Shown here: positions 1 through 64,000 of the stretch, piece after piece
Position numbering within the stretch: position 1 is the stretch's first letter
How the letters are laid out: each line of letters opens with the position of its first letter
Source of the DNA: an uncultured Nitrosomonas sp.
Lineage (GTDB): Bacteria; Pseudomonadota; Gammaproteobacteria; Burkholderiales; Nitrosomonadaceae
DNA length: 64,000 nucleotides
Direction: 5' to 3'
Assembly (NCBI GenBank): GCA_902826055.1
Contig: CADEDJ010000006.1
Coordinates: forward strand, 2,882 to 66,881
The notes under the pieces: generated by a model
Seen by the model: only the letters and a program-made list of their open reading frames with translations
Database searches by the model: none
Told to the model about the DNA's origin: nothing
Made by a program: the position numbers and the translations under genes

Positions 1-210
1 AAAACAAACAGTCGTTGTTTGCAAAAACATGATAGGAGAAATACATGAAGGCCTGATGTCGGTGAAATGACAGTTTCTTGATGAATTGATAACAAGGTAA
101 GATCGATTAACAAGCTAACAAATTAACAAATAATCATTCGTTTACTTTGCCATGACCAATCAAATGCTCAACCGGCAAAAGCAGTGAGCATTTGATTCAA
201 AGCCTGCTGC

Positions 211-1539
211 TTATTTCAGATTCATGCAGTTGGCATAATACGTGACCGTTGCTGGCCAATCCGAAAATATGCCTAAAATACCAACCTCTTTGGCCAGTAC
301 ATGCAAAACATGATACATATCGCCATCATTATTGATGACACCTGGTTCCGGATTCACTGGATGAGGATTCTCGCCATTGAGAGTTTGATAATAAAACCCG
401 CCTCCGGCAGCTAATGGGCCAGATCGTTCGAACGTCCAGGCAATGATATCGAGCCCTGCTTCCCTAGCCTTGTTTGCGTAAAGTGAAGGCATAATTTTAC
501 CTTCCTCGATTTCCAGTAGCATCCAAATCGGTGGAGCAATAATTTGCACGCCACTCGAAATCAACTGTTCCATGGAAGGAGACCAGGTCGCTGGATTGCG
601 ATGATCGAATGCCGGATCTTCGTAGCGGCCATCCAAGTAAACCGCTTGTTTTCCGAAGCCCGGTTCGTTTTGTATCCAATACAATACATCTTTGATATCA
701 AATGACTGTGCCCAGACCTTTGAAACCGGAATATTGGCTTGTTTGTATTCGTCGATCATTTTTTGCGCATAGTCTTGCTGAGAAAATCCATTAAACGGCA
801 TGGGAACGCTCGGCGATTTGAGTTCCGGCGTCATCTTGACCCCCAGCTTTTTAAATAGCGCGATGCTTTCCTTATGGGTCAATAAGGTGCCGCGGCTTGC
901 ATATAAATCGGTTCGCCAATCAGCCGTGCCTTTCATGTAACCACTTACAGTCGTTGCAAGTGGATCAAAAGCATCCATTTTACCTTTTAATGATTTGAAT
1001 TCCGCCAATGTGATATCACTGGTACAGCATTGCGCTGTTGCAGCGCTAACCAAGTTACCATTTTCGTCATAGACTGCCGGTTGGAAGGGTACAGAACAAC
1101 GCCCGGCCAATTCGGTTTCAAGAATATTGGTTGTCGTATGCAGGTCACATTGAGAATGACGGCAAACCAGTTCTTTATCCTGGGTAAAAGTTACGTCGCA
1201 TTCCAGAATACCGGCACCCATTTTTGCCGCTGCTTGATAGGATTCTAATGTATGTTCAGGAAATTGCAGCGGTGCACCGCGGTGTCCAATTGAAAAATCG
1301 GTGCGTTTGAACGGACCCGTTTCACAACTTTCAAGTTTTTTCTTGAGCTCGCCATGATCCATATCGTTTACCAGGAAGAAAGGGCGCGGTCCTAACTGTA
1401 CACTACTAACTGACTTATGTTTCGTGTATCTTTCCGTTGTTTCGTTATCTTTGCCAGCCCAGCTCGCAGTCGATAATGAAAAAGCAATGGCAACCGAACT
1501 AACCATGGCTGTGCCAATTAATAATACCGTTCGATTCAT
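211..1539 (-). CDS. glpQ: Secreted glycerophosphodiester phosphodiesterase (GDPD family)
   Basis: N-terminal signal peptide; catalytic motif [18 protein letters not shown] and GILECDV; TPELK motif; C-terminal GIFSDWP. Confidence 0.88.
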
Positions 1540-1639
1540 TTGTACCTCCTGTATATTATTTGTAGTTGTATTAACTCTGCTTGATTGGATTTAGCATGCT
1601 TATCCATTCATCATGTTAGTTATCAGATATTTCATACGT

Positions 1640-1677
1640 ATGATTATTCAATGAAATTTGAATGAATCTCTGATGAA
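1640..1677 (-). promoter_or_regulatory. Putative Pho box (PhoB-type 11-bp direct repeats)
   Basis: ATGA(A/T) cores at 1640, 1651, 1662 and 1673, exactly 11 bp apart (TTCAT/ATCAT on minus strand), about 100 bp upstream of the phosphodiesterase start. Confidence 0.65.
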
Positions 1678-1923
1678 CAAATCCGGGAGACAAGGTTGTA
1701 TCCGACAGAACAAACAGTAACTAGAGTTTTCTAATGCGGTACCGATTCTTTATTAAGTCAAGCAATCGATGGAATTCACTGGATTGATTGCGATGATCAG
1801 GTACTAAAGGAAAACAAAAAATCGCATTATTAATTTGTCCGGAAGATCTTTACATTAAACTGAATGTGATTATGGTTGGAATGTGTTGTTATTTAACCGA
1901 CTGTTTAAAATTGCGTAAATCAG

Positions 1924-3837
1924 CTATCGTTGGCCCGTTTGGGATTGACATACGGTATATAGCTTGTTTCGCCGCTCAATAAACAAACTGTTCCCTGATT
2001 TATACTTAGCCTGACTTTTGGCAATTGATGCCAACGAAGAAATTTCATGATGTGAGTTATAAGTTCCGGGAAGCACTAAAACTGCCCCGATTGAAAGAGT
2101 TACTAATGGATGAAAAATCTGTTTTCCTGTTCGATCAATAGCAAAATATCCTTTTTGTTCGCGATGGACCGGCTTGAAAAAATGTTCGATTTCCTGGGAA
2201 AAGTTTTTTAGAATCTCGTGGCATCGAAGCTCCCAGTCGCTGCTTTGAAACAGAATGATGAAATCATCGCCGCCGATGTGTCCAATAAAATCACGTTCCG
2301 AGTCACACATTCGTGATAGTAAGTTTCCAGTAACTCGAATGATTTCATCGCCTTTACGGTAACCGTAGAGATCGTTAAATGGTTTAAATGCATCAAGATC
2401 GCAGTAGCAAGCACAAAAACTGATCCGCCCTTGAAGCAGCCTCTCAATATGCTCATCAATCGGCACATTCCCCGGCAGCAATGTCAATGGATTCGCATAA
2501 CGTGCAGCAGTTATCTGTAACTGCGTTATCGCACGCATAAGGTCATGACCAGTTCCTATACCGGCATATCGACCTTGCTCGGTAATAATGAAGCCATTGG
2601 ATAAGTGACGTTGTCCAGCCGCAACGATGGCACTGCTTAATTCTTGCAGGCTGATATTTTTATCGACTACCAAGGGTGAGGGATCCATAAACACAGCACA
2701 AGATTTTTTACCGTAAAGCTCTCTCCAATACGGTCGGGCAAAGGCATCGATTAATCGACTGCGTGAGATAATCCCTACCGGCGTAGCTTGATCAACGACA
2801 GGTAGCGATTCCAGCGCCGGTGAAACATCGAAAATACGGTAGACCTCTTCATTGTTCATTTCTGGCGTAACTGGGGAAGTTGGAATTAACAATTTCATGG
2901 CAGAAGAATTTTTGTGCATAATCGTATTTTTCCATGGATACACAGTAATTCCATTTTGCTGCAAGCAGTTTGCAGCATCGGCCGAAACAATCGCAACCGG
3001 ATTGATGTTGGGTCGAGCAATATAATAACCTTGCCCCAACAAGATACCTAAATCCTTGATTATCATAAATTCGGCACGAGTTTCGATTCCTTCGGCTATA
3101 ATTGCTGAATTCGAATTTTCGGCAATTTGTTGTATGGATCGCACAAATTGTAATTTGACCGGATCCTGATTGATGTTCTGAATGAAGTGCTGATCAACTT
3201 TGACATATTCCGGGTTTAATTCAAACCAAAGGCGGAGACTGGAAAATCCTTCTCCTAAATCATCTATAGCGATTTCCAGTCCTAAAGATCGATAATGCCG
3301 TACAGCTTCACGTAATAATGAATAATCGTAAGTAGGTTGATTCTCGGTTAACTCGATAACGACTCGATGCGGTTCCAAACCAAGCAAACGCATGAAATCA
3401 AGTGTTTCTCCATTCTTAAAATTTGCATCCAGAAGGCAGTCAGGGCTTACATTCAGAAAAAGCTTGCCTGCTAACTTTAATTGTACAAATGCCTCCAATG
3501 TGAGCTGATGGCATAATCGTTCCACCTCCAGTAATAATCCAAATTGTGAGGCTGCCTTGAACAAGCTAAACGGTGAATGTAATGAGCTGTTCGAAGGACC
3601 TCTTATCAATCCTTCATAAGCCATAATGTCTCCAGTGGACATGGAAATAATAGGTTGAAAATTTGCAGTAAGTTGGCGTTGTTCGATAATTCTTACAAGT
3701 TGCAAGAAAATCTCACTGCGACTAAATTCAGTTGTCGCATCATAGGAAACCGCATTGTCCGATTTATTTGCTTCAACTTCCATATCCATAGCGGCAGCCT
3801 TCAAACAGATATATGCTAAAAATATGTAAATTAACAA
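1924..3837 (-). CDS. EAL-CBS-GGDEF c-di-GMP phosphodiesterase/diguanylate cyclase
   Basis: EAL domain (YEGLIRGP, IDDLGEGFSSL, IIAEGIET), central CBS-like segment, C-terminal GHIGGDDF; true start may be a downstream ATG. Confidence 0.9.
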   Translation of the reverse strand: MLIYIFLAYICLKAAAMDMEVEANKSDNAVSYDATTEFSRSEIFLQLVRIIEQRQLTANFQPIISMSTGDIMAYEGLIRGPSNSSLHSPFSLFKAASQFGLLLEVERLCHQLTLEAFVQLKLAGKLFLNVSPDCLLDANFKNGETLDFMRLLGLEPHRVVIELTENQPTYDYSLLREAVRHYRSLGLEIAIDDLGEGFSSLRLWFELNPEYVKVDQHFIQNINQDPVKLQFVRSIQQIAENSNSAIIAEGIETRAEFMIIKDLGILLGQGYYIARPNINPVAIVSADAANCLQQNGITVYPWKNTIMHKNSSAMKLLIPTSPVTPEMNNEEVYRIFDVSPALESLPVVDQATPVGIISRSRLIDAFARPYWRELYGKKSCAVFMDPSPLVVDKNISLQELSSAIVAAGQRHLSNGFIITEQGRYAGIGTGHDLMRAITQLQITAARYANPLTLLPGNVPIDEHIERLLQGRISFCACYCDLDAFKPFNDLYGYRKGDEIIRVTGNLLSRMCDSERDFIGHIGGDDFIILFQSSDWELRCHEILKNFSQEIEHFFKPVHREQKGYFAIDRTGKQIFHPLVTLSIGAVLVLPGTYNSHHEISSLASIAKSQAKYKSGNSLFIERRNKLYTVCQSQTGQR

Positions 3838-3884
3838 AGCAATATGAAGTATTTATTACAGTTTTTATTAATTTTAAAGAACCC

Positions 3885-3924
3885 AAAAACGATATATACT
3901 ATATAAACAGTTTATATCGTTTTT
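3885..3924. promoter_or_regulatory. Inverted repeat (12-bp arms, 16-bp spacer) in divergent promoter; candidate operator
   Basis: AAAAACGATATA (3885-3896) ... TATATCGTTTTT (3913-3924). Confidence 0.5.
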
Positions 3925-3964
3925 ATAATTGCCAATAATTAACAATCATTCATGAGGATTTACT

Positions 3965-4369
3965 ATGACTACCAAAAACCAATCAAACGCCAAGGAAAAC
4001 ACTGCAACGCTGAAAACCACTAATGCTGTAGTAAAAAATGCTGCAACGAAAAAGACAAGTAAAGTGGATAACACTATTCATAAGCCAACGAAAGCAGTAT
4101 CTTCGGTTGATGTCGCCGAAAAAAAATCATCTAAGAAGGATAAATCTAGAAAAATCAAAATGACTAGAGATAGCTATACAATGCCGGAAAGCGACTATAC
4201 CAAGTTGGCTATCCTCAAAAAGAAATGCCTAGAAGCGGGTATTCATGTAAAAAAAAGTGAATTAATTCGCGCAGGCATAATTCGTTTATCCAAACTCACA
4301 AATGCCGCTTTACTTAATGCTGTAGCGCAAGTGGAAGTAATCAAAACTGGGAGGCCTGCTAAAGATTAA
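3965..4369 (+). CDS. Lys/Ala-rich protein with C-terminal ribbon-helix-helix-like putative DNA-binding domain
   Basis: RBS GAGGA; basic low-complexity N-terminus; C-terminal RDSYTMPESDY...HVKKSELIRAGI fits a beta-helix-helix pattern. Confidence 0.7.
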   Translation: MTTKNQSNAKENTATLKTTNAVVKNAATKKTSKVDNTIHKPTKAVSSVDVAEKKSSKKDKSRKIKMTRDSYTMPESDYTKLAILKKKCLEAGIHVKKSELIRAGIIRLSKLTNAALLNAVAQVEVIKTGRPAKD

Positions 4370-4515
4370 TCAGTTCATATTTGGTCGGTTCTCGATTGTG
4401 TTAAATGGCAAAAGAGTAAGGATTTTAAGATATTTGAGAACCCGTATGCCCACTGCTTCTAATAGAAGCCTCAAACCCCCGACGCGCTTTCTAAGCTCGC
4501 AACTCTTCAGCAATT

Positions 4516-5019
4516 TTAAATGTCATTTTTTATTAAGGAAGGCAGTTGTAGCCAGCTTTTTAAGTACGGCAGCGAGATTTGAATACCTGCTTGTTGGAGG
4601 CATTTGATTGCAAAGCTTCCGCAGTTGTCTACGTTACCGGAATAGATGACATAGCCATAGCTTCCGCTATGGCCTTTTTTTTGTTGCTGGATGAGCATAT
4701 GCGCCCACATTATCATATTATCCATTTGCGGAACTGTTATATTCCAGCTCCTAAGAAGCGTCCGGTTATCATTTCCGTAGTTCACCCGGTCTTTATATGC
4801 TTTGGGTGAAGATTCAAAGTCAGAAAGTACCTTGCCAGAGGCATACCCCGTTACTTGTGCAACCTTGTGCGTAACCCAAGCAATTCTTCCCCCTTTGGAC
4901 GCTTCAGCATCCGCATCGACAAAATGAATTCGATATACGATGAGATCGACCTTATCTGAAATAATCAAGGTGAAATGACCTAGAAATGTTTTGGAGTAAT
5001 AAAGATCCACTTGTGGCAT
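4516..5019 (-). CDS. Hypothetical protein, possible circularly permuted papain/NlpC-P60-like enzyme
   Basis: ATG with GGAGG RBS; N-terminal GH and C-terminal Y-x6-NCGSFA-x-K-CLQQAG (His-before-Cys order). Confidence 0.5.
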   Translation of the reverse strand: MPQVDLYYSKTFLGHFTLIISDKVDLIVYRIHFVDADAEASKGGRIAWVTHKVAQVTGYASGKVLSDFESSPKAYKDRVNYGNDNRTLLRSWNITVPQMDNMIMWAHMLIQQQKKGHSGSYGYVIYSGNVDNCGSFAIKCLQQAGIQISLPYLKSWLQLPSLIKNDI

Positions 5020-5119
5020 AAAACCTCCGGTTAATAGAATTTAATTTTACTTGCCCTGGAATAAAGTATACAACCGAACGGGAACTATGGCGTCAGGCGC
5101 AGCAAGTGGATAACTTTTT

Positions 5120-6277
5120 CTACTTTGGTCTGGGACGTTTTACTTTTGCTTGAATCGCTTGCAGCCGGCCTGCGCGTAGTTCCGCAACGGCTTTAACCAC
5201 GGCAAGAGCGACATTGCGCGTTTCTTCTTGTATGGCTACATCTTTATCTAATGTTAGGTGACTGGTTGCATAGGGTTCGTAATATCCGATATAGCGATCC
5301 AGGCGCGCCACAGATCCCGCATCAATAAATCCCATCCAATCCAGCCAATCGGATAAAGCGCGCCGCGAACCTTCAATACCGGCTACATCGCCGTGAACAA
5401 TCACGCCATAAGCCCGGCCTGCCAAATGCTGCGGATAATCCCAACCACTCATCTCAATTTCTTTTGCTTTTGTCGCATTTTTTCCCGAGGTCGATGTAGG
5501 ATCAGGATTGCCGCCATCAGCACAAACCATACGATCCATCATTAATTTCAACGGCCCCGGGCTTTGATACCAATAAACCGGTGTTACGATGATGACTGCA
5601 TGAGCGGCTGTCCAACGCTCATAAATTTCCGCCATCCAGTCATTGGTCTGATTGAGAGAATGATGAGGATAACAACTGCATGGCCAGTGACATAAAGGCA
5701 TTGCTGTTGATACGCAACCCTTACATGGATAAATGTTGCGTCCATATTCAGAAGCAAGCAGACTCAGATCGAGGACATCAGCCTGAATATCCGCATGCTC
5801 TATGGTTTCGCGAGCTATTTGCAGCAACCGGAAAGATTTAGACATTTCTCCGGGACAAGTTCCATCGTTTCGCGCTGATCCGCATACCAACAACACCCGT
5901 GATGGTGTTGCAGGTTCACTCCAACGTCGCTGTGCTTCCTCTATGCGTTGCTTTGTAGCTAACCATTCAACGGATAATTCGTAATCTGGATCCGCAAATC
6001 CCGCACCTGCTTGTTGTGTAACAGGCGCCTTGCGTCCATCCCTATACGCTTGCCATGCAATTTCCTCAAGCCGCGCAATCGATTCAGTTTCATTATGAAA
6101 TGCTGGATCCATGAAAGAAGCACGAAACCTCACACTAAATTCAGTTCGATCTAATCGGCCTGGTGCCTGACCTTTTCGAACGTTGATTGGTGTTAAATCG
6201 TTCGCTTGATTATTCGTATTTGAGTTTTTTGAAGAATAATCTTCCATCAATTTTCCTTTATCAACCTGAATTTTCAA
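5120..6277 (-). CDS. Flavodoxin-fold NAD(P)H-dependent FMN reductase / iron-sulfur flavoprotein-like protein
   Basis: VCGSARN FMN-binding loop, Cys cluster CKGCVSTAMPLCHWPCSCYP, TPVYWYQ; probable start ATG 6247. Confidence 0.8.
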   Translation of the reverse strand: MKIQVDKGKLMEDYSSKNSNTNNQANDLTPINVRKGQAPGRLDRTEFSVRFRASFMDPAFHNETESIARLEEIAWQAYRDGRKAPVTQQAGAGFADPDYELSVEWLATKQRIEEAQRRWSEPATPSRVLLVCGSARNDGTCPGEMSKSFRLLQIARETIEHADIQADVLDLSLLASEYGRNIYPCKGCVSTAMPLCHWPCSCYPHHSLNQTNDWMAEIYERWTAAHAVIIVTPVYWYQSPGPLKLMMDRMVCADGGNPDPTSTSGKNATKAKEIEMSGWDYPQHLAGRAYGVIVHGDVAGIEGSRRALSDWLDWMGFIDAGSVARLDRYIGYYEPYATSHLTLDKDVAIQEETRNVALAVVKAVAELRAGRLQAIQAKVKRPRPK

Positions 6278-6297
6278 TAAATCAGCGTTAACTTATT

Positions 6298-6603
6298 TTA
6301 TTTCCACATGACGTTACACTCAGCTTCAGCGGCAGCGGTAAGTAGCTCTATCAAAGGCAAGGCCCTACTAGCCATACTTACTGCGGGTTCTTGCTCCTCT
6401 TTTTCCCTCTCATTATTTGCCGGCGGCACATCTTCTTCTGAACTAATAGCAGCTTTTAACCGGCTCAGCGCCTCAGGAACATCCTTTGCTAAAATGGCGC
6501 CTGGTACAGTTTTACTGTGCCCCATCATCTTGAGCATAGTTAGCGCCACTTCTCCAAACATGATTATGTCTCCATGCGCATCAGTCGAAAATGTTACAAG
6601 CAT
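6298..6603 (-). CDS. DUF1840-like small protein
   Basis: MLVTF-x-T...DIIMFGEVALTML..MGHS..VPGAI...RALPLIELL..A..AEC-x-VMWK pattern. Confidence 0.8.
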   Translation of the reverse strand: MLVTFSTDAHGDIIMFGEVALTMLKMMGHSKTVPGAILAKDVPEALSRLKAAISSEEDVPPANNEREKEEQEPAVSMASRALPLIELLTAAAEAECNVMWK

Positions 6604-6680
6604 ATAATTTTCCTTTTATTAACATTATGATGCATTGGACAGCGTAATTTTTTAACAACCTATTTTGATTAACTGAAAAA

Positions 6681-6857
6681 TTATTCGCAACCGCGTAATA
6701 AAAAGATAAGAAAAATAACAGGGATGGGAATACCGATGAGCCATAATAAAATGTATCCAATTTTCCCTTCCTGATAGGTCTTTAAGGATAATGGATTGGT
6801 CCGGCGGTACGCGCCAGCTTCTTTTGGCACACGACTATAAGTTTTTATTTTCGACAT
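6681..6857 (-). CDS. 58-aa small single-pass membrane protein (not in ORF track)
   Basis: AAGGAA RBS, ATG at 6857; MSKIKTYSRVPKEAGAYRRTNPLSLKTYQEGKIGYILLWLIGIPIPVIFLIFLLRGCE, with a clean hydrophobic C-terminal helix. Confidence 0.65.
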   Translation of the reverse strand: MSKIKTYSRVPKEAGAYRRTNPLSLKTYQEGKIGYILLWLIGIPIPVIFLIFLLRGCE

Positions 6858-6950
6858 CACAATTTCCTTTTAGATTTTATTGGAGTTAAATCCAATTTAA
6901 CAATTTTCATTGACAGTTCTGATACAACTCATTCGCATCGACTTAACTCT

Positions 6951-7397
6951 TTATTGCACTTCAATTTTTACTTCTGCTGTGCCTGCATTTTCCATATCGA
7001 GTTTTTTTGCCGCTGCATGGGATAAATCAATAATTCGATCTTTAGCATAAGGTCCGCGATCATTAATTTTGACCTTAGTTTTTTCACCATTATCGAGGTT
7101 AGTTACCTTGACTTCCGTTCCCATCGGTAAACTCGGATGAGCCGCTGTCATTTCTTTCTGATCAAAGAACTCGCCACTGGCAGTCTTTTTCCCGTGAAAT
7201 CCTGGCCCATACCAAGAAGCTTCACCAATCTCGGTGCGAACTAAGTGAAGTTGTGAATTTGTCCTGTCATGATGTGCAAATCCATCGTGTTTATTGGGGT
7301 GTTCTAGGCCACAGCCTGTAATCACCCATACAATAAAGAAAAAAACTATTGAAAAATTTATTAAGTTCGTTTTATTACAAATTTTAATCTGTTGCAT
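6951..7397 (-). CDS. rlpA: RlpA-like (DPBB) lytic transglycosylase lipoprotein lacking SPOR domain
   Basis: AGGAGG RBS before ATG 7397; lipobox-like VITGC; ASWYG, TASGE, TAAHPSLP, INDRGPY, RIIDLS motifs. Confidence 0.85.
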   Translation of the reverse strand: MQQIKICNKTNLINFSIVFFFIVWVITGCGLEHPNKHDGFAHHDRTNSQLHLVRTEIGEASWYGPGFHGKKTASGEFFDQKEMTAAHPSLPMGTEVKVTNLDNGEKTKVKINDRGPYAKDRIIDLSHAAAKKLDMENAGTAEVKIEVQ

Positions 7398-7800
7398 AAA
7401 TCCTCCTGCTTTTACAGAATTCAACGAACGAGTAGAAAAGGAAAGCAAATTGGATGTAGCAATCAAATAAATTTTCTCATTCTTGTTAAAAAACTCATCT
7501 GTTGCTCTGTGCCCGCTAACAAAACCGCAAGCACTTCCTCCGTTTCTATACAACGAGCCAATATTTTTATTAGAAATATCAGGTTATGTATAAAATTACT
7601 AAATAACGCACCTTTCGTCTGTACGTTAGGCCACATAGATTTATGCAAAGAAATGCTAAAGGACAGAATTTAATCTGGAGCTGGAGTTTCCCATTTTGAC
7701 GAATCGTTCTTTTTACTCAGTCGAAATAGCACAACACCACTGAGCAAATTCCCACATCTGACCAGAAAGCTATCGTAAAGCGATGCAGATACTCTCGAGG

Positions 7801-8769
7801 TCATGAGAAAAAACTTGCTAAACCGCAAACCTCGATAACTGCTTCGATCTCGCTAATTTCTGCGGGGGTAAGCTCATTGCGCCATGCTGTCGTTGCAGCT
7901 TCGCGTCTTTTAGACGAGTTCCAACTTGACCTACTCTGCGTTGTTAGCCGTTTCGAGAGATCGTTCGGAGGCGTAAGATTCAATTCCGCAAACAACCGGC
8001 GAAACTCGGTTTCAGGTGAATTCGCCAGTTTTTCATAGCTTAAGATCCGCCATTGACCAGCATACGACTGTGTTAGCGGAAGATAATTCTCCATAACCCA
8101 TGTGAGGGTAAAATAGCGGGCAACACTAGGTTGAGATACCTCGACCGATTGATAATCAGGAAGGCCAGGGATAGCTGTCCACCATTGTGATAATTGATTC
8201 GGGTCGGGTAATTTCCACTTTTCTTTGTCCATCCAATCAAGAAGCTTCCATGAAGCAAAAATAGCTCCAGGATGACGATAGATATGAATTGGTTTTCTTT
8301 CCAAAGCAATGTGGCGGACGATCCAAGGCAAGAGATTATTGCTAAAAATAAACTTCACAACCCAATAGCGTGTTTTCCAAAGACGAACAAGGTTATGATC
8401 GGCCCAGTCTGCGGTATAGTCATTCACCACATTACCCGCCAGTGCTTGATGCATGAATATTTTAAGCTGAGTATGTTCAGCAGTTGGATCGAAGAATTTC
8501 CATGCGCGCAAATCCGACGACATTGCCTCCGGGCATTTTTTGGGATGATCCGGCTCAAACATGAGACTGCAGTTATGAGCAGTACTCAGAATTTCAGCTA
8601 ACCAGGTTGTTCCGCTTCTGCCGGAGCCCGTTATTACGATGGCTTTGCCAATATCGGAGGGGTTCAGCATAGCTTTCGCGATCAACGTCAGCTTCCTCAA
8701 ATCAAGCTTCAATTTACGAAACTGTTGCCTCACCGGTTGACGCAAGCCATCGATTTTAAAGACTTTCAT
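7801..8769 (-). CDS. Sulfotransferase family protein
   Basis: 5'-PSB loop GSGRSGTTWL; IYRHPGAIFAS; LSYEKL. Confidence 0.85.
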   Translation of the reverse strand: MKVFKIDGLRQPVRQQFRKLKLDLRKLTLIAKAMLNPSDIGKAIVITGSGRSGTTWLAEILSTAHNCSLMFEPDHPKKCPEAMSSDLRAWKFFDPTAEHTQLKIFMHQALAGNVVNDYTADWADHNLVRLWKTRYWVVKFIFSNNLLPWIVRHIALERKPIHIYRHPGAIFASWKLLDWMDKEKWKLPDPNQLSQWWTAIPGLPDYQSVEVSQPSVARYFTLTWVMENYLPLTQSYAGQWRILSYEKLANSPETEFRRLFAELNLTPPNDLSKRLTTQSRSSWNSSKRREAATTAWRNELTPAEISEIEAVIEVCGLASFFS

Positions 8770-8776
8770 GGGCTAC

Positions 8777-8995
8777 CTACGCTTCGCACGACAGTATGAA
8801 GCAATGCATCGCGCCTGCGTTGACACATCCTTCAATGAAGTTTTTGATGCTATTATCTGCTGGGTTTGGTGAGGATTTTCTGTCAGGATATTTAATTGGA
8901 TTCATAGTAAGCGCTGCTATTGGGCCGATTTGCTCGAAGAATTTTAATTCATCCAGCACATACGCCATGCCAAGCAGAATAATCGGTAGCGGCAA
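8777..8995 (-). CDS. Possible small ORF directly upstream of sulfotransferase
   Basis: Stop lies 7 bp before the sulfotransferase ATG; three Cys in C-terminal part; start codon uncertain (TTG 8995 or internal ATG). Confidence 0.25.
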   Translation of the reverse strand: MPLPIILLGMAYVLDELKFFEQIGPIAALTMNPIKYPDRKSSPNPADNSIKNFIEGCVNAGAMHCFILSCEA

Positions 8996-9411
8996 AAATC
9001 ATTACGTCTGACGTATCAAAAAAATAAAAGTACGGGAAATTCGAGAGTGTGTCAAATACCCTGACAAATGACCTATAGCGTCTAAGAATTTATATTTGAC
9101 GTGTAATAAAGAAACTGGGGGTGTATTTTTTGCCTTTTTTAGCAGCGCTAGGAATTATTGATTAGTGACAGTCATCGCCATTGATATCCACTTATCATCA
9201 ACCAATAGCTGTTGCTTATAAGTTCACTTTTACTCTTGAGAGTTCTCTACCACTCTTTCTTTTACTTATAGTATCTGTGAAGATATGAACGATGTAGAAT
9301 TTCTTTATAATCATTTGACAAAAAAACTTGTCGTGAACCTGTTGTACATGAACTATGTGCCATTAGTTATGAAGATGGCCCTTTTCTTTGGATAATATGA
9401 AGGAGAATATT

Positions 9412-9861
9412 ATGACTGTCGGCGAAATTTGCAATAGAGAAGTAATCGTGATTCAGCGAGATGAAACAATTTTAGAAGCTGCTAAACTCATGCGTCAATT
9501 TCATGTGGGAGCTGTTATCGTTGTCGACAAACAGAATAACCGTCAGGTGCCGGTAGGAATAGTCACCGACCGTGATCTCGTTGTAGAAATATTAGCAACA
9601 GAACTCGATGAAACGGTAATCACCGTTGGTGACATCATGGCACCAGAAATTTTTTCAGTGCAGGAAAACACTGCAACTCATGAAGCCATTGATTTCATGC
9701 GCCGAAAAACCATTCGACGTTTACCGATCGTAGATGAAACCGGAGAATTGGTCGGTATACTTACTTTAGACGATGCCTTGCAATTGTTATCGGAACAATT
9801 GCTTGATTTGGCCAAATTAGTAAGATACGAGCAAAAAAAAGAGGCACGGCATCGCCCCTGA
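9412..9861 (+). CDS. CBS-pair domain protein
   Basis: AGGAG RBS at 9401; two CBS repeats (VGIVTDRDL, LVGILTLDD). Confidence 0.9.
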   Translation: MTVGEICNREVIVIQRDETILEAAKLMRQFHVGAVIVVDKQNNRQVPVGIVTDRDLVVEILATELDETVITVGDIMAPEIFSVQENTATHEAIDFMRRKTIRRLPIVDETGELVGILTLDDALQLLSEQLLDLAKLVRYEQKKEARHRP

Positions 9862-10009
9862 TGGAATAGCAGTTTTTAAACACTCGAAAATTATACCAAT
9901 AGGTCATTCATCGGATAACACCGAAAAATTTCACTTGAATTTTTCGATAGGCGCTCAATATTCATAAAAAATAGTACAACCGGTTATTAATTTTGGAGGA
10001 TGAGCTGCT

Positions 10010-12379
10010 ATGGAACAACCTACCACAACTGAATTTGAGCTGCCTGCTGATACTGTCGCATTGATCCCAATGCGCAATGTGGTACTTTTTCCGCATGTAC
10101 TGATGCCCATTACCGTTGGCCGGGTCAGATCCGTTGCAGCAATTGAGTTCGCACTTCAATCGAAAGCACCTATTGGCATCGTACTTCAAAAAGATGCCAC
10201 AATCGACAATCCAGGATTTGAAACATTGTGCACTATTGGCACGATAGCCAATGTGGTACGGCATGTCGCTTCTGAAGATGGCACTCACCTCGTCATCTGC
10301 CAGGGAATTGAACGATTTCAAATCGAAGAAGTTATCGAAGGCTATCCATTCCTTGCCGCCCGAATAAAGCGCATTCAAGAAACGACGCAAACGGCAACAC
10401 AAATCGAGGCGCTTGCCTTGCAGTTGCGTGAACGGACTGTCGAAATCTTGTCATTATTGCCAGGAATCCCCGCAGAACTTGCGCATGCCCTGCAAACCAC
10501 ACGTGTACCATCCCATTTAGCCGACATTACCGCCAGCTTACTCGATACGGAAATCAGTGAAAAACAAATGCTACTCGAAACGATAGATATCGAGGAGCGA
10601 TTGCAAAAAGTACTGCAAATATTATCCCGCCGTATCGAAGTCTTAAGGATATCGCAGGAAATCGGTGCACGCACCAAAGAGCAAATAGAAGATCGCGAAC
10701 GCAAATTTTTGTTGCATGAACAGTTAAAAGCCATCCAGAAAGAACTGGGCGAAGACGATGAGAATAATCAAGAAATCACAAAACTTGATGAAGCCATTCG
10801 TGACGCAGCTTTGCCCGAAGATGTCGAACAGCAAGCACGCAAAGAATTACAACGATTAAAGCGCATGCCAAGTACATCGAGTGAATATTCAATGCTGCAT
10901 ACCTATTTGGAATGGATGACTGAATTACCCTGGCGATTGCCTGAGGAAACGCCCATTGATTTGGATGCTGCACGAAAAATCCTGGAAGCCGATCATTTTG
11001 GTTTGGAGCGCATCAAGCAGCGTATTATTGAATTTCTTGCCGTACAAAAACTAAAACCGCATGGGCGCGCACCTATTCTTTGTTTTGTGGGTCCGCCAGG
11101 TGTAGGTAAAACCTCGTTGGGCCAAAGCATTGCACGCACACTGCAACGACCGTTTGTGCGGGTTTCATTGGGTGGTGTTCACGATGAAGCCGAAATGCGC
11201 GGTCATCGCCGCACTTATGTCGGCGCGATGCCGGGTAATATTATTCAAGGTTTACGCAAAGCAGGGGCACGCAATTGCGTCATGATGCTCGACGAAATTG
11301 ACAAAATGACTGCCAGCATCCAAGGCGACCCATCGGCTGCATTGCTTGAAATACTGGATCCTGAACAGAATTCAACTTTTCGCGATAACTATCTGGGCGT
11401 GCCGTTTGATTTGAGCCGGGTCATTTTTATTGCCACTGCAAATGTCATGGATAACGTATCGCCTCCGATACGCGATCGCATGGAAGTGATTGATTTGCCC
11501 GGCTACACACAAGAGGAAAAACTGCAAATTGCATTGCGTTATCTCGTACAACGCCAAAGTGAAGCAAACGGCCTGCGTGAGGATCATTGCACGCTTACGA
11601 CCGAAGCGCTGAACACGATTATTGCCAATTACACGCATGAAGCCGGCGTGCGTCAATTGGAGCGCGAAATTGGCCGCGTCATGCGGCATGCGGCTTTACG
11701 TATTGCCGAAGGTGAGCAGCAACAAGTGCATATCGATGCAGATAAGCTCAATACTATTTTAGGTCCGAAAAAATTCGAGCATGAATTGGCGCTTCATACA
11801 GACTTGCCGGGAGTGGCTACAGGTCTTGCGTGGACACCGGTTGGCGGTGACATTTTGTTTATTGAAGCAACACGGATCAACGGCAGTGGCCGGCTTATTC
11901 TTACCGGTCAGCTTGGCGATGTGATGAAAGAAAGTGCGCAAGCGGCGCTTACATTAGTCAAAGCACGTGCCCATGACCTCAAAATTCCAACTTCTTTGTT
12001 TGATGGCATTGATGTCCACTTGCATGTCCCGGCAGGTGCTATTCCCAAGGATGGACCCAGCGCGGGCGTTGCGATGTTTATTGCACTGGCCTCCTTATTT
12101 ACTAATCAGCCGGTCCGGCATGATGTTGCGATGACTGGAGAAATCAGTCTGCGTGGCTTGGTATTGCCTGTAGGCGGCATCAAAGAAAAAATATTGGCCG
12201 CACAACGGGCGGGCCTGCGGACCGTTTTATTGCCCGCTCGTAATAAAAAAGATTTATCCGACGTACCTGAAGCGGCTCGTATGGCCATACAGTTTATTTT
12301 TCTGGAAACTGTTGATGATGCCATCCAAGCCGCATTAGGCCAAACTTCCTCTCAAGCTTCAGAACTTAAGCTTATCTAA
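10010..12379 (+). CDS. lon: ATP-dependent Lon protease (endopeptidase La)
   Basis: LON N-domain, Walker [10 protein letters not shown], Walker B MLDEIDK, catalytic PKDGPSAG and KEK. Confidence 0.97.
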
Positions 12380-12439
12380 GAAGAACCGGTAAAACTTGAG
12401 CCATGTAAAAACGGATAAATTACAGCAAGATAGGTGAGT

Positions 12440-12454
12440 GCGACTATATGCCAC
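12440..12454. promoter_or_regulatory. RegA/RegR-like box
   Basis: GCGAC-TATAT-GCCAC upstream of the HTH gene at 12580. Confidence 0.3.
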
Positions 12455-12579
12455 ATTGACGATTAAATGACCTTAATTGAAAATAAATGCACCAGTCAAC
12501 ACATTTAAATATTGCTGCTATATTCTTGTCATATAGCTTTGCTATTCTAGACTCATCACTATGCGAGGAGTAAGTTCAA

Positions 12580-12948
12580 GTGAAGCATCTTGGAACACCC
12601 ACAGAATTCAGAATCATTAACAATCAAATAACCAAGCAACAGGATAACCATCAATTTCATCGTACCGGCCAGTTAAGACGCGCCAAGCTTCATGCCGCAT
12701 ATTTCATTGAATCGCTGGATAATAACAGAGCATTATCCCCTGCTTTGCGCCGTCTGTTGGAAGCAAGCCTTATTTTGGATACAACAAATGCCAAAACTCT
12801 GGCAACCTATCTCAAACTGTCGCCTGCAACTATTCGCAACGAATTTCAAAGAATTCGAACGATTCTTGGATATATCGGAGAATTTCAAACAACTTCGAAC
12901 ACTAAAACTCAAGCAATCAATAAAGACCCTGCATCATTAGAAAAATAG
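12580..12948 (+). CDS. Small putative helix-turn-helix regulator (LuxR-type HTH-like)
   Basis: GAGGAG RBS before GTG; LSPALRRLLE...KTLATYLKLSPATIRNEFQRI resembles an HTH. Confidence 0.55.
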   Translation: MKHLGTPTEFRIINNQITKQQDNHQFHRTGQLRRAKLHAAYFIESLDNNRALSPALRRLLEASLILDTTNAKTLATYLKLSPATIRNEFQRIRTILGYIGEFQTTSNTKTQAINKDPASLEK

Positions 12949-13054
12949 CTTATTTGTTTTTCTCTAATTAAGTTTTGTTTTGATAAATATCAAAGTACTG
13001 AAGATTATTTTTGCTCAGTATCTAGCTCTTGTAGTTAACAAATGAAGCGGTACT

Positions 13055-13381
13055 TTGACTACTGTACTGGCAAGCGAAACCCATGTATTGGAGGATCAGC
13101 ACATGCGAAGTAAAACACAAGGTCTTAGCATTAAGAAATCAAATAATCAATTATCTAAAAGTGAGAAAAATATACTTACAAGTCAAGCTAATACAAAAAA
13201 AAGAAGCAATCAGTCTCATAACAAAGCTATCACCCAAACCCATTTTACCGATAACCTTGACTTTGAAAGCAAACGTATTGAAAGGCAAGAAAATTGGCTT
13301 GATGATGAAATTGATGGCGAATTAGAAATAGCTGATATTGATGAAAGTGATTTTCAATTTCATAAAAATAATTTCGAATAA
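13055..13381 (+). CDS. Hypothetical protein (basic N-terminus, acidic C-terminus)
   Basis: ORF with GGAGG RBS before internal ATG at 13103; strongly charge-polarised; no recognised motif. Confidence 0.45.
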   Translation: MTTVLASETHVLEDQHMRSKTQGLSIKKSNNQLSKSEKNILTSQANTKKRSNQSHNKAITQTHFTDNLDFESKRIERQENWLDDEIDGELEIADIDESDFQFHKNNFE

Positions 13382-13495
13382 TTAAGACCGTATATTGATT
13401 AACTCTTTTTATTAGGCATTTTTTTCAACTTACAGGTTGTGTTGTACGCAAATGGGTGGTGGCGAGCGGTAGTAGTCATCGAAATCAGGATGCAA

Positions 13496-14920
13496 TCACC
13501 GTTCCTGGGCTGTTTTTGTTAATAATCCAATACCTGCTATTGCCATTGCGATAGAAACGAGTGGATTCAGCAAATTCAATAATGCAAAAGGTAAGTAATC
13601 CAGTGTAGGGATTCCTAAAGTTGCTACATAAAAAGTCCCCGCAGTTGTCCAGGGAATGAGTCCCGCTGTAAGCGTGGAGCCCTCTTCCACTGAGCGCGAT
13701 AAAATTGCGTTATCCAAACCTTTCTCCTGATAGGCGGTTCTGAACAGTTGGCAATTAAGAATGATAGAAATATAGGCTTCACCCATCGCCATATTGCCGA
13801 TTAACCCTGCACCTATGGTGGTAGCTATTAACGTACTGATTCGCTGAATACGCGCAATGATATGCATCAACAGTGCACGCAAAAATCCACTGTGATGCAA
13901 AATTCCACCAAGTGCCAATGCCATGATAGAAAGTAATAATGTCCAGGCCATACTGTAAATACCACCGCGCCCAAGCAGAGCATCAATATTTTCGATACCG
14001 GTAGTGCCTGGTGAATTCAACCATAAAGAATTGACTACCTCAATACTATCTTTACCCTGATATGCAATTGCAATTAACAGTGCCAAAACAATACTGCTTG
14101 TCATGCTAACTTCCGCACTATGACGTTTAATACTTAAAGCTAGCATCAGCAGTAACGGCAATAATGTCATCCATGGATCAAGCTGGTATGCACTTGCTAA
14201 TGCAGCACGAATTGCAACGATATGCTCTTGTGGCAAGGTCATATCATCGTATCGCATACCCCATATAATAAAAATAACAAGCACAAGTAAGAACGTCGGA
14301 ATGGTGGTATACAACATTGAACCGATATGCCGATAAAGGCTTGTAGTAGCGCTCATGGCGGCAAGGTTGGTAGTATCGGAAATGGGCGACAATTTGTCGC
14401 CAAAAGTTGCTCCAGAAATAATCATGCCTGCCACCAAAGGTAGCGGAATACCCATTGCATCACCTATCCCAATCAATACCACCCCAATTGTTCCGACAGT
14501 TCCCCAGGAAGTCCCGGTAGCTACCGACATAAAGCTGCATAGTATCAATCCTACTGCCAGAAAGATGCTTGGATGCAGCCAATCCAACCCATAATAGAGT
14601 AAAGTTGCAATGGTGCCGCTTTGCATAAAGCTGGCAACCACCATACCAATTAACAAAAAAATATAAATTGCCGGTAGTGCCTTGATAATGCCCCTATCCA
14701 TCATGCATCGAATCTCGGCAAACGAATAACCCAACCAGCGCGCATGCACACTTACCCAAATCAACGCCAGAAAAATCAATATATGCAGACTGGCTTGATA
14801 AATAAAAAGCCCCAATGAAATCAACAAAAACACACCAACGAAACAAATCATTGCGTGCCAAATAGTTGGCAATCTTGCTGTAAGCGCCAATTCCTCTAGC
14901 GATGAATCACTTTTGGTCAT
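13496..14920 (-). CDS. nhaC: NhaC-family transporter (Na+/H+ antiporter or amino-acid transporter)
   Basis: About 12 TM segments; ATGTSWGTVGT, GATFGDKLSPISDTTNLA, LIPWTTAG family motifs. Confidence 0.85.
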   Translation of the reverse strand: MTKSDSSLEELALTARLPTIWHAMICFVGVFLLISLGLFIYQASLHILIFLALIWVSVHARWLGYSFAEIRCMMDRGIIKALPAIYIFLLIGMVVASFMQSGTIATLLYYGLDWLHPSIFLAVGLILCSFMSVATGTSWGTVGTIGVVLIGIGDAMGIPLPLVAGMIISGATFGDKLSPISDTTNLAAMSATTSLYRHIGSMLYTTIPTFLLVLVIFIIWGMRYDDMTLPQEHIVAIRAALASAYQLDPWMTLLPLLLMLALSIKRHSAEVSMTSSIVLALLIAIAYQGKDSIEVVNSLWLNSPGTTGIENIDALLGRGGIYSMAWTLLLSIMALALGGILHHSGFLRALLMHIIARIQRISTLIATTIGAGLIGNMAMGEAYISIILNCQLFRTAYQEKGLDNAILSRSVEEGSTLTAGLIPWTTAGTFYVATLGIPTLDYLPFALLNLLNPLVSIAMAIAGIGLLTKTAQER

Positions 14921-14928
14921 AAATTGTT

Positions 14929-15396
14929 TTACTTTTGCGTGTCATCACCAAATAACGAAGCTAATTCACCGTAACCCTGAACGTGCAAATCTTCTTTCTT
15001 AATAAATCGCAATGCGGCAGAATTAATACAATAGCGTACACCCGTCGGTGCTGGACCATCATGAAACACATGACCCAAATGACTATCAGCATAGTGACTG
15101 CGAACTTCTGTACGGGATAACCATAATTCGTTATCTTTTCTAAAGGTAATATATTGCTCATCAATTGGTTGATAAAAACTTGGCCAACCGGTGCCAGAAT
15201 CAAATTTATGAAGCGATGCAAACAACGGTTCACCCGATACTATATCCACATAGATTCCAGCAGCCTTATGATTCCAGAATTCATTTTGAAAGGGTGGTTC
15301 AGTACCAGATTTTTGTGTTACTTGATACTGTAGTGCGGACAAATTCTTTTTTAACGATTCAGGATCTTTTTTAAAATTTTTATAGTCATTTGTCAT
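14929..15396 (-). CDS. msrB: Peptide-methionine (R)-S-oxide reductase
   Basis: [32 protein letters not shown]. Confidence 0.95.
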
Positions 15397-15438
15397 TGCG
15401 TATTTTCCTCTTCAACAAAAAACAATTATTTATTCCCT

Positions 15439-16611
15439 ATGATTTTTACAGGCGCTATTACACATTTATCACAAAAAGGACTAGGCGTTGTCAAAAATGC
15501 TCAGAATAACGTATCCTACTTTGTCAATGGTACGTGGCCAGGAGATATCGGCGAATTTGAAATCATCGACAAGCCGCTTAACAATAAAAAATTCGCTTAT
15601 GCAAAATTGCTTCGACTCATCCATCCATCAACGCAAAGGCAAATACCGTCATGTTCCTATTTAACGTTGGATGAAAAGGGTTGCACCGGTTGCCCCTGGA
15701 TGATCGCAAATTATTCAAGTCAGCTCGAGCAAAAAAGAAACCGCTTTGTTTATGCAATGCAAAGAGTTGGATTCGATACTTCTCAGTTGTGCATAGGTTC
15801 TGTTCATCCGGCGCCACAGCTTTATGGTTATCGTAATCGCTGCCAAATAAAAACTGATGGCGTTAAACTAGGGTTCGTTTCCGAAAAAAATCATCAAATT
15901 GCCGCAATTAACGATTGTATTGTACTCAATGACGATTGCCGGAATCTATTAAAACGTGCACTCCAGCAATTACCTAATAAAGATTGGCAAACAAATTCTA
16001 TCAATGATTGGTTATTTATTGAGATGGATGATGACATGCAAGCTAACGAAATTCGTGTCAATTACAAACGACCTTTCAAGCAAGGTAACACGCAACAAAA
16101 TAAATGGATACAGACTTGGTTAAAAACAAAGCTTGCACACAATGCACATCTTGGTAAAGTGGTGGAATTATTCTGCGGCTCAGGCAATTTCACGCAAATC
16201 ATTGCAGCCTCCAACTGTACTTCGGTAATTGCTTATGAGTCTAATAATAATGCGATCCAAGCACTTATAGCCAAGGATCTTGCCAAGGTAACACCGCAGA
16301 CAGTTGATCTTTTTGATTTTCAAATATGGAAGAAAATACATAAATATGTCAGAGATGCTGACACGTTAGTACTCGATCCACCGCGCGCCGGTTTGAAAAA
16401 ACACCAAGGTTTTTTTGATGCATTTGCAACTTTAAAAACCATTATTTATATTTCTTGCAATCCGGAAACTTTTGCTCGCGATGCCTGTTTTTTTAAACAA
16501 CATGGGTGGTCACTGTGCGATAGTCAGTTGATTGATCTGTTTCCACATACCCCACATGTTGAAATACTTGCCGAATTTACTAAAAGCGAATGCCCAGCGA
16601 AACGGAAATAG
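15439..16611 (+). CDS. RNA m5U methyltransferase (RlmD/TrmA family)
   Basis: TRAM-like N-terminus, Fe-S motif C..GCTGCPW, ELFCGSGNF, LDPPRAG, YISCNP, LFPHTPHVE. Confidence 0.88.
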   Translation: MIFTGAITHLSQKGLGVVKNAQNNVSYFVNGTWPGDIGEFEIIDKPLNNKKFAYAKLLRLIHPSTQRQIPSCSYLTLDEKGCTGCPWMIANYSSQLEQKRNRFVYAMQRVGFDTSQLCIGSVHPAPQLYGYRNRCQIKTDGVKLGFVSEKNHQIAAINDCIVLNDDCRNLLKRALQQLPNKDWQTNSINDWLFIEMDDDMQANEIRVNYKRPFKQGNTQQNKWIQTWLKTKLAHNAHLGKVVELFCGSGNFTQIIAASNCTSVIAYESNNNAIQALIAKDLAKVTPQTVDLFDFQIWKKIHKYVRDADTLVLDPPRAGLKKHQGFFDAFATLKTIIYISCNPETFARDACFFKQHGWSLCDSQLIDLFPHTPHVEILAEFTKSECPAKRK

Positions 16612-16769
16612 ACTTGCAAAAAATTCCACCTTTGTCGAATGATACGCATATGTTATCCGTAGTATACAAGTTACAGATCTATTTTATTTTTATCCCTATT
16701 CTGTAATAACCCGAAATAACGACAAGGACTAATCAATCAAGTGTAGTAAAGTAAATTATTTCTTCTGGG

Positions 16770-16787
16770 TTGTGATTTTTATCACAA
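16770..16787. promoter_or_regulatory. CRP/FNR-family binding site
   Basis: TGTGA-TTTTTA-TCACA, a perfect TGTGA-N6-TCACA consensus, about 240 bp upstream of the RTX gene. Confidence 0.6.
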
Positions 16788-17027
16788 GCAGATAATTTTT
16801 ATCTGCTATCATCAAATAGTAATTTTCTATTTTCAATGCTCAGCAAAACCGTCGATTGGTACTGGGCATCGGTCATAAGACGGTAATAGACATAGATTAC
16901 ATTTACTTTAGCGCAGATCAAAATTCACTGAAAACTGCGTCTGTTGCACTCTATTAGCAATATCAATTTCATGCACTTAGAAGTGCAACCTTTTATTTCA
17001 ACATTATTTTTAAATGAGGTAAATAAA

Positions 17028-17975
17028 ATGGCAATTGTTAACGGTACAAACTTTAATGACAACAACACATTTCAATTTAATGGGGCTTTTTTCCAATTCT
17101 TTCCTCAATTGGATGGAACGAATGGCAACGATAGCATCTTCGGTTTCAATGGAACCGATATCCTTCGAGGCTTAGATGGCAATGATCTATTAAACGGAGG
17201 TGCAGGTGCTGACAACATGGACGGCGGCGACCAAAATGATACCTATATTGTCGATAATGTAGGCGATATTGTTGGCGAAGCTTTTAATGATGCAATAGGA
17301 GGCGTTGATACAGTAAACTCAACAGTTACCCATACCTTAAGTTTTGCTATTGAAAATCTCAACCTTCAAGGGGCCGCTGTAATCAACGGAACAGGTAACG
17401 GTAATAATAATAATATCAATGGTAACTCAGCCGCTAATATTATCAGAGGGTTAGGTGGTAACGACAATCTTCTTGGACGCGGCGGCAATGACACTTTAAG
17501 CGGTGGTGCTGGCAATGATATCGTCGATGGCGCTGAAGGAAACGACGTTCTCAGAGGCGATGCTGGCAATGATATTTTGCGTGGCGGTAATGGCGATGAT
17601 ATCTTAGCCGGAGGGCTCGGTAACGATGCGTTGTTCGCTGGTCTTGGCGCTACCGATCATTATGTCTTTGACACCACGCTAAACAGTGTCACCAATGTCG
17701 ATTCCATTACTGGTTTCTTCTCACCTGTTGATACGATTCGACTGGATAATGATATTTTTACAAGTTTTGCAATACCAGGGGCAATTGCTGCAGGCAACCT
17801 CCGCGTTGGTCCCGGGGTCGTTGCTGCCGATGCTAACGATTTCCTGCTATATGATACTACAACTGGCGCCCTATCCTATGATGCCAATGGCAATGGGGCG
17901 GGAGGAGGAGTTCAATTTGCAACATTACTCGGAGTTCCTCCGTTAGCTGCAGATGATTTTTTAATCATCAATTAA
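17028..17975 (+). CDS. RTX/hemolysin-type Ca2+-binding secreted protein
   Basis: GAGG RBS and ATG at 17028; multiple GGxGxDxLx nonapeptides; no Sec signal; C-terminal YDANGNG...QFATL...ADDF typical of type I secretion substrates. Confidence 0.88.
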   Translation: MAIVNGTNFNDNNTFQFNGAFFQFFPQLDGTNGNDSIFGFNGTDILRGLDGNDLLNGGAGADNMDGGDQNDTYIVDNVGDIVGEAFNDAIGGVDTVNSTVTHTLSFAIENLNLQGAAVINGTGNGNNNNINGNSAANIIRGLGGNDNLLGRGGNDTLSGGAGNDIVDGAEGNDVLRGDAGNDILRGGNGDDILAGGLGNDALFAGLGATDHYVFDTTLNSVTNVDSITGFFSPVDTIRLDNDIFTSFAIPGAIAAGNLRVGPGVVAADANDFLLYDTTTGALSYDANGNGAGGGVQFATLLGVPPLAADDFLIIN

Positions 17976-17985
17976 ATTATCGAAT

Positions 17986-18009
17986 AACTCCGCTGCATGC
18001 AGCGGAGTT
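17986..18009. terminator. Perfect 24-bp palindrome, likely bidirectional terminator
   Basis: AACTCCGCTGCATGCAGCGGAGTT between convergent genes. Confidence 0.7.
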
Positions 18010-18126
18010 TAAATTGCACGTTGATTTTCACTACTCAAGATATTAAAAATTAATATCTATTATGTTTCATCTCGTTAATATGACCGGCCAAAACCTAAAA
18101 ATTGCGCTGATGCCTTTCGTTACTTA

Positions 18127-20991
18127 TCACTGCGCACTCTGATGTGGCATGGTATTTTTTTTGTCTTGTATCAATTGAAATAATGCGTCATAAGAAACAG
18201 GCCGACTGAAATAATAGCCCTGATGGAAATAGCACTCATGTTGCAGCAATAATCCGGCTTGTTGCTCCGTTTCTACGCCTTCTGCAATAATTGTTAATCC
18301 CAAATTTCGCCCTAATCCAATAATTGCTTGTACAATTTTCAAGTCATTAAAATTTTGATCGAGTGTACGTATAAAAGACTTGTCTATTTTCAAAATATCA
18401 ATAGGAAAATCGCGCAATAACGTTAACGATGAATATCCTGTACCAAAGTCATCAAGTGCAATTAATACATTCATGCGGCGAATTTCTTTTAATACTGTGT
18501 TAACCCGCTCCATATTACTGACTATGGCACTCTCCGTTATTTCAAGTATCAGGAATTTTGCGGGTAACCCCGTGTCATACAACACCTGAGAAATAGTTTG
18601 TGGAAAATCCTTATTCAGAAGCTGCCGCGGATTGACATTTACAGACACATTAACAGGAAATCCCAATTGCAGTAATTGGTATGCTGCAGTACACGAAGCT
18701 TGTAATACGACTTTACCCAGCTGTTCTATTTGTCCGATATCTTCAGCAAGGGGAATAAATTCACTCGGTGATAAATATCCGCGCTTGGGATGTGACCAGC
18801 GAACCAGTGCTTCCATACGCGTGATACATTGCGACTGTGCGTTGATAATCGGCTGGAACAATACATGCAGCTCGTTATTCTGGATTGCTGTCCGTAATTC
18901 TCTTTCCAATTCAAGTTGATCACGAGTCCACGCCAGTGAAGATTCGGGAGAATACATACCATAATGGTTGCCACCATCCTGCTTAACACGATACATTGCC
19001 GTGCTGGCTCTTGCCAAGACCGTTTCGCTTGATAATCCATCCTGCGGATAAAAGCTGATTCCGATACTTACCGATACAAACACTTCCAAGCCATCGATTT
19101 CAAATCGCTGCCGCATGGTATCAAGAATTTTTTGTGCCATCTTGGGTGCAGAATCTTCCTTATCTAGGCGATTTGACAGTAAAACAAATTCATCTCCTCC
19201 CCACCGAGCAATAACATCGCCTGAAATCACACACTCAAACAATCGGCTTGACACCATTGTCAGTAATTTATCGCCTGCGTGATGCCCCATTGCATCATTA
19301 ATTTTCTTAAAATTATCTAAAGTAACAAAAATTACTGTAATGACTATCTCTTTATCCTGGATTGTGTTGATCATATGATTAAATTGAATCAATAGCTTTG
19401 AACGATTAGGTAGTTTTGTCAGACCATCATGGCTTTGTTGATGAACGACTTGCTGTACCAGTTCAATTTTGTCGGTAATATCTGTCAAAGCTATTACTGA
19501 ACCCAATTTAATTTCATGTTCATCGTACAATTGATTACATGTAATACGCACTGTTCGCTCTTTACCGTGGATTGTTTTGATTACGCATTCAATCATTTCA
19601 GGCTGATCTGGCGCGGTACTTAAGATATCTTTTTCAGTCTGTGCGGCAGAAAAATCGCTCGTTTTTGTACAAAAATTCAAAACTTCTTGCAGAAATTTTC
19701 CCTTGATGCGATCCAGTTGAGTACAGAGGATTCTCTCTGCACCCTTATTCAGGTAAAGAATATGATTTGTCGCATCGGTGATAATTACACCATCGTCAAT
19801 TGACTCTAGCGCAGCACTGGAATGAAGTTTTGTGATCCAAAAGGAACGCAAGAATTGATCAATACGCTGCCAATTCAGTAGCGGATATAATGACAATGTC
19901 CCCATCAAAGCAGCTGCTGGTGGCATCCATAACTGTCCTAGTGCAAGAAATAAGCCAGAAAGTGTTAAACCTAAAATCACTAAACCCACCAGCAGAGGAA
20001 TTGTTAAATTTATTTTTGTCCAAACTAGAATTGTCAAAATACCCATCATCCACGCAACGGATACGCATGCCGTGGTAATTGTGGAAAACGTATGAATGGC
20101 GCGATTATTAGTTAACATTGAAAAAACATTGGCATGCCATTCGACACCTGTCATCGGCTGGCGATGTAATGGCGATGCTGGTGTTGCAAAGCGTGTACCC
20201 ATACCTGTCGCTGTCATACCAATCAGTACCGTCTTGTCTTTTAGACTCATCAGTGCTTCATCGTCAAACAAAACCCGTGAATAAGATATCTTGTGAAAGC
20301 TATTTGGTGCGCTTGCATAGGGTATAAGTACCTCTTGCGCTCTTACCCAGTATTTTTGTTGCTCCAATGGTTCTGGATTAGTTTCCCCTATTTGACGAGC
20401 TGTTCTTGCTAGCGCTGGATTAGCCAGCGCCAAAGCAAACGCCGGCCATGTGGGCCTATTGATGCCAGCATAAAGGAAAATGCGGCGCGCCACGCCATCG
20501 GTATCTAATTCAACATCAGCGTGACCTAATAGCGCGTGTTGGGTAAAAATTGAAAGTGGCTTCGCGAGCGTCAATAGCTCTGAGTACGCTTCGGATACCG
20601 GTACAACAGGAAAAACAACATTTCCGTGCCTTGCAATGGCTGCAGCCAATAACCAATCAGCATTGGGATTTGTTTGTTGCGATTCCAGAAACAATACATC
20701 TAAAGCAACTGCTTTGTTACCAATTGTAATTAACCGATTAATAAATTCTGCATGAAGTTCCCTCGACCATGGCCAATGCCCAAGCACCTTAAGACTTTCA
20801 TCATCTATAGCGACAATAACGATATCGGGATCTGGAAAATACGGTTTTAGCGTTGATAATTTGTCATAAATAATAAAATCAAAACGTTCGAGTACTTCAG
20901 AATAGGTAACGAAAATAACACCTGCCAACAGTATAGCGAAACGAAAATTAAAGGCATTGTGTTGTTTTCTTAGAAAACCAAACGACATCAT
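18127..20991 (-). CDS. CHASE2-TM-PAS-GGDEF-EAL signalling protein
   Basis: CHASE2 (DIVIVAIDDESL..LGHWPWSR, GHADV..D.DGVARR, GVEWHA), 3 TM, PAS-like segment, RWGGDEF, EALVRW, DDFGTGYSSL; ATG 20991 overlaps the upstream stop (ATGA), while the ORF track uses GTG 21033. Confidence 0.92.
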   Translation of the reverse strand: MMSFGFLRKQHNAFNFRFAILLAGVIFVTYSEVLERFDFIIYDKLSTLKPYFPDPDIVIVAIDDESLKVLGHWPWSRELHAEFINRLITIGNKAVALDVLFLESQQTNPNADWLLAAAIARHGNVVFPVVPVSEAYSELLTLAKPLSIFTQHALLGHADVELDTDGVARRIFLYAGINRPTWPAFALALANPALARTARQIGETNPEPLEQQKYWVRAQEVLIPYASAPNSFHKISYSRVLFDDEALMSLKDKTVLIGMTATGMGTRFATPASPLHRQPMTGVEWHANVFSMLTNNRAIHTFSTITTACVSVAWMMGILTILVWTKINLTIPLLVGLVILGLTLSGLFLALGQLWMPPAAALMGTLSLYPLLNWQRIDQFLRSFWITKLHSSAALESIDDGVIITDATNHILYLNKGAERILCTQLDRIKGKFLQEVLNFCTKTSDFSAAQTEKDILSTAPDQPEMIECVIKTIHGKERTVRITCNQLYDEHEIKLGSVIALTDITDKIELVQQVVHQQSHDGLTKLPNRSKLLIQFNHMINTIQDKEIVITVIFVTLDNFKKINDAMGHHAGDKLLTMVSSRLFECVISGDVIARWGGDEFVLLSNRLDKEDSAPKMAQKILDTMRQRFEIDGLEVFVSVSIGISFYPQDGLSSETVLARASTAMYRVKQDGGNHYGMYSPESSLAWTRDQLELERELRTAIQNNELHVLFQPIINAQSQCITRMEALVRWSHPKRGYLSPSEFIPLAEDIGQIEQLGKVVLQASCTAAYQLLQLGFPVNVSVNVNPRQLLNKDFPQTISQVLYDTGLPAKFLILEITESAIVSNMERVNTVLKEIRRMNVLIALDDFGTGYSSLTLLRDFPIDILKIDKSFIRTLDQNFNDLKIVQAIIGLGRNLGLTIIAEGVETEQQAGLLLQHECYFHQGYYFSRPVSYDALFQLIQDKKNTMPHQSAQ

Positions 20992-22640
20992 AAAAGCACA
21001 AAAAGTGGCAACAATATCAGAAACATAAACCAAGGGGATAAACTAATCGGCACCTCAATGGTTTGAGGCTGTCCCCACGGCCCCTCAAAACCATCCGCTT
21101 CAATGGTTTTGAGGCGTAAATAATAAGTACCACTCGATGGCTTTGTAATCGTTACAGCAGAAGCCGTTGTCGATTCTTCATGAAGAATATCGATAAATGC
21201 ATTATCGCGCGCAAATTGAAAATGAAAGCTTTGACTTTGTGCCGCAGCACGCCATGCAAAAGTCATTTTATTTTCGTCCACTTGGGTTTCTTCCAATGAA
21301 GGTGCAGGATAAGGCACCCGAAAAGGCATCGAGTCACTCATCGGCCCCGCACCTTCAGTGGCGGAAACTGAGAAAATACGCCAAAAGTAATGTCCAGGCG
21401 CCAATGACTCCGACAGCACAAGGCTATTTTCCGTCACTTCGGGATTAAAATAAACCATGCGGGAAAAATCCGAATCCTGACTAATCATAATGGCATAATG
21501 CGATACTTCAGTTTGCTTTGCCCATTTAAACACTTGCTTATCCGGCTCTGCCGTTCCCTCGGGTAAAGGCGCGATAATGAAAGGAGCTTCCGGGCGAGCA
21601 TTGAGTGAAAAAGGAATAATGGCATCCTGTCCTTCGATTGATGATTCATCGATACCTCGAATTTTTAACCAATAATCGCCATCAGGAATATCACCGTCGC
21701 GAAAAGGTAAACTCATGGTGATAAATTCAGACAATAAATTTCTAAAATCTTTGTCGATAGCTATTTGCGCACGATAAGCATGAGCTCCAACTAGTGGTTT
21801 TAGTTGAATGACCAGTGGCAAGCTTTGATAATAACGCACGGTTTCAGTCAAATCCGGAGCTGGTAATAATTTTACCGGATGCGCAGGCGACTTACCTTTG
21901 TCAGTTACCGTACCATAACCCGCAAAAACACCAACACTTCTTTTTTTATCACTAACGCCTACTACTCCCGTCAATACTTCGCTACTGGTAGTTAATTGTT
22001 GGTTAATGATACCCACACGAAATTCTGTGCCGCGCACCGAGGTAATTGCAGAAGGTGTTTTAATCCGAAAACGCGTGCTTTTACCGGATGCTTTCGGCAC
22101 GGAACTTTCAGTACGTCCTTGATGCAAATCAATCAGTGTGTCAATTAAGCCATGATCACCAAAGATTTGCATAGTATTTAGGCGCAGATAGGTATTTTCT
22201 TGCAGGCGCAACCGTGATTTGTCAGCGAACTCAATAGTAACAAAAGCATCATCCTCACTGTGTATTTCATCACCTTCCAGCAATTCCATGCCAAGTTCGA
22301 TTGGCACTTCTGGTTGATTATTTCGCCTAAGAACAGCTTTGCCATGCACGCTCACTACATGTGCTGATGCAGTACCTAAGCGTTTTGTCCAGGCAAGAGG
22401 AATATGCAATTGAGTTCCGGGAGGTACAACATAGGGATTCTGTATTTTATTGAGTTGCTGCAATTGCTGCACATACCCGATATTTTTGAGATGACGCTCG
22501 GTCAAATTCCACAAATTGTCACCAGGTTTTATGCTGTACGTCCATTTGTCAGTAGCTGGAACATCAGCTGACAAGGCCATGAGCACAGCAAGCAGAAATG
22601 TGTGCCATCCAATTTTGCAATGACAACCCTTTAATCGCAT
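20988..22640 (-). CDS. LysM-FecR-fibronectin-like periplasmic protein with C-terminal TM anchor
   Basis: Signal peptide; LysM (YSIKPGDNLWNL...LNKIQNP); FecR (GDEIHS, IKTPSAITSVRGTEFRV); Ig/Fn3-like repeats; C-terminal hydrophobic helix. Confidence 0.85.
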   Translation of the reverse strand: MRLKGCHCKIGWHTFLLAVLMALSADVPATDKWTYSIKPGDNLWNLTERHLKNIGYVQQLQQLNKIQNPYVVPPGTQLHIPLAWTKRLGTASAHVVSVHGKAVLRRNNQPEVPIELGMELLEGDEIHSEDDAFVTIEFADKSRLRLQENTYLRLNTMQIFGDHGLIDTLIDLHQGRTESSVPKASGKSTRFRIKTPSAITSVRGTEFRVGIINQQLTTSSEVLTGVVGVSDKKRSVGVFAGYGTVTDKGKSPAHPVKLLPAPDLTETVRYYQSLPLVIQLKPLVGAHAYRAQIAIDKDFRNLLSEFITMSLPFRDGDIPDGDYWLKIRGIDESSIEGQDAIIPFSLNARPEAPFIIAPLPEGTAEPDKQVFKWAKQTEVSHYAIMISQDSDFSRMVYFNPEVTENSLVLSESLAPGHYFWRIFSVSATEGAGPMSDSMPFRVPYPAPSLEETQVDENKMTFAWRAAAQSQSFHFQFARDNAFIDILHEESTTASAVTITKPSSGTYYLRLKTIEADGFEGPWGQPQTIEVPISLSPWFMFLILLPLFVLL

Positions 22641-23265
22641 AGCATCTCCTTTTCTATCGACTATTTAATAAGCCATTGAAAACTACCTGTGTTATCGCTA
22701 TGTCGTTTAAAAATTCTTATTGATTGTGTACAAACTACGCTTTTTTACCGCGTTCTGCACTACATCGGCTTCGTCGATAATATTTTCAACGCCGTGCAAG
22801 GGTATTAACCTAATAACATCATAAGTACTGGATAACTGCTGCATTTAATGCGCTACTAACAAAATATAATGATATTTTTTAACAGTTTATCGTTAGGTTA
22901 ATTATTGAGCAATAGCTATTCGTTTAATCAGAAAAAATCTGTGCAAATTTGTTGAAACCTTTTATAAAACTCTTAGATAGAAAAACTTATCCATACAGAG
23001 AAAAGGTTGTGGCGATCACTCATTATCAATCATAAAAATTAAAAATCACCGATCCACTGATAAAAAAGCACAATTCCTCACAATTGTGAACAAAAGTAGT
23101 GTTAGAATTTTGGCGTTCAGCTATTTAATCTAGTTTATAAATTGAAATTAAAATGGATCAAAAAGCTGTGACAAGAGGTTTGCCCTTTCTTTAAGTTACT
23201 TTGAATATGGCAAGTATGAGTTAGAACGTATAACCAAAAGACCAATCATTACAAAGGATATTAAA

Positions 23266-24246
23266 ATGTTTGAAAGTTTAAAAAATCTGTTAAAACATTT
23301 TACAGGCGACCAAGAAAAAGAAGCTATCGCGCCTGCTACAGCTAGTCAGCAACCTGCATCAACCCTTCATGCTACAAAAAAGAGTAACTCCCCTTATCAC
23401 GCCTTAGGTGATTTTAATTTAGGTATAGGCACCATTGGACCAGCCAATCGCAATGATATCGATCAAAAGGTTTTAATTGACATGTACCAGTCAGTTGCCG
23501 CTGGAGAATTTAACATACCCACAAACGGTGTAGTTCCGGAAATTTGTGTCGATGGCCGCACTGATAAGGATGGCAAACGAAAGAGTGCCCCTTGTGCTGC
23601 CGGCGGTACCTTAAGCATTGTTTATGGAAGTGATCTTGGTGGAACGCCAGCTACTAATGATATCAATGAAATACAATTAACAACTCGCATCATTAATACA
23701 TTAAAAGAAAAAGGCCATAATACGGGTGTACATGGCGATGATCATAGTAGTTGTGGTTGTGGTGCTTGCTCAAAGGCACCTACTATTTATCAACATATCA
23801 CAGAGCACATTAATGACATCGCGTCATTAATCAGTCAATACGGTATCAATCTAACAGATGTAGAAAAAGGAGCAATTCTTAATCAAGCTAAGAATCGTTT
23901 AAATCAACCTGATTTCTTTGCGAATGATAGAGCAACTGTTGTGCAGACTGCACAAGATTGCGGTGCTGCTTACGAAGAACTGGTGGGTGCACACAACGAG
24001 TTAGGTATCGCGTTAAATACCAAATCAGGTACTACCGTTGATCGTTCTGCAATCCGGGCAAAATACGGACCTCAATATGATATGTTCGTTGTCGACGCAT
24101 GGGCATTTGGAACTGCTGCAAAAGATATCAACAGCAATGGCAGTGACGAGTATACACAGCGCATCGCCAAAGCAATCACGCTGCAAAATGTAGCAACGGC
24201 CTCCGTATTAGGGCATGGCTCTTTAAATATCATACCTGTTGCTTAA
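23266..24246 (+). CDS. Zeta-class (cadmium-type, CDCA-like) carbonic anhydrase-like protein
   Basis: CVDGR ... AAGG ... VHGDDHSSCGCG reproduces the Cys/His/Cys metal-ligand layout of CDCA1 repeats. Confidence 0.68.
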   Translation: MFESLKNLLKHFTGDQEKEAIAPATASQQPASTLHATKKSNSPYHALGDFNLGIGTIGPANRNDIDQKVLIDMYQSVAAGEFNIPTNGVVPEICVDGRTDKDGKRKSAPCAAGGTLSIVYGSDLGGTPATNDINEIQLTTRIINTLKEKGHNTGVHGDDHSSCGCGACSKAPTIYQHITEHINDIASLISQYGINLTDVEKGAILNQAKNRLNQPDFFANDRATVVQTAQDCGAAYEELVGAHNELGIALNTKSGTTVDRSAIRAKYGPQYDMFVVDAWAFGTAAKDINSNGSDEYTQRIAKAITLQNVATASVLGHGSLNIIPVA

Positions 24247-24259
24247 TTTACCTATCATG

Positions 24260-24300
24260 AGGCGCAAAGTTTTTCTTTTAAAGAATCTACTTCTGCGCCT
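24260..24300. terminator. Hairpin between convergent genes
   Basis: AGGCGCA ... TGCGCCT arms followed by TTT. Confidence 0.5.
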
Positions 24301-24310
24301 TTCAAAACAA

Positions 24311-24760
24311 TTATTGAAAATTGATTTGTTGGTACACAGGTAAATTTCGAATAGCATCCGCGTTACTGCTTGAAAATACCCGTTCAATTGCCTGTTGCCA
24401 AGGTACCCAAATAAAGTTCAAATGCTCACGCGGAGCAATCCGAATGGCCTTGATTGCGGGTAAACATAAGCCAAACACATGCTCGGTATTAAACCGCACA
24501 CCCGGTGCATAACGCCAGCGCCATTCCTCATAGATTTCATATTGATTTTCAATGTGCCAATCCGTTAATGCATAATCGGCAGCATTCAAGCCGGTTTCCT
24601 CCGATACCTCGCGTAATGCAGTCTGTAGCAATGTTTCTCCAGGATTTTGACTACCAGTAACCGATTGCCAATACCCTGGGTGGTCAGCTCGCTCTAACAA
24701 CAAAACCTGTAAATCGGCAGTATGAATAATTACTAGAACAGAAACCGGTATTTTGTGCAT
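24311..24760 (-). CDS. nudB: Dihydroneopterin triphosphate diphosphatase (Nudix)
   Basis: KIPVSVLV, WQSVTGS, Nudix box GET..TALREVSEETG, NTEHVF; directly downstream of aspS. Confidence 0.93.
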   Translation of the reverse strand: MHKIPVSVLVIIHTADLQVLLLERADHPGYWQSVTGSQNPGETLLQTALREVSEETGLNAADYALTDWHIENQYEIYEEWRWRYAPGVRFNTEHVFGLCLPAIKAIRIAPREHLNFIWVPWQQAIERVFSSSNADAIRNLPVYQQINFQ

Positions 24761-24779
24761 CAGAACATGTAGTTATTGA

Positions 24780-26561
24780 TCAACCTGGTTTGGTTTCAGT
24801 TTGGCGCAAACGGATGTTTAATTCTCTTAATTGTTTCTCATCTACAGTACTCGGTGCATGAGTAAGCAAACATTGTGCGCGTTGCGTTTTAGGAAATGCA
24901 ATCACATCACGGATTGACTCTGAACCGGTCATCATGGTCAAAATACGATCCAGACCAAATGCAATACCACCATGCGGAGGTGCGCCATATTGCAGCGCTT
25001 CAAGCAAGAATCCGAATTTCTCCTGTGCCTCCTGAGCGGAAATATTTAATGCACGAAACACCTTGGATTGCACATCCTGGCGATGAATCCGCACTGATCC
25101 GCCGCCAATCTCCGAACCGTTCAGCACCATATCATAAGCCTTGGATAGTGCTTTACCAGGATCTGTTTCCAGCAAATCCTCGTGCCCATCAGCCGGTGAA
25201 GTAAATGGATGATGCAATGCTTGCCAGCGATTTTCTTCCTCGTCACGTTCAAACATTGGAAAATCAACTACCCATAATGGTCTCCAGCCAGACTCGGCAT
25301 GTCCATGTTGATGACCAATTTTAATTCGCAGCGCCCCTAAGGACTCATTGACGATTTTAGCTTTATCTGCGCCGAAGAAAATGAGGTCACCACTCTTGGC
25401 GTTTGTTCGTGCAAGAATCGTTTGAATTGTTTCCTCTGGCAAAAACTTCAAGATCGGTGATTGCAATCCTTCCATACCGGTGGCGAGATTATTAACTTTA
25501 ATGTACGCCAAGCCCTTGGCACCGTAGATCGCGACAAACTGCGTGTAGTCATCAATTTCTTTCCGTGATAATTCCCCACCCTTAGGTACGCATAATGCAG
25601 CGACACGGCCATCCACTTTTTCCGCAGCTTCGCGGAATACCTTGAATGGCACTTCTTTCATAATATCCGTTAGCTCGGTAAACTGCAGTGGAACGCGTAA
25701 ATCCGGCTTGTCTGAACCATATTTGAACATAGCATCTGCATATGTTAGGCGGGGAAATGGATTGGGCAAATCGAGATTGCTCACTGTTTTAAACAAGCCA
25801 CGTATCATTTCTTCCATCAACAACATGATTTCATTGGCAGATAAAAACGAAGTTTCGATATCGATTTGTGTGAACTCCGGTTGCCGGTCAGCACGTAAAT
25901 CTTCGTCGCGGAAACAACGTGTAATCTGGTAATAACGGTCAAAACCCGATACCATCAACAGTTGCTTGAATAATTGTGGCGACTGCGGCAACGCAAAAAA
26001 ATGCCCGGCGTTAACCCGCGATGGCACCAAATAATCCCGCGCACCTTCCGGTGTGGATTTCGTCAACATCGGCGTTTCAATGTCCAGAAATCCGTGCTGA
26101 TCCAGAAATACGCGTACTGCCATCGCCACTTTGTGACGTAAACGTAAATTGGATTGCATCACCGGACGCCGTAAATCTAGATAACGATGTTCTAATCGCA
26201 CCACTTCACTCAGGTTATCGTCATCCATCAAAAATGGCGGCGTCAGCGAGCTATTCAGCACATCGATGGTGACGACCAAAATTTCAATTTCACCGCTAAC
26301 TAAGGCCGTATTAATTGTTCCCTCAGGGCGCCGTCTAACTTTCCCAGTAATTTTCAACACAAATTCATTGCGTATTTTCTCCGCAGTTTGAAATGTTTCC
26401 ACATTATCTGGATCACACACGATTTGCACCAGCCCCTCACGGTCGCGCAAGTCAATGAATATCACACCACCGTGATCTCTGCGCCGATGCACCCAACCAA
26501 AGAGTGTCACCGTTTGATTAAGATACGCGGTATTAATGGCGCCACAGTAATTTGTACGCAT
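24780..26561 (-). CDS. aspS: Aspartate--tRNA ligase, probably non-discriminating (Asp/Asn)
   Basis: [65 protein letters not shown]. Confidence 0.98.
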
Positions 26562-26637
26562 AGTTCTTTCTATTCAGTTATTTGAAGGAAAAATTGTTTT
26601 CTGGATACCATAATGGAGCAAAACCACAATATTGTGA

Positions 26638-26961
26638 TCAGTCAGTCGCTGTTTTCACAGCAGTAGAGTTGTTCTCTTTTTTTGCTGGCGTATCCGCAGG
26701 AGAAGAAGCAGGTGCTGTAGATGATGGGTTTTCGGTGTTTTCTTTTACTGCGGATTTGGTCTCTACCGCTTTTGCTTTGCTGTTCTTGAAATCGGTCACA
26801 TACCAACCGCTACCTTTTAATTGAAATCCCGCAGCAGAAATACGTTTAATGTAGTTGCTACCGCCGCAAACAGGACAAACTGCAATGGGTGCATCGTTAA
26901 TCTTCTGTATATGCTCTTTCTCAGCACCACATGAATTGCAAAGATATTCATAAATTGGCAT
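26638..26961 (-). CDS. FmdB-family zinc ribbon protein
   Basis: MPIYEYLCNSCG...CPVCG...FQLKGSGWYVTDF. Confidence 0.92.
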   Translation of the reverse strand: MPIYEYLCNSCGAEKEHIQKINDAPIAVCPVCGGSNYIKRISAAGFQLKGSGWYVTDFKNSKAKAVETKSAVKENTENPSSTAPASSPADTPAKKENNSTAVKTATD

Positions 26962-27082
26962 AGAGACCCCCAACAATTCAAAATTGAGAAATCGCGCATT
27001 ATACCTTACCCATCTCAGTTTATATGCATCATTACCCGTTCAATTTTAGAAAAATATAGAAATTTAGACTGATTATGCGAGT

Positions 27083-27106
27083 CCGCCTTATATACCGCCT
27101 TATATA
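27083..27106. repeat. Tandem 12-bp duplication
   Basis: CCGCCTTATATA x2. Confidence 0.8.
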
Positions 27107-27633
27107 AAACTTGTCAGAAATTGAGTTAAGTCACACGTCCCGCCACAATAATTTGGGTTCGAAATGAATTGGCAGGAAGTGACAGATGTTAAATGGATGC
27201 CTGCATGTGAAGATGATGGATGCTCAGAAGAACAGTTGTAGTTGTAATACTAAAGTGACAAATGATCAATGGCTTAAATGTCCACAGGGGAAAGGGTTAT
27301 GACCTCGCGTTCGTGAATCGGCTCAGTTTTTCCCAGAAGACCGGTAGTTATAGAGTCAATCCATCTTATCCAACTCCTCCAGTTGGCGGTAATAGTGCAT
27401 CAATCTTTGCGGAACCGAACTCTGCCGGAAAATTATTACTTCTCCAATGTATTGAAAGATCGTAATCGACAGTTTGCCAATGACTACAGTTATCGGCGCT
27501 ACTATCATGAATCATTCAATAATATCTAACACCGACAGATACCTTGCACACATCTTATTGCAGACCCTTACTTTTCTATTTTGAGTCGTATCAATACTCA
27601 CCGTCACGCCTCATTTTTATTTTGTAAAATTTC

Positions 27634-28482
27634 TTACCTTAATTCAACCCACACGGGTTGATGGTCTGAAGCTTGCGTCACCGAATCAATACCATGCACT
27701 CTAAGACAATCTGACAATTCATCGGTAATAAAAATAAAATCAAAACACTCCGGTTGATCAACAAAATTAACTGGATGAATACCAACAGTAGGTGCATGCG
27801 CAATCCCAGGATTTAATATAGACCAGGTATCAAGAAAGTTAGGTGCGTCACTGTAAAATGGGGCGAGAATCTGCATATGTTCAGGTGCCGTAGCCGCAAA
27901 ATTTAAATCACCGCACAGTAAAGCTTGAGTAGGGCGAGAAAAAACTTCAAAAGTTCCACCTTTTTCTTCGGCCAAAAAGCTGCGTTTTGACATGATGCAT
28001 GCCTCATCATGCAACTGACGAATGGCGTCGATTTGGATTTTACGTTGGTGTTGCGAATAGTATTCGAGGTGCGTAGTCATTACACGAAGCGGTCCGATAT
28101 CCGCTGTTACGATCGCTTCAATCAACACCCGTTGCATGCTGGGCGTTGTCAATTCAGCCTGCCAGGGTAGCAAATGCCGCCACACTTGACCTACAGGTAA
28201 TCGTGAAAATATAACATTACCAAAAAGACTACGACCACCATGTCCATCTGGAACATCTGTCGCAACGGCATAAATCGCAGTATAACCGGGCAATCCAGCT
28301 AATAGCTCAGCCACTTGATTTTCACCACTACTACCAGGCAAGTTGGGAAAGTTAACCGCCACTTCCTGCAGGCAGATAACATCAAATTCATCTATTTGAT
28401 GAATGGTATGCAAAATACGAGAGAGATCGACTCGTCCATCAATACCTCTCCCCCATTGAATATTCCAGCTCAGCAATTTCAT
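27634..28482 (-). CDS. Endonuclease/exonuclease/phosphatase (EEP) family protein
   Basis: LLSWNIQWG, ICLQEV, THLEY, LCGDLN, FDFIF, ASDHQPV. Confidence 0.92.
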   Translation of the reverse strand: MKLLSWNIQWGRGIDGRVDLSRILHTIHQIDEFDVICLQEVAVNFPNLPGSSGENQVAELLAGLPGYTAIYAVATDVPDGHGGRSLFGNVIFSRLPVGQVWRHLLPWQAELTTPSMQRVLIEAIVTADIGPLRVMTTHLEYYSQHQRKIQIDAIRQLHDEACIMSKRSFLAEEKGGTFEVFSRPTQALLCGDLNFAATAPEHMQILAPFYSDAPNFLDTWSILNPGIAHAPTVGIHPVNFVDQPECFDFIFITDELSDCLRVHGIDSVTQASDHQPVWVELR

Positions 28483-28695
28483 TATTTCTCCTATCACTAG
28501 CTTCATGAAAGACTGAAAACACGTGCAATATTAAGTAATAGAATAAACCTGATAGTTTGACTGGATATCAAGAAATAAATTACACACAGCTATCAATTTT
28601 TTATTAACCAATTAATTTATAAACTATAAATTAAATAAAAATAGTTTATCTAAAAGAAATTTACCTATTTTTATAAGAAAAATCTTACAAACCAT

Positions 28696-28724
28696 TTGAC
28701 ATAGTATTATTCCGCACGTATAGT
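28696..28724 (+). promoter_or_regulatory. Sigma70-type promoter
   Basis: TTGACA (28696-28701), 17-bp spacer, TATAGT (28719-28724). Confidence 0.65.
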
Positions 28725-28801
28725 TAATTTTTGTGGGAAAAATTTACACAACTATAGCAGTAAAATGGGCGCTAGCGAATTTAAACCACAGGGAAGAAGA
28801 T

Positions 28802-29200
28802 ATGAAATCAATGATCATTAAAACCTCAGCAGCTTTTAGTAATGGTTTTTGCAGTCTTAGCACCACCGCGTTTTTTAGCATTGATACAAATGCAGCTGAG
28901 ATTCGGGTTGAATGTAAAAAAATCTGATTGGTCAAGGACCTCTATTGATGACAATAATAAAACCCTTGGCAACTGCGGTATAAAAATCACTTCCGGTAGC
29001 GGCGCAAAAAGTTCTACACCAGAACCAATTGCAGGTGAGGAAATAGCATTTGACTTTGATAGTAATTGTAATAATGTTGCAATGAGTGCACACGCATTAG
29101 CCAGAGTTTCATCCAGAATAGGCAACTAAGAGGCAAACTCGTTAACGAGAGAAGTTTTATTGTTGCACTACGAGCACTAGCATCGATAAGGTTAACTTGA
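28802..29200 (+). pseudogene. Frameshifted gene for a small secreted protein
   Basis: Signal-peptide-like start MKSMIIKTSAAF..AAEIRVECKK; continues in another frame (SDWSRTSIDD...GEEIAFDFDSN); returns to the first frame (FIQNRQLRGKLVN); at least 2 frameshifts, one at an A7 run. Confidence 0.55.
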
Positions 29201-29244
29201 TCAAATTATAGTCAATATTAATCTGACAGCTAACATGTTTATCT

Positions 29245-29287
29245 AAGCCCTGGAATACATTCACCCTCCGGTGTTTTCAGGGCTTTT
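29245..29287 (+). terminator. Rho-independent terminator
   Basis: AAGCCCTG...CAGGGCTT followed by T-run. Confidence 0.55.
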
Positions 29288-29535
29288 AACGAGCTTCTTA
29301 CTATAAAATTTTCTTAATTTTTAGAGCAATTTTCACTCAAAGATTTGTAAGAAATTTTAAGTGCAGGAGTATTTTCTTGATCACAAGTGCCGTAGCACTA
29401 AACCAGATATCATTTATTGAGAAACTCTAACTCTTGTTAGAAATATCACATCGTTTATCACGGCGGCTACTTAAACTTATGTAGTTACTTATTCAAACAT
29501 ATACAACAGGTAAGAATATTCAATTTATATATTCC

Positions 29536-30075
29536 ATGCTCAAGTCTGTCATTATTATTTTTGTTGCAATTCATATCATATCAATACCTGCAGTGGCCAC
29601 TGCCAGCTCGAAATCTACTATAAACCGTCAATTCAGAGATAATATTATCGATTCTGGTCGGATGACCGGTTTTTTAACGAATATTGACTATGATTGCTGT
29701 GGTAATCCTCTTTATAATTGCACTAACACTTCCATTAATTCACCGGGGTTTTATAAGGCCATCGCAGCAGATTGGATTAACCCTATCATTCGCTATAGTA
29801 ATTTTCAAATAGCACCCACGAAGATTGAATTTAGAAATTTTAGTAATAAAAAATCATGTCCATCACCATGTCTAGCAGCAAGTGGATTTAGCTTAAATCC
29901 AATGTTAGTTCCATCCAATATTCCTGCCTCACCGATTCCAAAACCTGACCTTCTTACAATCTTATTAACCTATTTCGGGTTGCAAGGGCTTATTACAATG
30001 ACAAAAACAAGAACAAAAATAAGAGAAAACAGAAGACACATGGAAATAGGGCTAAAATTCGCATTCAACCCATAA
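29536..30075 (+). CDS. Secreted protein with degenerate PEP-CTERM-like sorting tail
   Basis: Signal peptide; SPIPKPDLLTILLTYFGLQGLI followed by basic residues; Cys-rich core. Confidence 0.5.
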   Translation: MLKSVIIIFVAIHIISIPAVATASSKSTINRQFRDNIIDSGRMTGFLTNIDYDCCGNPLYNCTNTSINSPGFYKAIAADWINPIIRYSNFQIAPTKIEFRNFSNKKSCPSPCLAASGFSLNPMLVPSNIPASPIPKPDLLTILLTYFGLQGLITMTKTRTKIRENRRHMEIGLKFAFNP

Positions 30076-30182
30076 TGCTTATTCTCCAACCACCGATGTG
30101 GTCAACAAAATGTGGCCTGTCTAGGAAATTTCCTACCACCGAGAGCTAGAGGCTCGGGGCGGAGTTGAAAAAGCCTTCATAA

Positions 30183-33100
30183 CTAACAACGCTTTGGGCT
30201 AATCTTTAAATTAGAAAACTCTTTCAAAATTACAAAACATACCGGCACCAAGATTAAGGTAACTAAGGTAGCAAACAAAACCCCAAACGCCAAGGTTGCA
30301 ACCATCGGTAAAATTTTCTCGGCATGAGGACTTTGCTCACACATCAGTGGCAATAATCCAAAAAAAGTGGTTGCCGTAGTTAAAAATATTGCACGAAAAC
30401 GTGCTTTGCCAGCAGAAATCACAGATCTGAGCATTGTCTCATTCTTGCAGCATTGTTCATTAATTTTGGCAATCAAAATCAAACTATCATTCACCACGAT
30501 CCCCCCGACCGCAAACAAAGCAACATAGGATTCCAACGAAAGTGGAATCTTCAGCAACAAATGCCCCAAAACAGCACCGATAAAACCAAAAGGTATGGCC
30601 AACATAATCAGCAACGGCTGCCCATAAGAGCGAAGCGGTATTGCGAGTAGCGCGTAAATCCCAATGATTGCCAGTACACCATAACCCCATAACACCGATC
30701 TCGTTTCTTCTTGCTTTTGCCTCGACTGCCCAGGCTCGATTCTTAATCCTGGGAATTGTGTTTCCAGTTCCGGTATTACGTGCGCACGCAAATCGGATAA
30801 GACGGTTTCGACACTTACTTTTTCCTTGAATACTTCCGCACTGATTAACTGAATGCGCTCTCTATTCTGTCGTGTAATACTTGCAAACCCGGGTGTCAAT
30901 TCGACCTCTGCAACAGTAGCAAAAGGAACTATTGCACCGTTGGGCAATACAATCGGCATAGCATGCAAACTATCCAATGAGCGTCGCTGTTTTGGAGGAA
31001 ATCGAAGGATCACCCTGATTTCATCTCGATCCTGATAAAACCGTTGCACTTGCAATCCAAAAAAACCATTACGCACTTGCTCACCAAGACTCTGCGAGGT
31101 TAAACCATGCATTTCTGCTTCAGGTTTGAGCTTGAGGTGCATTTCCGGTTTGCCGATCTGCATCGTGCCGGTAACGCTGTGCACGCCTATATACGAAGAC
31201 AGTTTGGCTTTAAATATTTCTCCGGCAGCACTTTGCATTGCGGTATCCGGCGCGATCAATTTAAATTCTATGGCTTTTGCCGTCTGCGTAGCGGGCATGC
31301 CAAGATTTCGTGGCCAGAATGTTTGAAAAGACAATGTCGCACCCGCCGGAACTTCACCAAAGCGTTCCTGCCAAATCCTCTTAAGCTCATCCATGCGTGA
31401 GCGTACACGTTCATCAATGGCTATCTCAATGTCTACCATGCCTACATTCTCATCCAGTATTGAGATGATATGTTGAAAACTACTGCCCGATTGATGTTCT
31501 GAAACTCGAATGCCAAGTTCTGCATCGAGTTCTACCCGCATTTGTTTGGCAATCTCTTCCAAACGCCTCACTTGATGATCCACCCAATCAAACGGAGTAC
31601 CTGGTGGATATTCAATCTGTGCCAGCAGATAATACTCGTTCACTTCGGCATCCATAACACTCGGAACTCGTCCAGACAATACCAACGAAATCACAATACA
31701 CAATGCGGCGAGAAATCCTGCCAGGGTGATGTATCGTAAACGCAATAACTTTATTAGTGCTGGGATATACACATGCCGAATAAACCAGTGCAGGCCAGCA
31801 TCAACACGTACCTGAATGTCATCGATTATTTGAGAGCATGCATTGCGTTTTTTAGCTGGGGAAAAATGGATGGCAAGATGAGATGGCAATATTAATAATG
31901 CTTCTATCATCGAGAACGCTAGCGTCATAATAATTACGATAGAAACGGTATACATGAGATAACCGCTCAATCCTGGCAAAAAAAGTCCGGGAATGAAAGC
32001 AATTATCGTGGACAACACCATGATTACAACCAGCGGTGTGACTTCTTGCGTTCCAAGAATGGCACTCGTCAGGCCAGTATATCCACGTTGCTGATAGGTA
32101 TAAATATTTTCACCTACTACGATGGCATCATCGGCTAAAACACCCAGAATCAGAATAAGCGCAGAAATTGAATAGGTATTCAACGAAATTCCCAACATCG
32201 GCATCATCCAAAGCGCACCGAGCAAGGAGACAACAATTCCTGCACTTACCCACACCGCCAAATGAAATCGCAATGTAAACAACAAAATCAGAAATACCAG
32301 CATAAACCCCGATAGGGCATCTTCGGCTAGCATAGCCATGTATTGCTCATAATATTTTGACCAATCATCCCAGGTTGTAATTTCGACACCTTGCGGCAAA
32401 TGAGGGCGAAATTCTGCGATAACGGTATTGACCGCATCTACGGTTGTTTTAATCTGGTCTTTGGGCATGACGATAATTTCTACCGCAGGCTTATCATCCA
32501 CCCTGACGAGCATATCTTTCTCGGCCACTGTTTCCCGAACGTGAGCAATATCGCCGAGCAACAAACGCCCCCCTTGATATCCAGGCCGCAAATCAATTGC
32601 AGCAAAATCGGATGCATTCATTGCTTGACTCTTACTTCTGAGCAAAATCTTGCCATCCGTTTTTTTTATTTCTCCCGCTGGAATATTTTGCGATGCGGCG
32701 TTGATGATACGGGATAATTCTTCAAAATTAAGTCCGTATTTATGCACTTCGGCTTCTGAGATTTCAATCGAAATTTCACGAGGATACTGCGGCCAAGCGG
32801 TAAGTGCGCCGATATCCGGATGCCTGCTCAACAACGCCTTTAATTGATCACGCTGCTGCTGCAGAACAAGCAAATCAACTTCCCCTCGCACGACGACAAG
32901 AACTGCTGGCGAACCCGTCTTCAGTTCTTGAATAAGCAATTTCTCGACTTCCTTGGGCAGCGTTTTTATAGTGTCTATTTTTGCTTTGACTTCAGATTGA
33001 AAGCGCACTGCACCAATTGCTGGATCAAACTCCACAGTAACTTCACACTGCGCCTGATTCGCTACTGAATTAATATTTTTGATACCATTTAGCTCATGAA

Positions 33101-33311
33101 TGGCTTCCTCAATCGGAATGCACACCGCATGTTCTACTTCACTCGGCCCCGCACCGGGATAAGCAGCGGTAATTTGGATTTGATCCTGAGGCTGTGGAGG
33201 AATGGTATATCGTTTGGATTGAAAAAAACCTAATATTCCGCCTGCAACAATAACCAGCATCAAAAAATTGGCTGCGATGGGGTTTTTGGCAAACCAGGTA
33301 ACCAGTTTCAT
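30183..33311 (-). CDS. RND efflux permease (AcrB/AcrD/AcrF family)
   Basis: 1042 aa; NPIAANFLM start, GVLADDAIVVGENI, GIVVNDSLIL, RFRAIFLTTATTFFGLLPL. Confidence 0.95.
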   Translation of the reverse strand: MKLVTWFAKNPIAANFLMLVIVAGGILGFFQSKRYTIPPQPQDQIQITAAYPGAGPSEVEHAVCIPIEEAIHELNGIKNINSVANQAQCEVTVEFDPAIGAVRFQSEVKAKIDTIKTLPKEVEKLLIQELKTGSPAVLVVVRGEVDLLVLQQQRDQLKALLSRHPDIGALTAWPQYPREISIEISEAEVHKYGLNFEELSRIINAASQNIPAGEIKKTDGKILLRSKSQAMNASDFAAIDLRPGYQGGRLLLGDIAHVRETVAEKDMLVRVDDKPAVEIIVMPKDQIKTTVDAVNTVIAEFRPHLPQGVEITTWDDWSKYYEQYMAMLAEDALSGFMLVFLILLFTLRFHLAVWVSAGIVVSLLGALWMMPMLGISLNTYSISALILILGVLADDAIVVGENIYTYQQRGYTGLTSAILGTQEVTPLVVIMVLSTIIAFIPGLFLPGLSGYLMYTVSIVIIMTLAFSMIEALLILPSHLAIHFSPAKKRNACSQIIDDIQVRVDAGLHWFIRHVYIPALIKLLRLRYITLAGFLAALCIVISLVLSGRVPSVMDAEVNEYYLLAQIEYPPGTPFDWVDHQVRRLEEIAKQMRVELDAELGIRVSEHQSGSSFQHIISILDENVGMVDIEIAIDERVRSRMDELKRIWQERFGEVPAGATLSFQTFWPRNLGMPATQTAKAIEFKLIAPDTAMQSAAGEIFKAKLSSYIGVHSVTGTMQIGKPEMHLKLKPEAEMHGLTSQSLGEQVRNGFFGLQVQRFYQDRDEIRVILRFPPKQRRSLDSLHAMPIVLPNGAIVPFATVAEVELTPGFASITRQNRERIQLISAEVFKEKVSVETVLSDLRAHVIPELETQFPGLRIEPGQSRQKQEETRSVLWGYGVLAIIGIYALLAIPLRSYGQPLLIMLAIPFGFIGAVLGHLLLKIPLSLESYVALFAVGGIVVNDSLILIAKINEQCCKNETMLRSVISAGKARFRAIFLTTATTFFGLLPLMCEQSPHAEKILPMVATLAFGVLFATLVTLILVPVCFVILKEFSNLKISPKRC

Positions 33312-34501
33312 GGCATGTGTTCGGTGGCCATGACTTCCATGCCTTCAACGGGATGATGAAGCCCCGAGATCAGCACCCGCTCGCCTTGTTCCAGCCCGGC
33401 ATGAATAACGATCCGTTCCCGCTCGCGTCTGAGTATCGTTACACTACGAAATCGTAATCGGTTCGCCGTGTCGATGACAACCACTTGATTGTCTTGATAC
33501 ATTGCACTCACTGGAATCACTGTCACATTCTCAAACCAGCGGCCTTCGATGACCGCTTCCACGAATAAGCCTATGGGTAAACTGACGCCGACCGGTTCTT
33601 GTCTGGCTGATAATGCCTTGCTTATTTCCAATCCGAAAGGATCGGCTACTTGCGCGATCACGACCACCATCCCGGTATCCGCGTCAACGACGCCTTCACT
33701 GCGTACCAGTTTGCCTGACCAGATGCGGTTTTGCCCTTGATAAGGGGCCGTTAATGTAACCGGTGTGTGCTGAGCGGATTGTTTCTTATGAGGCAAATCA
33801 GGAACAGCTATCAAAGCCAGGTCGTGCGTGCTTATAGGCAGACGCACTTCGGCTATGTCGCTGCTATAAATTCTTCCGAGTATGGTGCCATCATCAATGT
33901 ATTGCCCCATTCCAACTGCTTTGCTGCGCACCCGGCCATTGAATGGTGCGCGTATGTCCGTGCGTTGCCGCAACAGCCGGGCGTTTTTCAATTCTTCTTG
34001 TTCAGCGGCAAGCTTTGCTTTCTTTTCTTTAAGTTGCGGTATTCTTAAACTGAGTGGGTTCGGGTCGCCTTGTCCCAGTTGCTGCCACTCATCGCGCGCT
34101 TGCTCGGCTTCGGCTTCTTCTCGGGTCAATTGGTATTGCGCTTCCATCACTCTGGCTTGTGCCTGAGCTACCCGCAAGTCATATTCCGCCGGATCGATGG
34201 AAACGAGCAAGTCGCCTTTTTTGAAATAGCCGCCACTGACAAATGCTGGCGAGATTTTGATAATATTTCCCGAAACACCGGTTACCAGGTCAATTTCAGT
34301 TTGCGCCATGACGCGCCCTTGCGAACGGACATCCAAACGTAATCTCTCAGGTTGCGCTGTGATAAATCGTACCAGCGGCGGTTTGGCTACTTCGTCGTGC
34401 TGATCGGTTTGCGGCGGCGAGTGCATGATAAAAAACGCCAGCACGCTTCCAATGATGGCGATCAACCCTGCCACGGTGAGTTGGTGGCGTATGCGCATCA
34501 T
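33308..34501 (-). CDS. RND membrane fusion (periplasmic adaptor) subunit
   Basis: N-terminal TM, lipoyl-like hairpin, IRAPFNGRV; ATGA overlap with permease. Confidence 0.93.
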   Translation of the reverse strand: MMRIRHQLTVAGLIAIIGSVLAFFIMHSPPQTDQHDEVAKPPLVRFITAQPERLRLDVRSQGRVMAQTEIDLVTGVSGNIIKISPAFVSGGYFKKGDLLVSIDPAEYDLRVAQAQARVMEAQYQLTREEAEAEQARDEWQQLGQGDPNPLSLRIPQLKEKKAKLAAEQEELKNARLLRQRTDIRAPFNGRVRSKAVGMGQYIDDGTILGRIYSSDIAEVRLPISTHDLALIAVPDLPHKKQSAQHTPVTLTAPYQGQNRIWSGKLVRSEGVVDADTGMVVVIAQVADPFGLEISKALSARQEPVGVSLPIGLFVEAVIEGRWFENVTVIPVSAMYQDNQVVVIDTANRLRFRSVTILRRERERIVIHAGLEQGERVLISGLHHPVEGMEVMATEHMP

Positions 34502-34545
34502 TCGCTGGCGACGGGATCGCGGCGGTTAATCACGCTAGCGGCCCT

Positions 34546-35931
34546 TTACACATGACCACCCAACGCCAGGTAAAGGTTGATGCGGTTGCTCAGTAACTGC
34601 CGGGTAACCGACAAATGCGCACTTTGCGCATCGAGCGTACTGCGGTAGCTGTCCAGCAATGTAAGGATTTGAATCAAGCCATTGCGGTAAGAATACACTG
34701 CCAATTTCTGGCTCGATTCGGTTTGTTCCACCGCTTTCCTTAGCGCCGTTTCTTGCTCGCGCAGCCATTCTTCCGCTGCCAGCGCCTGCTCTACTTCGCG
34801 AAAAGCGTTGAGCGCCGTATTTTTATACACATTCAACGCTTCATCCGCGCGCGCTTGATTGCGGAAAATTTCACCTTCAATGCGACCGGCCGTAAACAAT
34901 GGCTGCATCAATCCGGCAAATACGTTCCATGCCGCCGAGCGGGGGTCGACCAAGTCGGTCAAGTCAGCGCTTCGGGTGCCCCCAGCCGCTGTCAGCGTGA
35001 TGCGCGGCAAACGCAATTTTTTAGCGCTGGTGGTACGAAAATCCCATGCTTGCAGGCGATTAAACGCAGCAATCAAGTCCGGCCGGCGCTCCAATAACTC
35101 AGCCGGCACGCCGGCAGTCATGATTCCAGGTAGAGCTGGTAACGTAGCGGTTTCAAATTCGCCACCTTGCGGATAGCGCCCCAGTAAAATTTCCAAACGC
35201 CGTGCGGTACTTTGAATACGGTTGTGTACTTGCTTCAGCTCTGCTTGCGCATTGGCCAGATCGGTCAATGCCAGGCGCAAATCCAATCCCCGCACCAGGC
35301 CCCGCTGAAACCGGCCGCGCACCAGATTGGCCACAGTGGTGCGATCCTTGATCGATTGCTCGACCACGCCCGCTAACAGTTTGGCTTCCACCCATTCAAA
35401 ATAGCTTTGCGCTACCCGCGCTGCCAAGGATAACCGTGCACCGTAATAATCGGCTTGCGTGGCATCGGCTTCCCATATCGCCGCTTGCTGGAAATCGCGT
35501 ATCCGGCCCCATACATCGATTTCCCAACTCACACCGAATAACGCTTCGAATACGCCAAATCGCGATGAGCCAAAGCCTGCTTCGCGAATTTGCACTTGTT
35601 GATGATCCGCGCTAAAAAATAGTTGCGGCCAGCGTCCAGAGCCGTCAATACGCGCCTGCGCAACCGCAGCATCCACCCTTGCCGCAGCCGCCTTCAATTC
35701 ATAATTGTTGGCCAAGGCCGCTTCAACCAAAGCCCGCAAGCGCCAGTCCCCGAATTCCTCCACCCACTGCTGCGGTATCGATTGCAACGATGACTGAGTT
35801 TCACCCCAATGATCCGGAACCACCGCGCCTACCTCTTGCACGTCGCGCTGCGGTGGCGTCATGCAACCACCGATGTTTAACAAAACAACAGAAAATACTA
35901 CACGGATCGCGATACTAACTATCGCATTCAT
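34546..35931 (-). CDS. RND outer-membrane factor lipoprotein (NodT/OprM family)
   Basis: Lipobox-like IGGC; ALANNYELK, WEIDVWGRIR, PAELLERRPDL, LYLALGG. Confidence 0.93.
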   Translation of the reverse strand: MNAIVSIAIRVVFSVVLLNIGGCMTPPQRDVQEVGAVVPDHWGETQSSLQSIPQQWVEEFGDWRLRALVEAALANNYELKAAAARVDAAVAQARIDGSGRWPQLFFSADHQQVQIREAGFGSSRFGVFEALFGVSWEIDVWGRIRDFQQAAIWEADATQADYYGARLSLAARVAQSYFEWVEAKLLAGVVEQSIKDRTTVANLVRGRFQRGLVRGLDLRLALTDLANAQAELKQVHNRIQSTARRLEILLGRYPQGGEFETATLPALPGIMTAGVPAELLERRPDLIAAFNRLQAWDFRTTSAKKLRLPRITLTAAGGTRSADLTDLVDPRSAAWNVFAGLMQPLFTAGRIEGEIFRNQARADEALNVYKNTALNAFREVEQALAAEEWLREQETALRKAVEQTESSQKLAVYSYRNGLIQILTLLDSYRSTLDAQSAHLSVTRQLLSNRINLYLALGGHV

Positions 35932-36248
35932 TGCTCAACAATTTTATTAAAATAAAGGAAGGTATTCATTCTAGTGGTAATACCTATTGGAGACCGTGCA
36001 GCATTCAGTCGCAACAAATCGGCTATTGATATAATTTTTAAAGAGAATTCACTTGTTATCCATCATCAAGAAATTTTCTCGCTTTATATACCCGAAAGAC
36101 CAAGCGGTGCATTGCATCGCCTGGAAAAAAATAGTCCACCCCTACAGCAGCTTATTGAAAATTAGCCTTTTTCAATAAATGGTGTCCAGTTGTATTCAGT
36201 AATTCGATCATTACAGCTTGACATGACTGCCAATTTTCAACTGTTGCT

Positions 36249-38483
36249 TTAACCACCGAAAATACCGCCGAATATGACATAGCCAACGCCGGTATTAGGG
36301 ATAACGCCATCACCAAAGGGCGCGCCAATGATCAGATCATCAAAGCCATCGTTATTGATATCACCCGCACTACTGACAGATTTACCAAACGAATCGCCCG
36401 CTGCCAATCCATCTAGCACAAAACCCTCACTACTACTTAAGGTTCCTAAGTTTATTGATGCGCCAAATCCCGAAGATTTACCAAATATCAAATAACTGGC
36501 TCCCGAATCTTCACCATTCGAATCAGCGCCAAAAGCCCCAACAATCAGGTCACTAAAACCATCACCGTTAAAATCTCCAGCAGTGCTGACCGACCTGCCG
36601 GATTTGTTACCAGCCGCCACTCCCTCCAGACGAAAGCCATTATTACCATCTAAGTCAGATAGCTTGACGCTAGCATCAAATCCGGACGCCTTACCAAAAA
36701 CCACATAAGCCGCACCAGATTCTTCTCCGTTGATATCAGCCACTCTGGCGCCAATAATCACATCATCAAAGCCGTCACCATTGACATCACCAGCGTTATC
36801 CACTGAATACCCTGCTTGATCTCCTACAACTTCTCCATCAATACTGAATCCAGTGATTCCATCCAAATTGGATAAATCCACTATGGCATCAAAACCTGAG
36901 GCTTTACCAAATAACACATAAGTTGTACCGCCACTGCCGGCATAGTAAGAACCGCCGATTAAATCATCGAACCCGTCACCATTAATATCGCCGGCACTCA
37001 CACCATTCCCCAAATAGGAATTTTCTAATGCCCCATCCATTCTGAAACCATTACTTCCATCCAGACTGGATAAATCCAAATTTGCATCGAACTCCGTTGT
37101 TTTACCAAAAACCACATAGCTGCTGCCTGTATTATCACCATTCGGTGTATTTTTATAGGGCACGCCGATAATCAGATCATCAACTTTGTCGCCATTCACA
37201 TCACCAGCACTGCTGACAGACCATCCCAAGAGCAGGTCATCCTCAGCCACATTCATACGAAAGCCATTGCTGCCATTCAGCGTCGATAAATCCAGCGTAG
37301 CACTGAAACCTGAAGCTTTTCCGAACACCACATAAGTATAACCAGTGTCTTGTTGCGGCACATCGGACAGTGCAGCGCTGAGAATGAGATCATCAAAACC
37401 ATCGCCATTGATATCGCCTGCACTACCCACTGCCTGACCGGCACCATCTCCGCCTGCCACCCCGTTAATACGGAAACCGTTGCTGCCATCCAGACTGGAT
37501 AAGGGCAATGTCGCACTAAAACCGGATGACTTTCCAAATACCACAAAACCGGAGCCTGTATAGAAATCATCAAAATTATGCGGTGCACCAATGATCAGGT
37601 CATCAAACCCATCACCGTTGATATCACCAGCACTACCGACCGATTCACCGGTATCGTCGCTTCTCGCTGCGCCATCTAATCGAAAACCATTAACACCGTT
37701 AAGCTCAGCCAAATTGATCGAACCGCCGGAATTATTCAAAAGCTTGTCAATCGCAGTCTTAGCTATTGCGACCGAAGCAACATCAGCGGTTACACCAGCA
37801 AGAACTTGCTGAAGGGTAGACAAGCTGGTTGATGATCCTGATTTTTCTACTGAATAATAACGAGATACTTCAATGCGATTATCGAACAAAGTTGATGCAT
37901 TTCCCCACACTGGATCCACATGATCCACACCATCAAGTGCTGCAATCGCCCACACGATCATTTGGCCAAAGGTTTGGCCGGCAGCTTGCTGTGCAAGAAT
38001 ATAATCGACCGCGCCGGCTTTGTCATCTGCAGACACTGTGTCTGCAACTAAGTTATCAACTATTCGACTTGCATTGGCCGTGTTGTAAGCTAATGCAGCG
38101 CTCCCCCAATCCGGATCCGATGGGGGAAAAGCGGACAGTACTCCTGTTACTTCTGCAATCACTTCACTCTGGGTGGCTCCCGCAGTCAATCTACTGACAA
38201 TGTATTCCACTGCCAATACCTTATTTTCCGCTGGAATCGGGCCACTGCCAATTAACAAATCTGCTACAAAAGCTTCTGCAAAAGCCTCCGGTGTCAGATC
38301 ATCATCATAATTCTTACCTAAAAACAATTCGCTTGCCGCTAGGGATTGCGCAATCTCTGCTAATGATCGTCCCGCTGTTAATTGATTACCCAATGCTTCT
38401 AGAAAAATTGCACCGGGTGATGCCTTAAACATCGCTTGGGCCAGTTGCATGAGGGAGGTTTGTTGTTGTTCTGTTAGTGCCAT
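36249..38483 (-). CDS. FG-GAP (integrin alpha-like) repeat protein with helical N-terminal domain
   Basis: About 7 repeats of G.SV..AGD(I/V)NGDG(F)DDLIIGA; about 250-aa helical N-terminal region; no Sec signal. Confidence 0.88.
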   Translation of the reverse strand: MALTEQQQTSLMQLAQAMFKASPGAIFLEALGNQLTAGRSLAEIAQSLAASELFLGKNYDDDLTPEAFAEAFVADLLIGSGPIPAENKVLAVEYIVSRLTAGATQSEVIAEVTGVLSAFPPSDPDWGSAALAYNTANASRIVDNLVADTVSADDKAGAVDYILAQQAAGQTFGQMIVWAIAALDGVDHVDPVWGNASTLFDNRIEVSRYYSVEKSGSSTSLSTLQQVLAGVTADVASVAIAKTAIDKLLNNSGGSINLAELNGVNGFRLDGAARSDDTGESVGSAGDINGDGFDDLIIGAPHNFDDFYTGSGFVVFGKSSGFSATLPLSSLDGSNGFRINGVAGGDGAGQAVGSAGDINGDGFDDLILSAALSDVPQQDTGYTYVVFGKASGFSATLDLSTLNGSNGFRMNVAEDDLLLGWSVSSAGDVNGDKVDDLIIGVPYKNTPNGDNTGSSYVVFGKTTEFDANLDLSSLDGSNGFRMDGALENSYLGNGVSAGDINGDGFDDLIGGSYYAGSGGTTYVLFGKASGFDAIVDLSNLDGITGFSIDGEVVGDQAGYSVDNAGDVNGDGFDDVIIGARVADINGEESGAAYVVFGKASGFDASVKLSDLDGNNGFRLEGVAAGNKSGRSVSTAGDFNGDGFSDLIVGAFGADSNGEDSGASYLIFGKSSGFGASINLGTLSSSEGFVLDGLAAGDSFGKSVSSAGDINNDGFDDLIIGAPFGDGVIPNTGVGYVIFGGIFGG

Positions 38484-38523
38484 CGCTAAATATTCCTTAA
38501 ATTCGTGTTAGTTTCTTGAAAAA

Positions 38524-39285
38524 TTAGGGCTGCGGCCACACTTGTGTTCCATTGAACTGGATCGGCATATCGCGGTCAACTTGTGCAGCGGAAGGCCTCA
38601 CAGATACCTGCTGACCAGCACCACAGGATTCGGGTAGCGGATTAGTTTGTAAATCGCGATTAATCGTAAAAAATACTGGAAAATCATACGCGTGAGACCC
38701 AGGCGTTCCATCATATTTCGAACCCACCGCAGGTGTCCAGAAACTCACTGAATTTTCGCCATTGATACCGTCAATACCGGTTATTTTACAAATATCAACC
38801 GCCGCAGCTGCAAATCTTACGGTCTTCGCGCACGACTCCGGATTGATTAGCACTGCGCTGGTAACAAAGGGAATGCGCCCGTATAGATGAGAAGCAATTG
38901 CCCTGCCGCCACCAGCCCAGAATCCCACTACATTACTATTGGCATCCCGTTTCACATCTTGCTCGCTAAAAACCGAGCGATCCTGATACAGTTGAACCAC
39001 ATTCCCCCAATTAGTAACGAAATCAGTCAGCGGGCCAGTATAGGGATTGCCATTGACTACGATTGTCGAATCCACACCATCCGGAAAAACAATGCTGGAA
39101 CCGATTACCGGATTGTCGCCACAGCCGTGCGTAATTACCAGGTAGTTCTCCGATTTTTGGCCTTCAGTCACTTGTGGCGGTTCGATGACGGTATGCGCTT
39201 GTGCATATTGGTGAGTAAAACCTGTCAATATGATCAGCACTAAAATACTTTGAATGATTAAGCGTGGTAACAAAATGGGTTGCAT
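38524..39285 (-). CDS. YcnI/DUF1775-like secreted putative copper-binding protein
   Basis: Signal peptide ending AQA|H; mature N-terminus HTVIEPPQ; THGC motif as in YcnI-type domains. Confidence 0.65.
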   Translation of the reverse strand: MQPILLPRLIIQSILVLIILTGFTHQYAQAHTVIEPPQVTEGQKSENYLVITHGCGDNPVIGSSIVFPDGVDSTIVVNGNPYTGPLTDFVTNWGNVVQLYQDRSVFSEQDVKRDANSNVVGFWAGGGRAIASHLYGRIPFVTSAVLINPESCAKTVRFAAAAVDICKITGIDGINGENSVSFWTPAVGSKYDGTPGSHAYDFPVFFTINRDLQTNPLPESCGAGQQVSVRPSAAQVDRDMPIQFNGTQVWPQP

Positions 39286-39443
39286 AATTATCCTCTTACT
39301 AAGTTATTTTTTTATGGAATTCAGAATAGTGAGATAGAGCTTCGCACTGAAGAATTGAAGGATGAAGCAACGAAACCATGATCCATTCAGGAGATTACTA
39401 CCCGACTAATGACAGGGCATTATCTGAGATCCATTCATTGTCA

Positions 39444-39485
39444 GCAATGTGACAAATTGTCGCACGTGACAATTTGTCACATTGC
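39444..39485. promoter_or_regulatory. 42-bp inverted repeat containing two RegA/RegR-like boxes
   Basis: GCAATGTGACAAATTGTC-gcacgt-GACAATTTGTCACATTGC; boxes GTGAC-N5-GTCGC (39449-39463) and GTGAC-N5-GTCAC (39466-39480). Confidence 0.7.
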
Positions 39486-39659
39486 TTTAATTAATCTTAT
39501 CCATCAGCATATTGCTCGAATCCGACCTTGAGTAACCGAACACCGGGTTGCTTTAATCAGATTCTCAAAAAACTTATGAAAATAAACAACACCTGCCATA
39601 AAGATAAAAGCTTTTTATGAAAGCCTGAACTTTATAAACCTACTATTAAAGAGGTAGCT

Positions 39660-40559
39660 ATGAAAAAAACCCTACAATTACAGATTGTTGCAGGGATTAC
39701 ATTTGCGTTACTGATGTCGAATGCACAATCACATTTGTTTACAAATTTCCCGGTCTATGATCGTGGTGGGCTTTACGAAAAGAGCAAAGAAGCTGACTGG
39801 CCCTACTATCAAGATGGTGCATTTGGTCCGGTCAGGTTCAATGTACAGCATGCTTGTGGGCATACTGAAGGAGCAATGGTTACAACTAAACAGGTGGCTG
39901 TTGTCATACCGACAAGTCCAACTGTCAGACGAATTGATACTACCTTAACTAATCCATGGGATTTTCCAAATTTTGAACCAACTTATCAGGAGCTTGGTCC
40001 TGCTTCTCCCGATGCCAACGGCTATGATTGGGCAATTCAGTGGTTAAAACCCCATAGCCATGCTTCATTCAACAAGGTTTATCCCATCATGGGAAAAACT
40101 TCCACAGGAGAAGATATTCCTCGTGCGCTTGTCTGGGTTGGTGATCATCCCGATAATAATGATGCAGATCTATTAGTTACAATGTCTTTTCCTGAGATTC
40201 CTGCAGCATCATGCGTCAAAGAAGTCCAATTTTTCTTCCCGTCAGCACAATTCTGCAGCACAGTTGGTCAAACTAACTCCGTTTCAGGCTGGTTACTCGG
40301 CACTACAAGTGAATGGTCCAAAGAAATGCTAGGAGAATCACTCGTGCAATGGTCATTGGCTATAAGTATGCTGCGTGATTTGAAAACCAAACCACTGCCC
40401 AGTAACTGTGGAAATGGCGAAACCATCGGAATATACCCGTCACGAGAAGACATCGACCAATACTTGAAACCAGTATCCGTTGACAAAAAAGGACGCAAAG
40501 TTCATCAGAAAAATGTTGATTGGTGGCTCAAGCAACGAGAGAAACAACATGATGATTAG
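39660..40559 (+). CDS. Second YcnI-like secreted protein (divergent paralog)
   Basis: Signal peptide ending AQS|H; QHACG motif then VAVVIP; C-terminal CGNG...PS...D similar to CGAG...PS...D of the paralog. Confidence 0.55.
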   Translation: MKKTLQLQIVAGITFALLMSNAQSHLFTNFPVYDRGGLYEKSKEADWPYYQDGAFGPVRFNVQHACGHTEGAMVTTKQVAVVIPTSPTVRRIDTTLTNPWDFPNFEPTYQELGPASPDANGYDWAIQWLKPHSHASFNKVYPIMGKTSTGEDIPRALVWVGDHPDNNDADLLVTMSFPEIPAASCVKEVQFFFPSAQFCSTVGQTNSVSGWLLGTTSEWSKEMLGESLVQWSLAISMLRDLKTKPLPSNCGNGETIGIYPSREDIDQYLKPVSVDKKGRKVHQKNVDWWLKQREKQHDD

Positions 40560-40738
40560 AAATATTTCAGCAATACATAAAGAATAGATTTAAGGATAAA
40601 CCCGGAATGACCCATCGCTACCCTATAGCTTAATAAGGTTAGCGATGAAGTAAGATGTTTCCATTAACGCATATATAGAGCGGTCACAGTAGGCTATGTA
40701 TTGCAAATACGAACACGCAATAAATCGAGGACCTCGCG

Positions 40739-40766
40739 AGTATCGATTATGGTAATAATCGATACT
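40739..40766. promoter_or_regulatory. Perfect inverted repeat (12-4-12), candidate operator
   Basis: AGTATCGATTAT-GGTA-ATAATCGATACT upstream of sulfotransferase. Confidence 0.55.
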
Positions 40767-40904
40767 ATCTAAGATGCATTAAAACTATCAAAGCAATTCT
40801 TCCTCGTGAGTAACATCGAAATCTATTCCGTTAATCCATTGAAAAATAGAAATATCACAAGCACACAATTAGTTAGTTTAACAAACCAAGAATAGGATAA
40901 CGTT

Positions 40905-41879
40905 ATGGGTACCGCTGCAATTCACAGAAAAAGAAAAAAGCTCTCTCGGTGTTATCAATTGGTATCTGAATCCCTCGCTATAAAAAATGAATATGTATCT
41001 GAAGATTACTTGCGTTCAAAAATAAATTATATAACCAATGTCATTGAGTACCAGTTTCTTACCCACTATTTTGGAGAACCGCCTAATTGGCGATTGTTTC
41101 TAAGAAAATTCAAATGCAATCGCACTTTACCCGATTTCTGCGTAATAGGGCCTATAAAAAGCGGCACTAGTGACTTGGCTGTCAATTTAATGATGCATCC
41201 CAATATAATGGCACCGCTTTCTAAGGAAATTTATTGTGCAGATCCTGAGGATTGGCGTATTTATTACCCCACACAACAACAAAAGAAAAGACATGCAGAT
41301 CGTTACGGCTCAGCATATTCCCCATATCTCGGCCCTTTTCTGCACTGGATGGAGTTAACTTATAATCTTGCTCAAGCGCAACCCAATACAAAAATTGTTT
41401 TAATTCTCAGAGATCCTGTGAAACGAGTATATTCTCATTGGAAATGGGAAGTTTTGAACTCAGGCAGGAAACGTGCAGATAAGCTACCCTTCTTAAAAAC
41501 ATTTCCTGACTACGTAAATAAGGCGCTAGCTGTATTTCCTGAATATCCCATGTTTACAGCTTGCGATTCGGAAGTTTTACAAACAGGTATTTACTGGAAG
41601 GCGGTCAATTACTGGATAGAGTGTTTCGGTCGAAATAATGTGCTGACACTTGATATAGAAGATTATTTTGTTAATAGTAATCACTTCCTAGGAAAAATTT
41701 TTGCGTTCTTGGGTTTACCTAATTTTGACTGCCCTACCGCCATCAACAAAATCAATGAAAACCCGATTTCTTTACCGCCGCCAGATGAGGAAAGTATGCT
41801 GAAACTCAGTAAATTTTATAGCCCTTATAATAAGAAGTTATGGTCTTTATTAGAAAAAGAATTTAATTGGTGTGAATAA
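40905..41879 (+). CDS. Sulfotransferase (Sulfotransfer_1/3-like)
   Basis: LPDFCVIGPIKSGTSDL, HPNI...KE, ILRDPVKRVYSHW, FLGL. Confidence 0.85.
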   Translation: MGTAAIHRKRKKLSRCYQLVSESLAIKNEYVSEDYLRSKINYITNVIEYQFLTHYFGEPPNWRLFLRKFKCNRTLPDFCVIGPIKSGTSDLAVNLMMHPNIMAPLSKEIYCADPEDWRIYYPTQQQKKRHADRYGSAYSPYLGPFLHWMELTYNLAQAQPNTKIVLILRDPVKRVYSHWKWEVLNSGRKRADKLPFLKTFPDYVNKALAVFPEYPMFTACDSEVLQTGIYWKAVNYWIECFGRNNVLTLDIEDYFVNSNHFLGKIFAFLGLPNFDCPTAINKINENPISLPPPDEESMLKLSKFYSPYNKKLWSLLEKEFNWCE

Positions 41880-42006
41880 ACCTACCTTCTATTTTTTAAT
41901 TCCACTTTCCATTCTTTTCCCTGCGCTAGCCCATACTAACCAATAATCCAATGAGAAATTTTGAACCCCGGCAAACTTTCCAGGGCGCGCTGAATCATCA
42001 AAAAAG

Positions 42007-42708
42007 CTAATTCTCTTTGGCCGTATAGCACGCTAGCCGCTTACTATTAATGGCGAGTGCAGAAGCATAACCGTCTGGGGCTTGAATCCACCATACTTTT
42101 AAATCTTTCCACGCTGGATTATCGTGAACAATGTGACAATGCCGATTGTCATCTGACAAGATTGAGATCGCTTGAAGATGGTTTGCAATTCCCACACCTA
42201 GAGCCTTTAACACTGATTCTTTTGCGACCCATCTTTGGATAAATGCTTCTCTCGTCTCTAACTGATTTTCTCGTTCTATACGGGTAAAAACATATTGACT
42301 CAGATTTCTTACATCAATTTGACGATCATGACGTTCGATGTCCACGCCAACTGCACCAGCCATTGATAATGCAATTAATGCAAAGCTTCCTGAATGCGAA
42401 ACATTGAATTCAATACCGCCATAATCCCGCAAACCCGGTTTTCCATACTCATTCGTCACAAAATGCAATGCTTCAGGTTGCGACGCAGTTTTTTCAGCTA
42501 ACAACTTTCTTAGCAGGCTACGCGTAGCAATTGAACGCACCTGGTCTGCATGCGCATAAAAGCGTAACGCATGGGTACGTTCGGATTCACTTAAAGGTAC
42601 CAAATCGCAATCTTGTATAGCTATCTGCAAATCTAATTCAAGTTGCCAAACTTCAACCTGAGCAGGAATATCATTGGATAGCTCTAAACGGTGGAGTATA
42701 TGCGCCAT
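42007..42708 (-). CDS. 4'-phosphopantetheinyl transferase (Sfp type)
   Basis: GKP, FNVSHSG, VGVDIE, WVAKESVLKALGVG. Confidence 0.95.
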   Translation of the reverse strand: MAHILHRLELSNDIPAQVEVWQLELDLQIAIQDCDLVPLSESERTHALRFYAHADQVRSIATRSLLRKLLAEKTASQPEALHFVTNEYGKPGLRDYGGIEFNVSHSGSFALIALSMAGAVGVDIERHDRQIDVRNLSQYVFTRIERENQLETREAFIQRWVAKESVLKALGVGIANHLQAISILSDDNRHCHIVHDNPAWKDLKVWWIQAPDGYASALAINSKRLACYTAKEN

Positions 42709-42839
42709 CTATTTCGAAAATAATATTCAGAATTACCAAGACTGGGTTACAGATATTGGTCCAAAAATCGCAAGACAATATTCATGGCCATTAATCCCAA
42801 TAGCAGCTAACACATAAAACTCAATGCGTTAATTAAGCT

Positions 42840-42854
42840 GCGACAATTGGTCGC
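42840..42854. promoter_or_regulatory. RegA/RegR-like box
   Basis: GCGAC-AATTG-GTCGC, perfect half-site symmetry, between divergent PPTase and redoxin genes. Confidence 0.6.
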
Positions 42855-42914
42855 ATATTCAAGAATTCAAACTTTGTAGATAATAAAAAAATTATCATTT
42901 TTTTATGCTAATGG

Positions 42915-42933
42915 CATAAGGATTTTCATTAGC
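42915..42933. promoter_or_regulatory. Fur-box-like site
   Basis: CATAAGGATTTTCATTAGC matches GATAATGATAATCATTATC at 14/19 positions. Confidence 0.45.
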
Positions 42934-43019
42934 CATGATAAGTAGGATCGTATTTACATCACTTTGACGGTAACGTCTTGATTAATACAACTCACCAAGG
43001 AACACTCGTGAATATCATC

Positions 43020-43514
43020 ATGAAATTATCTAAACTGTTTCTCACTTGTTTTTTACTATTATTATGCTGCGGTAGTTTACCGATTTATGCTGAACAAGCA
43101 AATCTGAAACATTTTGCATCAGGGAGTTATCAGCAGCTTCTGAAAAATTATGCCGACAAACCTTTCGTATTGATGATTTGGTCTATTCATTGCAGTTCGT
43201 GCCTAAAGAAAATGCCGGAACTGAGCGAACTTCGTAAGAACATGCCGGATTTGAATTTAATCATGCTGGCTACCGATGACATTTCGGCAACCGATCAAGT
43301 TAATTCGATTTTGAATAATAATGAACTCAGCCAGACTGATAACTGGATTTTTGCGGAGGCCAACCCCCAAAAGCTTCGTTATGAAATCGATCCTAAATGG
43401 TATGGTGAAGTCCCGAGAACTTACTTTCTCGATAAAAATCACCAGCGGATTGGCATAAGTGGATCTGTTCCACCCAATACCCTCGAAACCATGCTTAAAA
43501 ATATTCATGAATAA
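43020..43514 (+). CDS. Periplasmic TlpA/thioredoxin-like redoxin
   Basis: Signal peptide; WSIHCSSC (CxxC); W.GEVPRTYF cis-Pro loop; ORF track start TTG 42978. Confidence 0.8.
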   Translation: MKLSKLFLTCFLLLLCCGSLPIYAEQANLKHFASGSYQQLLKNYADKPFVLMIWSIHCSSCLKKMPELSELRKNMPDLNLIMLATDDISATDQVNSILNNNELSQTDNWIFAEANPQKLRYEIDPKWYGEVPRTYFLDKNHQRIGISGSVPPNTLETMLKNIHE

Positions 43515-43636
43515 ATTAAGCTGCGGTATGCTCACTCGTATATCGAAGATGTAAACCAGTCTTGAACATTTTTGCTTCGCCTTTAAAGTGAAAGCGCAAA
43601 TAGCCACGATGGTTCATTCTGAATTTATGAAAGCAG

Positions 43637-44860
43637 TTGAAAGAAAAATTATTTTGTAAGCCATTACACATCATGAACTATTTCGTTTTTTTAGGTCTGC
43701 CACTCGTTTTTCTGACTTTATCGCAACAATTAATCGCAAGTCCGGAAAAATTGCTGCCCGAACAGAAAATCTATACCGCCGCTGCATTTGGCCCGGATGG
43801 CAGGCTCTGGCGGATTGCGCCATCTCAGAAATTTGTCGCAATCGACTATTCAACGGATCATGGAAAAACTTTTAGTCAGCCAATTCGCATTGATCCGGAA
43901 GATAAGCCTATCCATTTATGGGATGAAAATCCGCCTACGCTTATTGTTGATTCCAAGGGCAGGTTATTTGTGCTCTACTTCGCCGATGATAGGCAAGCCA
44001 GCACCAGTTATTTCAGCCATTCTGATAATGGCACTCAATTCAGTGTGCCGATTAAGGTCAGTTTCATGGCTGATACCTGGTACCACTATCAAACGGAAAT
44101 GCTGGTAGATAAACAAAATCGCATTCATTTTATTTGGCATGATGTACGGGATAGGGCGGAATATAAAAAACAAGGCGGCGGCGATTTATCCATTTATCAT
44201 ACCAGCGCCCTGGTCGGCAAAATTGCTAATTTTCCTGCCGACCGGCGCATCGCCAAAAACATCTGTTCCTGCTGCCGAACGGCCATAGCCGAGGATATCG
44301 ATGGTAGCTTGGTAATATTAGCCCGTTTTGTGTACCCGGATAATATTCGCGATCATGGATTACTAAAATTATCTCCCGATGGGGAAATTAGCGAGCCGTG
44401 GCGCGTTACGTTCGATGATTGGCAAATCGAAGGCTGCCCCGCTCATGGTCCTGCCTTGTCCATCAGTGCGGAAGGCCGCTATCACATGGCCTGGTTCACG
44501 CAAGGAGAAAAGCGCAGCGGGCTTTTTTATGCGTGGTCCGACGATAAAGGCAAAACTTTTTCTAGCCCTATGCAAATTGGCGATCAAGATAAACTACCCG
44601 GGCGAGCGGATGTACTGGCTGTGGGCAATTTTGTAGCGTTAGCCTGGAAAGTATTCGATGGTTCGAAAACGCGCATAGAAGCCATGTATTCGCGGGATGG
44701 GGGCTTACATTGGTCACCGGCACGCTCAATTGTCGAATCGGCTACGCAATCCGCTCACCCCGCACTAATTTCGGATGGCAAGCAGGTCTACCTATCGTGG
44801 AATAGCATGGATACCGGCTTTCTTTTGATTCCTATCGGACCGGCCGGCAGCAACGAGTGA
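43637..44860 (+). CDS. Periplasmic BNR/Asp-box repeat (sialidase-fold) protein
   Basis: Asp boxes STDHGKTFS, SDDKGKTFS, SRDGGLHWS; CSCCR and CPAHGP motifs. Confidence 0.82.
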   Translation: MKEKLFCKPLHIMNYFVFLGLPLVFLTLSQQLIASPEKLLPEQKIYTAAAFGPDGRLWRIAPSQKFVAIDYSTDHGKTFSQPIRIDPEDKPIHLWDENPPTLIVDSKGRLFVLYFADDRQASTSYFSHSDNGTQFSVPIKVSFMADTWYHYQTEMLVDKQNRIHFIWHDVRDRAEYKKQGGGDLSIYHTSALVGKIANFPADRRIAKNICSCCRTAIAEDIDGSLVILARFVYPDNIRDHGLLKLSPDGEISEPWRVTFDDWQIEGCPAHGPALSISAEGRYHMAWFTQGEKRSGLFYAWSDDKGKTFSSPMQIGDQDKLPGRADVLAVGNFVALAWKVFDGSKTRIEAMYSRDGGLHWSPARSIVESATQSAHPALISDGKQVYLSWNSMDTGFLLIPIGPAGSNE

Positions 44861-44873
44861 TCAGAGATTGGCG

Positions 44874-45308
44874 TTATGGCTGATCGATTTTAGTGAATAC
44901 GGATGTTTCAAAATGGGCATTATCGATATCTTCGCAGTGAAACATCAATTGGTAATTAGCCGCTTTGTCTTCGCCCGCAGTCTGGCTGACGTAAACTTGA
45001 TAGACACCCATACCGCCTTCCACGCGGATAACAGGGCTCGATTTCCCGTCGGGATTGGTTATGCTGGACACCGCTTTATCCTTAATAACGAGTGCATTGA
45101 ATTGCCTGCCATCCACCACCCTCAGATCGTCAATTTGCACAAATAAATGATGATTGCCTGCCTCACCGCACGTTACTAAAAAATGATCGACAGCATCGGC
45201 CGCGGTCAAGCTATTGTTTAGTTGATGAGAGAAAACATTACTTGCATGACAAACTGCAAGCGCCATACTGGTAGCCAGGACAATTCTTTGAAACGTCCAT
45301 TTTTTCAT
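44874..45308 (-). CDS. Secreted small protein with predicted mature N-terminal His
   Basis: ATG 45308; signal peptide ending VFS|HQ; VTC and FHC...H motifs. Confidence 0.6.
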   Translation of the reverse strand: MKKWTFQRIVLATSMALAVCHASNVFSHQLNNSLTAADAVDHFLVTCGEAGNHHLFVQIDDLRVVDGRQFNALVIKDKAVSSITNPDGKSSPVIRVEGGMGVYQVYVSQTAGEDKAANYQLMFHCEDIDNAHFETSVFTKIDQP

Positions 45309-45626
45309 GATAAATACTCCACAGAAATAAGCGATATTGGACTTGAAATGTTGAAAGCCGCAGTTGAACCCTTCAACATACGCGACAAGAGCATTCTTCT
45401 GATTTTCTGAAAGGTTATTCACAATTTCTTTTGCCACCCCAGAAATCCTAAAATCCGCTGATTTTAATCTGAAAAAACCAGCGCCTCATCAAATCTTTCT
45501 GCTAATCATCCTGCACTATGCCTTCTTAGCAAATCCATTTGGGAAAAACGATTCTGCGTAGTTATATAGCTAGATGCCCGAAAACTATCCAAACAAATCC
45601 CCTTAGATGCTGCTTACGCCAATTTC

Positions 45627-47324
45627 TCATAGATGCTCTCGGGCATGTTTGATAGCTGCTATCCCTTTTTTTGATTGATTTAAATGTATAGAACTCACTA
45701 TAAAAGGTATATTCTCAGCAATTTGGCCGTTTTCTAATCGAATACATTGATCTGCCAAATAAAAATAATGATTATCATGCGTGATAACGATGACTGTTTT
45801 TCCACGTGATTTTAGATCTTTCAATATCACGGTATAAAAAAGTTCTTTGAAAAGCGGGTCTTGATCCGCAGCCCATTCATCGAATACATAGAAAGGCCGG
45901 TCTTCGAGGTAAGCGGTTACGAGCGCCAGCCGTTTACGTTGTCCTTGAGACAGTTCTACAGACGAAAAAACGCCCTCATTTACAGTTACCTTATGGTCAA
46001 GTTGCAGTTCGGTCAAATATGTACGCGCTTTGTGATCAAGATTCTCGCCCATTAATCCCAGTAAACTTTCAAAAAGATAGAAATCAGAGAAAACAACAGC
46101 AAATTGTTGTCGGTAGCTTTCACGCATCATGTCATCGATTTCAATGCCATTAAGTTTGATATGGCCGCTTTCTGGACTATACAACCCTACCAACAACAGG
46201 CCTAACGTTGATTTTCCACTGCCATTACCGCCGGTTATAAATACTAATTCTCCAGGATGAAATGTTAAATGTAGTGGTCCTAAAGTAAATTTATGATCAT
46301 CACCTTCGCGAATGTATTGATGGGTAACTGCTATTAACTCGAGTTTTCCCGGAGACACAGAAGCCTCAGCAGGTTTCAATCCGTTTGATACCTCCGTTTG
46401 TTCAGTAAGGTCTTTTTGCAGGTGATTAATTTTGTCAATGGCTACCTTTGCTCGGCTGAAAGTTGGCAAATCACTTAATATCGTCGTCAAGGGTGCCATC
46501 ATATAAAGCAAAGTCAACGTAAAGCCCGATACAATCTCCTTGGTAATTGTCTCCCAATTACTGGCTACAAAGAGAATGAATCCAACAAGAAAATATAAAC
46601 ATGCTGTTCCAGCCATAGCAGCAAGAATAAATAACGTCATCGCAGAAATGATCCCTTGCCGGTAAGCCTCTGCTGTGGAATAGAGCACATCATCAAGAAA
46701 TGCTTTTTTTCTTTCATGATGAAGCTTTATTTCTTTTATTCCGTAAATGAGGCTCCTAAAATGCGCAAACAAGGTGTCATTCTGCTCACGAGCAGCTCGT
46801 AATGGCTTAATTGCGCTTCGTGTACCCAGTTGATAAGTCAAAATACCCAGCAACATAACAACAAGAACAATCATGAATAATTGCCATGATAACCAGCCAA
46901 GATAAAACATGCACCCTAATACCCAGGAGATATTAATGCACATTTGCGGAAGTAATTGAAAGGATTCAACGAGTACCGCAACATCTTCAGTCAAGTTTGC
47001 CATTAATCTGGGTGCACCGAGTTGCTGTAGTAAACGCAACGGTGCGCTGATAATACGATGACTGAGTTGCAGCCGTAAATCCCGCGCTGCTGTTTGTCCT
47101 GCGCGCATGATGATAATTGTTGAAAAAATTTGCGACAGTATGACTACTACTCCAAGACTAACAAAAAGCAAAATTGTCAGATGTATATTGGATGTCGTTG
47201 CATGCAGTTCAGTATTGATTAAACCAATTAAGGCTGCACTTCCTAAGCCACTCACAATGCCCATTATTACAGCAAACAAAATACTGATTCGAGATCGCCC
47301 AATGAGATGAAAAACAATATCCAT
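45627..47324 (-). CDS. Cyclic peptide/siderophore export ABC transporter (PvdE/SyrD/YojI family)
   Basis: TM domain with GIKEIKL; GGNGSGKST; LSQGQRKRLAL; FDEWAADQDP. Confidence 0.93.
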   Translation of the reverse strand: MDIVFHLIGRSRISILFAVIMGIVSGLGSAALIGLINTELHATTSNIHLTILLFVSLGVVVILSQIFSTIIIMRAGQTAARDLRLQLSHRIISAPLRLLQQLGAPRLMANLTEDVAVLVESFQLLPQMCINISWVLGCMFYLGWLSWQLFMIVLVVMLLGILTYQLGTRSAIKPLRAAREQNDTLFAHFRSLIYGIKEIKLHHERKKAFLDDVLYSTAEAYRQGIISAMTLFILAAMAGTACLYFLVGFILFVASNWETITKEIVSGFTLTLLYMMAPLTTILSDLPTFSRAKVAIDKINHLQKDLTEQTEVSNGLKPAEASVSPGKLELIAVTHQYIREGDDHKFTLGPLHLTFHPGELVFITGGNGSGKSTLGLLLVGLYSPESGHIKLNGIEIDDMMRESYRQQFAVVFSDFYLFESLLGLMGENLDHKARTYLTELQLDHKVTVNEGVFSSVELSQGQRKRLALVTAYLEDRPFYVFDEWAADQDPLFKELFYTVILKDLKSRGKTVIVITHDNHYFYLADQCIRLENGQIAENIPFIVSSIHLNQSKKGIAAIKHAREHL

Positions 47325-47468
47325 AAAATCAGAAGCCTGTTCTAGTCAAACATTTAAATAATCAAAACACACAAGCTGCGATAGGAAAGGGCTGATTGAG
47401 GTGCTTAATCATCAATAAATTGGATACCTACAAAACAAATTAATAAATACCTGATTTCCACACAAAGC

Positions 47469-50400
47469 TCAGTGTGAAAAATTATCTTGAGAAGACTGCT
47501 TGATTGACCCGCTGCGTTGCAAATACGACAAATAAACATCAATTAAATGCCAATCTGTTCGCGGATAATCAATGCCACTAGCCGCTAATACTTGCTCAGT
47601 ATAATCCGTGTTATATTCTTTCAACACCGTACCCGATACATGATCATCAATAACTTTCTTCTGCAATATGGGGAGTAACGAATATAGTGGATGTTCGCTA
47701 GACTCTTTGACGGTTTGGGTTACATTTTCGAGCCAGTCAGCGTATGGTACTCGTTCAACTCTATACCCCAAGGTATTGATCCAATCAATCAAGTCATCGC
47801 TCATAATGGGACACCTATTACTGAAATGAAATGCTTTACCCATTGCTTGCGGTTGGCGAGAAAGATATACAATCGCTTTGCTGACATAATCAACCGGCAC
47901 AATATCAAAGTGATCTTGAATTGCTGGCGCTTTACCTATCTCTATACAACCTCTAATAAGCCGGCAAAGAAAATCATTCGTATTCCATGCTCCGGTTATA
48001 CTATGCCCCCCGACCGTCGCAGGTCTATGAATCGTAATTGGTAATCCACGATTGGCTGCAGTCCTAATCAACTTTTCCGCTACCCACTTACTTTGACTGT
48101 AACCATCCCCCATTTCCACAGTAGAATCCGGAAAATCATCTTCAACAAAACCACCTAAATAAGAAGGTTCCCGTGTACCGAATATCGACAAAGTAGAAAC
48201 ATAGTGCACAGGCTTAGTCTTTCCAGCACATGCTAATCGCAATACTTCCTGAGTTCCAATTACATTGGCTGCTTTCAAAGCTGCATAGGGTTGAGTGAAA
48301 TTAACTTGTGCCCCATTGTGATAGATTGCTTCAATTTGATCCGCCAATTTGTTAAATTGCCATGGAGAGAGACCTAATGACGGTTTGGATAAATCTCCAC
48401 ATACCAGACTAATTCGATTCATCAAACTGGAATGGTCGATTCCATACCCGTTTAATACCTTTCGTAATTTGTCAAAGGCTTCGCCAATTGATTCCGCTCG
48501 AATCAGGCAATGTACATGAGCTGTTGTTTGTTGCAATAATTCAACTAATAAAAATGCACCAAGAAAACCGGTAGCTCCGGTTAACAATATTTCACGAGGT
48601 AGTAAATAATCGGAAACCAAATCTCCATTGGGTTGAATCGATAAATCCAGTTGCGCCTCAGCATGTAAATTCACATCACTCGATTCCTGTTCCAATAAAA
48701 ATGTTTCTCTTCCTTCGATAATCTCTGCTAATTGCGCAATGGTCGGTCGCATAAAAATTACATTGACTGGTAAGTTGAGATTAAATTGTGCGTTTATTTT
48801 GAGAATTGCTTTTACAGTTAGAATTGAATGACCGCCTAATTCAAAAAAATTATCGTACACGCCGATCTGATCGATACCCAATAATTCTGACCAAATTTCA
48901 ACCAATGCTTGTTCCGTGAAACTTTTGGGAGGCTGATAATTATTTGTAATAAATTGACTGACACTTCTCGATAGCAGCACATTGCGATCAATCTTGCCGT
49001 TTGGCGTCTGTGGCATCGCATCCAGAAAAATAAGAATTGAAGGAATCATATACTCAGGCAAGAGCTTTTGTAGCTTGGCCCGTACATTTTCTTCATTTGG
49101 ATAGACTTTATTTATAATAGATTGCGGTACACAATATGCAAATAAACGAAGATCGCCAGGCTTGAACTCCTTTGCCAGAACCACGGCTTCACGAATTTCA
49201 TCCAATTGCATCAAGCGAAACTCTATTTCACCAAGTTCTATTCTGAAGCCACGAATCTTGACTTGATTATCCACTCTCCCCAGAAAATTAAGTTGCCCAT
49301 CAATTCGATAACAAGCCAAATCTCCAGTTTTATACAAACAAGACCCATCTTCTCGAAATGGGTTTGGAATAAAACGCTCCGCAGTTTGATCGGGATGATT
49401 CAGATACCCCTGAGCTATCCCTTCGCCACCGATATAAATTTCACCCTTCACTCCCCATGGTACAAGATTAAGAAATTCATCCAGCAGATAAACCTCAGCA
49501 TTAGCAATGGGGTATCCAATTGAAACAACATCATCAGCATTATCTAACTCCAGTCGGCATGCAGTTGACCAGACTGTGCCCTCTGTTGGGCCATATTCAT
49601 TATATAAATCAGCAGCCGGTAAAACTTCGAAATGCTTGTTAACAAGGGTTGATGGACAAGATTCTCCGGCCACTATGACAGTTCTGAGAGAAAGCAACTT
49701 CTCCCTCTTCTGCTCTAAAATTAACTGATAAAAAGAGGGTAACGTTAATAAGTGAGTTACTTGTTTTTCTTCAACTTCTTTAACCAAGCTTAGTGGATCC
49801 CTCAACTTCTCTTCGTGAAGTAGACATAGGCACCCACCTTGGGTTAGTGTCCAGAAAATACCAGCGACAGAACTATCAAACGCAAAAGAGGGTAACAGTA
49901 AAAAACACCCAACGGGTTTCTCATAAAAACAAAAACGAGCCGATGTGGAATGCACAACATTTCGATGACTGATTCTAACCCCTTTTGGCTTTCCAGTTGA
50001 TCCGGAGGTATAGATCATATAGGCAAGATTCTGTGCAACACTAGAACGACGTAAATCCCCCTCACACTGCTTGGAAATAACATGCTTTTTATCCAATAAA
50101 TCGATGACTTTAACCCTATCAGGTATCAATTGATGTGAATCACTCAGTGTCAAAATAACTTTTAATTTCGCATCGTTCACCATATAGTGAATGCGATCCT
50201 CAGGGTAATGAGGATCGATCGGTAAGTAAGCGCCACCTGCTTTGAGAATACCTAAGATGGCGACGATCATCTCTAATGAGCGCTCGATGTATATGCCCAC
50301 TAGCATATCCGGCTTTACCCCTTCACCAATTAAAAAATGCGCGAGCTGATTGGCCTTATGATTTAGTTCACCATAAGTCATTTGCTGTGCCGCAAAAACC

Positions 50401-53400
50401 GCAGCCACGGCATGTGGATTTTTCGCAGCTTGTTCTTCGAATAAGTGATGAATGCATTGCTCGGAAGGATAATCTTTTTTGGTGTTATTCCATTCTATTA
50501 GCTGTTTCTGACGTTCTTTTTTTGGCAGAATACTTAATGTACACATCGCCGTATTAGAGTTATCAATCGCTTCAAGCAATCGTTCGAGTATGTTGTATAG
50601 GTAACTGTTAATGCGTTGAGGATCAATTGATGATTGAACCTGTGTTGTCATTTGAAAACTATCGCCAAAGTCATCGATTGACAGTGAAATCGGATAGTTA
50701 CTACGTTCTTCACTTGCCAGCAGTTTAATGCCCGACCAGGCATCTTCTTTTGCGATTGTCTGAATAGCTTTTGGGGTGTGACGATAGTTAAGTAATGCTG
50801 AAAATAGAGGTGTCGGCGCAGGCACTCCGCTACAGCGCTGTGCCGTAGCAAGCGACACGTACTCATGATCAAGCAACTCTGCCAGGAGTTTATGCATTTT
50901 CCGTACGCTATCCTGTACACGCATTGCATCCACCTTGAAATGAATAGGCAGCGTATTAATGAACACACCCAACATTTGACCTCCTTCATCAAATCCTTGC
51001 ATGCGTCCAAATAATAACGTACCGAATACAACTTCTCTGTTACCGGTAGTTTGTGCCAACAGTTGCGCCCAAGCAAGGTGAAATATACTTGCTGCACTTA
51101 CACTTAATGAACGTGCAGTGGTATAAATTTTCTTAGCAAGTTTTTCGTCTACATCTAACGTTGCTTCTGCGATATCGACTCCATCCCCTTGTACATCCAT
51201 TAAGCCAAAAGGAGCGGTCGGCTCACTCACATGTTCCAGCATTTTGCGGAAAAACAATTCATGCGCTTCAAGTTTTATGCCCATTCTTGTTCGAGCAACA
51301 TAATTTCTAAAGGGAATTGCTTGTTTAAGCTCGCTTGACCGTCCCATAAGATGGATTTGCACTTCTTTTAATAACGCCTCCACGGCTTCATGGTCGAGAA
51401 TCAAGTGATGAACAAGTATCAATAACAACCAGCAGTGTTGTTCGGGATCATATGCTACATGCGCGCTTAGTAACGGTGCTTTACATAACTCAAATTTGAA
51501 AGTACGCGGGTTAAATCTCTCATGCAGTTGCTTGGTAATATTTCCTAAAATTGGGTCTAATTCAATTTCAGTAACTGTGAGTGCAACCTGACGCAATACA
51601 ACCTGCACCGGTGTTGATAGTTCCTCCCACACAATGGCTGTTCGTAATACATCATGCCGATTGATGGCAATTTGCAGCGCATCAATAAAATCATCTAACT
51701 TTTCATGTGTCTCAAACGACAGCAAAGAAGACAATAAATAAGGATCACCGCTTCTACTCATCATATGATGAAATAAAATTCCTTCCTGGAATGGCGTCAA
51801 TGAATAAATATCTTGTATATTTCTTATACCGCCAGGTATGCGTTCTACAATATTGTTAATTTCTGATTGATTGAGCGAAACTAAAGGAAGCATTTCAGGT
51901 GTGATCTTTTCACATTGCTCAGAAATTGCATTACCGGGTACAGCAACGGTAACGGTGCGACCTTTTCTTAATGTTGCAACAAACTCAGCCAATGTACGTG
52001 TAGAAAACAAAGCACTAGCATCTGTATCAAACCCTTGCCGCCGAATGCGCTCGATTAAGCTCAATGATAAAAGTGAATGTCCACCAAGCTCGAAAAAATT
52101 GTCATTAATGCCAACTTGCTCAAGCCCAAGTGCTTCAGCCCAGAGCGATGCGATGATTTTCTCGTTTTGCGTACGCGGTGCCACAAACTGATGAGCAAAT
52201 TGCGCCGAAATATCAGGCGCTGGCAGAGCATTACGATCCAATTTACCGTTCGCACTGATTGGCAAGTGATCCATAACAACAAATGCAGAAGGAATCATGT
52301 AATCAGGTAAATGCTCTTTTAGATACACTTTCAGATCATTGCACTCTAGATTCCGTGCATTTTTAGCTGCCACATAAGCAATTAATCGTTTATCTCCTAG
52401 CGTATCTTCACGTACGATTACTGCAGCATTATGTATATTCGCATATTGCAGTAATGCGGTTTCGATTTCTCCTAACTCGATCCGAAAACCTCGAATCTTG
52501 ACTTGATAATCCGTGCGGCCGATATATTCGATCGCTCCATCATCACGATATCGAGCTAAATCACCAGTACGATAAAGACGCTCGCCTGTCTCAGCGAAGG
52601 GATTTGGAATAAAGCGTTCAGCCGTTAGCGCGGCGCGATTTAAATAACCACGCGCCAGCCCGATTCCTCCAATATATAGTTCACCCGCCACACCCACTGG
52701 AACCGGATGCAGGCCGGCATCAAGCAGGTAAATTTGAATATTGTCGATTGGGTGGCCTATTGGAACCGATGCGTTGCCACACTTCAGCTTACATGCCCAG
52801 AAAGTCACATCGACAGAAGCTTCAGTCGGTCCGTACAAGTTATGGAGTTTTGCAGGAATTATTTCGAGAAATTTATATTGCACTGCGACCGGCAATGCTT
52901 CCCCGCTACAAAATACCTGGCGCAATGATTGGCAAGATGATGCCTGATCTGATTCTAAAAATGCGGCAAGCATGGATGGAACGAAATGTAGCGTTGTTAT
53001 TTGCGCTTGATTAATCGCTTCAATCAGACGATCACTGTCTTTGTGCGCACCAGGCGCCAGCATGATTAATCGGGCACCCACCATTAAAGGCCAGAAAAAC
53101 TCCCAAACGGATACATCAAAACTAAACGGTGTTTTCTGCAGTACTTTGTCAGAATAATCTAATGCATACTGTTTCTGCATCCACGCCAATCGATTGACTA
53201 CGCCTTGATGCGCTAATGCTGATCCCTTAGGCTTTCCCGTCGAACCTGACGTGTAAATGACGTAGGCTAAATTGTGCGGATGAATTCTATGTGTAGGATT
53301 TTCATCGCCAAATTGTGCAATAGCATTCGCTTCAGCCGACATATCAACCAATTTCTGATTACCTGGCAAAATATCTCGCGTAGCACTATGCACCAATATT

Positions 53401-56400
53401 ACTGTCGGACATGCATCCGCTACCATGAAAGCTATCCGCTCTGCCGGATAATCCGGATCAATGGGCAAATATGCACCACCTGCTTTGAGGATAGCTAAAA
53501 TACTAACAATCATCTCCAGTGACCGCTCAACACATAGACCTACCAATACCTCCGGACCGACACCTCTGTCTTTCAGGTAATGAGCCAATTGATTGGCTTT
53601 TTTATTGAGTTGATCATAAGTAAGCTGCTGATTTTCATAGCTGACTGCGGTGAAGTCCGGTGTTTGGTCGACTTGAGTTTCAATCAAATCATGAATACAC
53701 TGCCGATCGGGGTAATCGGCTGTAGTCTGATTCCAGCGTATTAGCAATTGCTGTAATTCAGATTGACTCAGCAAGGATTTTTCATCGTACCGGTTCACCG
53801 GTTCTTCAGCGATTTCCGTCAGTGCACTGATATAGTATTCACTGATTCTCTGCAAATGCGCTTGGTCTAATCTTGCTTGATCACCCTGCAATGTAAGTTC
53901 GATGACATCCGTCTCGACTTCCAAACTAAATGTAACTTCCAAAGCAAAATTAGGTTGAATTGGATTATTCCATTCAATGATTTTGACTTGATCAGAATTT
54001 ACATAATCTTTTCCGTTGTGGTAATGCAAGTAATTGAATGTCGTATCAAAAATTCTATTTCCGCCATGCAGCTTCTGTAAGTTTGCCAATGGATAATAAC
54101 GGGCTTTCAACATTCTTTGCTCCATCCTAAAAACCTGATGGATCAAAGCACCCCATGTTCCTCCGGATAACTGAATGACCAACGGGAGCGTGTTCAAAAA
54201 CACACCCAATACTTGATCACTTCCTAATTCTTCAGGACGCACACTCGTAACAAGGCCAGTCGTAATTTTTGTTTCACCATACAAAAGACTGAGTATTCGT
54301 AGATGTACTGCTAGTAATACACTTTTGAGCGGTATCGATTGCGATTGCGCAAACTGCTTCAATTTCTGAGACAACTCGGCTGTTAGTCGCAATTCAACCT
54401 CAGGCCAATTTTGCGCCATAGGCTTAACGGCATTGGATACTTGGATCAGATGAGGAAAACTGCTCAGGGTGGCACCGTCCAACCAGCGGCTCCAGAATTC
54501 TTGATCACTCTTGGATTGCAACGCGTTTTGCTCGCGTATCACAAGATCACGCATAGCGTTTGGTAGCGGGCTGACTGCAATGACCTTATTGTGTTGAACA
54601 GCAAAATGTTGTTGAAAAATCTCGATTAACAGCGAAACCAGGCTCCAACCATCGAGAATTGCATGATGCGCTGCAATTGAGAACTGAAGTTCACTATCTT
54701 CCAAATAATACACCGAGAATTTAATCAATGGCAATTTTGTAACATCAAAATAGTCTTGGTTTAATTTCCGTATATGGGTTTTTAGAATTTGTTCTTGTTG
54801 TGATGGCGGCAAACCGCGAAGATCTTCAGTTATTAGAGAAATAACGCCCTGCCGATGTACTAATTGCAGAGGCTTACTGAAACCGCCTAAATCAAAAGTT
54901 GTACGTAAAATTGCATGACGTGAAAAGATTTGTTCCAATGCTGCTTGTAAGCATCCTGGATCAAGTGCACATTTCAATTTGATATTATCGATCACATGGT
55001 ATGCACCCAATTCCTGCTGACTGTGAAAAATCATGCCTGCTTGCATTGCAGTCAGTGGATACGCATCTTCGATATCTCCAGGAAGATTCGATTTATCTTC
55101 GGCCGGAATAAGTGCATATGGGCTCAGTGATGTTACTGGTGCTGAATCTAATGTATCTTGAGTTAAATTCTGACCAAGCGAGCGAATTGTGCCGCATCGA
55201 TAAAGTTGATCCATCGGGAGCGTAATTCCTTGCTCTTTTGCGAGACCAACCACTTGAATACCGCGAATTGAATCGCCACCCAGCGTAAAAAAATTGTCAT
55301 CAATTCCGATACGTTCCAACCGTAAAACTTTTTCCCAAATTTGGCATAAAATCTGTTCGATTGGGTTACGAGGCGCTACATATTGATTAGCCATTTGATT
55401 ACAAATATCCGGTTCCGGCAAGGCCTTGTGGTTTACTTTACCATTCGCAGTTAATGGCAAGGTATCTAAAAACACAAAAGCAGCAGGCACCATATAATCC
55501 GGCAAGCATTTCTGAAGATACGTTCGTAGACTATCAATTCTCGTATCCAGCTCACCGGCCTCGTCACTTGCTATATAAGCGATTAGCCGTTTCTCACCTT
55601 CAGCATTTTCGCGAGCAACAACTGCTGATTCTCGGACCCAAGGATGTTGTGACAGTAAATTCTCAATTTCCCCTAACTCAATACGAAAACCTCTGATTTT
55701 TACTTGCTGGTCGATACGTCCGAGATATTCAATATCGCCACCGTCTCGGTAACATGCCAAATCACCGGTTCGGTACAATCTCTGACCATCGCGACTACTG
55801 AAAGGATGTGGAATAAACCGGTCTGCGGTTAAATCGGCCCGATTGAGATAGCCTCGCGCTAAACCAGCGCCCCCGATATAAAGTTCTCCTGCAACACCGA
55901 CGGGAACAGGATTATGCTGTTGATCGAGAATAAACGCTTGTAAATCGGAAATTGGATGTCCTATCGTACTACATCCGGAGTTTTCTGCATCAACCTGAGA
56001 AAGTGGTGCCCGTGTTACATGAACAGTAGTTTCCGTGATGCCATACATATTCACTAACTGCGGCTTTATATCCCCATGACGCTCAAACCACTTTTGAAGT
56101 TTGCCGAGTTCGAGTGCTTCTCCACCAAATATGATCAGGCGCAATGCAAGCGGTATCTGCATCAAGGCATATTTATCAACATGATCCAATTGATAAAAAC
56201 TGGTGGGTGTCTGATTGAGTACGGTAACACCCTGCTGTTGCAATAATTGATGAAAAGCTTCGGGCGAGTGCTTGATCCGATCCGGCACAACAATTAATCG
56301 TCCGCCATATAATAATGCGCCCCAAATTTCCCATACAGAGAAATCAAAAGCATAAGAGTGAAACAAGGTCCAAACATCTTCATTGTTAAAATGATATTCT

Positions 56401-59400
56401 TGCTCAGTAATTGCAAACAGTCGCCTAACATTGTGATGTGTAACCATTACTCCTTTAGGTCTACCGGTTGAACCCGAGGTATAAATGACGTAAGCAAGAT
56501 TGTTGGCCGCGGCAGTTGAAATCGGATTGCTATCAAAATAATCAGTTTCAGCCGCTAAATTATGATCCAAACTGAGTTTCTCAGGCGCATCAGGCAGCAA
56601 TTCCATGAACTCACTCTGCGTCACAATCACCTGTGGCTTGGCATCGTCAATCATAAAAGCGATACGCTCTTGTGGGTAACTAGGATCAATCGGCAAATAA
56701 GCACCACCTGCTTTAAGTACACCTAAAATACCGATAATCATTTCCACGGAGCGTGGCAAAAATAATCCGACCAATACTTCCGAGCAGATTCCTTTCGCAC
56801 GTAGACTATGCGCAATCTGATTGGCATGGGCATTAAGTTCGCTATACGTAAGCTGTCTATCCTCAAAAACAACCGCAATCGCGTTCGAATTTTTTCTTAC
56901 CTGCTGCTCAAATAATTCGTGAATGCATTGGTCCTGCAAACAATCCGTCTTGATCCTATTCCATTCAACTAATAGTTGTTCTTGTTCAGATTCTGGCAGT
57001 ACATTAATAGTACATACCGCTTTCTGCGGATTTGCGGTTAATGCGTCGACCAAACCTGTTAGTGCAGTTTGCATATACCGCATGATGCGCTGCGGTTCGA
57101 TCGGAGATTGCACTTGCATCGTCAAGCCAAAAGCTGTCCCATAATCGTCAATAGATAGTGTCAATGGATAATTGGTACGTTCATCCTCATTAAGCACTTC
57201 GATGCCCATACTTTTCCACAGTGACGCAGTTGTTTCGGAAACATCATTTACTGCAGCGGTACTATGACGATAATTTAGCAAAGCCGAGAATAAAGGGGCG
57301 GGCGGCGGAACCGCGCTACACCGCTGAGCAAGCGATAACGAAGCATGTTCATGACGCATCAAATCAGCCAATAGTTGATGCATTTTTCGCACACCGGTTG
57401 TAACTGTGATTGCATTGACGTCAAAACGAACAGGTAACGTATTGATAAACATACCCAGCATTCGGTCGGCGTCAGCAACATTTTGTGTACGGCCAAATAA
57501 AACTGTGCCGAACACCACGGTTTCCTTAGCAGAAATTAGAGACAATACTTGTGCCCAAGCCAAATGAAATATGCTCGCAGCACTTACGCCTATTAATTTT
57601 GCACATGCACGTATACGTTGATTCAAATTAGCTTCCAAATCAACTTTAGCTTCAACAACTTCTGAACCATCTCCCTGAATATTAAGCAATCCAAAAGGGG
57701 CGGTCGGCTCATCAACATTACCCAATAGCTGGGTAAAAAAAGCTTCGTGCTCTTCGGATTTAATTCCGAAACGTGTTTGGGCCACAAAATTTCTGAAGGG
57801 AAGTGGAAGTGGAAGTTGTTCAGATCGATTCAATAAATGAATACTCACTTCTTTAAGAACAGTTTCCATGGCTACATGATCAAGCGCCAAGTGATGTTCT
57901 AATATCAATAAAATCCAGCGATTCTTATACTCATCCCAAGTCAGATAACCTTGCATTAATGGTGCTTGACGAATATCGATCCTGAAATGCTCAGAATCGA
58001 ATTTCTTTCGTAATTGCTCGGCTGGATCACCTAATATTGGATCAAAAGTTACTTCTGTAATGGGCAGAACTACTTCACGCAACACAACTTGTACCGGCAC
58101 AGACAATTCTTCCCAAAGAATTGCCGTACGTAAAATGTCGTGCCGATTAATGACAGCTTGAACTGCGCTCAAGAAACAATCCACCTGGTAGCGATCCTCA
58201 AATGCCATCAAAGAAGATAGTACATAAGGATCACCATCTCGAGTGATCAAATGATGAAAAAGAATGCCTTCCTGAAAAGGAGTTAACGGATAAATATCTT
58301 GGACGTTTCTCGCACCGCCCGGAACATGTTGGATAATGCTATCGACTTCACTTTGTTTTAGTGTAATTAAAGGCAGCATTTCCGGTGTAATACGTTCACA
58401 ACATGGCGGTATCAAATTATCAGGTATGTCTACAACGCGGTTCTTATTCAACCCTGCAGCAAATTCCTGCAATGTTTGGCAAATAAAAAGCGATCGCACT
58501 TCAGCATGTAATCCTTGGCGGCGCATCCGTTCAATTACCGTCATCGCCAATAAGGAATGACCGCCGAGCTGGAAGAAGTTGTCGTGGATGCCGATTTGAT
58601 CTATTCCCAGGACTTCTGCCCAAATGATTGCAATCTTTTCTTCGATCTCATTGCGCGGTGCCACATACTGATCAATCATGCGGCCATCAATAGTCGGCTC
58701 CGGTAACGCCTTGCGGTCGATCTTGCCATTAGCGTTCAATGGCATCTCATCCAATAGAACAATGATTGATGGAATCATGTAATCAACCAGGTATGCTTTA
58801 AGATAGCTGTGCAGTTCTGTAATTCCTAATTGCGCTTCATTACCCACCACATAAGCCACCAAACGTTGCGCGTCCGGTATCCTTTCTTCCCGCGCAACCA
58901 CCACTGCTTGTCTGATATCGGGATGCTGTAACAGCGCGGCTTCTATCTCTCCTAACTCAATACGCAATCCCCGGATCTTCACCTGATGATCGCTGCGGCC
59001 TAAGTGTTCAATGTTTCCATCTAATAGATAGCGCACCACGTCACCCGTCTTGTATAGACGCTCTCCCGGCTGGTGACTGAATGGGCTAGGAACAAAACGC
59101 TCTGCAGTTAATTCCGGCCGATTAAAGTATCCCCTCGCCACCCCTGCTCCACCAATATAAAGCTCACCAGCAACGCCGATCGGAACGGGATTTAGCCACC
59201 GATCCAAAACATAGGAACGGGTGTTGGCGAATTGTTGCCCGATCGGAACCAGTTCTTGAGTCAACACTTTTACCGGCGGGGATTCAAAATATGTACTATC
59301 TATCGTCGTTTCTGTTAATCCATAGGAATTGACCAGGCGCGTCGTTTGGGCGCATAGTTTTGAAAATTGCTTGTACTCCTCCATATACCAACGATCAGAA

Positions 59401-61805
59401 CCGCAAATCAGCAGGCGCATAAAGTCCAAACGGCACTGCGTGTCATGCAGATAATCCACTAATGCGCGCAGCACGGCCGGTACAAATTCAGCAACCGTGA
59501 TAGGCTCACTTTGCATCACTGCATACAGCCGATCCGGCTGTAACAGCGTTTCCCGCGGGCATATCACCAGTTTTCCCCCTGAGCACAACGCCCGTATCCA
59601 ATCGCCTGCAAACACATCAAAGGTATAACGCGCCATTTGAAGATGCACATCACTGACACCTAATTCATAAGCTTCTTGCCAGGCATAGTATTGGTTGATC
59701 AAATTGCCGTGTGTTACCCCCACACCTTTAGGAATACCTGTTGTACCCGAGGTATACAGCATGTACGCCAATTGTTGTGGATTCAACGCAATGTTTGCAG
59801 GAGTCTCGGTTGAATATTCGGCACTTATCTCTTGGTCCAGGTAAAGGGTGTGATAGCGTTCCGGTATCTTCCCGGTTAACGTCGATGAAGTCAGTACCCA
59901 CTCTACTCCTGCATCCTGCAAAATCAGTCGCAGCTTTCCTTCCGGTAACTCCGGTTCAATTGGTAAGTAAGCGCCTCCTGCCTTGAGAATACCGAGTATG
60001 CCCACTATCATTTCCAGCGAGCGTTCAATGCAGATGCCAACCAAAACTTCCGGCCCAATTCCCTGGCTGCGCAGAAAGTGCGCTAATCGATTGGCTTTTT
60101 GGTTGAGCGCTTCATAACTCAGTTGCTTGTCTTCAAAAACTAGCGCTACTGCATCAGGGTGCTTCGTGACTTGCTCTTCAAATAGTTGATGGATGCATTG
60201 CCCGACGGGATAGGCCACTTCATTACCGCTCCATTCAATTAACAGTTGATTGCGTTCCACTGTCGTCAACAGCGGCAATTCACTGATCAGTTGATTCGGA
60301 TCGATCGTAATGCTTTCCAGCAGTAGGCCAAAGTGCTCGGCAAATCTTTCGATGGTCGGGCGATCGAATAGGTCTGTATTGTAGCTATACTGAATCTCCA
60401 GGCCGCGCCCGCTTTCAGTGATCTCCAGATCTAAATCAAATTTCGAGGTACCAACTTCCATTACCTCGGGAATAATCTTTAATCCTTCGATTTCCAGCGT
60501 CGTTTCCGGTGTATTCTGTAACGCCAGCATGACCTGGAACAATGGGTTGTGACTCATGTCACGTACTGGCGATAATTCTTCAACCAGCTTCTCAAACGGT
60601 AGATCTTGGTGCGCTTGTGCACCCAGGCAAACTTCTTTGACTCGCTTGAGCAGTGCTATAAAAGTTGGGTTACCTGATAAATCCGTTCGCAATACCAGTG
60701 TATTGATAAAAAAACCAATCAATCCTTCGATTTCCAGCCGGTTACGATTGGCAATGGGTGTGCCTACACATAAATCATCTTGACCACTGTAGCGGGATAG
60801 CAAAATGTTAAACGCAGCCAGCAGCACCATGAATAACGTGGCGTCCTGCTGCCGCCCAAGTTGCTTTAATTGCTCGGTTACAGATAGTGGAATGGTGGTA
60901 TATAAGGTCGCACCCCGGTAGCTTTGTACCACCGGCCGGGGATAATCGGTCGGCAGCTCGAGAATTGCCGGCGCTCCGGCCAGGTGTTGTTTCCAATAAT
61001 TGACTTGCTGTTCCAGCCGTTCGCCTTGCAACCACTTGCGTTGCCAGATCGCATAATCGGCATATTGAACTGTCAGTTCCGGTAATGGTGAAGCACGTCC
61101 CGCCCGGTAGGCTTCATACAGCGCGATGAATTCCCGAATCAGGATCGCTGTCGACCAGCCATCGGAGACTATGTGGTGCAAGGTAAATAACAAAATGTGT
61201 TCGGCTTCTTCCGGGGGTGACGATTCTCGCAGAAAAAGCAAAGTCGCTCTAACCAACGGCCCTAGCAATAGATCAAAAGGTTGCTGGATATCTTCTTCCA
61301 AATACCGTCGAATTTCCGATTCACGCCGTCCGTCCGTTAAATCCCTTAAATCGACCCCCTTGATCTCCACATGCAATGACGATGCAATGACCTGCTCCGC
61401 CTTGCCATCCACTGCATTAAATGTCGTCCTCAATACTTCATGACGGCGGATAATCTCGTTTATACTCCTCTCCAAAACCTCTACATCCAACTCCCCTACC
61501 AGGCGTACCACACCCGGCATGTTATAAAACGTCCCGCCCGGCTCAAATTGATCCAAAAACCATAACCGCTCCTGCGAATAGGATAAGGGTAAGTTACTAT
61601 CACGCGGATAAGTCCGTAAAACATCATTCTCATCTGTATCAATTTGACGTAAGTACTCAATCAACTTCAATTTATGCGTTTGTAGACCGATTTTAAGTTC
61701 CGGAGTCATTGCATGCGGAGGAGCCTTTCCTCGAAGATCGCCATTCTCCAAGTATAAATAGATATTTCTTTGTTTTAACTCCGTTAAGAGATCAACTAAA
61801 TTCAT
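47469..61805 (-). CDS. Four-module NRPS with N-terminal docking domain and terminal reductase
   Basis: TubC_N-like dock; C (HHIVSDG)-A1-T(GGHS); dual E/C (HHLITRDGD, HHLALDH)-A2-T(GGDS); C (HHAILDG)-A3-T(GGHS); dual E/C (HHMMSRSGD, HHLILDH)-A4-T(GGHS); R domain (TGATGFLG, YSQSKW). Hand-read codes DVGEIGSIDK, DFWNIGMVHK, DVWHFSLVDK, DSALIAEVWK. Confidence 0.97.
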   Translation of the reverse strand: MNLVDLLTELKQRNIYLYLENGDLRGKAPPHAMTPELKIGLQTHKLKLIEYLRQIDTDENDVLRTYPRDSNLPLSYSQERLWFLDQFEPGGTFYNMPGVVRLVGELDVEVLERSINEIIRRHEVLRTTFNAVDGKAEQVIASSLHVEIKGVDLRDLTDGRRESEIRRYLEEDIQQPFDLLLGPLVRATLLFLRESSPPEEAEHILLFTLHHIVSDGWSTAILIREFIALYEAYRAGRASPLPELTVQYADYAIWQRKWLQGERLEQQVNYWKQHLAGAPAILELPTDYPRPVVQSYRGATLYTTIPLSVTEQLKQLGRQQDATLFMVLLAAFNILLSRYSGQDDLCVGTPIANRNRLEIEGLIGFFINTLVLRTDLSGNPTFIALLKRVKEVCLGAQAHQDLPFEKLVEELSPVRDMSHNPLFQVMLALQNTPETTLEIEGLKIIPEVMEVGTSKFDLDLEITESGRGLEIQYSYNTDLFDRPTIERFAEHFGLLLESITIDPNQLISELPLLTTVERNQLLIEWSGNEVAYPVGQCIHQLFEEQVTKHPDAVALVFEDKQLSYEALNQKANRLAHFLRSQGIGPEVLVGICIERSLEMIVGILGILKAGGAYLPIEPELPEGKLRLILQDAGVEWVLTSSTLTGKIPERYHTLYLDQEISAEYSTETPANIALNPQQLAYMLYTSGTTGIPKGVGVTHGNLINQYYAWQEAYELGVSDVHLQMARYTFDVFAGDWIRALCSGGKLVICPRETLLQPDRLYAVMQSEPITVAEFVPAVLRALVDYLHDTQCRLDFMRLLICGSDRWYMEEYKQFSKLCAQTTRLVNSYGLTETTIDSTYFESPPVKVLTQELVPIGQQFANTRSYVLDRWLNPVPIGVAGELYIGGAGVARGYFNRPELTAERFVPSPFSHQPGERLYKTGDVVRYLLDGNIEHLGRSDHQVKIRGLRIELGEIEAALLQHPDIRQAVVVAREERIPDAQRLVAYVVGNEAQLGITELHSYLKAYLVDYMIPSIIVLLDEMPLNANGKIDRKALPEPTIDGRMIDQYVAPRNEIEEKIAIIWAEVLGIDQIGIHDNFFQLGGHSLLAMTVIERMRRQGLHAEVRSLFICQTLQEFAAGLNKNRVVDIPDNLIPPCCERITPEMLPLITLKQSEVDSIIQHVPGGARNVQDIYPLTPFQEGILFHHLITRDGDPYVLSSLMAFEDRYQVDCFLSAVQAVINRHDILRTAILWEELSVPVQVVLREVVLPITEVTFDPILGDPAEQLRKKFDSEHFRIDIRQAPLMQGYLTWDEYKNRWILLILEHHLALDHVAMETVLKEVSIHLLNRSEQLPLPLPFRNFVAQTRFGIKSEEHEAFFTQLLGNVDEPTAPFGLLNIQGDGSEVVEAKVDLEANLNQRIRACAKLIGVSAASIFHLAWAQVLSLISAKETVVFGTVLFGRTQNVADADRMLGMFINTLPVRFDVNAITVTTGVRKMHQLLADLMRHEHASLSLAQRCSAVPPPAPLFSALLNYRHSTAAVNDVSETTASLWKSMGIEVLNEDERTNYPLTLSIDDYGTAFGLTMQVQSPIEPQRIMRYMQTALTGLVDALTANPQKAVCTINVLPESEQEQLLVEWNRIKTDCLQDQCIHELFEQQVRKNSNAIAVVFEDRQLTYSELNAHANQIAHSLRAKGICSEVLVGLFLPRSVEMIIGILGVLKAGGAYLPIDPSYPQERIAFMIDDAKPQVIVTQSEFMELLPDAPEKLSLDHNLAAETDYFDSNPISTAAANNLAYVIYTSGSTGRPKGVMVTHHNVRRLFAITEQEYHFNNEDVWTLFHSYAFDFSVWEIWGALLYGGRLIVVPDRIKHSPEAFHQLLQQQGVTVLNQTPTSFYQLDHVDKYALMQIPLALRLIIFGGEALELGKLQKWFERHGDIKPQLVNMYGITETTVHVTRAPLSQVDAENSGCSTIGHPISDLQAFILDQQHNPVPVGVAGELYIGGAGLARGYLNRADLTADRFIPHPFSSRDGQRLYRTGDLACYRDGGDIEYLGRIDQQVKIRGFRIELGEIENLLSQHPWVRESAVVARENAEGEKRLIAYIASDEAGELDTRIDSLRTYLQKCLPDYMVPAAFVFLDTLPLTANGKVNHKALPEPDICNQMANQYVAPRNPIEQILCQIWEKVLRLERIGIDDNFFTLGGDSIRGIQVVGLAKEQGITLPMDQLYRCGTIRSLGQNLTQDTLDSAPVTSLSPYALIPAEDKSNLPGDIEDAYPLTAMQAGMIFHSQQELGAYHVIDNIKLKCALDPGCLQAALEQIFSRHAILRTTFDLGGFSKPLQLVHRQGVISLITEDLRGLPPSQQEQILKTHIRKLNQDYFDVTKLPLIKFSVYYLEDSELQFSIAAHHAILDGWSLVSLLIEIFQQHFAVQHNKVIAVSPLPNAMRDLVIREQNALQSKSDQEFWSRWLDGATLSSFPHLIQVSNAVKPMAQNWPEVELRLTAELSQKLKQFAQSQSIPLKSVLLAVHLRILSLLYGETKITTGLVTSVRPEELGSDQVLGVFLNTLPLVIQLSGGTWGALIHQVFRMEQRMLKARYYPLANLQKLHGGNRIFDTTFNYLHYHNGKDYVNSDQVKIIEWNNPIQPNFALEVTFSLEVETDVIELTLQGDQARLDQAHLQRISEYYISALTEIAEEPVNRYDEKSLLSQSELQQLLIRWNQTTADYPDRQCIHDLIETQVDQTPDFTAVSYENQQLTYDQLNKKANQLAHYLKDRGVGPEVLVGLCVERSLEMIVSILAILKAGGAYLPIDPDYPAERIAFMVADACPTVILVHSATRDILPGNQKLVDMSAEANAIAQFGDENPTHRIHPHNLAYVIYTSGSTGKPKGSALAHQGVVNRLAWMQKQYALDYSDKVLQKTPFSFDVSVWEFFWPLMVGARLIMLAPGAHKDSDRLIEAINQAQITTLHFVPSMLAAFLESDQASSCQSLRQVFCSGEALPVAVQYKFLEIIPAKLHNLYGPTEASVDVTFWACKLKCGNASVPIGHPIDNIQIYLLDAGLHPVPVGVAGELYIGGIGLARGYLNRAALTAERFIPNPFAETGERLYRTGDLARYRDDGAIEYIGRTDYQVKIRGFRIELGEIETALLQYANIHNAAVIVREDTLGDKRLIAYVAAKNARNLECNDLKVYLKEHLPDYMIPSAFVVMDHLPISANGKLDRNALPAPDISAQFAHQFVAPRTQNEKIIASLWAEALGLEQVGINDNFFELGGHSLLSLSLIERIRRQGFDTDASALFSTRTLAEFVATLRKGRTVTVAVPGNAISEQCEKITPEMLPLVSLNQSEINNIVERIPGGIRNIQDIYSLTPFQEGILFHHMMSRSGDPYLLSSLLSFETHEKLDDFIDALQIAINRHDVLRTAIVWEELSTPVQVVLRQVALTVTEIELDPILGNITKQLHERFNPRTFKFELCKAPLLSAHVAYDPEQHCWLLLILVHHLILDHEAVEALLKEVQIHLMGRSSELKQAIPFRNYVARTRMGIKLEAHELFFRKMLEHVSEPTAPFGLMDVQGDGVDIAEATLDVDEKLAKKIYTTARSLSVSAASIFHLAWAQLLAQTTGNREVVFGTLLFGRMQGFDEGGQMLGVFINTLPIHFKVDAMRVQDSVRKMHKLLAELLDHEYVSLATAQRCSGVPAPTPLFSALLNYRHTPKAIQTIAKEDAWSGIKLLASEERSNYPISLSIDDFGDSFQMTTQVQSSIDPQRINSYLYNILERLLEAIDNSNTAMCTLSILPKKERQKQLIEWNNTKKDYPSEQCIHHLFEEQAAKNPHAVAAVFAAQQMTYGELNHKANQLAHFLIGEGVKPDMLVGIYIERSLEMIVAILGILKAGGAYLPIDPHYPEDRIHYMVNDAKLKVILTLSDSHQLIPDRVKVIDLLDKKHVISKQCEGDLRRSSVAQNLAYMIYTSGSTGKPKGVRISHRNVVHSTSARFCFYEKPVGCFLLLPSFAFDSSVAGIFWTLTQGGCLCLLHEEKLRDPLSLVKEVEEKQVTHLLTLPSFYQLILEQKREKLLSLRTVIVAGESCPSTLVNKHFEVLPAADLYNEYGPTEGTVWSTACRLELDNADDVVSIGYPIANAEVYLLDEFLNLVPWGVKGEIYIGGEGIAQGYLNHPDQTAERFIPNPFREDGSCLYKTGDLACYRIDGQLNFLGRVDNQVKIRGFRIELGEIEFRLMQLDEIREAVVLAKEFKPGDLRLFAYCVPQSIINKVYPNEENVRAKLQKLLPEYMIPSILIFLDAMPQTPNGKIDRNVLLSRSVSQFITNNYQPPKSFTEQALVEIWSELLGIDQIGVYDNFFELGGHSILTVKAILKINAQFNLNLPVNVIFMRPTIAQLAEIIEGRETFLLEQESSDVNLHAEAQLDLSIQPNGDLVSDYLLPREILLTGATGFLGAFLLVELLQQTTAHVHCLIRAESIGEAFDKLRKVLNGYGIDHSSLMNRISLVCGDLSKPSLGLSPWQFNKLADQIEAIYHNGAQVNFTQPYAALKAANVIGTQEVLRLACAGKTKPVHYVSTLSIFGTREPSYLGGFVEDDFPDSTVEMGDGYSQSKWVAEKLIRTAANRGLPITIHRPATVGGHSITGAWNTNDFLCRLIRGCIEIGKAPAIQDHFDIVPVDYVSKAIVYLSRQPQAMGKAFHFSNRCPIMSDDLIDWINTLGYRVERVPYADWLENVTQTVKESSEHPLYSLLPILQKKVIDDHVSGTVLKEYNTDYTEQVLAASGIDYPRTDWHLIDVYLSYLQRSGSIKQSSQDNFSH
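58545..59273. repeat. Copy 1 of a >=729-bp direct repeat (A-domain C-terminus plus T domain)
   Basis: No differences seen by eye versus 63272-64000; translated segments identical. Confidence 0.9.
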
Positions 61806-63085
61806 ACCGCATCTCCCGATTGTCTATTAGCTGCTACACTTGTCCGCTGCGTATTCACTTTTAGTTTATAAATCCGCCGCTTCTGTATCCAACGTATTAC
61901 TCCCGTAAAATAAATGATGGGGCACGCAAGACCGCAAAGAAAAATAAGAATACGCCCCATCCAGCCGAATGCATTGCCAGAGTGCAATGGCCATTGCCAA
62001 TCCAAAAATGTCTCTCCGGCGCTACGGCGTGTATCAGGTGCACGTACATCCAAAACTTCACCGCTATATTGATCGATTGCAATATGCCGCTCGCACCAAA
62101 AAGTGCTTAATCCGGGAATATTTTTTTGTGTAATTACATAAACCCCTGTATCGCTATCCGGTACGGAAATACTCTTCAATTCTCCATCTGGAAATTGATC
62201 TGCCGCAATAGTCCAAGCCTGATCGGCTCGGATTGGTTTCATTGCAGCAGATGAAATCGAAACAAGGTGATGCGGCGAATCGCGAGTAGCGGGAGAAAAT
62301 TGTTGCGTAACCCAAACAAAGGGGTCATTTAGATTCATGTACACGCCGGATAAAAGCAATGCACCCAATACCACACAGAAATAACAAGAGAAAGTTTTGT
62401 GTAAATCGAAATTTAATCGTATCGAGCCAGCATTCCATTTAATCGTCAATGCCTTACGCCATTGCCCTGTTTTCGGCCACCAAACAATTAACCCAGTCGT
62501 CAATGAAATCAACAAAAGTAAAGCAATGATGGCTACCAACACAATACCATTGCTTCCTAACAGCAAACTGAAATGAAGTTGAAAAATAAAATCAATCAGA
62601 TAATCGGGGAACCATTCATCTTCGCTGTAGCTTCTAACACCGGTTACCTTTGCTTGATAAGGATTAACAAAAATGCGTTGCCAATCTCCAGATTCCTGAT
62701 CAGCATAGATTGCAAATACACCTTCTTTATTGCGCGGCCCATAAATCATAGAAATGCTACTGTTTTGAGCAGCGACCTGGTCAGCCGCATGAATGATTTG
62801 ATCAATCGGATAAGGTATGGATTTACCGTCATCCGCAACATATCGGGGCACTGACACTGTCAACAGATCAGGATTCAACCATTCGTCAATTTCTTGGAAA
62901 AAAACCAAAATGCTGCCGGTTAAGCCGAGTATGACTAAAAATGCACCAATCCACAGCCCCAGATAAAAATGAATATCGAGCCATAACTGACGCCAAACCT
63001 GCTTACGCTTATTGTCAACGGTGGAATAATTTTTCATGCAATTGATTGGTAATACATGCTTTTTTAAAAGCTCTGATTGAATCAA
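61802..63085 (-). CDS. PepSY-associated TM helix protein (FoxB/PiuB-like metallophore reductase)
   Basis: IHFYLGL, LTGSILVF, VNPY, QLHFSL, FDLHK, IDQYSG, PLHSG; stop overlaps NRPS start (ATGA). Confidence 0.9.
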   Translation of the reverse strand: MIQSELLKKHVLPINCMKNYSTVDNKRKQVWRQLWLDIHFYLGLWIGAFLVILGLTGSILVFFQEIDEWLNPDLLTVSVPRYVADDGKSIPYPIDQIIHAADQVAAQNSSISMIYGPRNKEGVFAIYADQESGDWQRIFVNPYQAKVTGVRSYSEDEWFPDYLIDFIFQLHFSLLLGSNGIVLVAIIALLLLISLTTGLIVWWPKTGQWRKALTIKWNAGSIRLNFDLHKTFSCYFCVVLGALLLSGVYMNLNDPFVWVTQQFSPATRDSPHHLVSISSAAMKPIRADQAWTIAADQFPDGELKSISVPDSDTGVYVITQKNIPGLSTFWCERHIAIDQYSGEVLDVRAPDTRRSAGETFLDWQWPLHSGNAFGWMGRILIFLCGLACPIIYFTGVIRWIQKRRIYKLKVNTQRTSVAANRQSGDAV

Positions 63086-63100
63086 ACTTATCGATAAAGC

Positions 63101-64000
63101 TCATATGGCAATATCTTCATACTCCAGATCATGATCATAAATGCTATTCATTTCTTTCCACTGAAGAGCTCCAATTGCTTCTGCTAACGATGCAATGGTG
63201 GCTGATTCAAAAACTTCACGAAGCGGTAGCTTGATTCCAAATTGCTTGTAAAGCCGGGATATGATCTGAACCGCCAATAAGGAATGACCGCCGAGCTGGA
63301 AGAAGTTGTCGTGGATGCCGATTTGATCTATTCCCAGGACTTCTGCCCAAATGATTGCAATCTTTTCTTCGATCTCATTGCGCGGTGCCACATACTGATC
63401 AATCATGCGGCCATCAATAGTCGGCTCCGGTAACGCCTTGCGGTCGATCTTGCCATTAGCGTTCAATGGCATCTCATCCAATAGAACAATGATTGATGGA
63501 ATCATGTAATCAACCAGGTATGCTTTAAGATAGCTGTGCAGTTCTGTAATTCCTAATTGCGCTTCATTACCCACCACATAAGCCACCAAACGTTGCGCGT
63601 CCGGTATCCTTTCTTCCCGCGCAACCACCACTGCTTGTCTGATATCGGGATGCTGTAACAGCGCGGCTTCTATCTCTCCTAACTCAATACGCAATCCCCG
63701 GATCTTCACCTGATGATCGCTGCGGCCTAAGTGTTCAATGTTTCCATCTAATAGATAGCGCACCACGTCACCCGTCTTGTATAGACGCTCTCCCGGCTGG
63801 TGACTGAATGGGCTAGGAACAAAACGCTCTGCAGTTAATTCCGGCCGATTAAAGTATCCCCTCGCCACCCCTGCTCCACCAATATAAAGCTCACCAGCAA
63901 CGCCGATCGGAACGGGATTTAGCCACCGATCCAAAACATAGGAACGGGTGTTGGCGAATTGTTGCCCGATCGGAACCAGTTCTTGAGTCAACACTTTTAC
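63101..64000 (-). CDS. 3' end of an upstream NRPS (A C-terminus, T domain, acidic docking tail), truncated by window edge
   Basis: Frame open to 64000; A8-A10 motifs, FFQLGGHSLL, C-terminal DHDLEYEDIAI. Confidence 0.9.
   Translation of the reverse strand, partial: VKVLTQELVPIGQQFANTRSYVLDRWLNPVPIGVAGELYIGGAGVARGYFNRPELTAERFVPSPFSHQPGERLYKTGDVVRYLLDGNIEHLGRSDHQVKIRGLRIELGEIEAALLQHPDIRQAVVVAREERIPDAQRLVAYVVGNEAQLGITELHSYLKAYLVDYMIPSIIVLLDEMPLNANGKIDRKALPEPTIDGRMIDQYVAPRNEIEEKIAIIWAEVLGIDQIGIHDNFFQLGGHSLLAVQIISRLYKQFGIKLPLREVFESATIASLAEAIGALQWKEMNSIYDHDLEYEDIAI
63272..64000. repeat. Copy 2 of the direct repeat (extends past window edge)
   Basis: Offset 4727 bp from copy 1. Confidence 0.9.

Follow-up and report, generated by a model that had tools for sequence, protein, structure and literature searches.

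A seven-module peptide synthetase line in a Nitrosomonas-like ammonia oxidiser with a predicted His-based lipopeptide product, probably a metallophore

Results and discussion

The window, by which we mean the whole 64,000-nucleotide stretch of DNA analysed here, carries a synthetase gene (NRPS3) that is best explained as encoding the terminal synthetase of a seven-module line making an exported His/beta-OH-His lipopeptide metallophore for Fe or possibly Cu, a reading to which we assign a probability of about 0.6. The product predicted from the domain order and the adenylation codes is acyl-(beta-OH?)His-His-Orn-D-Orn-Dhb-D-Ser-His-ol/al. A metallophore is indicated by an embedded FoxB-like PepSY_TM protein, the predicted beta-OH-His, an exporter of family TIGR01194, an acylase in related clusters, and TonB receptors in the complete genome G111.

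Architecture of the synthetase and its gene cluster

The gene and its immediate partners lie in the window as follows.

47469..61805, minus strand: NRPS3, a single intact ORF of 4778 aa, modules 4-7 of the line
61644..61796, minus strand: N-terminal docking domain of TubC_N type, aa 4-54 of NRPS3 (Pfam PF18563, E 1.4e-12)
63101..64000, minus strand: 3' end of NRPS2, the rest of which lies outside the window, up to contig position L001 9646
42007..42708, minus strand: Sfp/HetI-type 4'-phosphopantetheinyl transferase, 233 aa (Pfam ACPS; NCBIfam HetI-like, below cut-off)

Pfam analysis of NRPS3 revealed four Condensation, four AMP-binding, four PP-binding and one NAD_binding_4 domain together with the N-terminal TubC_N, at E-values of 0 to 1e-12, well past chance. 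The resulting order is docking-C-A(Orn)-T-E/C-A(Thr)-T-CmodAA-A(Ser)-T-E/C-A(His)-T-R, and the docking domain implies hand-over from an upstream NRPS protein. The ORF forms the last third of the line, the start of which lies outside the window. On the minus strand, and partly past the window, the cluster reads MbtH-like gene, TEII, NRPS1, CmlA/FrsH-family hydroxylase, NRPS2, PepSY_TM, NRPS3, PvdE/SyrD-type ABC exporter and acylase relic, where NRPS1 is FAAL-ACP-C-A(His)-T and NRPS2 (2181 aa in total) is C-A(His)-T-C-A(Orn)-T. All three NRPS genes are intact ORFs with intact catalytic motifs, and the hydroxylase, PepSY_TM, ABC, TEII and MbtH genes are intact as well. The transferase at 42007..42708 probably serves the carrier domains. 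A cluster reaching upstream of TEII was ruled out, because the sister genome G001 has IS remnants and housekeeping genes there. The host is a Nitrosomonas-like ammonia oxidiser, not a Pseudomonas, and related clusters were found in about 10 of the 190 genomes of the Nitrosomonadaceae, or about 5%.

Adenylation codes

To obtain the Stachelhaus codes, the A domains were aligned with MAFFT to GrsA-PheA, a reference that was checked residue by residue against PDB 1AMU.

58710..60173, minus strand: A1 (module 4, Orn), DVGEIGSIDK; the naive MAFFT register gives DVGELCSIDK
55425..56903, minus strand: A2 (module 5, Thr), DFWNIGMVHK
52230..53681, minus strand: A3 (module 6, Ser), DVWHFSLVDK
48990..50438, minus strand: A4 (module 7, His/beta-OH-His), DSALIAEVWK, read from a literature signature table

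An earlier note on this DNA had extracted the first three codes by hand and had named a different outcome from alignment as grounds for doubt; the alignment yielded no differing residues, with identical codes for Thr and Ser and the same Orn code in the register of the orthologues. For A1 (DVGE[L/I][C/G]SIDK), the alignment settles all but two of the ten positions; 299 and 301 depend on the register, that is, on how "LLICGSD" is placed on "LITAGS" of GrsA. MAFFT assigned L/C to the window copy and I/G or V/G to the equal-length orthologous segments of G111 and G126. In the I/G register, common to the orthologues, the code matches the plain-Orn signature published for GrsB, TycC, PpsA, BreC and LatC, and also for PTM synthetases; this exact code denotes plain Orn in ten characterised domains. 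It stands one residue away from a polymyxin Dab signature, as the earlier note had remarked. Dab is judged the less likely reading because no Dab transaminase above the family cut-off was found in the genome (99.85% complete) and because the exact code is plain Orn.

The residue of module 7, left as "X" in the earlier note, can be read as His: the A4 code denotes His in BlmX, JagD and PvdJ and beta-OH-His in HcsF, HcsI and GlmG, whose signatures are identical to it. Along the line, the seven A-domain signatures are thus His, His, Orn, Orn, Thr, Ser and His.

Condensation domains and predicted stereochemistry

Two of the seven C domains of the assembly line are of the dual E/C type, and both belong to NRPS3.

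60258..61598, minus strand: C1, aa 70-516, HHIVSDG, L-clade, 99% identical to the second C domain of NRPS2
56988..58298, minus strand: C2, dual E/C, aa 1170-1606, HHLITRDGD and HHLALDH
53760..55070, minus strand: C3, CmodAA-type (dehydrating), aa 2246-2682, HHAILDG and KSVLLAVH
50517..51812, minus strand: C4, dual E/C, aa 3332-3763, HHMMSRSGD and HHLILDH
55161..55358, minus strand: T2, LGGDS (LGGHS in the other three T domains of NRPS3), feeding the CmodAA domain

The extra motifs HHLITRDGD (aa 1184) and HHMMSRSGD (aa 3346) lie about 120 aa upstream of intact C3 motifs of the form HHxxxD (HHLALDH and HHLILDH), and the C4 version departs from HH[I/L]xxxxGD in having M, not I or L, after HH. A PDB search found no solved dual E/C structure, the best match being the McyB C domain, which we take to be of DCL type, so a C-domain tree was built from fetched loci (100 domains; ML quick search, LG+G4). 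Here C2 and C4 fell inside a clade of 25 domains (SH-aLRT 100) together with all 22 motif-bearing dual E/C domains in the sample, those of Pseudomonas lipopeptide loci among them; the classes were assigned from motif and context and not from experiments. Both the HHxxxxxGD motifs and this fully supported clade bear out the proposal that modules 2 and 4 of NRPS3 open with dual E/C domains; grouping of C2 and C4 with LCL domains, an outcome that the earlier note had said would speak against it, was not seen in the tree. C2 is accordingly named here as the domain predicted to epimerise Orn4 to D-Orn, and C4 as that predicted to epimerise Ser6 to D-Ser. Epimerase activity is not always present in the dual E/C domains of Pseudomonas lipopeptides, and dual E/C motifs are no guarantee of epimerisation.

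Dual E/C domains occur in 28 of the 78 fetched best-matching loci, and a terminal R domain occurs with them only in the Nitrosomonas ones. The combination is therefore rare, although the comparison drawn earlier with the usual Pseudomonas lipopeptide design was misplaced in one respect, because the host is Nitrosomonas-like.

C3 gave its best PDB matches with the McyA C domain (8JBR, E 6.8e-93), presumably acting on a Ser-derived donor residue, and with the dehydrating CmodAA domain of AmbE (7R9X, E 4e-47), compared with E 1e-23 for SrfA-C. Its motif KSVLLAVH corresponds to the CmodAA consensus [K/R]SVLLAAH with the conserved K/R and H present, HHxxxDG is retained (HHAILDG), and "ARYYPLA" aligns with "HRRHPLA" of AmbE, so that one of two Arg at C6 is kept. 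In the tree, C3 sits in a 100%-supported clade with motif-bearing CmodAA domains, and the code of the module upstream is Thr. The dehydrating CmodAA domains, known from McyA module 2, AmbE, Crz1-C2 and albopeptide, include its best solved relatives, and they share with it a [K/R]SVLLAAH-like motif, HHxxxDG, at least one Arg before C6 and a Thr-loading upstream module; however, identity to AmbE is modest, the preceding T domain has GGDS, and the activity of C3 is a prediction. Since C3 belongs to the dehydrating CmodAA type, position 5 is more likely Dhb than Thr, with C3 predicted to convert Thr5, which narrows the "(Dhb/Thr)" of the earlier note to its first member.

Predicted reductive release

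47472..48590, minus strand: thioester reductase (R) domain, aa 4406-4778 (Pfam NAD_binding_4, E 9e-70; best PDB match MxaA 4U7W, E 1.1e-95)

The terminal R domain proposed earlier is real. It sits after the last T domain, has intact SDR motifs (GATGFLG, the catalytic Thr in "YVSTLS", and YSQSK), and aligns with MxaA over query aa 7-398. MxaA forms a primary alcohol by four-electron reduction. Because the R domain is closest to MxaA, we consider an alcohol (histidinol) a more likely release product than an aldehyde; two- versus four-electron reduction cannot be read reliably from the sequence of an R domain, and closeness to MxaA is a hint. The SDR fold motifs and a full-length match link the domain to MxaA and other terminal thioester reductases, but MxaA ends the PKS/NRPS hybrid for myxalamid and releases a polyene alcohol, whereas the substrate in NRPS3 would be a peptidyl-His thioester. 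To our knowledge, which draws on no exhaustive search, no characterised product has a C-terminal histidinol or histidinal.

With two free Orn side-chain amines, an acyl-blocked N-terminus and a terminal R domain, the line could also release an aldehyde that is trapped by an Orn delta-amine as an imine macrocycle, in the style of nostocyclopeptide, koranimine or lugdunin. This rival to the linear alcohol concerns the release step only and fits either function discussed below. We regard it as improbable, given the similarity to the alcohol-forming MxaA and a carbamoyltransferase and a glycosyltransferase that adjoin the R-ending module in relatives and would suit free hydroxyls, although neither point is decisive.

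Accessory genes and export

61802..63085, minus strand: PepSY_TM membrane protein, 427 aa, between NRPS2 and NRPS3 (Pfam PF03929, E 1.1e-68)
45627..47324, minus strand: fused ABC exporter, 565 aa, cyclic-peptide export family (TIGR01194, 461.6 bits against a cut-off of 286.2; also supported by Pfam)
45443..45592, minus strand: acylase relic (penicillin-amidase, PvdQ-like), 50 aa, 56-58% identity by tblastn

The only PDB match of the PepSY_TM protein was FoxB (7ABW, E 2.8e-18), in which four His residues line up with His of FoxB, and the window, G001, G111, G126 and G058 all keep its gene within the operon. Known members of the PepSY_TM family reduce ferrisiderophores, and one subfamily has been linked to copper. 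The protein is thus a putative FoxB-like periplasmic reductase of a metal or metallophore, sharing its architecture and the four aligned His with the FoxB/PepSY_TM ferrisiderophore reductases. For the copper-linked CrpH subfamily, published work places CrpH in one operon with a TonB-dependent importer, whereas here the gene is embedded in an NRPS operon.

The diiron beta-hydroxylase of the CmlA/FrsH family matches 8A90 (E 4e-100) and CmlA (E 1e-91) and has the metal motif HGHHDH. Its gene directly follows the first His module both in the window's cluster and in a Methylovulum relative, and from this gene order alone we guess His1, on its carrier, as the residue that it probably hydroxylates.

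TIGR01194 is, as we take it, the family of PvdE, and the lipopeptide-toxin exporter SyrD presumably belongs to it likewise. An intact acylase gene follows the exporter in related clusters (Pfam Penicil_amidase on the G058 homologue), several of which carry a PvdQ-like acylase, whereas the window's genome has the relic only, matching residues of about 80-134 of the G126, G052 and G058 acylases (tblastn). With its acylase gene decayed, this lineage may follow a pathway different from the one in its relatives. An RND tripartite pump lies near the cluster. TonB-dependent receptors were found 5-18 kb downstream in G111, and none adjoins the cluster in the window.

Integrity of the cluster

58545..61589, no strand assigned: direct repeat copy A, 3045 bp, 100% identical to copy B at window-equivalent 63272-66316 (blastn self-comparison)

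This 3045-bp repeat spans C-A-(T) of both Orn modules and flanks the PepSY_TM gene. Such perfect identity, the acylase relic and a contig end 393 bp beyond the MbtH gene could mean that the cluster is decaying or partly mis-assembled and makes no product, the 3-kb repeat having perhaps been duplicated or collapsed by a short-read assembler. We consider this very unlikely, since the NRPS, hydroxylase, PepSY_TM, ABC, TEII and MbtH genes all remain intact with their catalytic motifs, and the layout recurs elsewhere: a sister MAG has two Orn modules with PepSY_TM between them on a 912-kb contig (85% identity), and in the complete genome G111 a near-identical C-domain pair flanks PepSY_TM, the second NRPS2 module having a Ser code there.

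Proposed pathway

The sequence itself establishes the domain order, the adenylation signatures, the C-domain subtypes and the reductase motifs, and the chemistry and function proposed here are inferred from them. In the proposed scheme, a fatty acid would be activated by the FAAL domain and condensed with His1, which would probably be beta-hydroxylated on its carrier, and the chain would be extended via His2, Orn3 and Orn4. The first dual E/C domain would then convert Orn4 to the D-form as Thr5 is added, the CmodAA domain would turn Thr5 into Dhb during the addition of Ser6, and the second dual E/C domain would convert Ser6 to the D-form as His7 is added. The NAD(P)H-dependent R domain would free the chain as a C-terminal histidinal, more likely reduced on to histidinol. 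Logistics would resemble those of pyoverdine: the precursor would be acylated and exported by the ABC protein, and in relatives the acyl group would be removed in the periplasm. The metal complex may be handled by the co-transcribed PepSY_TM reductase.

Comparison with known systems

The predicted product resembles corrugatin, ornicorrugatin and histicorrugatin (Pseudomonas) and the glidomides (Schlegelella), which are likewise N-acylated, have 7-8 residues, start from (beta-OH)His and include Ser as well as Orn or Dab; histicorrugatin also has a C-terminal beta-OH-His. The His signature DSALIAEVWK, identical in HcsF, HcsI and GlmG, is a further feature in common. Lines of the corrugatin type begin with a starter C domain alone and release by thioesterase. 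The Nitrosomonas line differs from them in its FAAL-ACP start, release by a reductase, predicted Dhb via CmodAA and ammonia-oxidiser host. It also has no beta-OH-Asp module (no Asp code appears among the seven signatures), and its hydroxylase is a CmlA-type diiron enzyme, not an Fe/alpha-KG IBH_His, with no TauD-type enzyme among the cluster ORFs. With pyoverdine (PvdL, PvdE, PvdQ), the cluster shares a FAAL-ACP-C start as in PvdL, a TIGR01194 exporter, MbtH plus TEII and, in relatives, the acylase after the exporter; however, it is without the chromophore-forming Dab/Tyr (Glu-Tyr-Dab) modules, PvdP/PvdO and hydroxamate genes, its acylase is a 50-aa relic in this genome, and its release is reductive. 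In Pseudomonas cyclic lipopeptide synthetases of the arthrofactin, viscosin and amphisin type, dual E/C domains of the same clade replace separate E domains, but those lines have a starter C domain and a tandem TE end, whereas the Nitrosomonas line starts with FAAL-ACP and ends in R.

Metallophore or membrane-active lipopeptide

Beta-OH-His is a recognised chelating unit. The known chelator-pathway markers (Orn/Lys N-monooxygenase, Fe/alpha-KG His or Asp hydroxylase, catechol genes) were all absent from the cluster, and a scan of the window, G001 and G111 revealed no Fur-box-like site above background upstream of the operon (matches of 12-13 of 19 only; genome background of 0.65 per kb at 13 or more). 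The sole conserved "palindrome" of that scan was coding sequence of an MbtH-like gene.

The main competing view is that the same line makes a cationic, membrane-active lipopeptide (antibiotic or surfactant), in which Orn/His charge and the lipid tail target the membranes of other bacteria while the ABC and RND pumps provide export or self-protection. Two Orn, three His, D-residues, Dhb and the fatty-acyl start would all suit such a compound, as would the RND tripartite pump close by, the presumed place of SyrD in the same exporter family, and the lack of a Fur box and of an adjoining TonB receptor in the window. A genome-mining paper, moreover, ranks Nitrosomonas in the top 20 genera for cationic-NRP BGCs. 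Nevertheless, a FoxB-like PepSY_TM gene lies mid-operon in all five clusters examined, the PvdQ-like acylase of relatives would strip the lipid needed for membrane activity, and three conserved His positions with a beta-hydroxylase after the first His module suit chelation better. We therefore think a membrane-active role unlikely, if worth serious consideration, and prefer the metallophore.

Within the metallophore reading, a bolder and rather doubtful version is that the cluster family represents a new class of His-based lipopeptide metallophores with copper, not iron, as the main target, an ammonia-oxidiser "chalkophore". AMO, the key enzyme of ammonia oxidisers, is copper-dependent; a related His-rich line accompanied by a CmlA-like hydroxylase is found in Methylovulum, a methanotroph that relies on the copper enzyme pMMO; and the embedded PepSY_TM could be a cupric reductase, as proposed for CrpH. 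If the copper version were true, the product would contain the first beta-hydroxy-His made by a CmlA-type diiron enzyme, and its C-terminal histidinol would be the first to arise by reductive release.

Implications

A single protein that combines dual E/C, CmodAA and R domains and is predicted to leave a reduced C-terminal His represents an uncommon and testable NRPS design. The markers listed in the chelator-based metallophore rule include no diiron CmlA-type hydroxylase, and none of them is present in the cluster, so such clusters would probably escape that rule. Ammonia oxidisers have been regarded as siderophore users, not producers (92.3% of AOB MAGs were without siderophore synthesis in one survey), and an endogenous metallophore here would be unusual because these organisms are assumed not to produce metal scavengers themselves. 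The conserved, intact cluster with its internal FoxB-like reductase suggests that some nitrifiers make a compound for metal acquisition themselves, which would be relevant to the iron and copper limitation of nitrification.

Domain architecture and adenylation codes

NRPS3 is a single unbroken ORF of 4778 aa (window 47469-61805, minus strand) with four Condensation, four AMP-binding, four PP-binding and one NAD_binding_4 Pfam domains and an N-terminal TubC_N docking domain, which motif positions place in the order docking-C-A-T-C-A-T-C-A-T-C-A-T-R (C, condensation; A, adenylation; R, terminal thioester reductase). For code extraction, all seven A domains of the cluster were aligned with MAFFT to GrsA-PheA, whose reference sequence agreed with PDB 1AMU over residues 231-526 except at one residue, which was then corrected. 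The alignment reproduced the codes that the earlier note had extracted by hand for A2 (DFWNIGMVHK, Thr) and A3 (DVWHFSLVDK, Ser). A1, read there as DVGEIGSIDK (Orn), was recovered as DVGE[L/I][C/G]SIDK, the sole uncertain positions being 299 and 301, which hinge on the placement of 'LLICGSD' against 'LITAGS' of GrsA. MAFFT gave L/C in the window copy and I/G or V/G in the equal-length orthologous segments of the closed genome G111 and of G126, which reflects ambiguity in the alignment and no difference in sequence. The I/G register yields DVGEIGSIDK, the plain Orn code of GrsB, TycC, PpsA, BreC and LatC (2025 compilation, supplementary Orn-signature table, PMC12283262), which has been given for a PTM synthetase's Orn domain as well (PMC3992020). 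As proposed, it lies one residue away from the polymyxin Dab code (DVGEISSIDK); Orn is favoured over Dab because no Dab transaminase above the TIGR00709 cut-off was found in the 99.85%-complete genome. The code of A4, DSALIAEVWK, is listed for His (BlmX, JagD, PvdJ) and beta-OH-His (HcsF and HcsI of histicorrugatin, GlmG of glidomide), and the final residue, previously left as X, is therefore assigned as His.

Condensation domains and predicted reductive release

With an HMM of all seven C domains in the cluster, 619 C-type domains were gathered across the best-matching loci and assigned labels according to their setting (E then DCL, HHxxxxxGD motif or [KR]SVLLAxH motif). An ML tree of 100 of them was computed by a quick search, its classes being defined by motif and context. 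C2 and C4 fell inside a 25-member clade (SH-aLRT 100, stem length 1.22) that includes all 22 sampled motif-bearing dual epimerisation/condensation (E/C) domains, many from Pseudomonas lipopeptide loci, which bears out the suggestion that modules 2 and 4 of NRPS3 open with such domains; a PDB search found no solved dual E/C structure for comparison. C1 and both C domains of the upstream synthetase NRPS2 fell in the L-clade, and the C domain following the acyl-loading FAAL-ACP grouped with an N-terminal C domain from a Methylovulum locus. The C3 domain shared a 100%-supported clade with domains carrying the motif of dehydrating condensation domains (CmodAA), and its best solved relatives were the McyA C domain (8JBR, E 6.8e-93) and the dehydrating AmbE (7R9X, E 4e-47), versus only about E 1e-23 for SrfA-C. 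Its motif is KSVLLAVH, against the published consensus [K/R]SVLLAAH (PMC11342130); HHAILDG is present too, as is one Arg of the pair ahead of C6. Because motif, clade and solved relatives mark C3 as CmodAA-like, Thr5 is predicted to become Dhb, which narrows the former choice of Dhb or Thr. The carrier before the CmodAA domain (window 55161-55358, minus strand) has LGGDS, the variant usual ahead of E domains, and the other three NRPS3 carriers, including both preceding dual E/C domains, have LGGHS.

The last 390 aa of NRPS3 gave a full-length match to MxaA (4U7W, E 1.1e-95), and comparison with MxaA shows that GxxGxxG, the Arg after beta-2, the Thr and YxxxK are kept, in agreement with the terminal R domain postulated before. 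MxaA performs a four-electron reduction to the alcohol, so this match hints that the NRPS3 product may likewise be an alcohol. Dual E/C domains occurred in 28 of the 78 best-matching loci retrieved, and none of these 28 ends in R apart from those of Nitrosomonas; this combination in one line is rare. An NRPS of a MAG Nostocales cyanobacterium (L062 17475-25313) likewise ends A(His, DSALIAEVWK)-T-R, its R domain being 45% identical to the window's, and terminal His followed by a reductase therefore occurs beyond Nitrosomonas.

Assembly line, cluster limits and predicted product

The window's genome comprises 3.02 Mb in 116 contigs, and the window corresponds to C6:2882-66881, a contig that runs 14 kb past it (L001 in the coordinates below). 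The remaining cluster genes are as follows.

Downstream of NRPS3: ABC transporter, TIGR01194 'cyclic peptide export'
Window 61802-63085, between NRPS2 and NRPS3: PepSY_TM gene
NRPS2: 2181 aa, C-A(His)-T-C-A(Orn)-T
CmlA-family diiron hydroxylase: matches 8A90 (E 4e-100) and CmlA (E 1e-91), HGHHDH motif
L001 11264-16966, minus strand: NRPS1, 1900 aa, FAAL-ACP-C-A(His)-T
Beyond the window, between NRPS1 and the MbtH-like gene: type II thioesterase, longest ORF 289 aa
L001 17735-17968 (window-equivalent 77735-77968), minus strand: MbtH-like gene, 77 aa, upstream of the thioesterase

The 289-aa thioesterase ORF overlaps the MbtH-like gene in a different frame, so the real start probably lies further downstream. 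In the sister genome (MAG Nitrosomonas sp. JAMMSM_AOB_3), the region ahead of the thioesterase holds IS remnants and housekeeping genes, and the cluster is thus taken to begin at this end. Some 110 bp ahead of the MbtH start is a palindrome, TGTCGCATGTGACA (L001 18079-18092, window-equivalent 78079-78092), which is perfect in the sister genome (TGTCACATGTGACA); it may be a regulator site and does not resemble a Fur box. The His A domain of NRPS1 has an insertion of ~40 aa (aa about 1685-1735) in the C-terminal subdomain between A8 and A10, which the other two His A domains of the cluster lack and which might be a contact site for the CmlA-like hydroxylase encoded beside it.

The predicted product would be acyl-His-His-Orn-D-Orn-Dhb-D-Ser-His with reductive release. 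Going beyond domain identity, as all of this product chemistry does, we infer that one of the His residues, the first being the likeliest, probably carries a beta-hydroxyl group.

Relatives, internal repeat and acylase relic

The best named relative is the sister MAG, which is 85% identical along the full length and shares the gene order. T-R homologues of at least 49% identity occur in 10 of 190 Nitrosomonadaceae genomes, among which only the window's genome and its sister have the fused four-module protein. In G111, G126, G058 and G052 the last module stands alone as a C-A(His)-T-R protein, and its C domain is without the dual motif; the remaining positions in G111 and G126 are His-His-Ser-Orn-Thr-Orn. 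Wherever contigs give a view, conservation extends to all three His positions, the Orn-E/C-Thr-CmodAA core and PepSY_TM. Extra tailoring genes separate the R-ending module from the exporter in related clusters: in G111 (L088/L089 joined, 2778-6233) a glycosyltransferase resembling family 1 (458 aa) and a NodU/CmcH-like carbamoyltransferase (680 aa), assigned by eye only, and in G058 (L091 8649-10133) a methyltransferase with a weak Pfam carnosine-N-methyltransferase match; the window lacks all three. A related His-rich line in a methanotroph (MAG Methylovulum sp., L028 3-31206) has three His modules, Ser and Thr modules and a CmlA-like gene right after the first His module, ends TE-TE and has no PepSY_TM gene within view; its starter C and CmodAA-like C domains (the latter also in L024) are the closest non-Nitrosomonas tree relatives of the window's.

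A perfect direct repeat of 3045 bp (100% identity; one copy at window 58545-61589, the other at window-equivalent 63272-66316, L001 3272-6316) spans the C-A-(T) stretch in both of the consecutive Orn modules, with the PepSY_TM gene between the copies. In the tree the two C copies of the window pair together, as do those of G111, which suggests concerted evolution or gene conversion, or possibly an assembly effect in the window's draft genome. If the copies recombined, PepSY_TM and a module would be lost.

Just downstream of the exporter, a relic of 50 aa is left of a PvdQ-like acylase of the penicillin-amidase type (window 45443-45592, minus strand), whose gene is intact (about 810 aa) at the same position in G052, G058, G111 and G126. 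The relic in the sister MAG differs, being a C-terminal one (L002 about 30893-31643), and the window's genome has a full-length paralogue (32-33% identity) on its contig C2.

Among other genes of the window, a 326-aa protein (23266-24246, plus strand) matches the cadmium carbonic anhydrase repeat (CDCA, zeta-CA; E 5e-47), which is unexpected in a nitrifier because the known members come mostly from marine diatoms. A tripartite RND efflux system (30183-38483, minus strand; OEP 461 aa, HlyD-type 397 aa, AcrB-type 1042 aa) adjoins a 744-aa FG-GAP repeat protein; FG-GAP and BNR-repeat neighbours also lie downstream of the G111 cluster, an OEP/HlyD pair follows the G058 acylase, and these genes may take part in export of the compound. 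Two sulfotransferase-family genes (7801-8769, minus strand; 40905-41879, plus strand) were also found, the second of which, flanked by the PPTase and the cluster's neighbours, is kept in the sister MAG.

Putative function of the cluster

A literature search found no published description of the cluster or its product. The closest described compounds are corrugatin/histicorrugatin and the glidomides, which share an acyl-beta-OH-His start, the same His code, Orn/Dab and Ser; however, features that define the corrugatin family are not shared: beta-OH-Asp and the Fe/alpha-KG His hydroxylase are missing here, and the cluster ends in an R domain, whereas corrugatin, histicorrugatin and glidomide lines release their products by thioesterase.

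We judge that the cluster makes a metallophore with a probability of roughly 0.55-0.6. Counted for this reading were the PepSY_TM protein, whose only solved relative is the ferrisiderophore reductase FoxB (four aligned His), the acylase after the exporter, intact in relatives, and the TonB-dependent receptors found 5-18 kb downstream of the cluster in G111. In its favour, too, known PepSY_TM members reduce ferrisiderophores, with one subfamily tied to copper supply (PMC13038864), and beta-OH-His is a recognised chelating unit (PMC12971057). Taken with the FAAL-ACP start, these features mirror pyoverdine logistics. Against it, the residue set is also compatible with a cationic lipopeptide antibiotic or surfactant, and Nitrosomonas is listed among genera rich in cationic-NRP BGCs (PMC6095874). 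This alternative we consider rather unlikely. Also counted against a metallophore were the lack of a Fur-like box above background in a scan upstream of the operon, of an adjacent TonB-dependent receptor in the window, and, in the cluster itself, of the enzymes that serve as markers for metallophore clusters. Overall, the predicted product is an NRPS lipopeptide, probably a metallophore.
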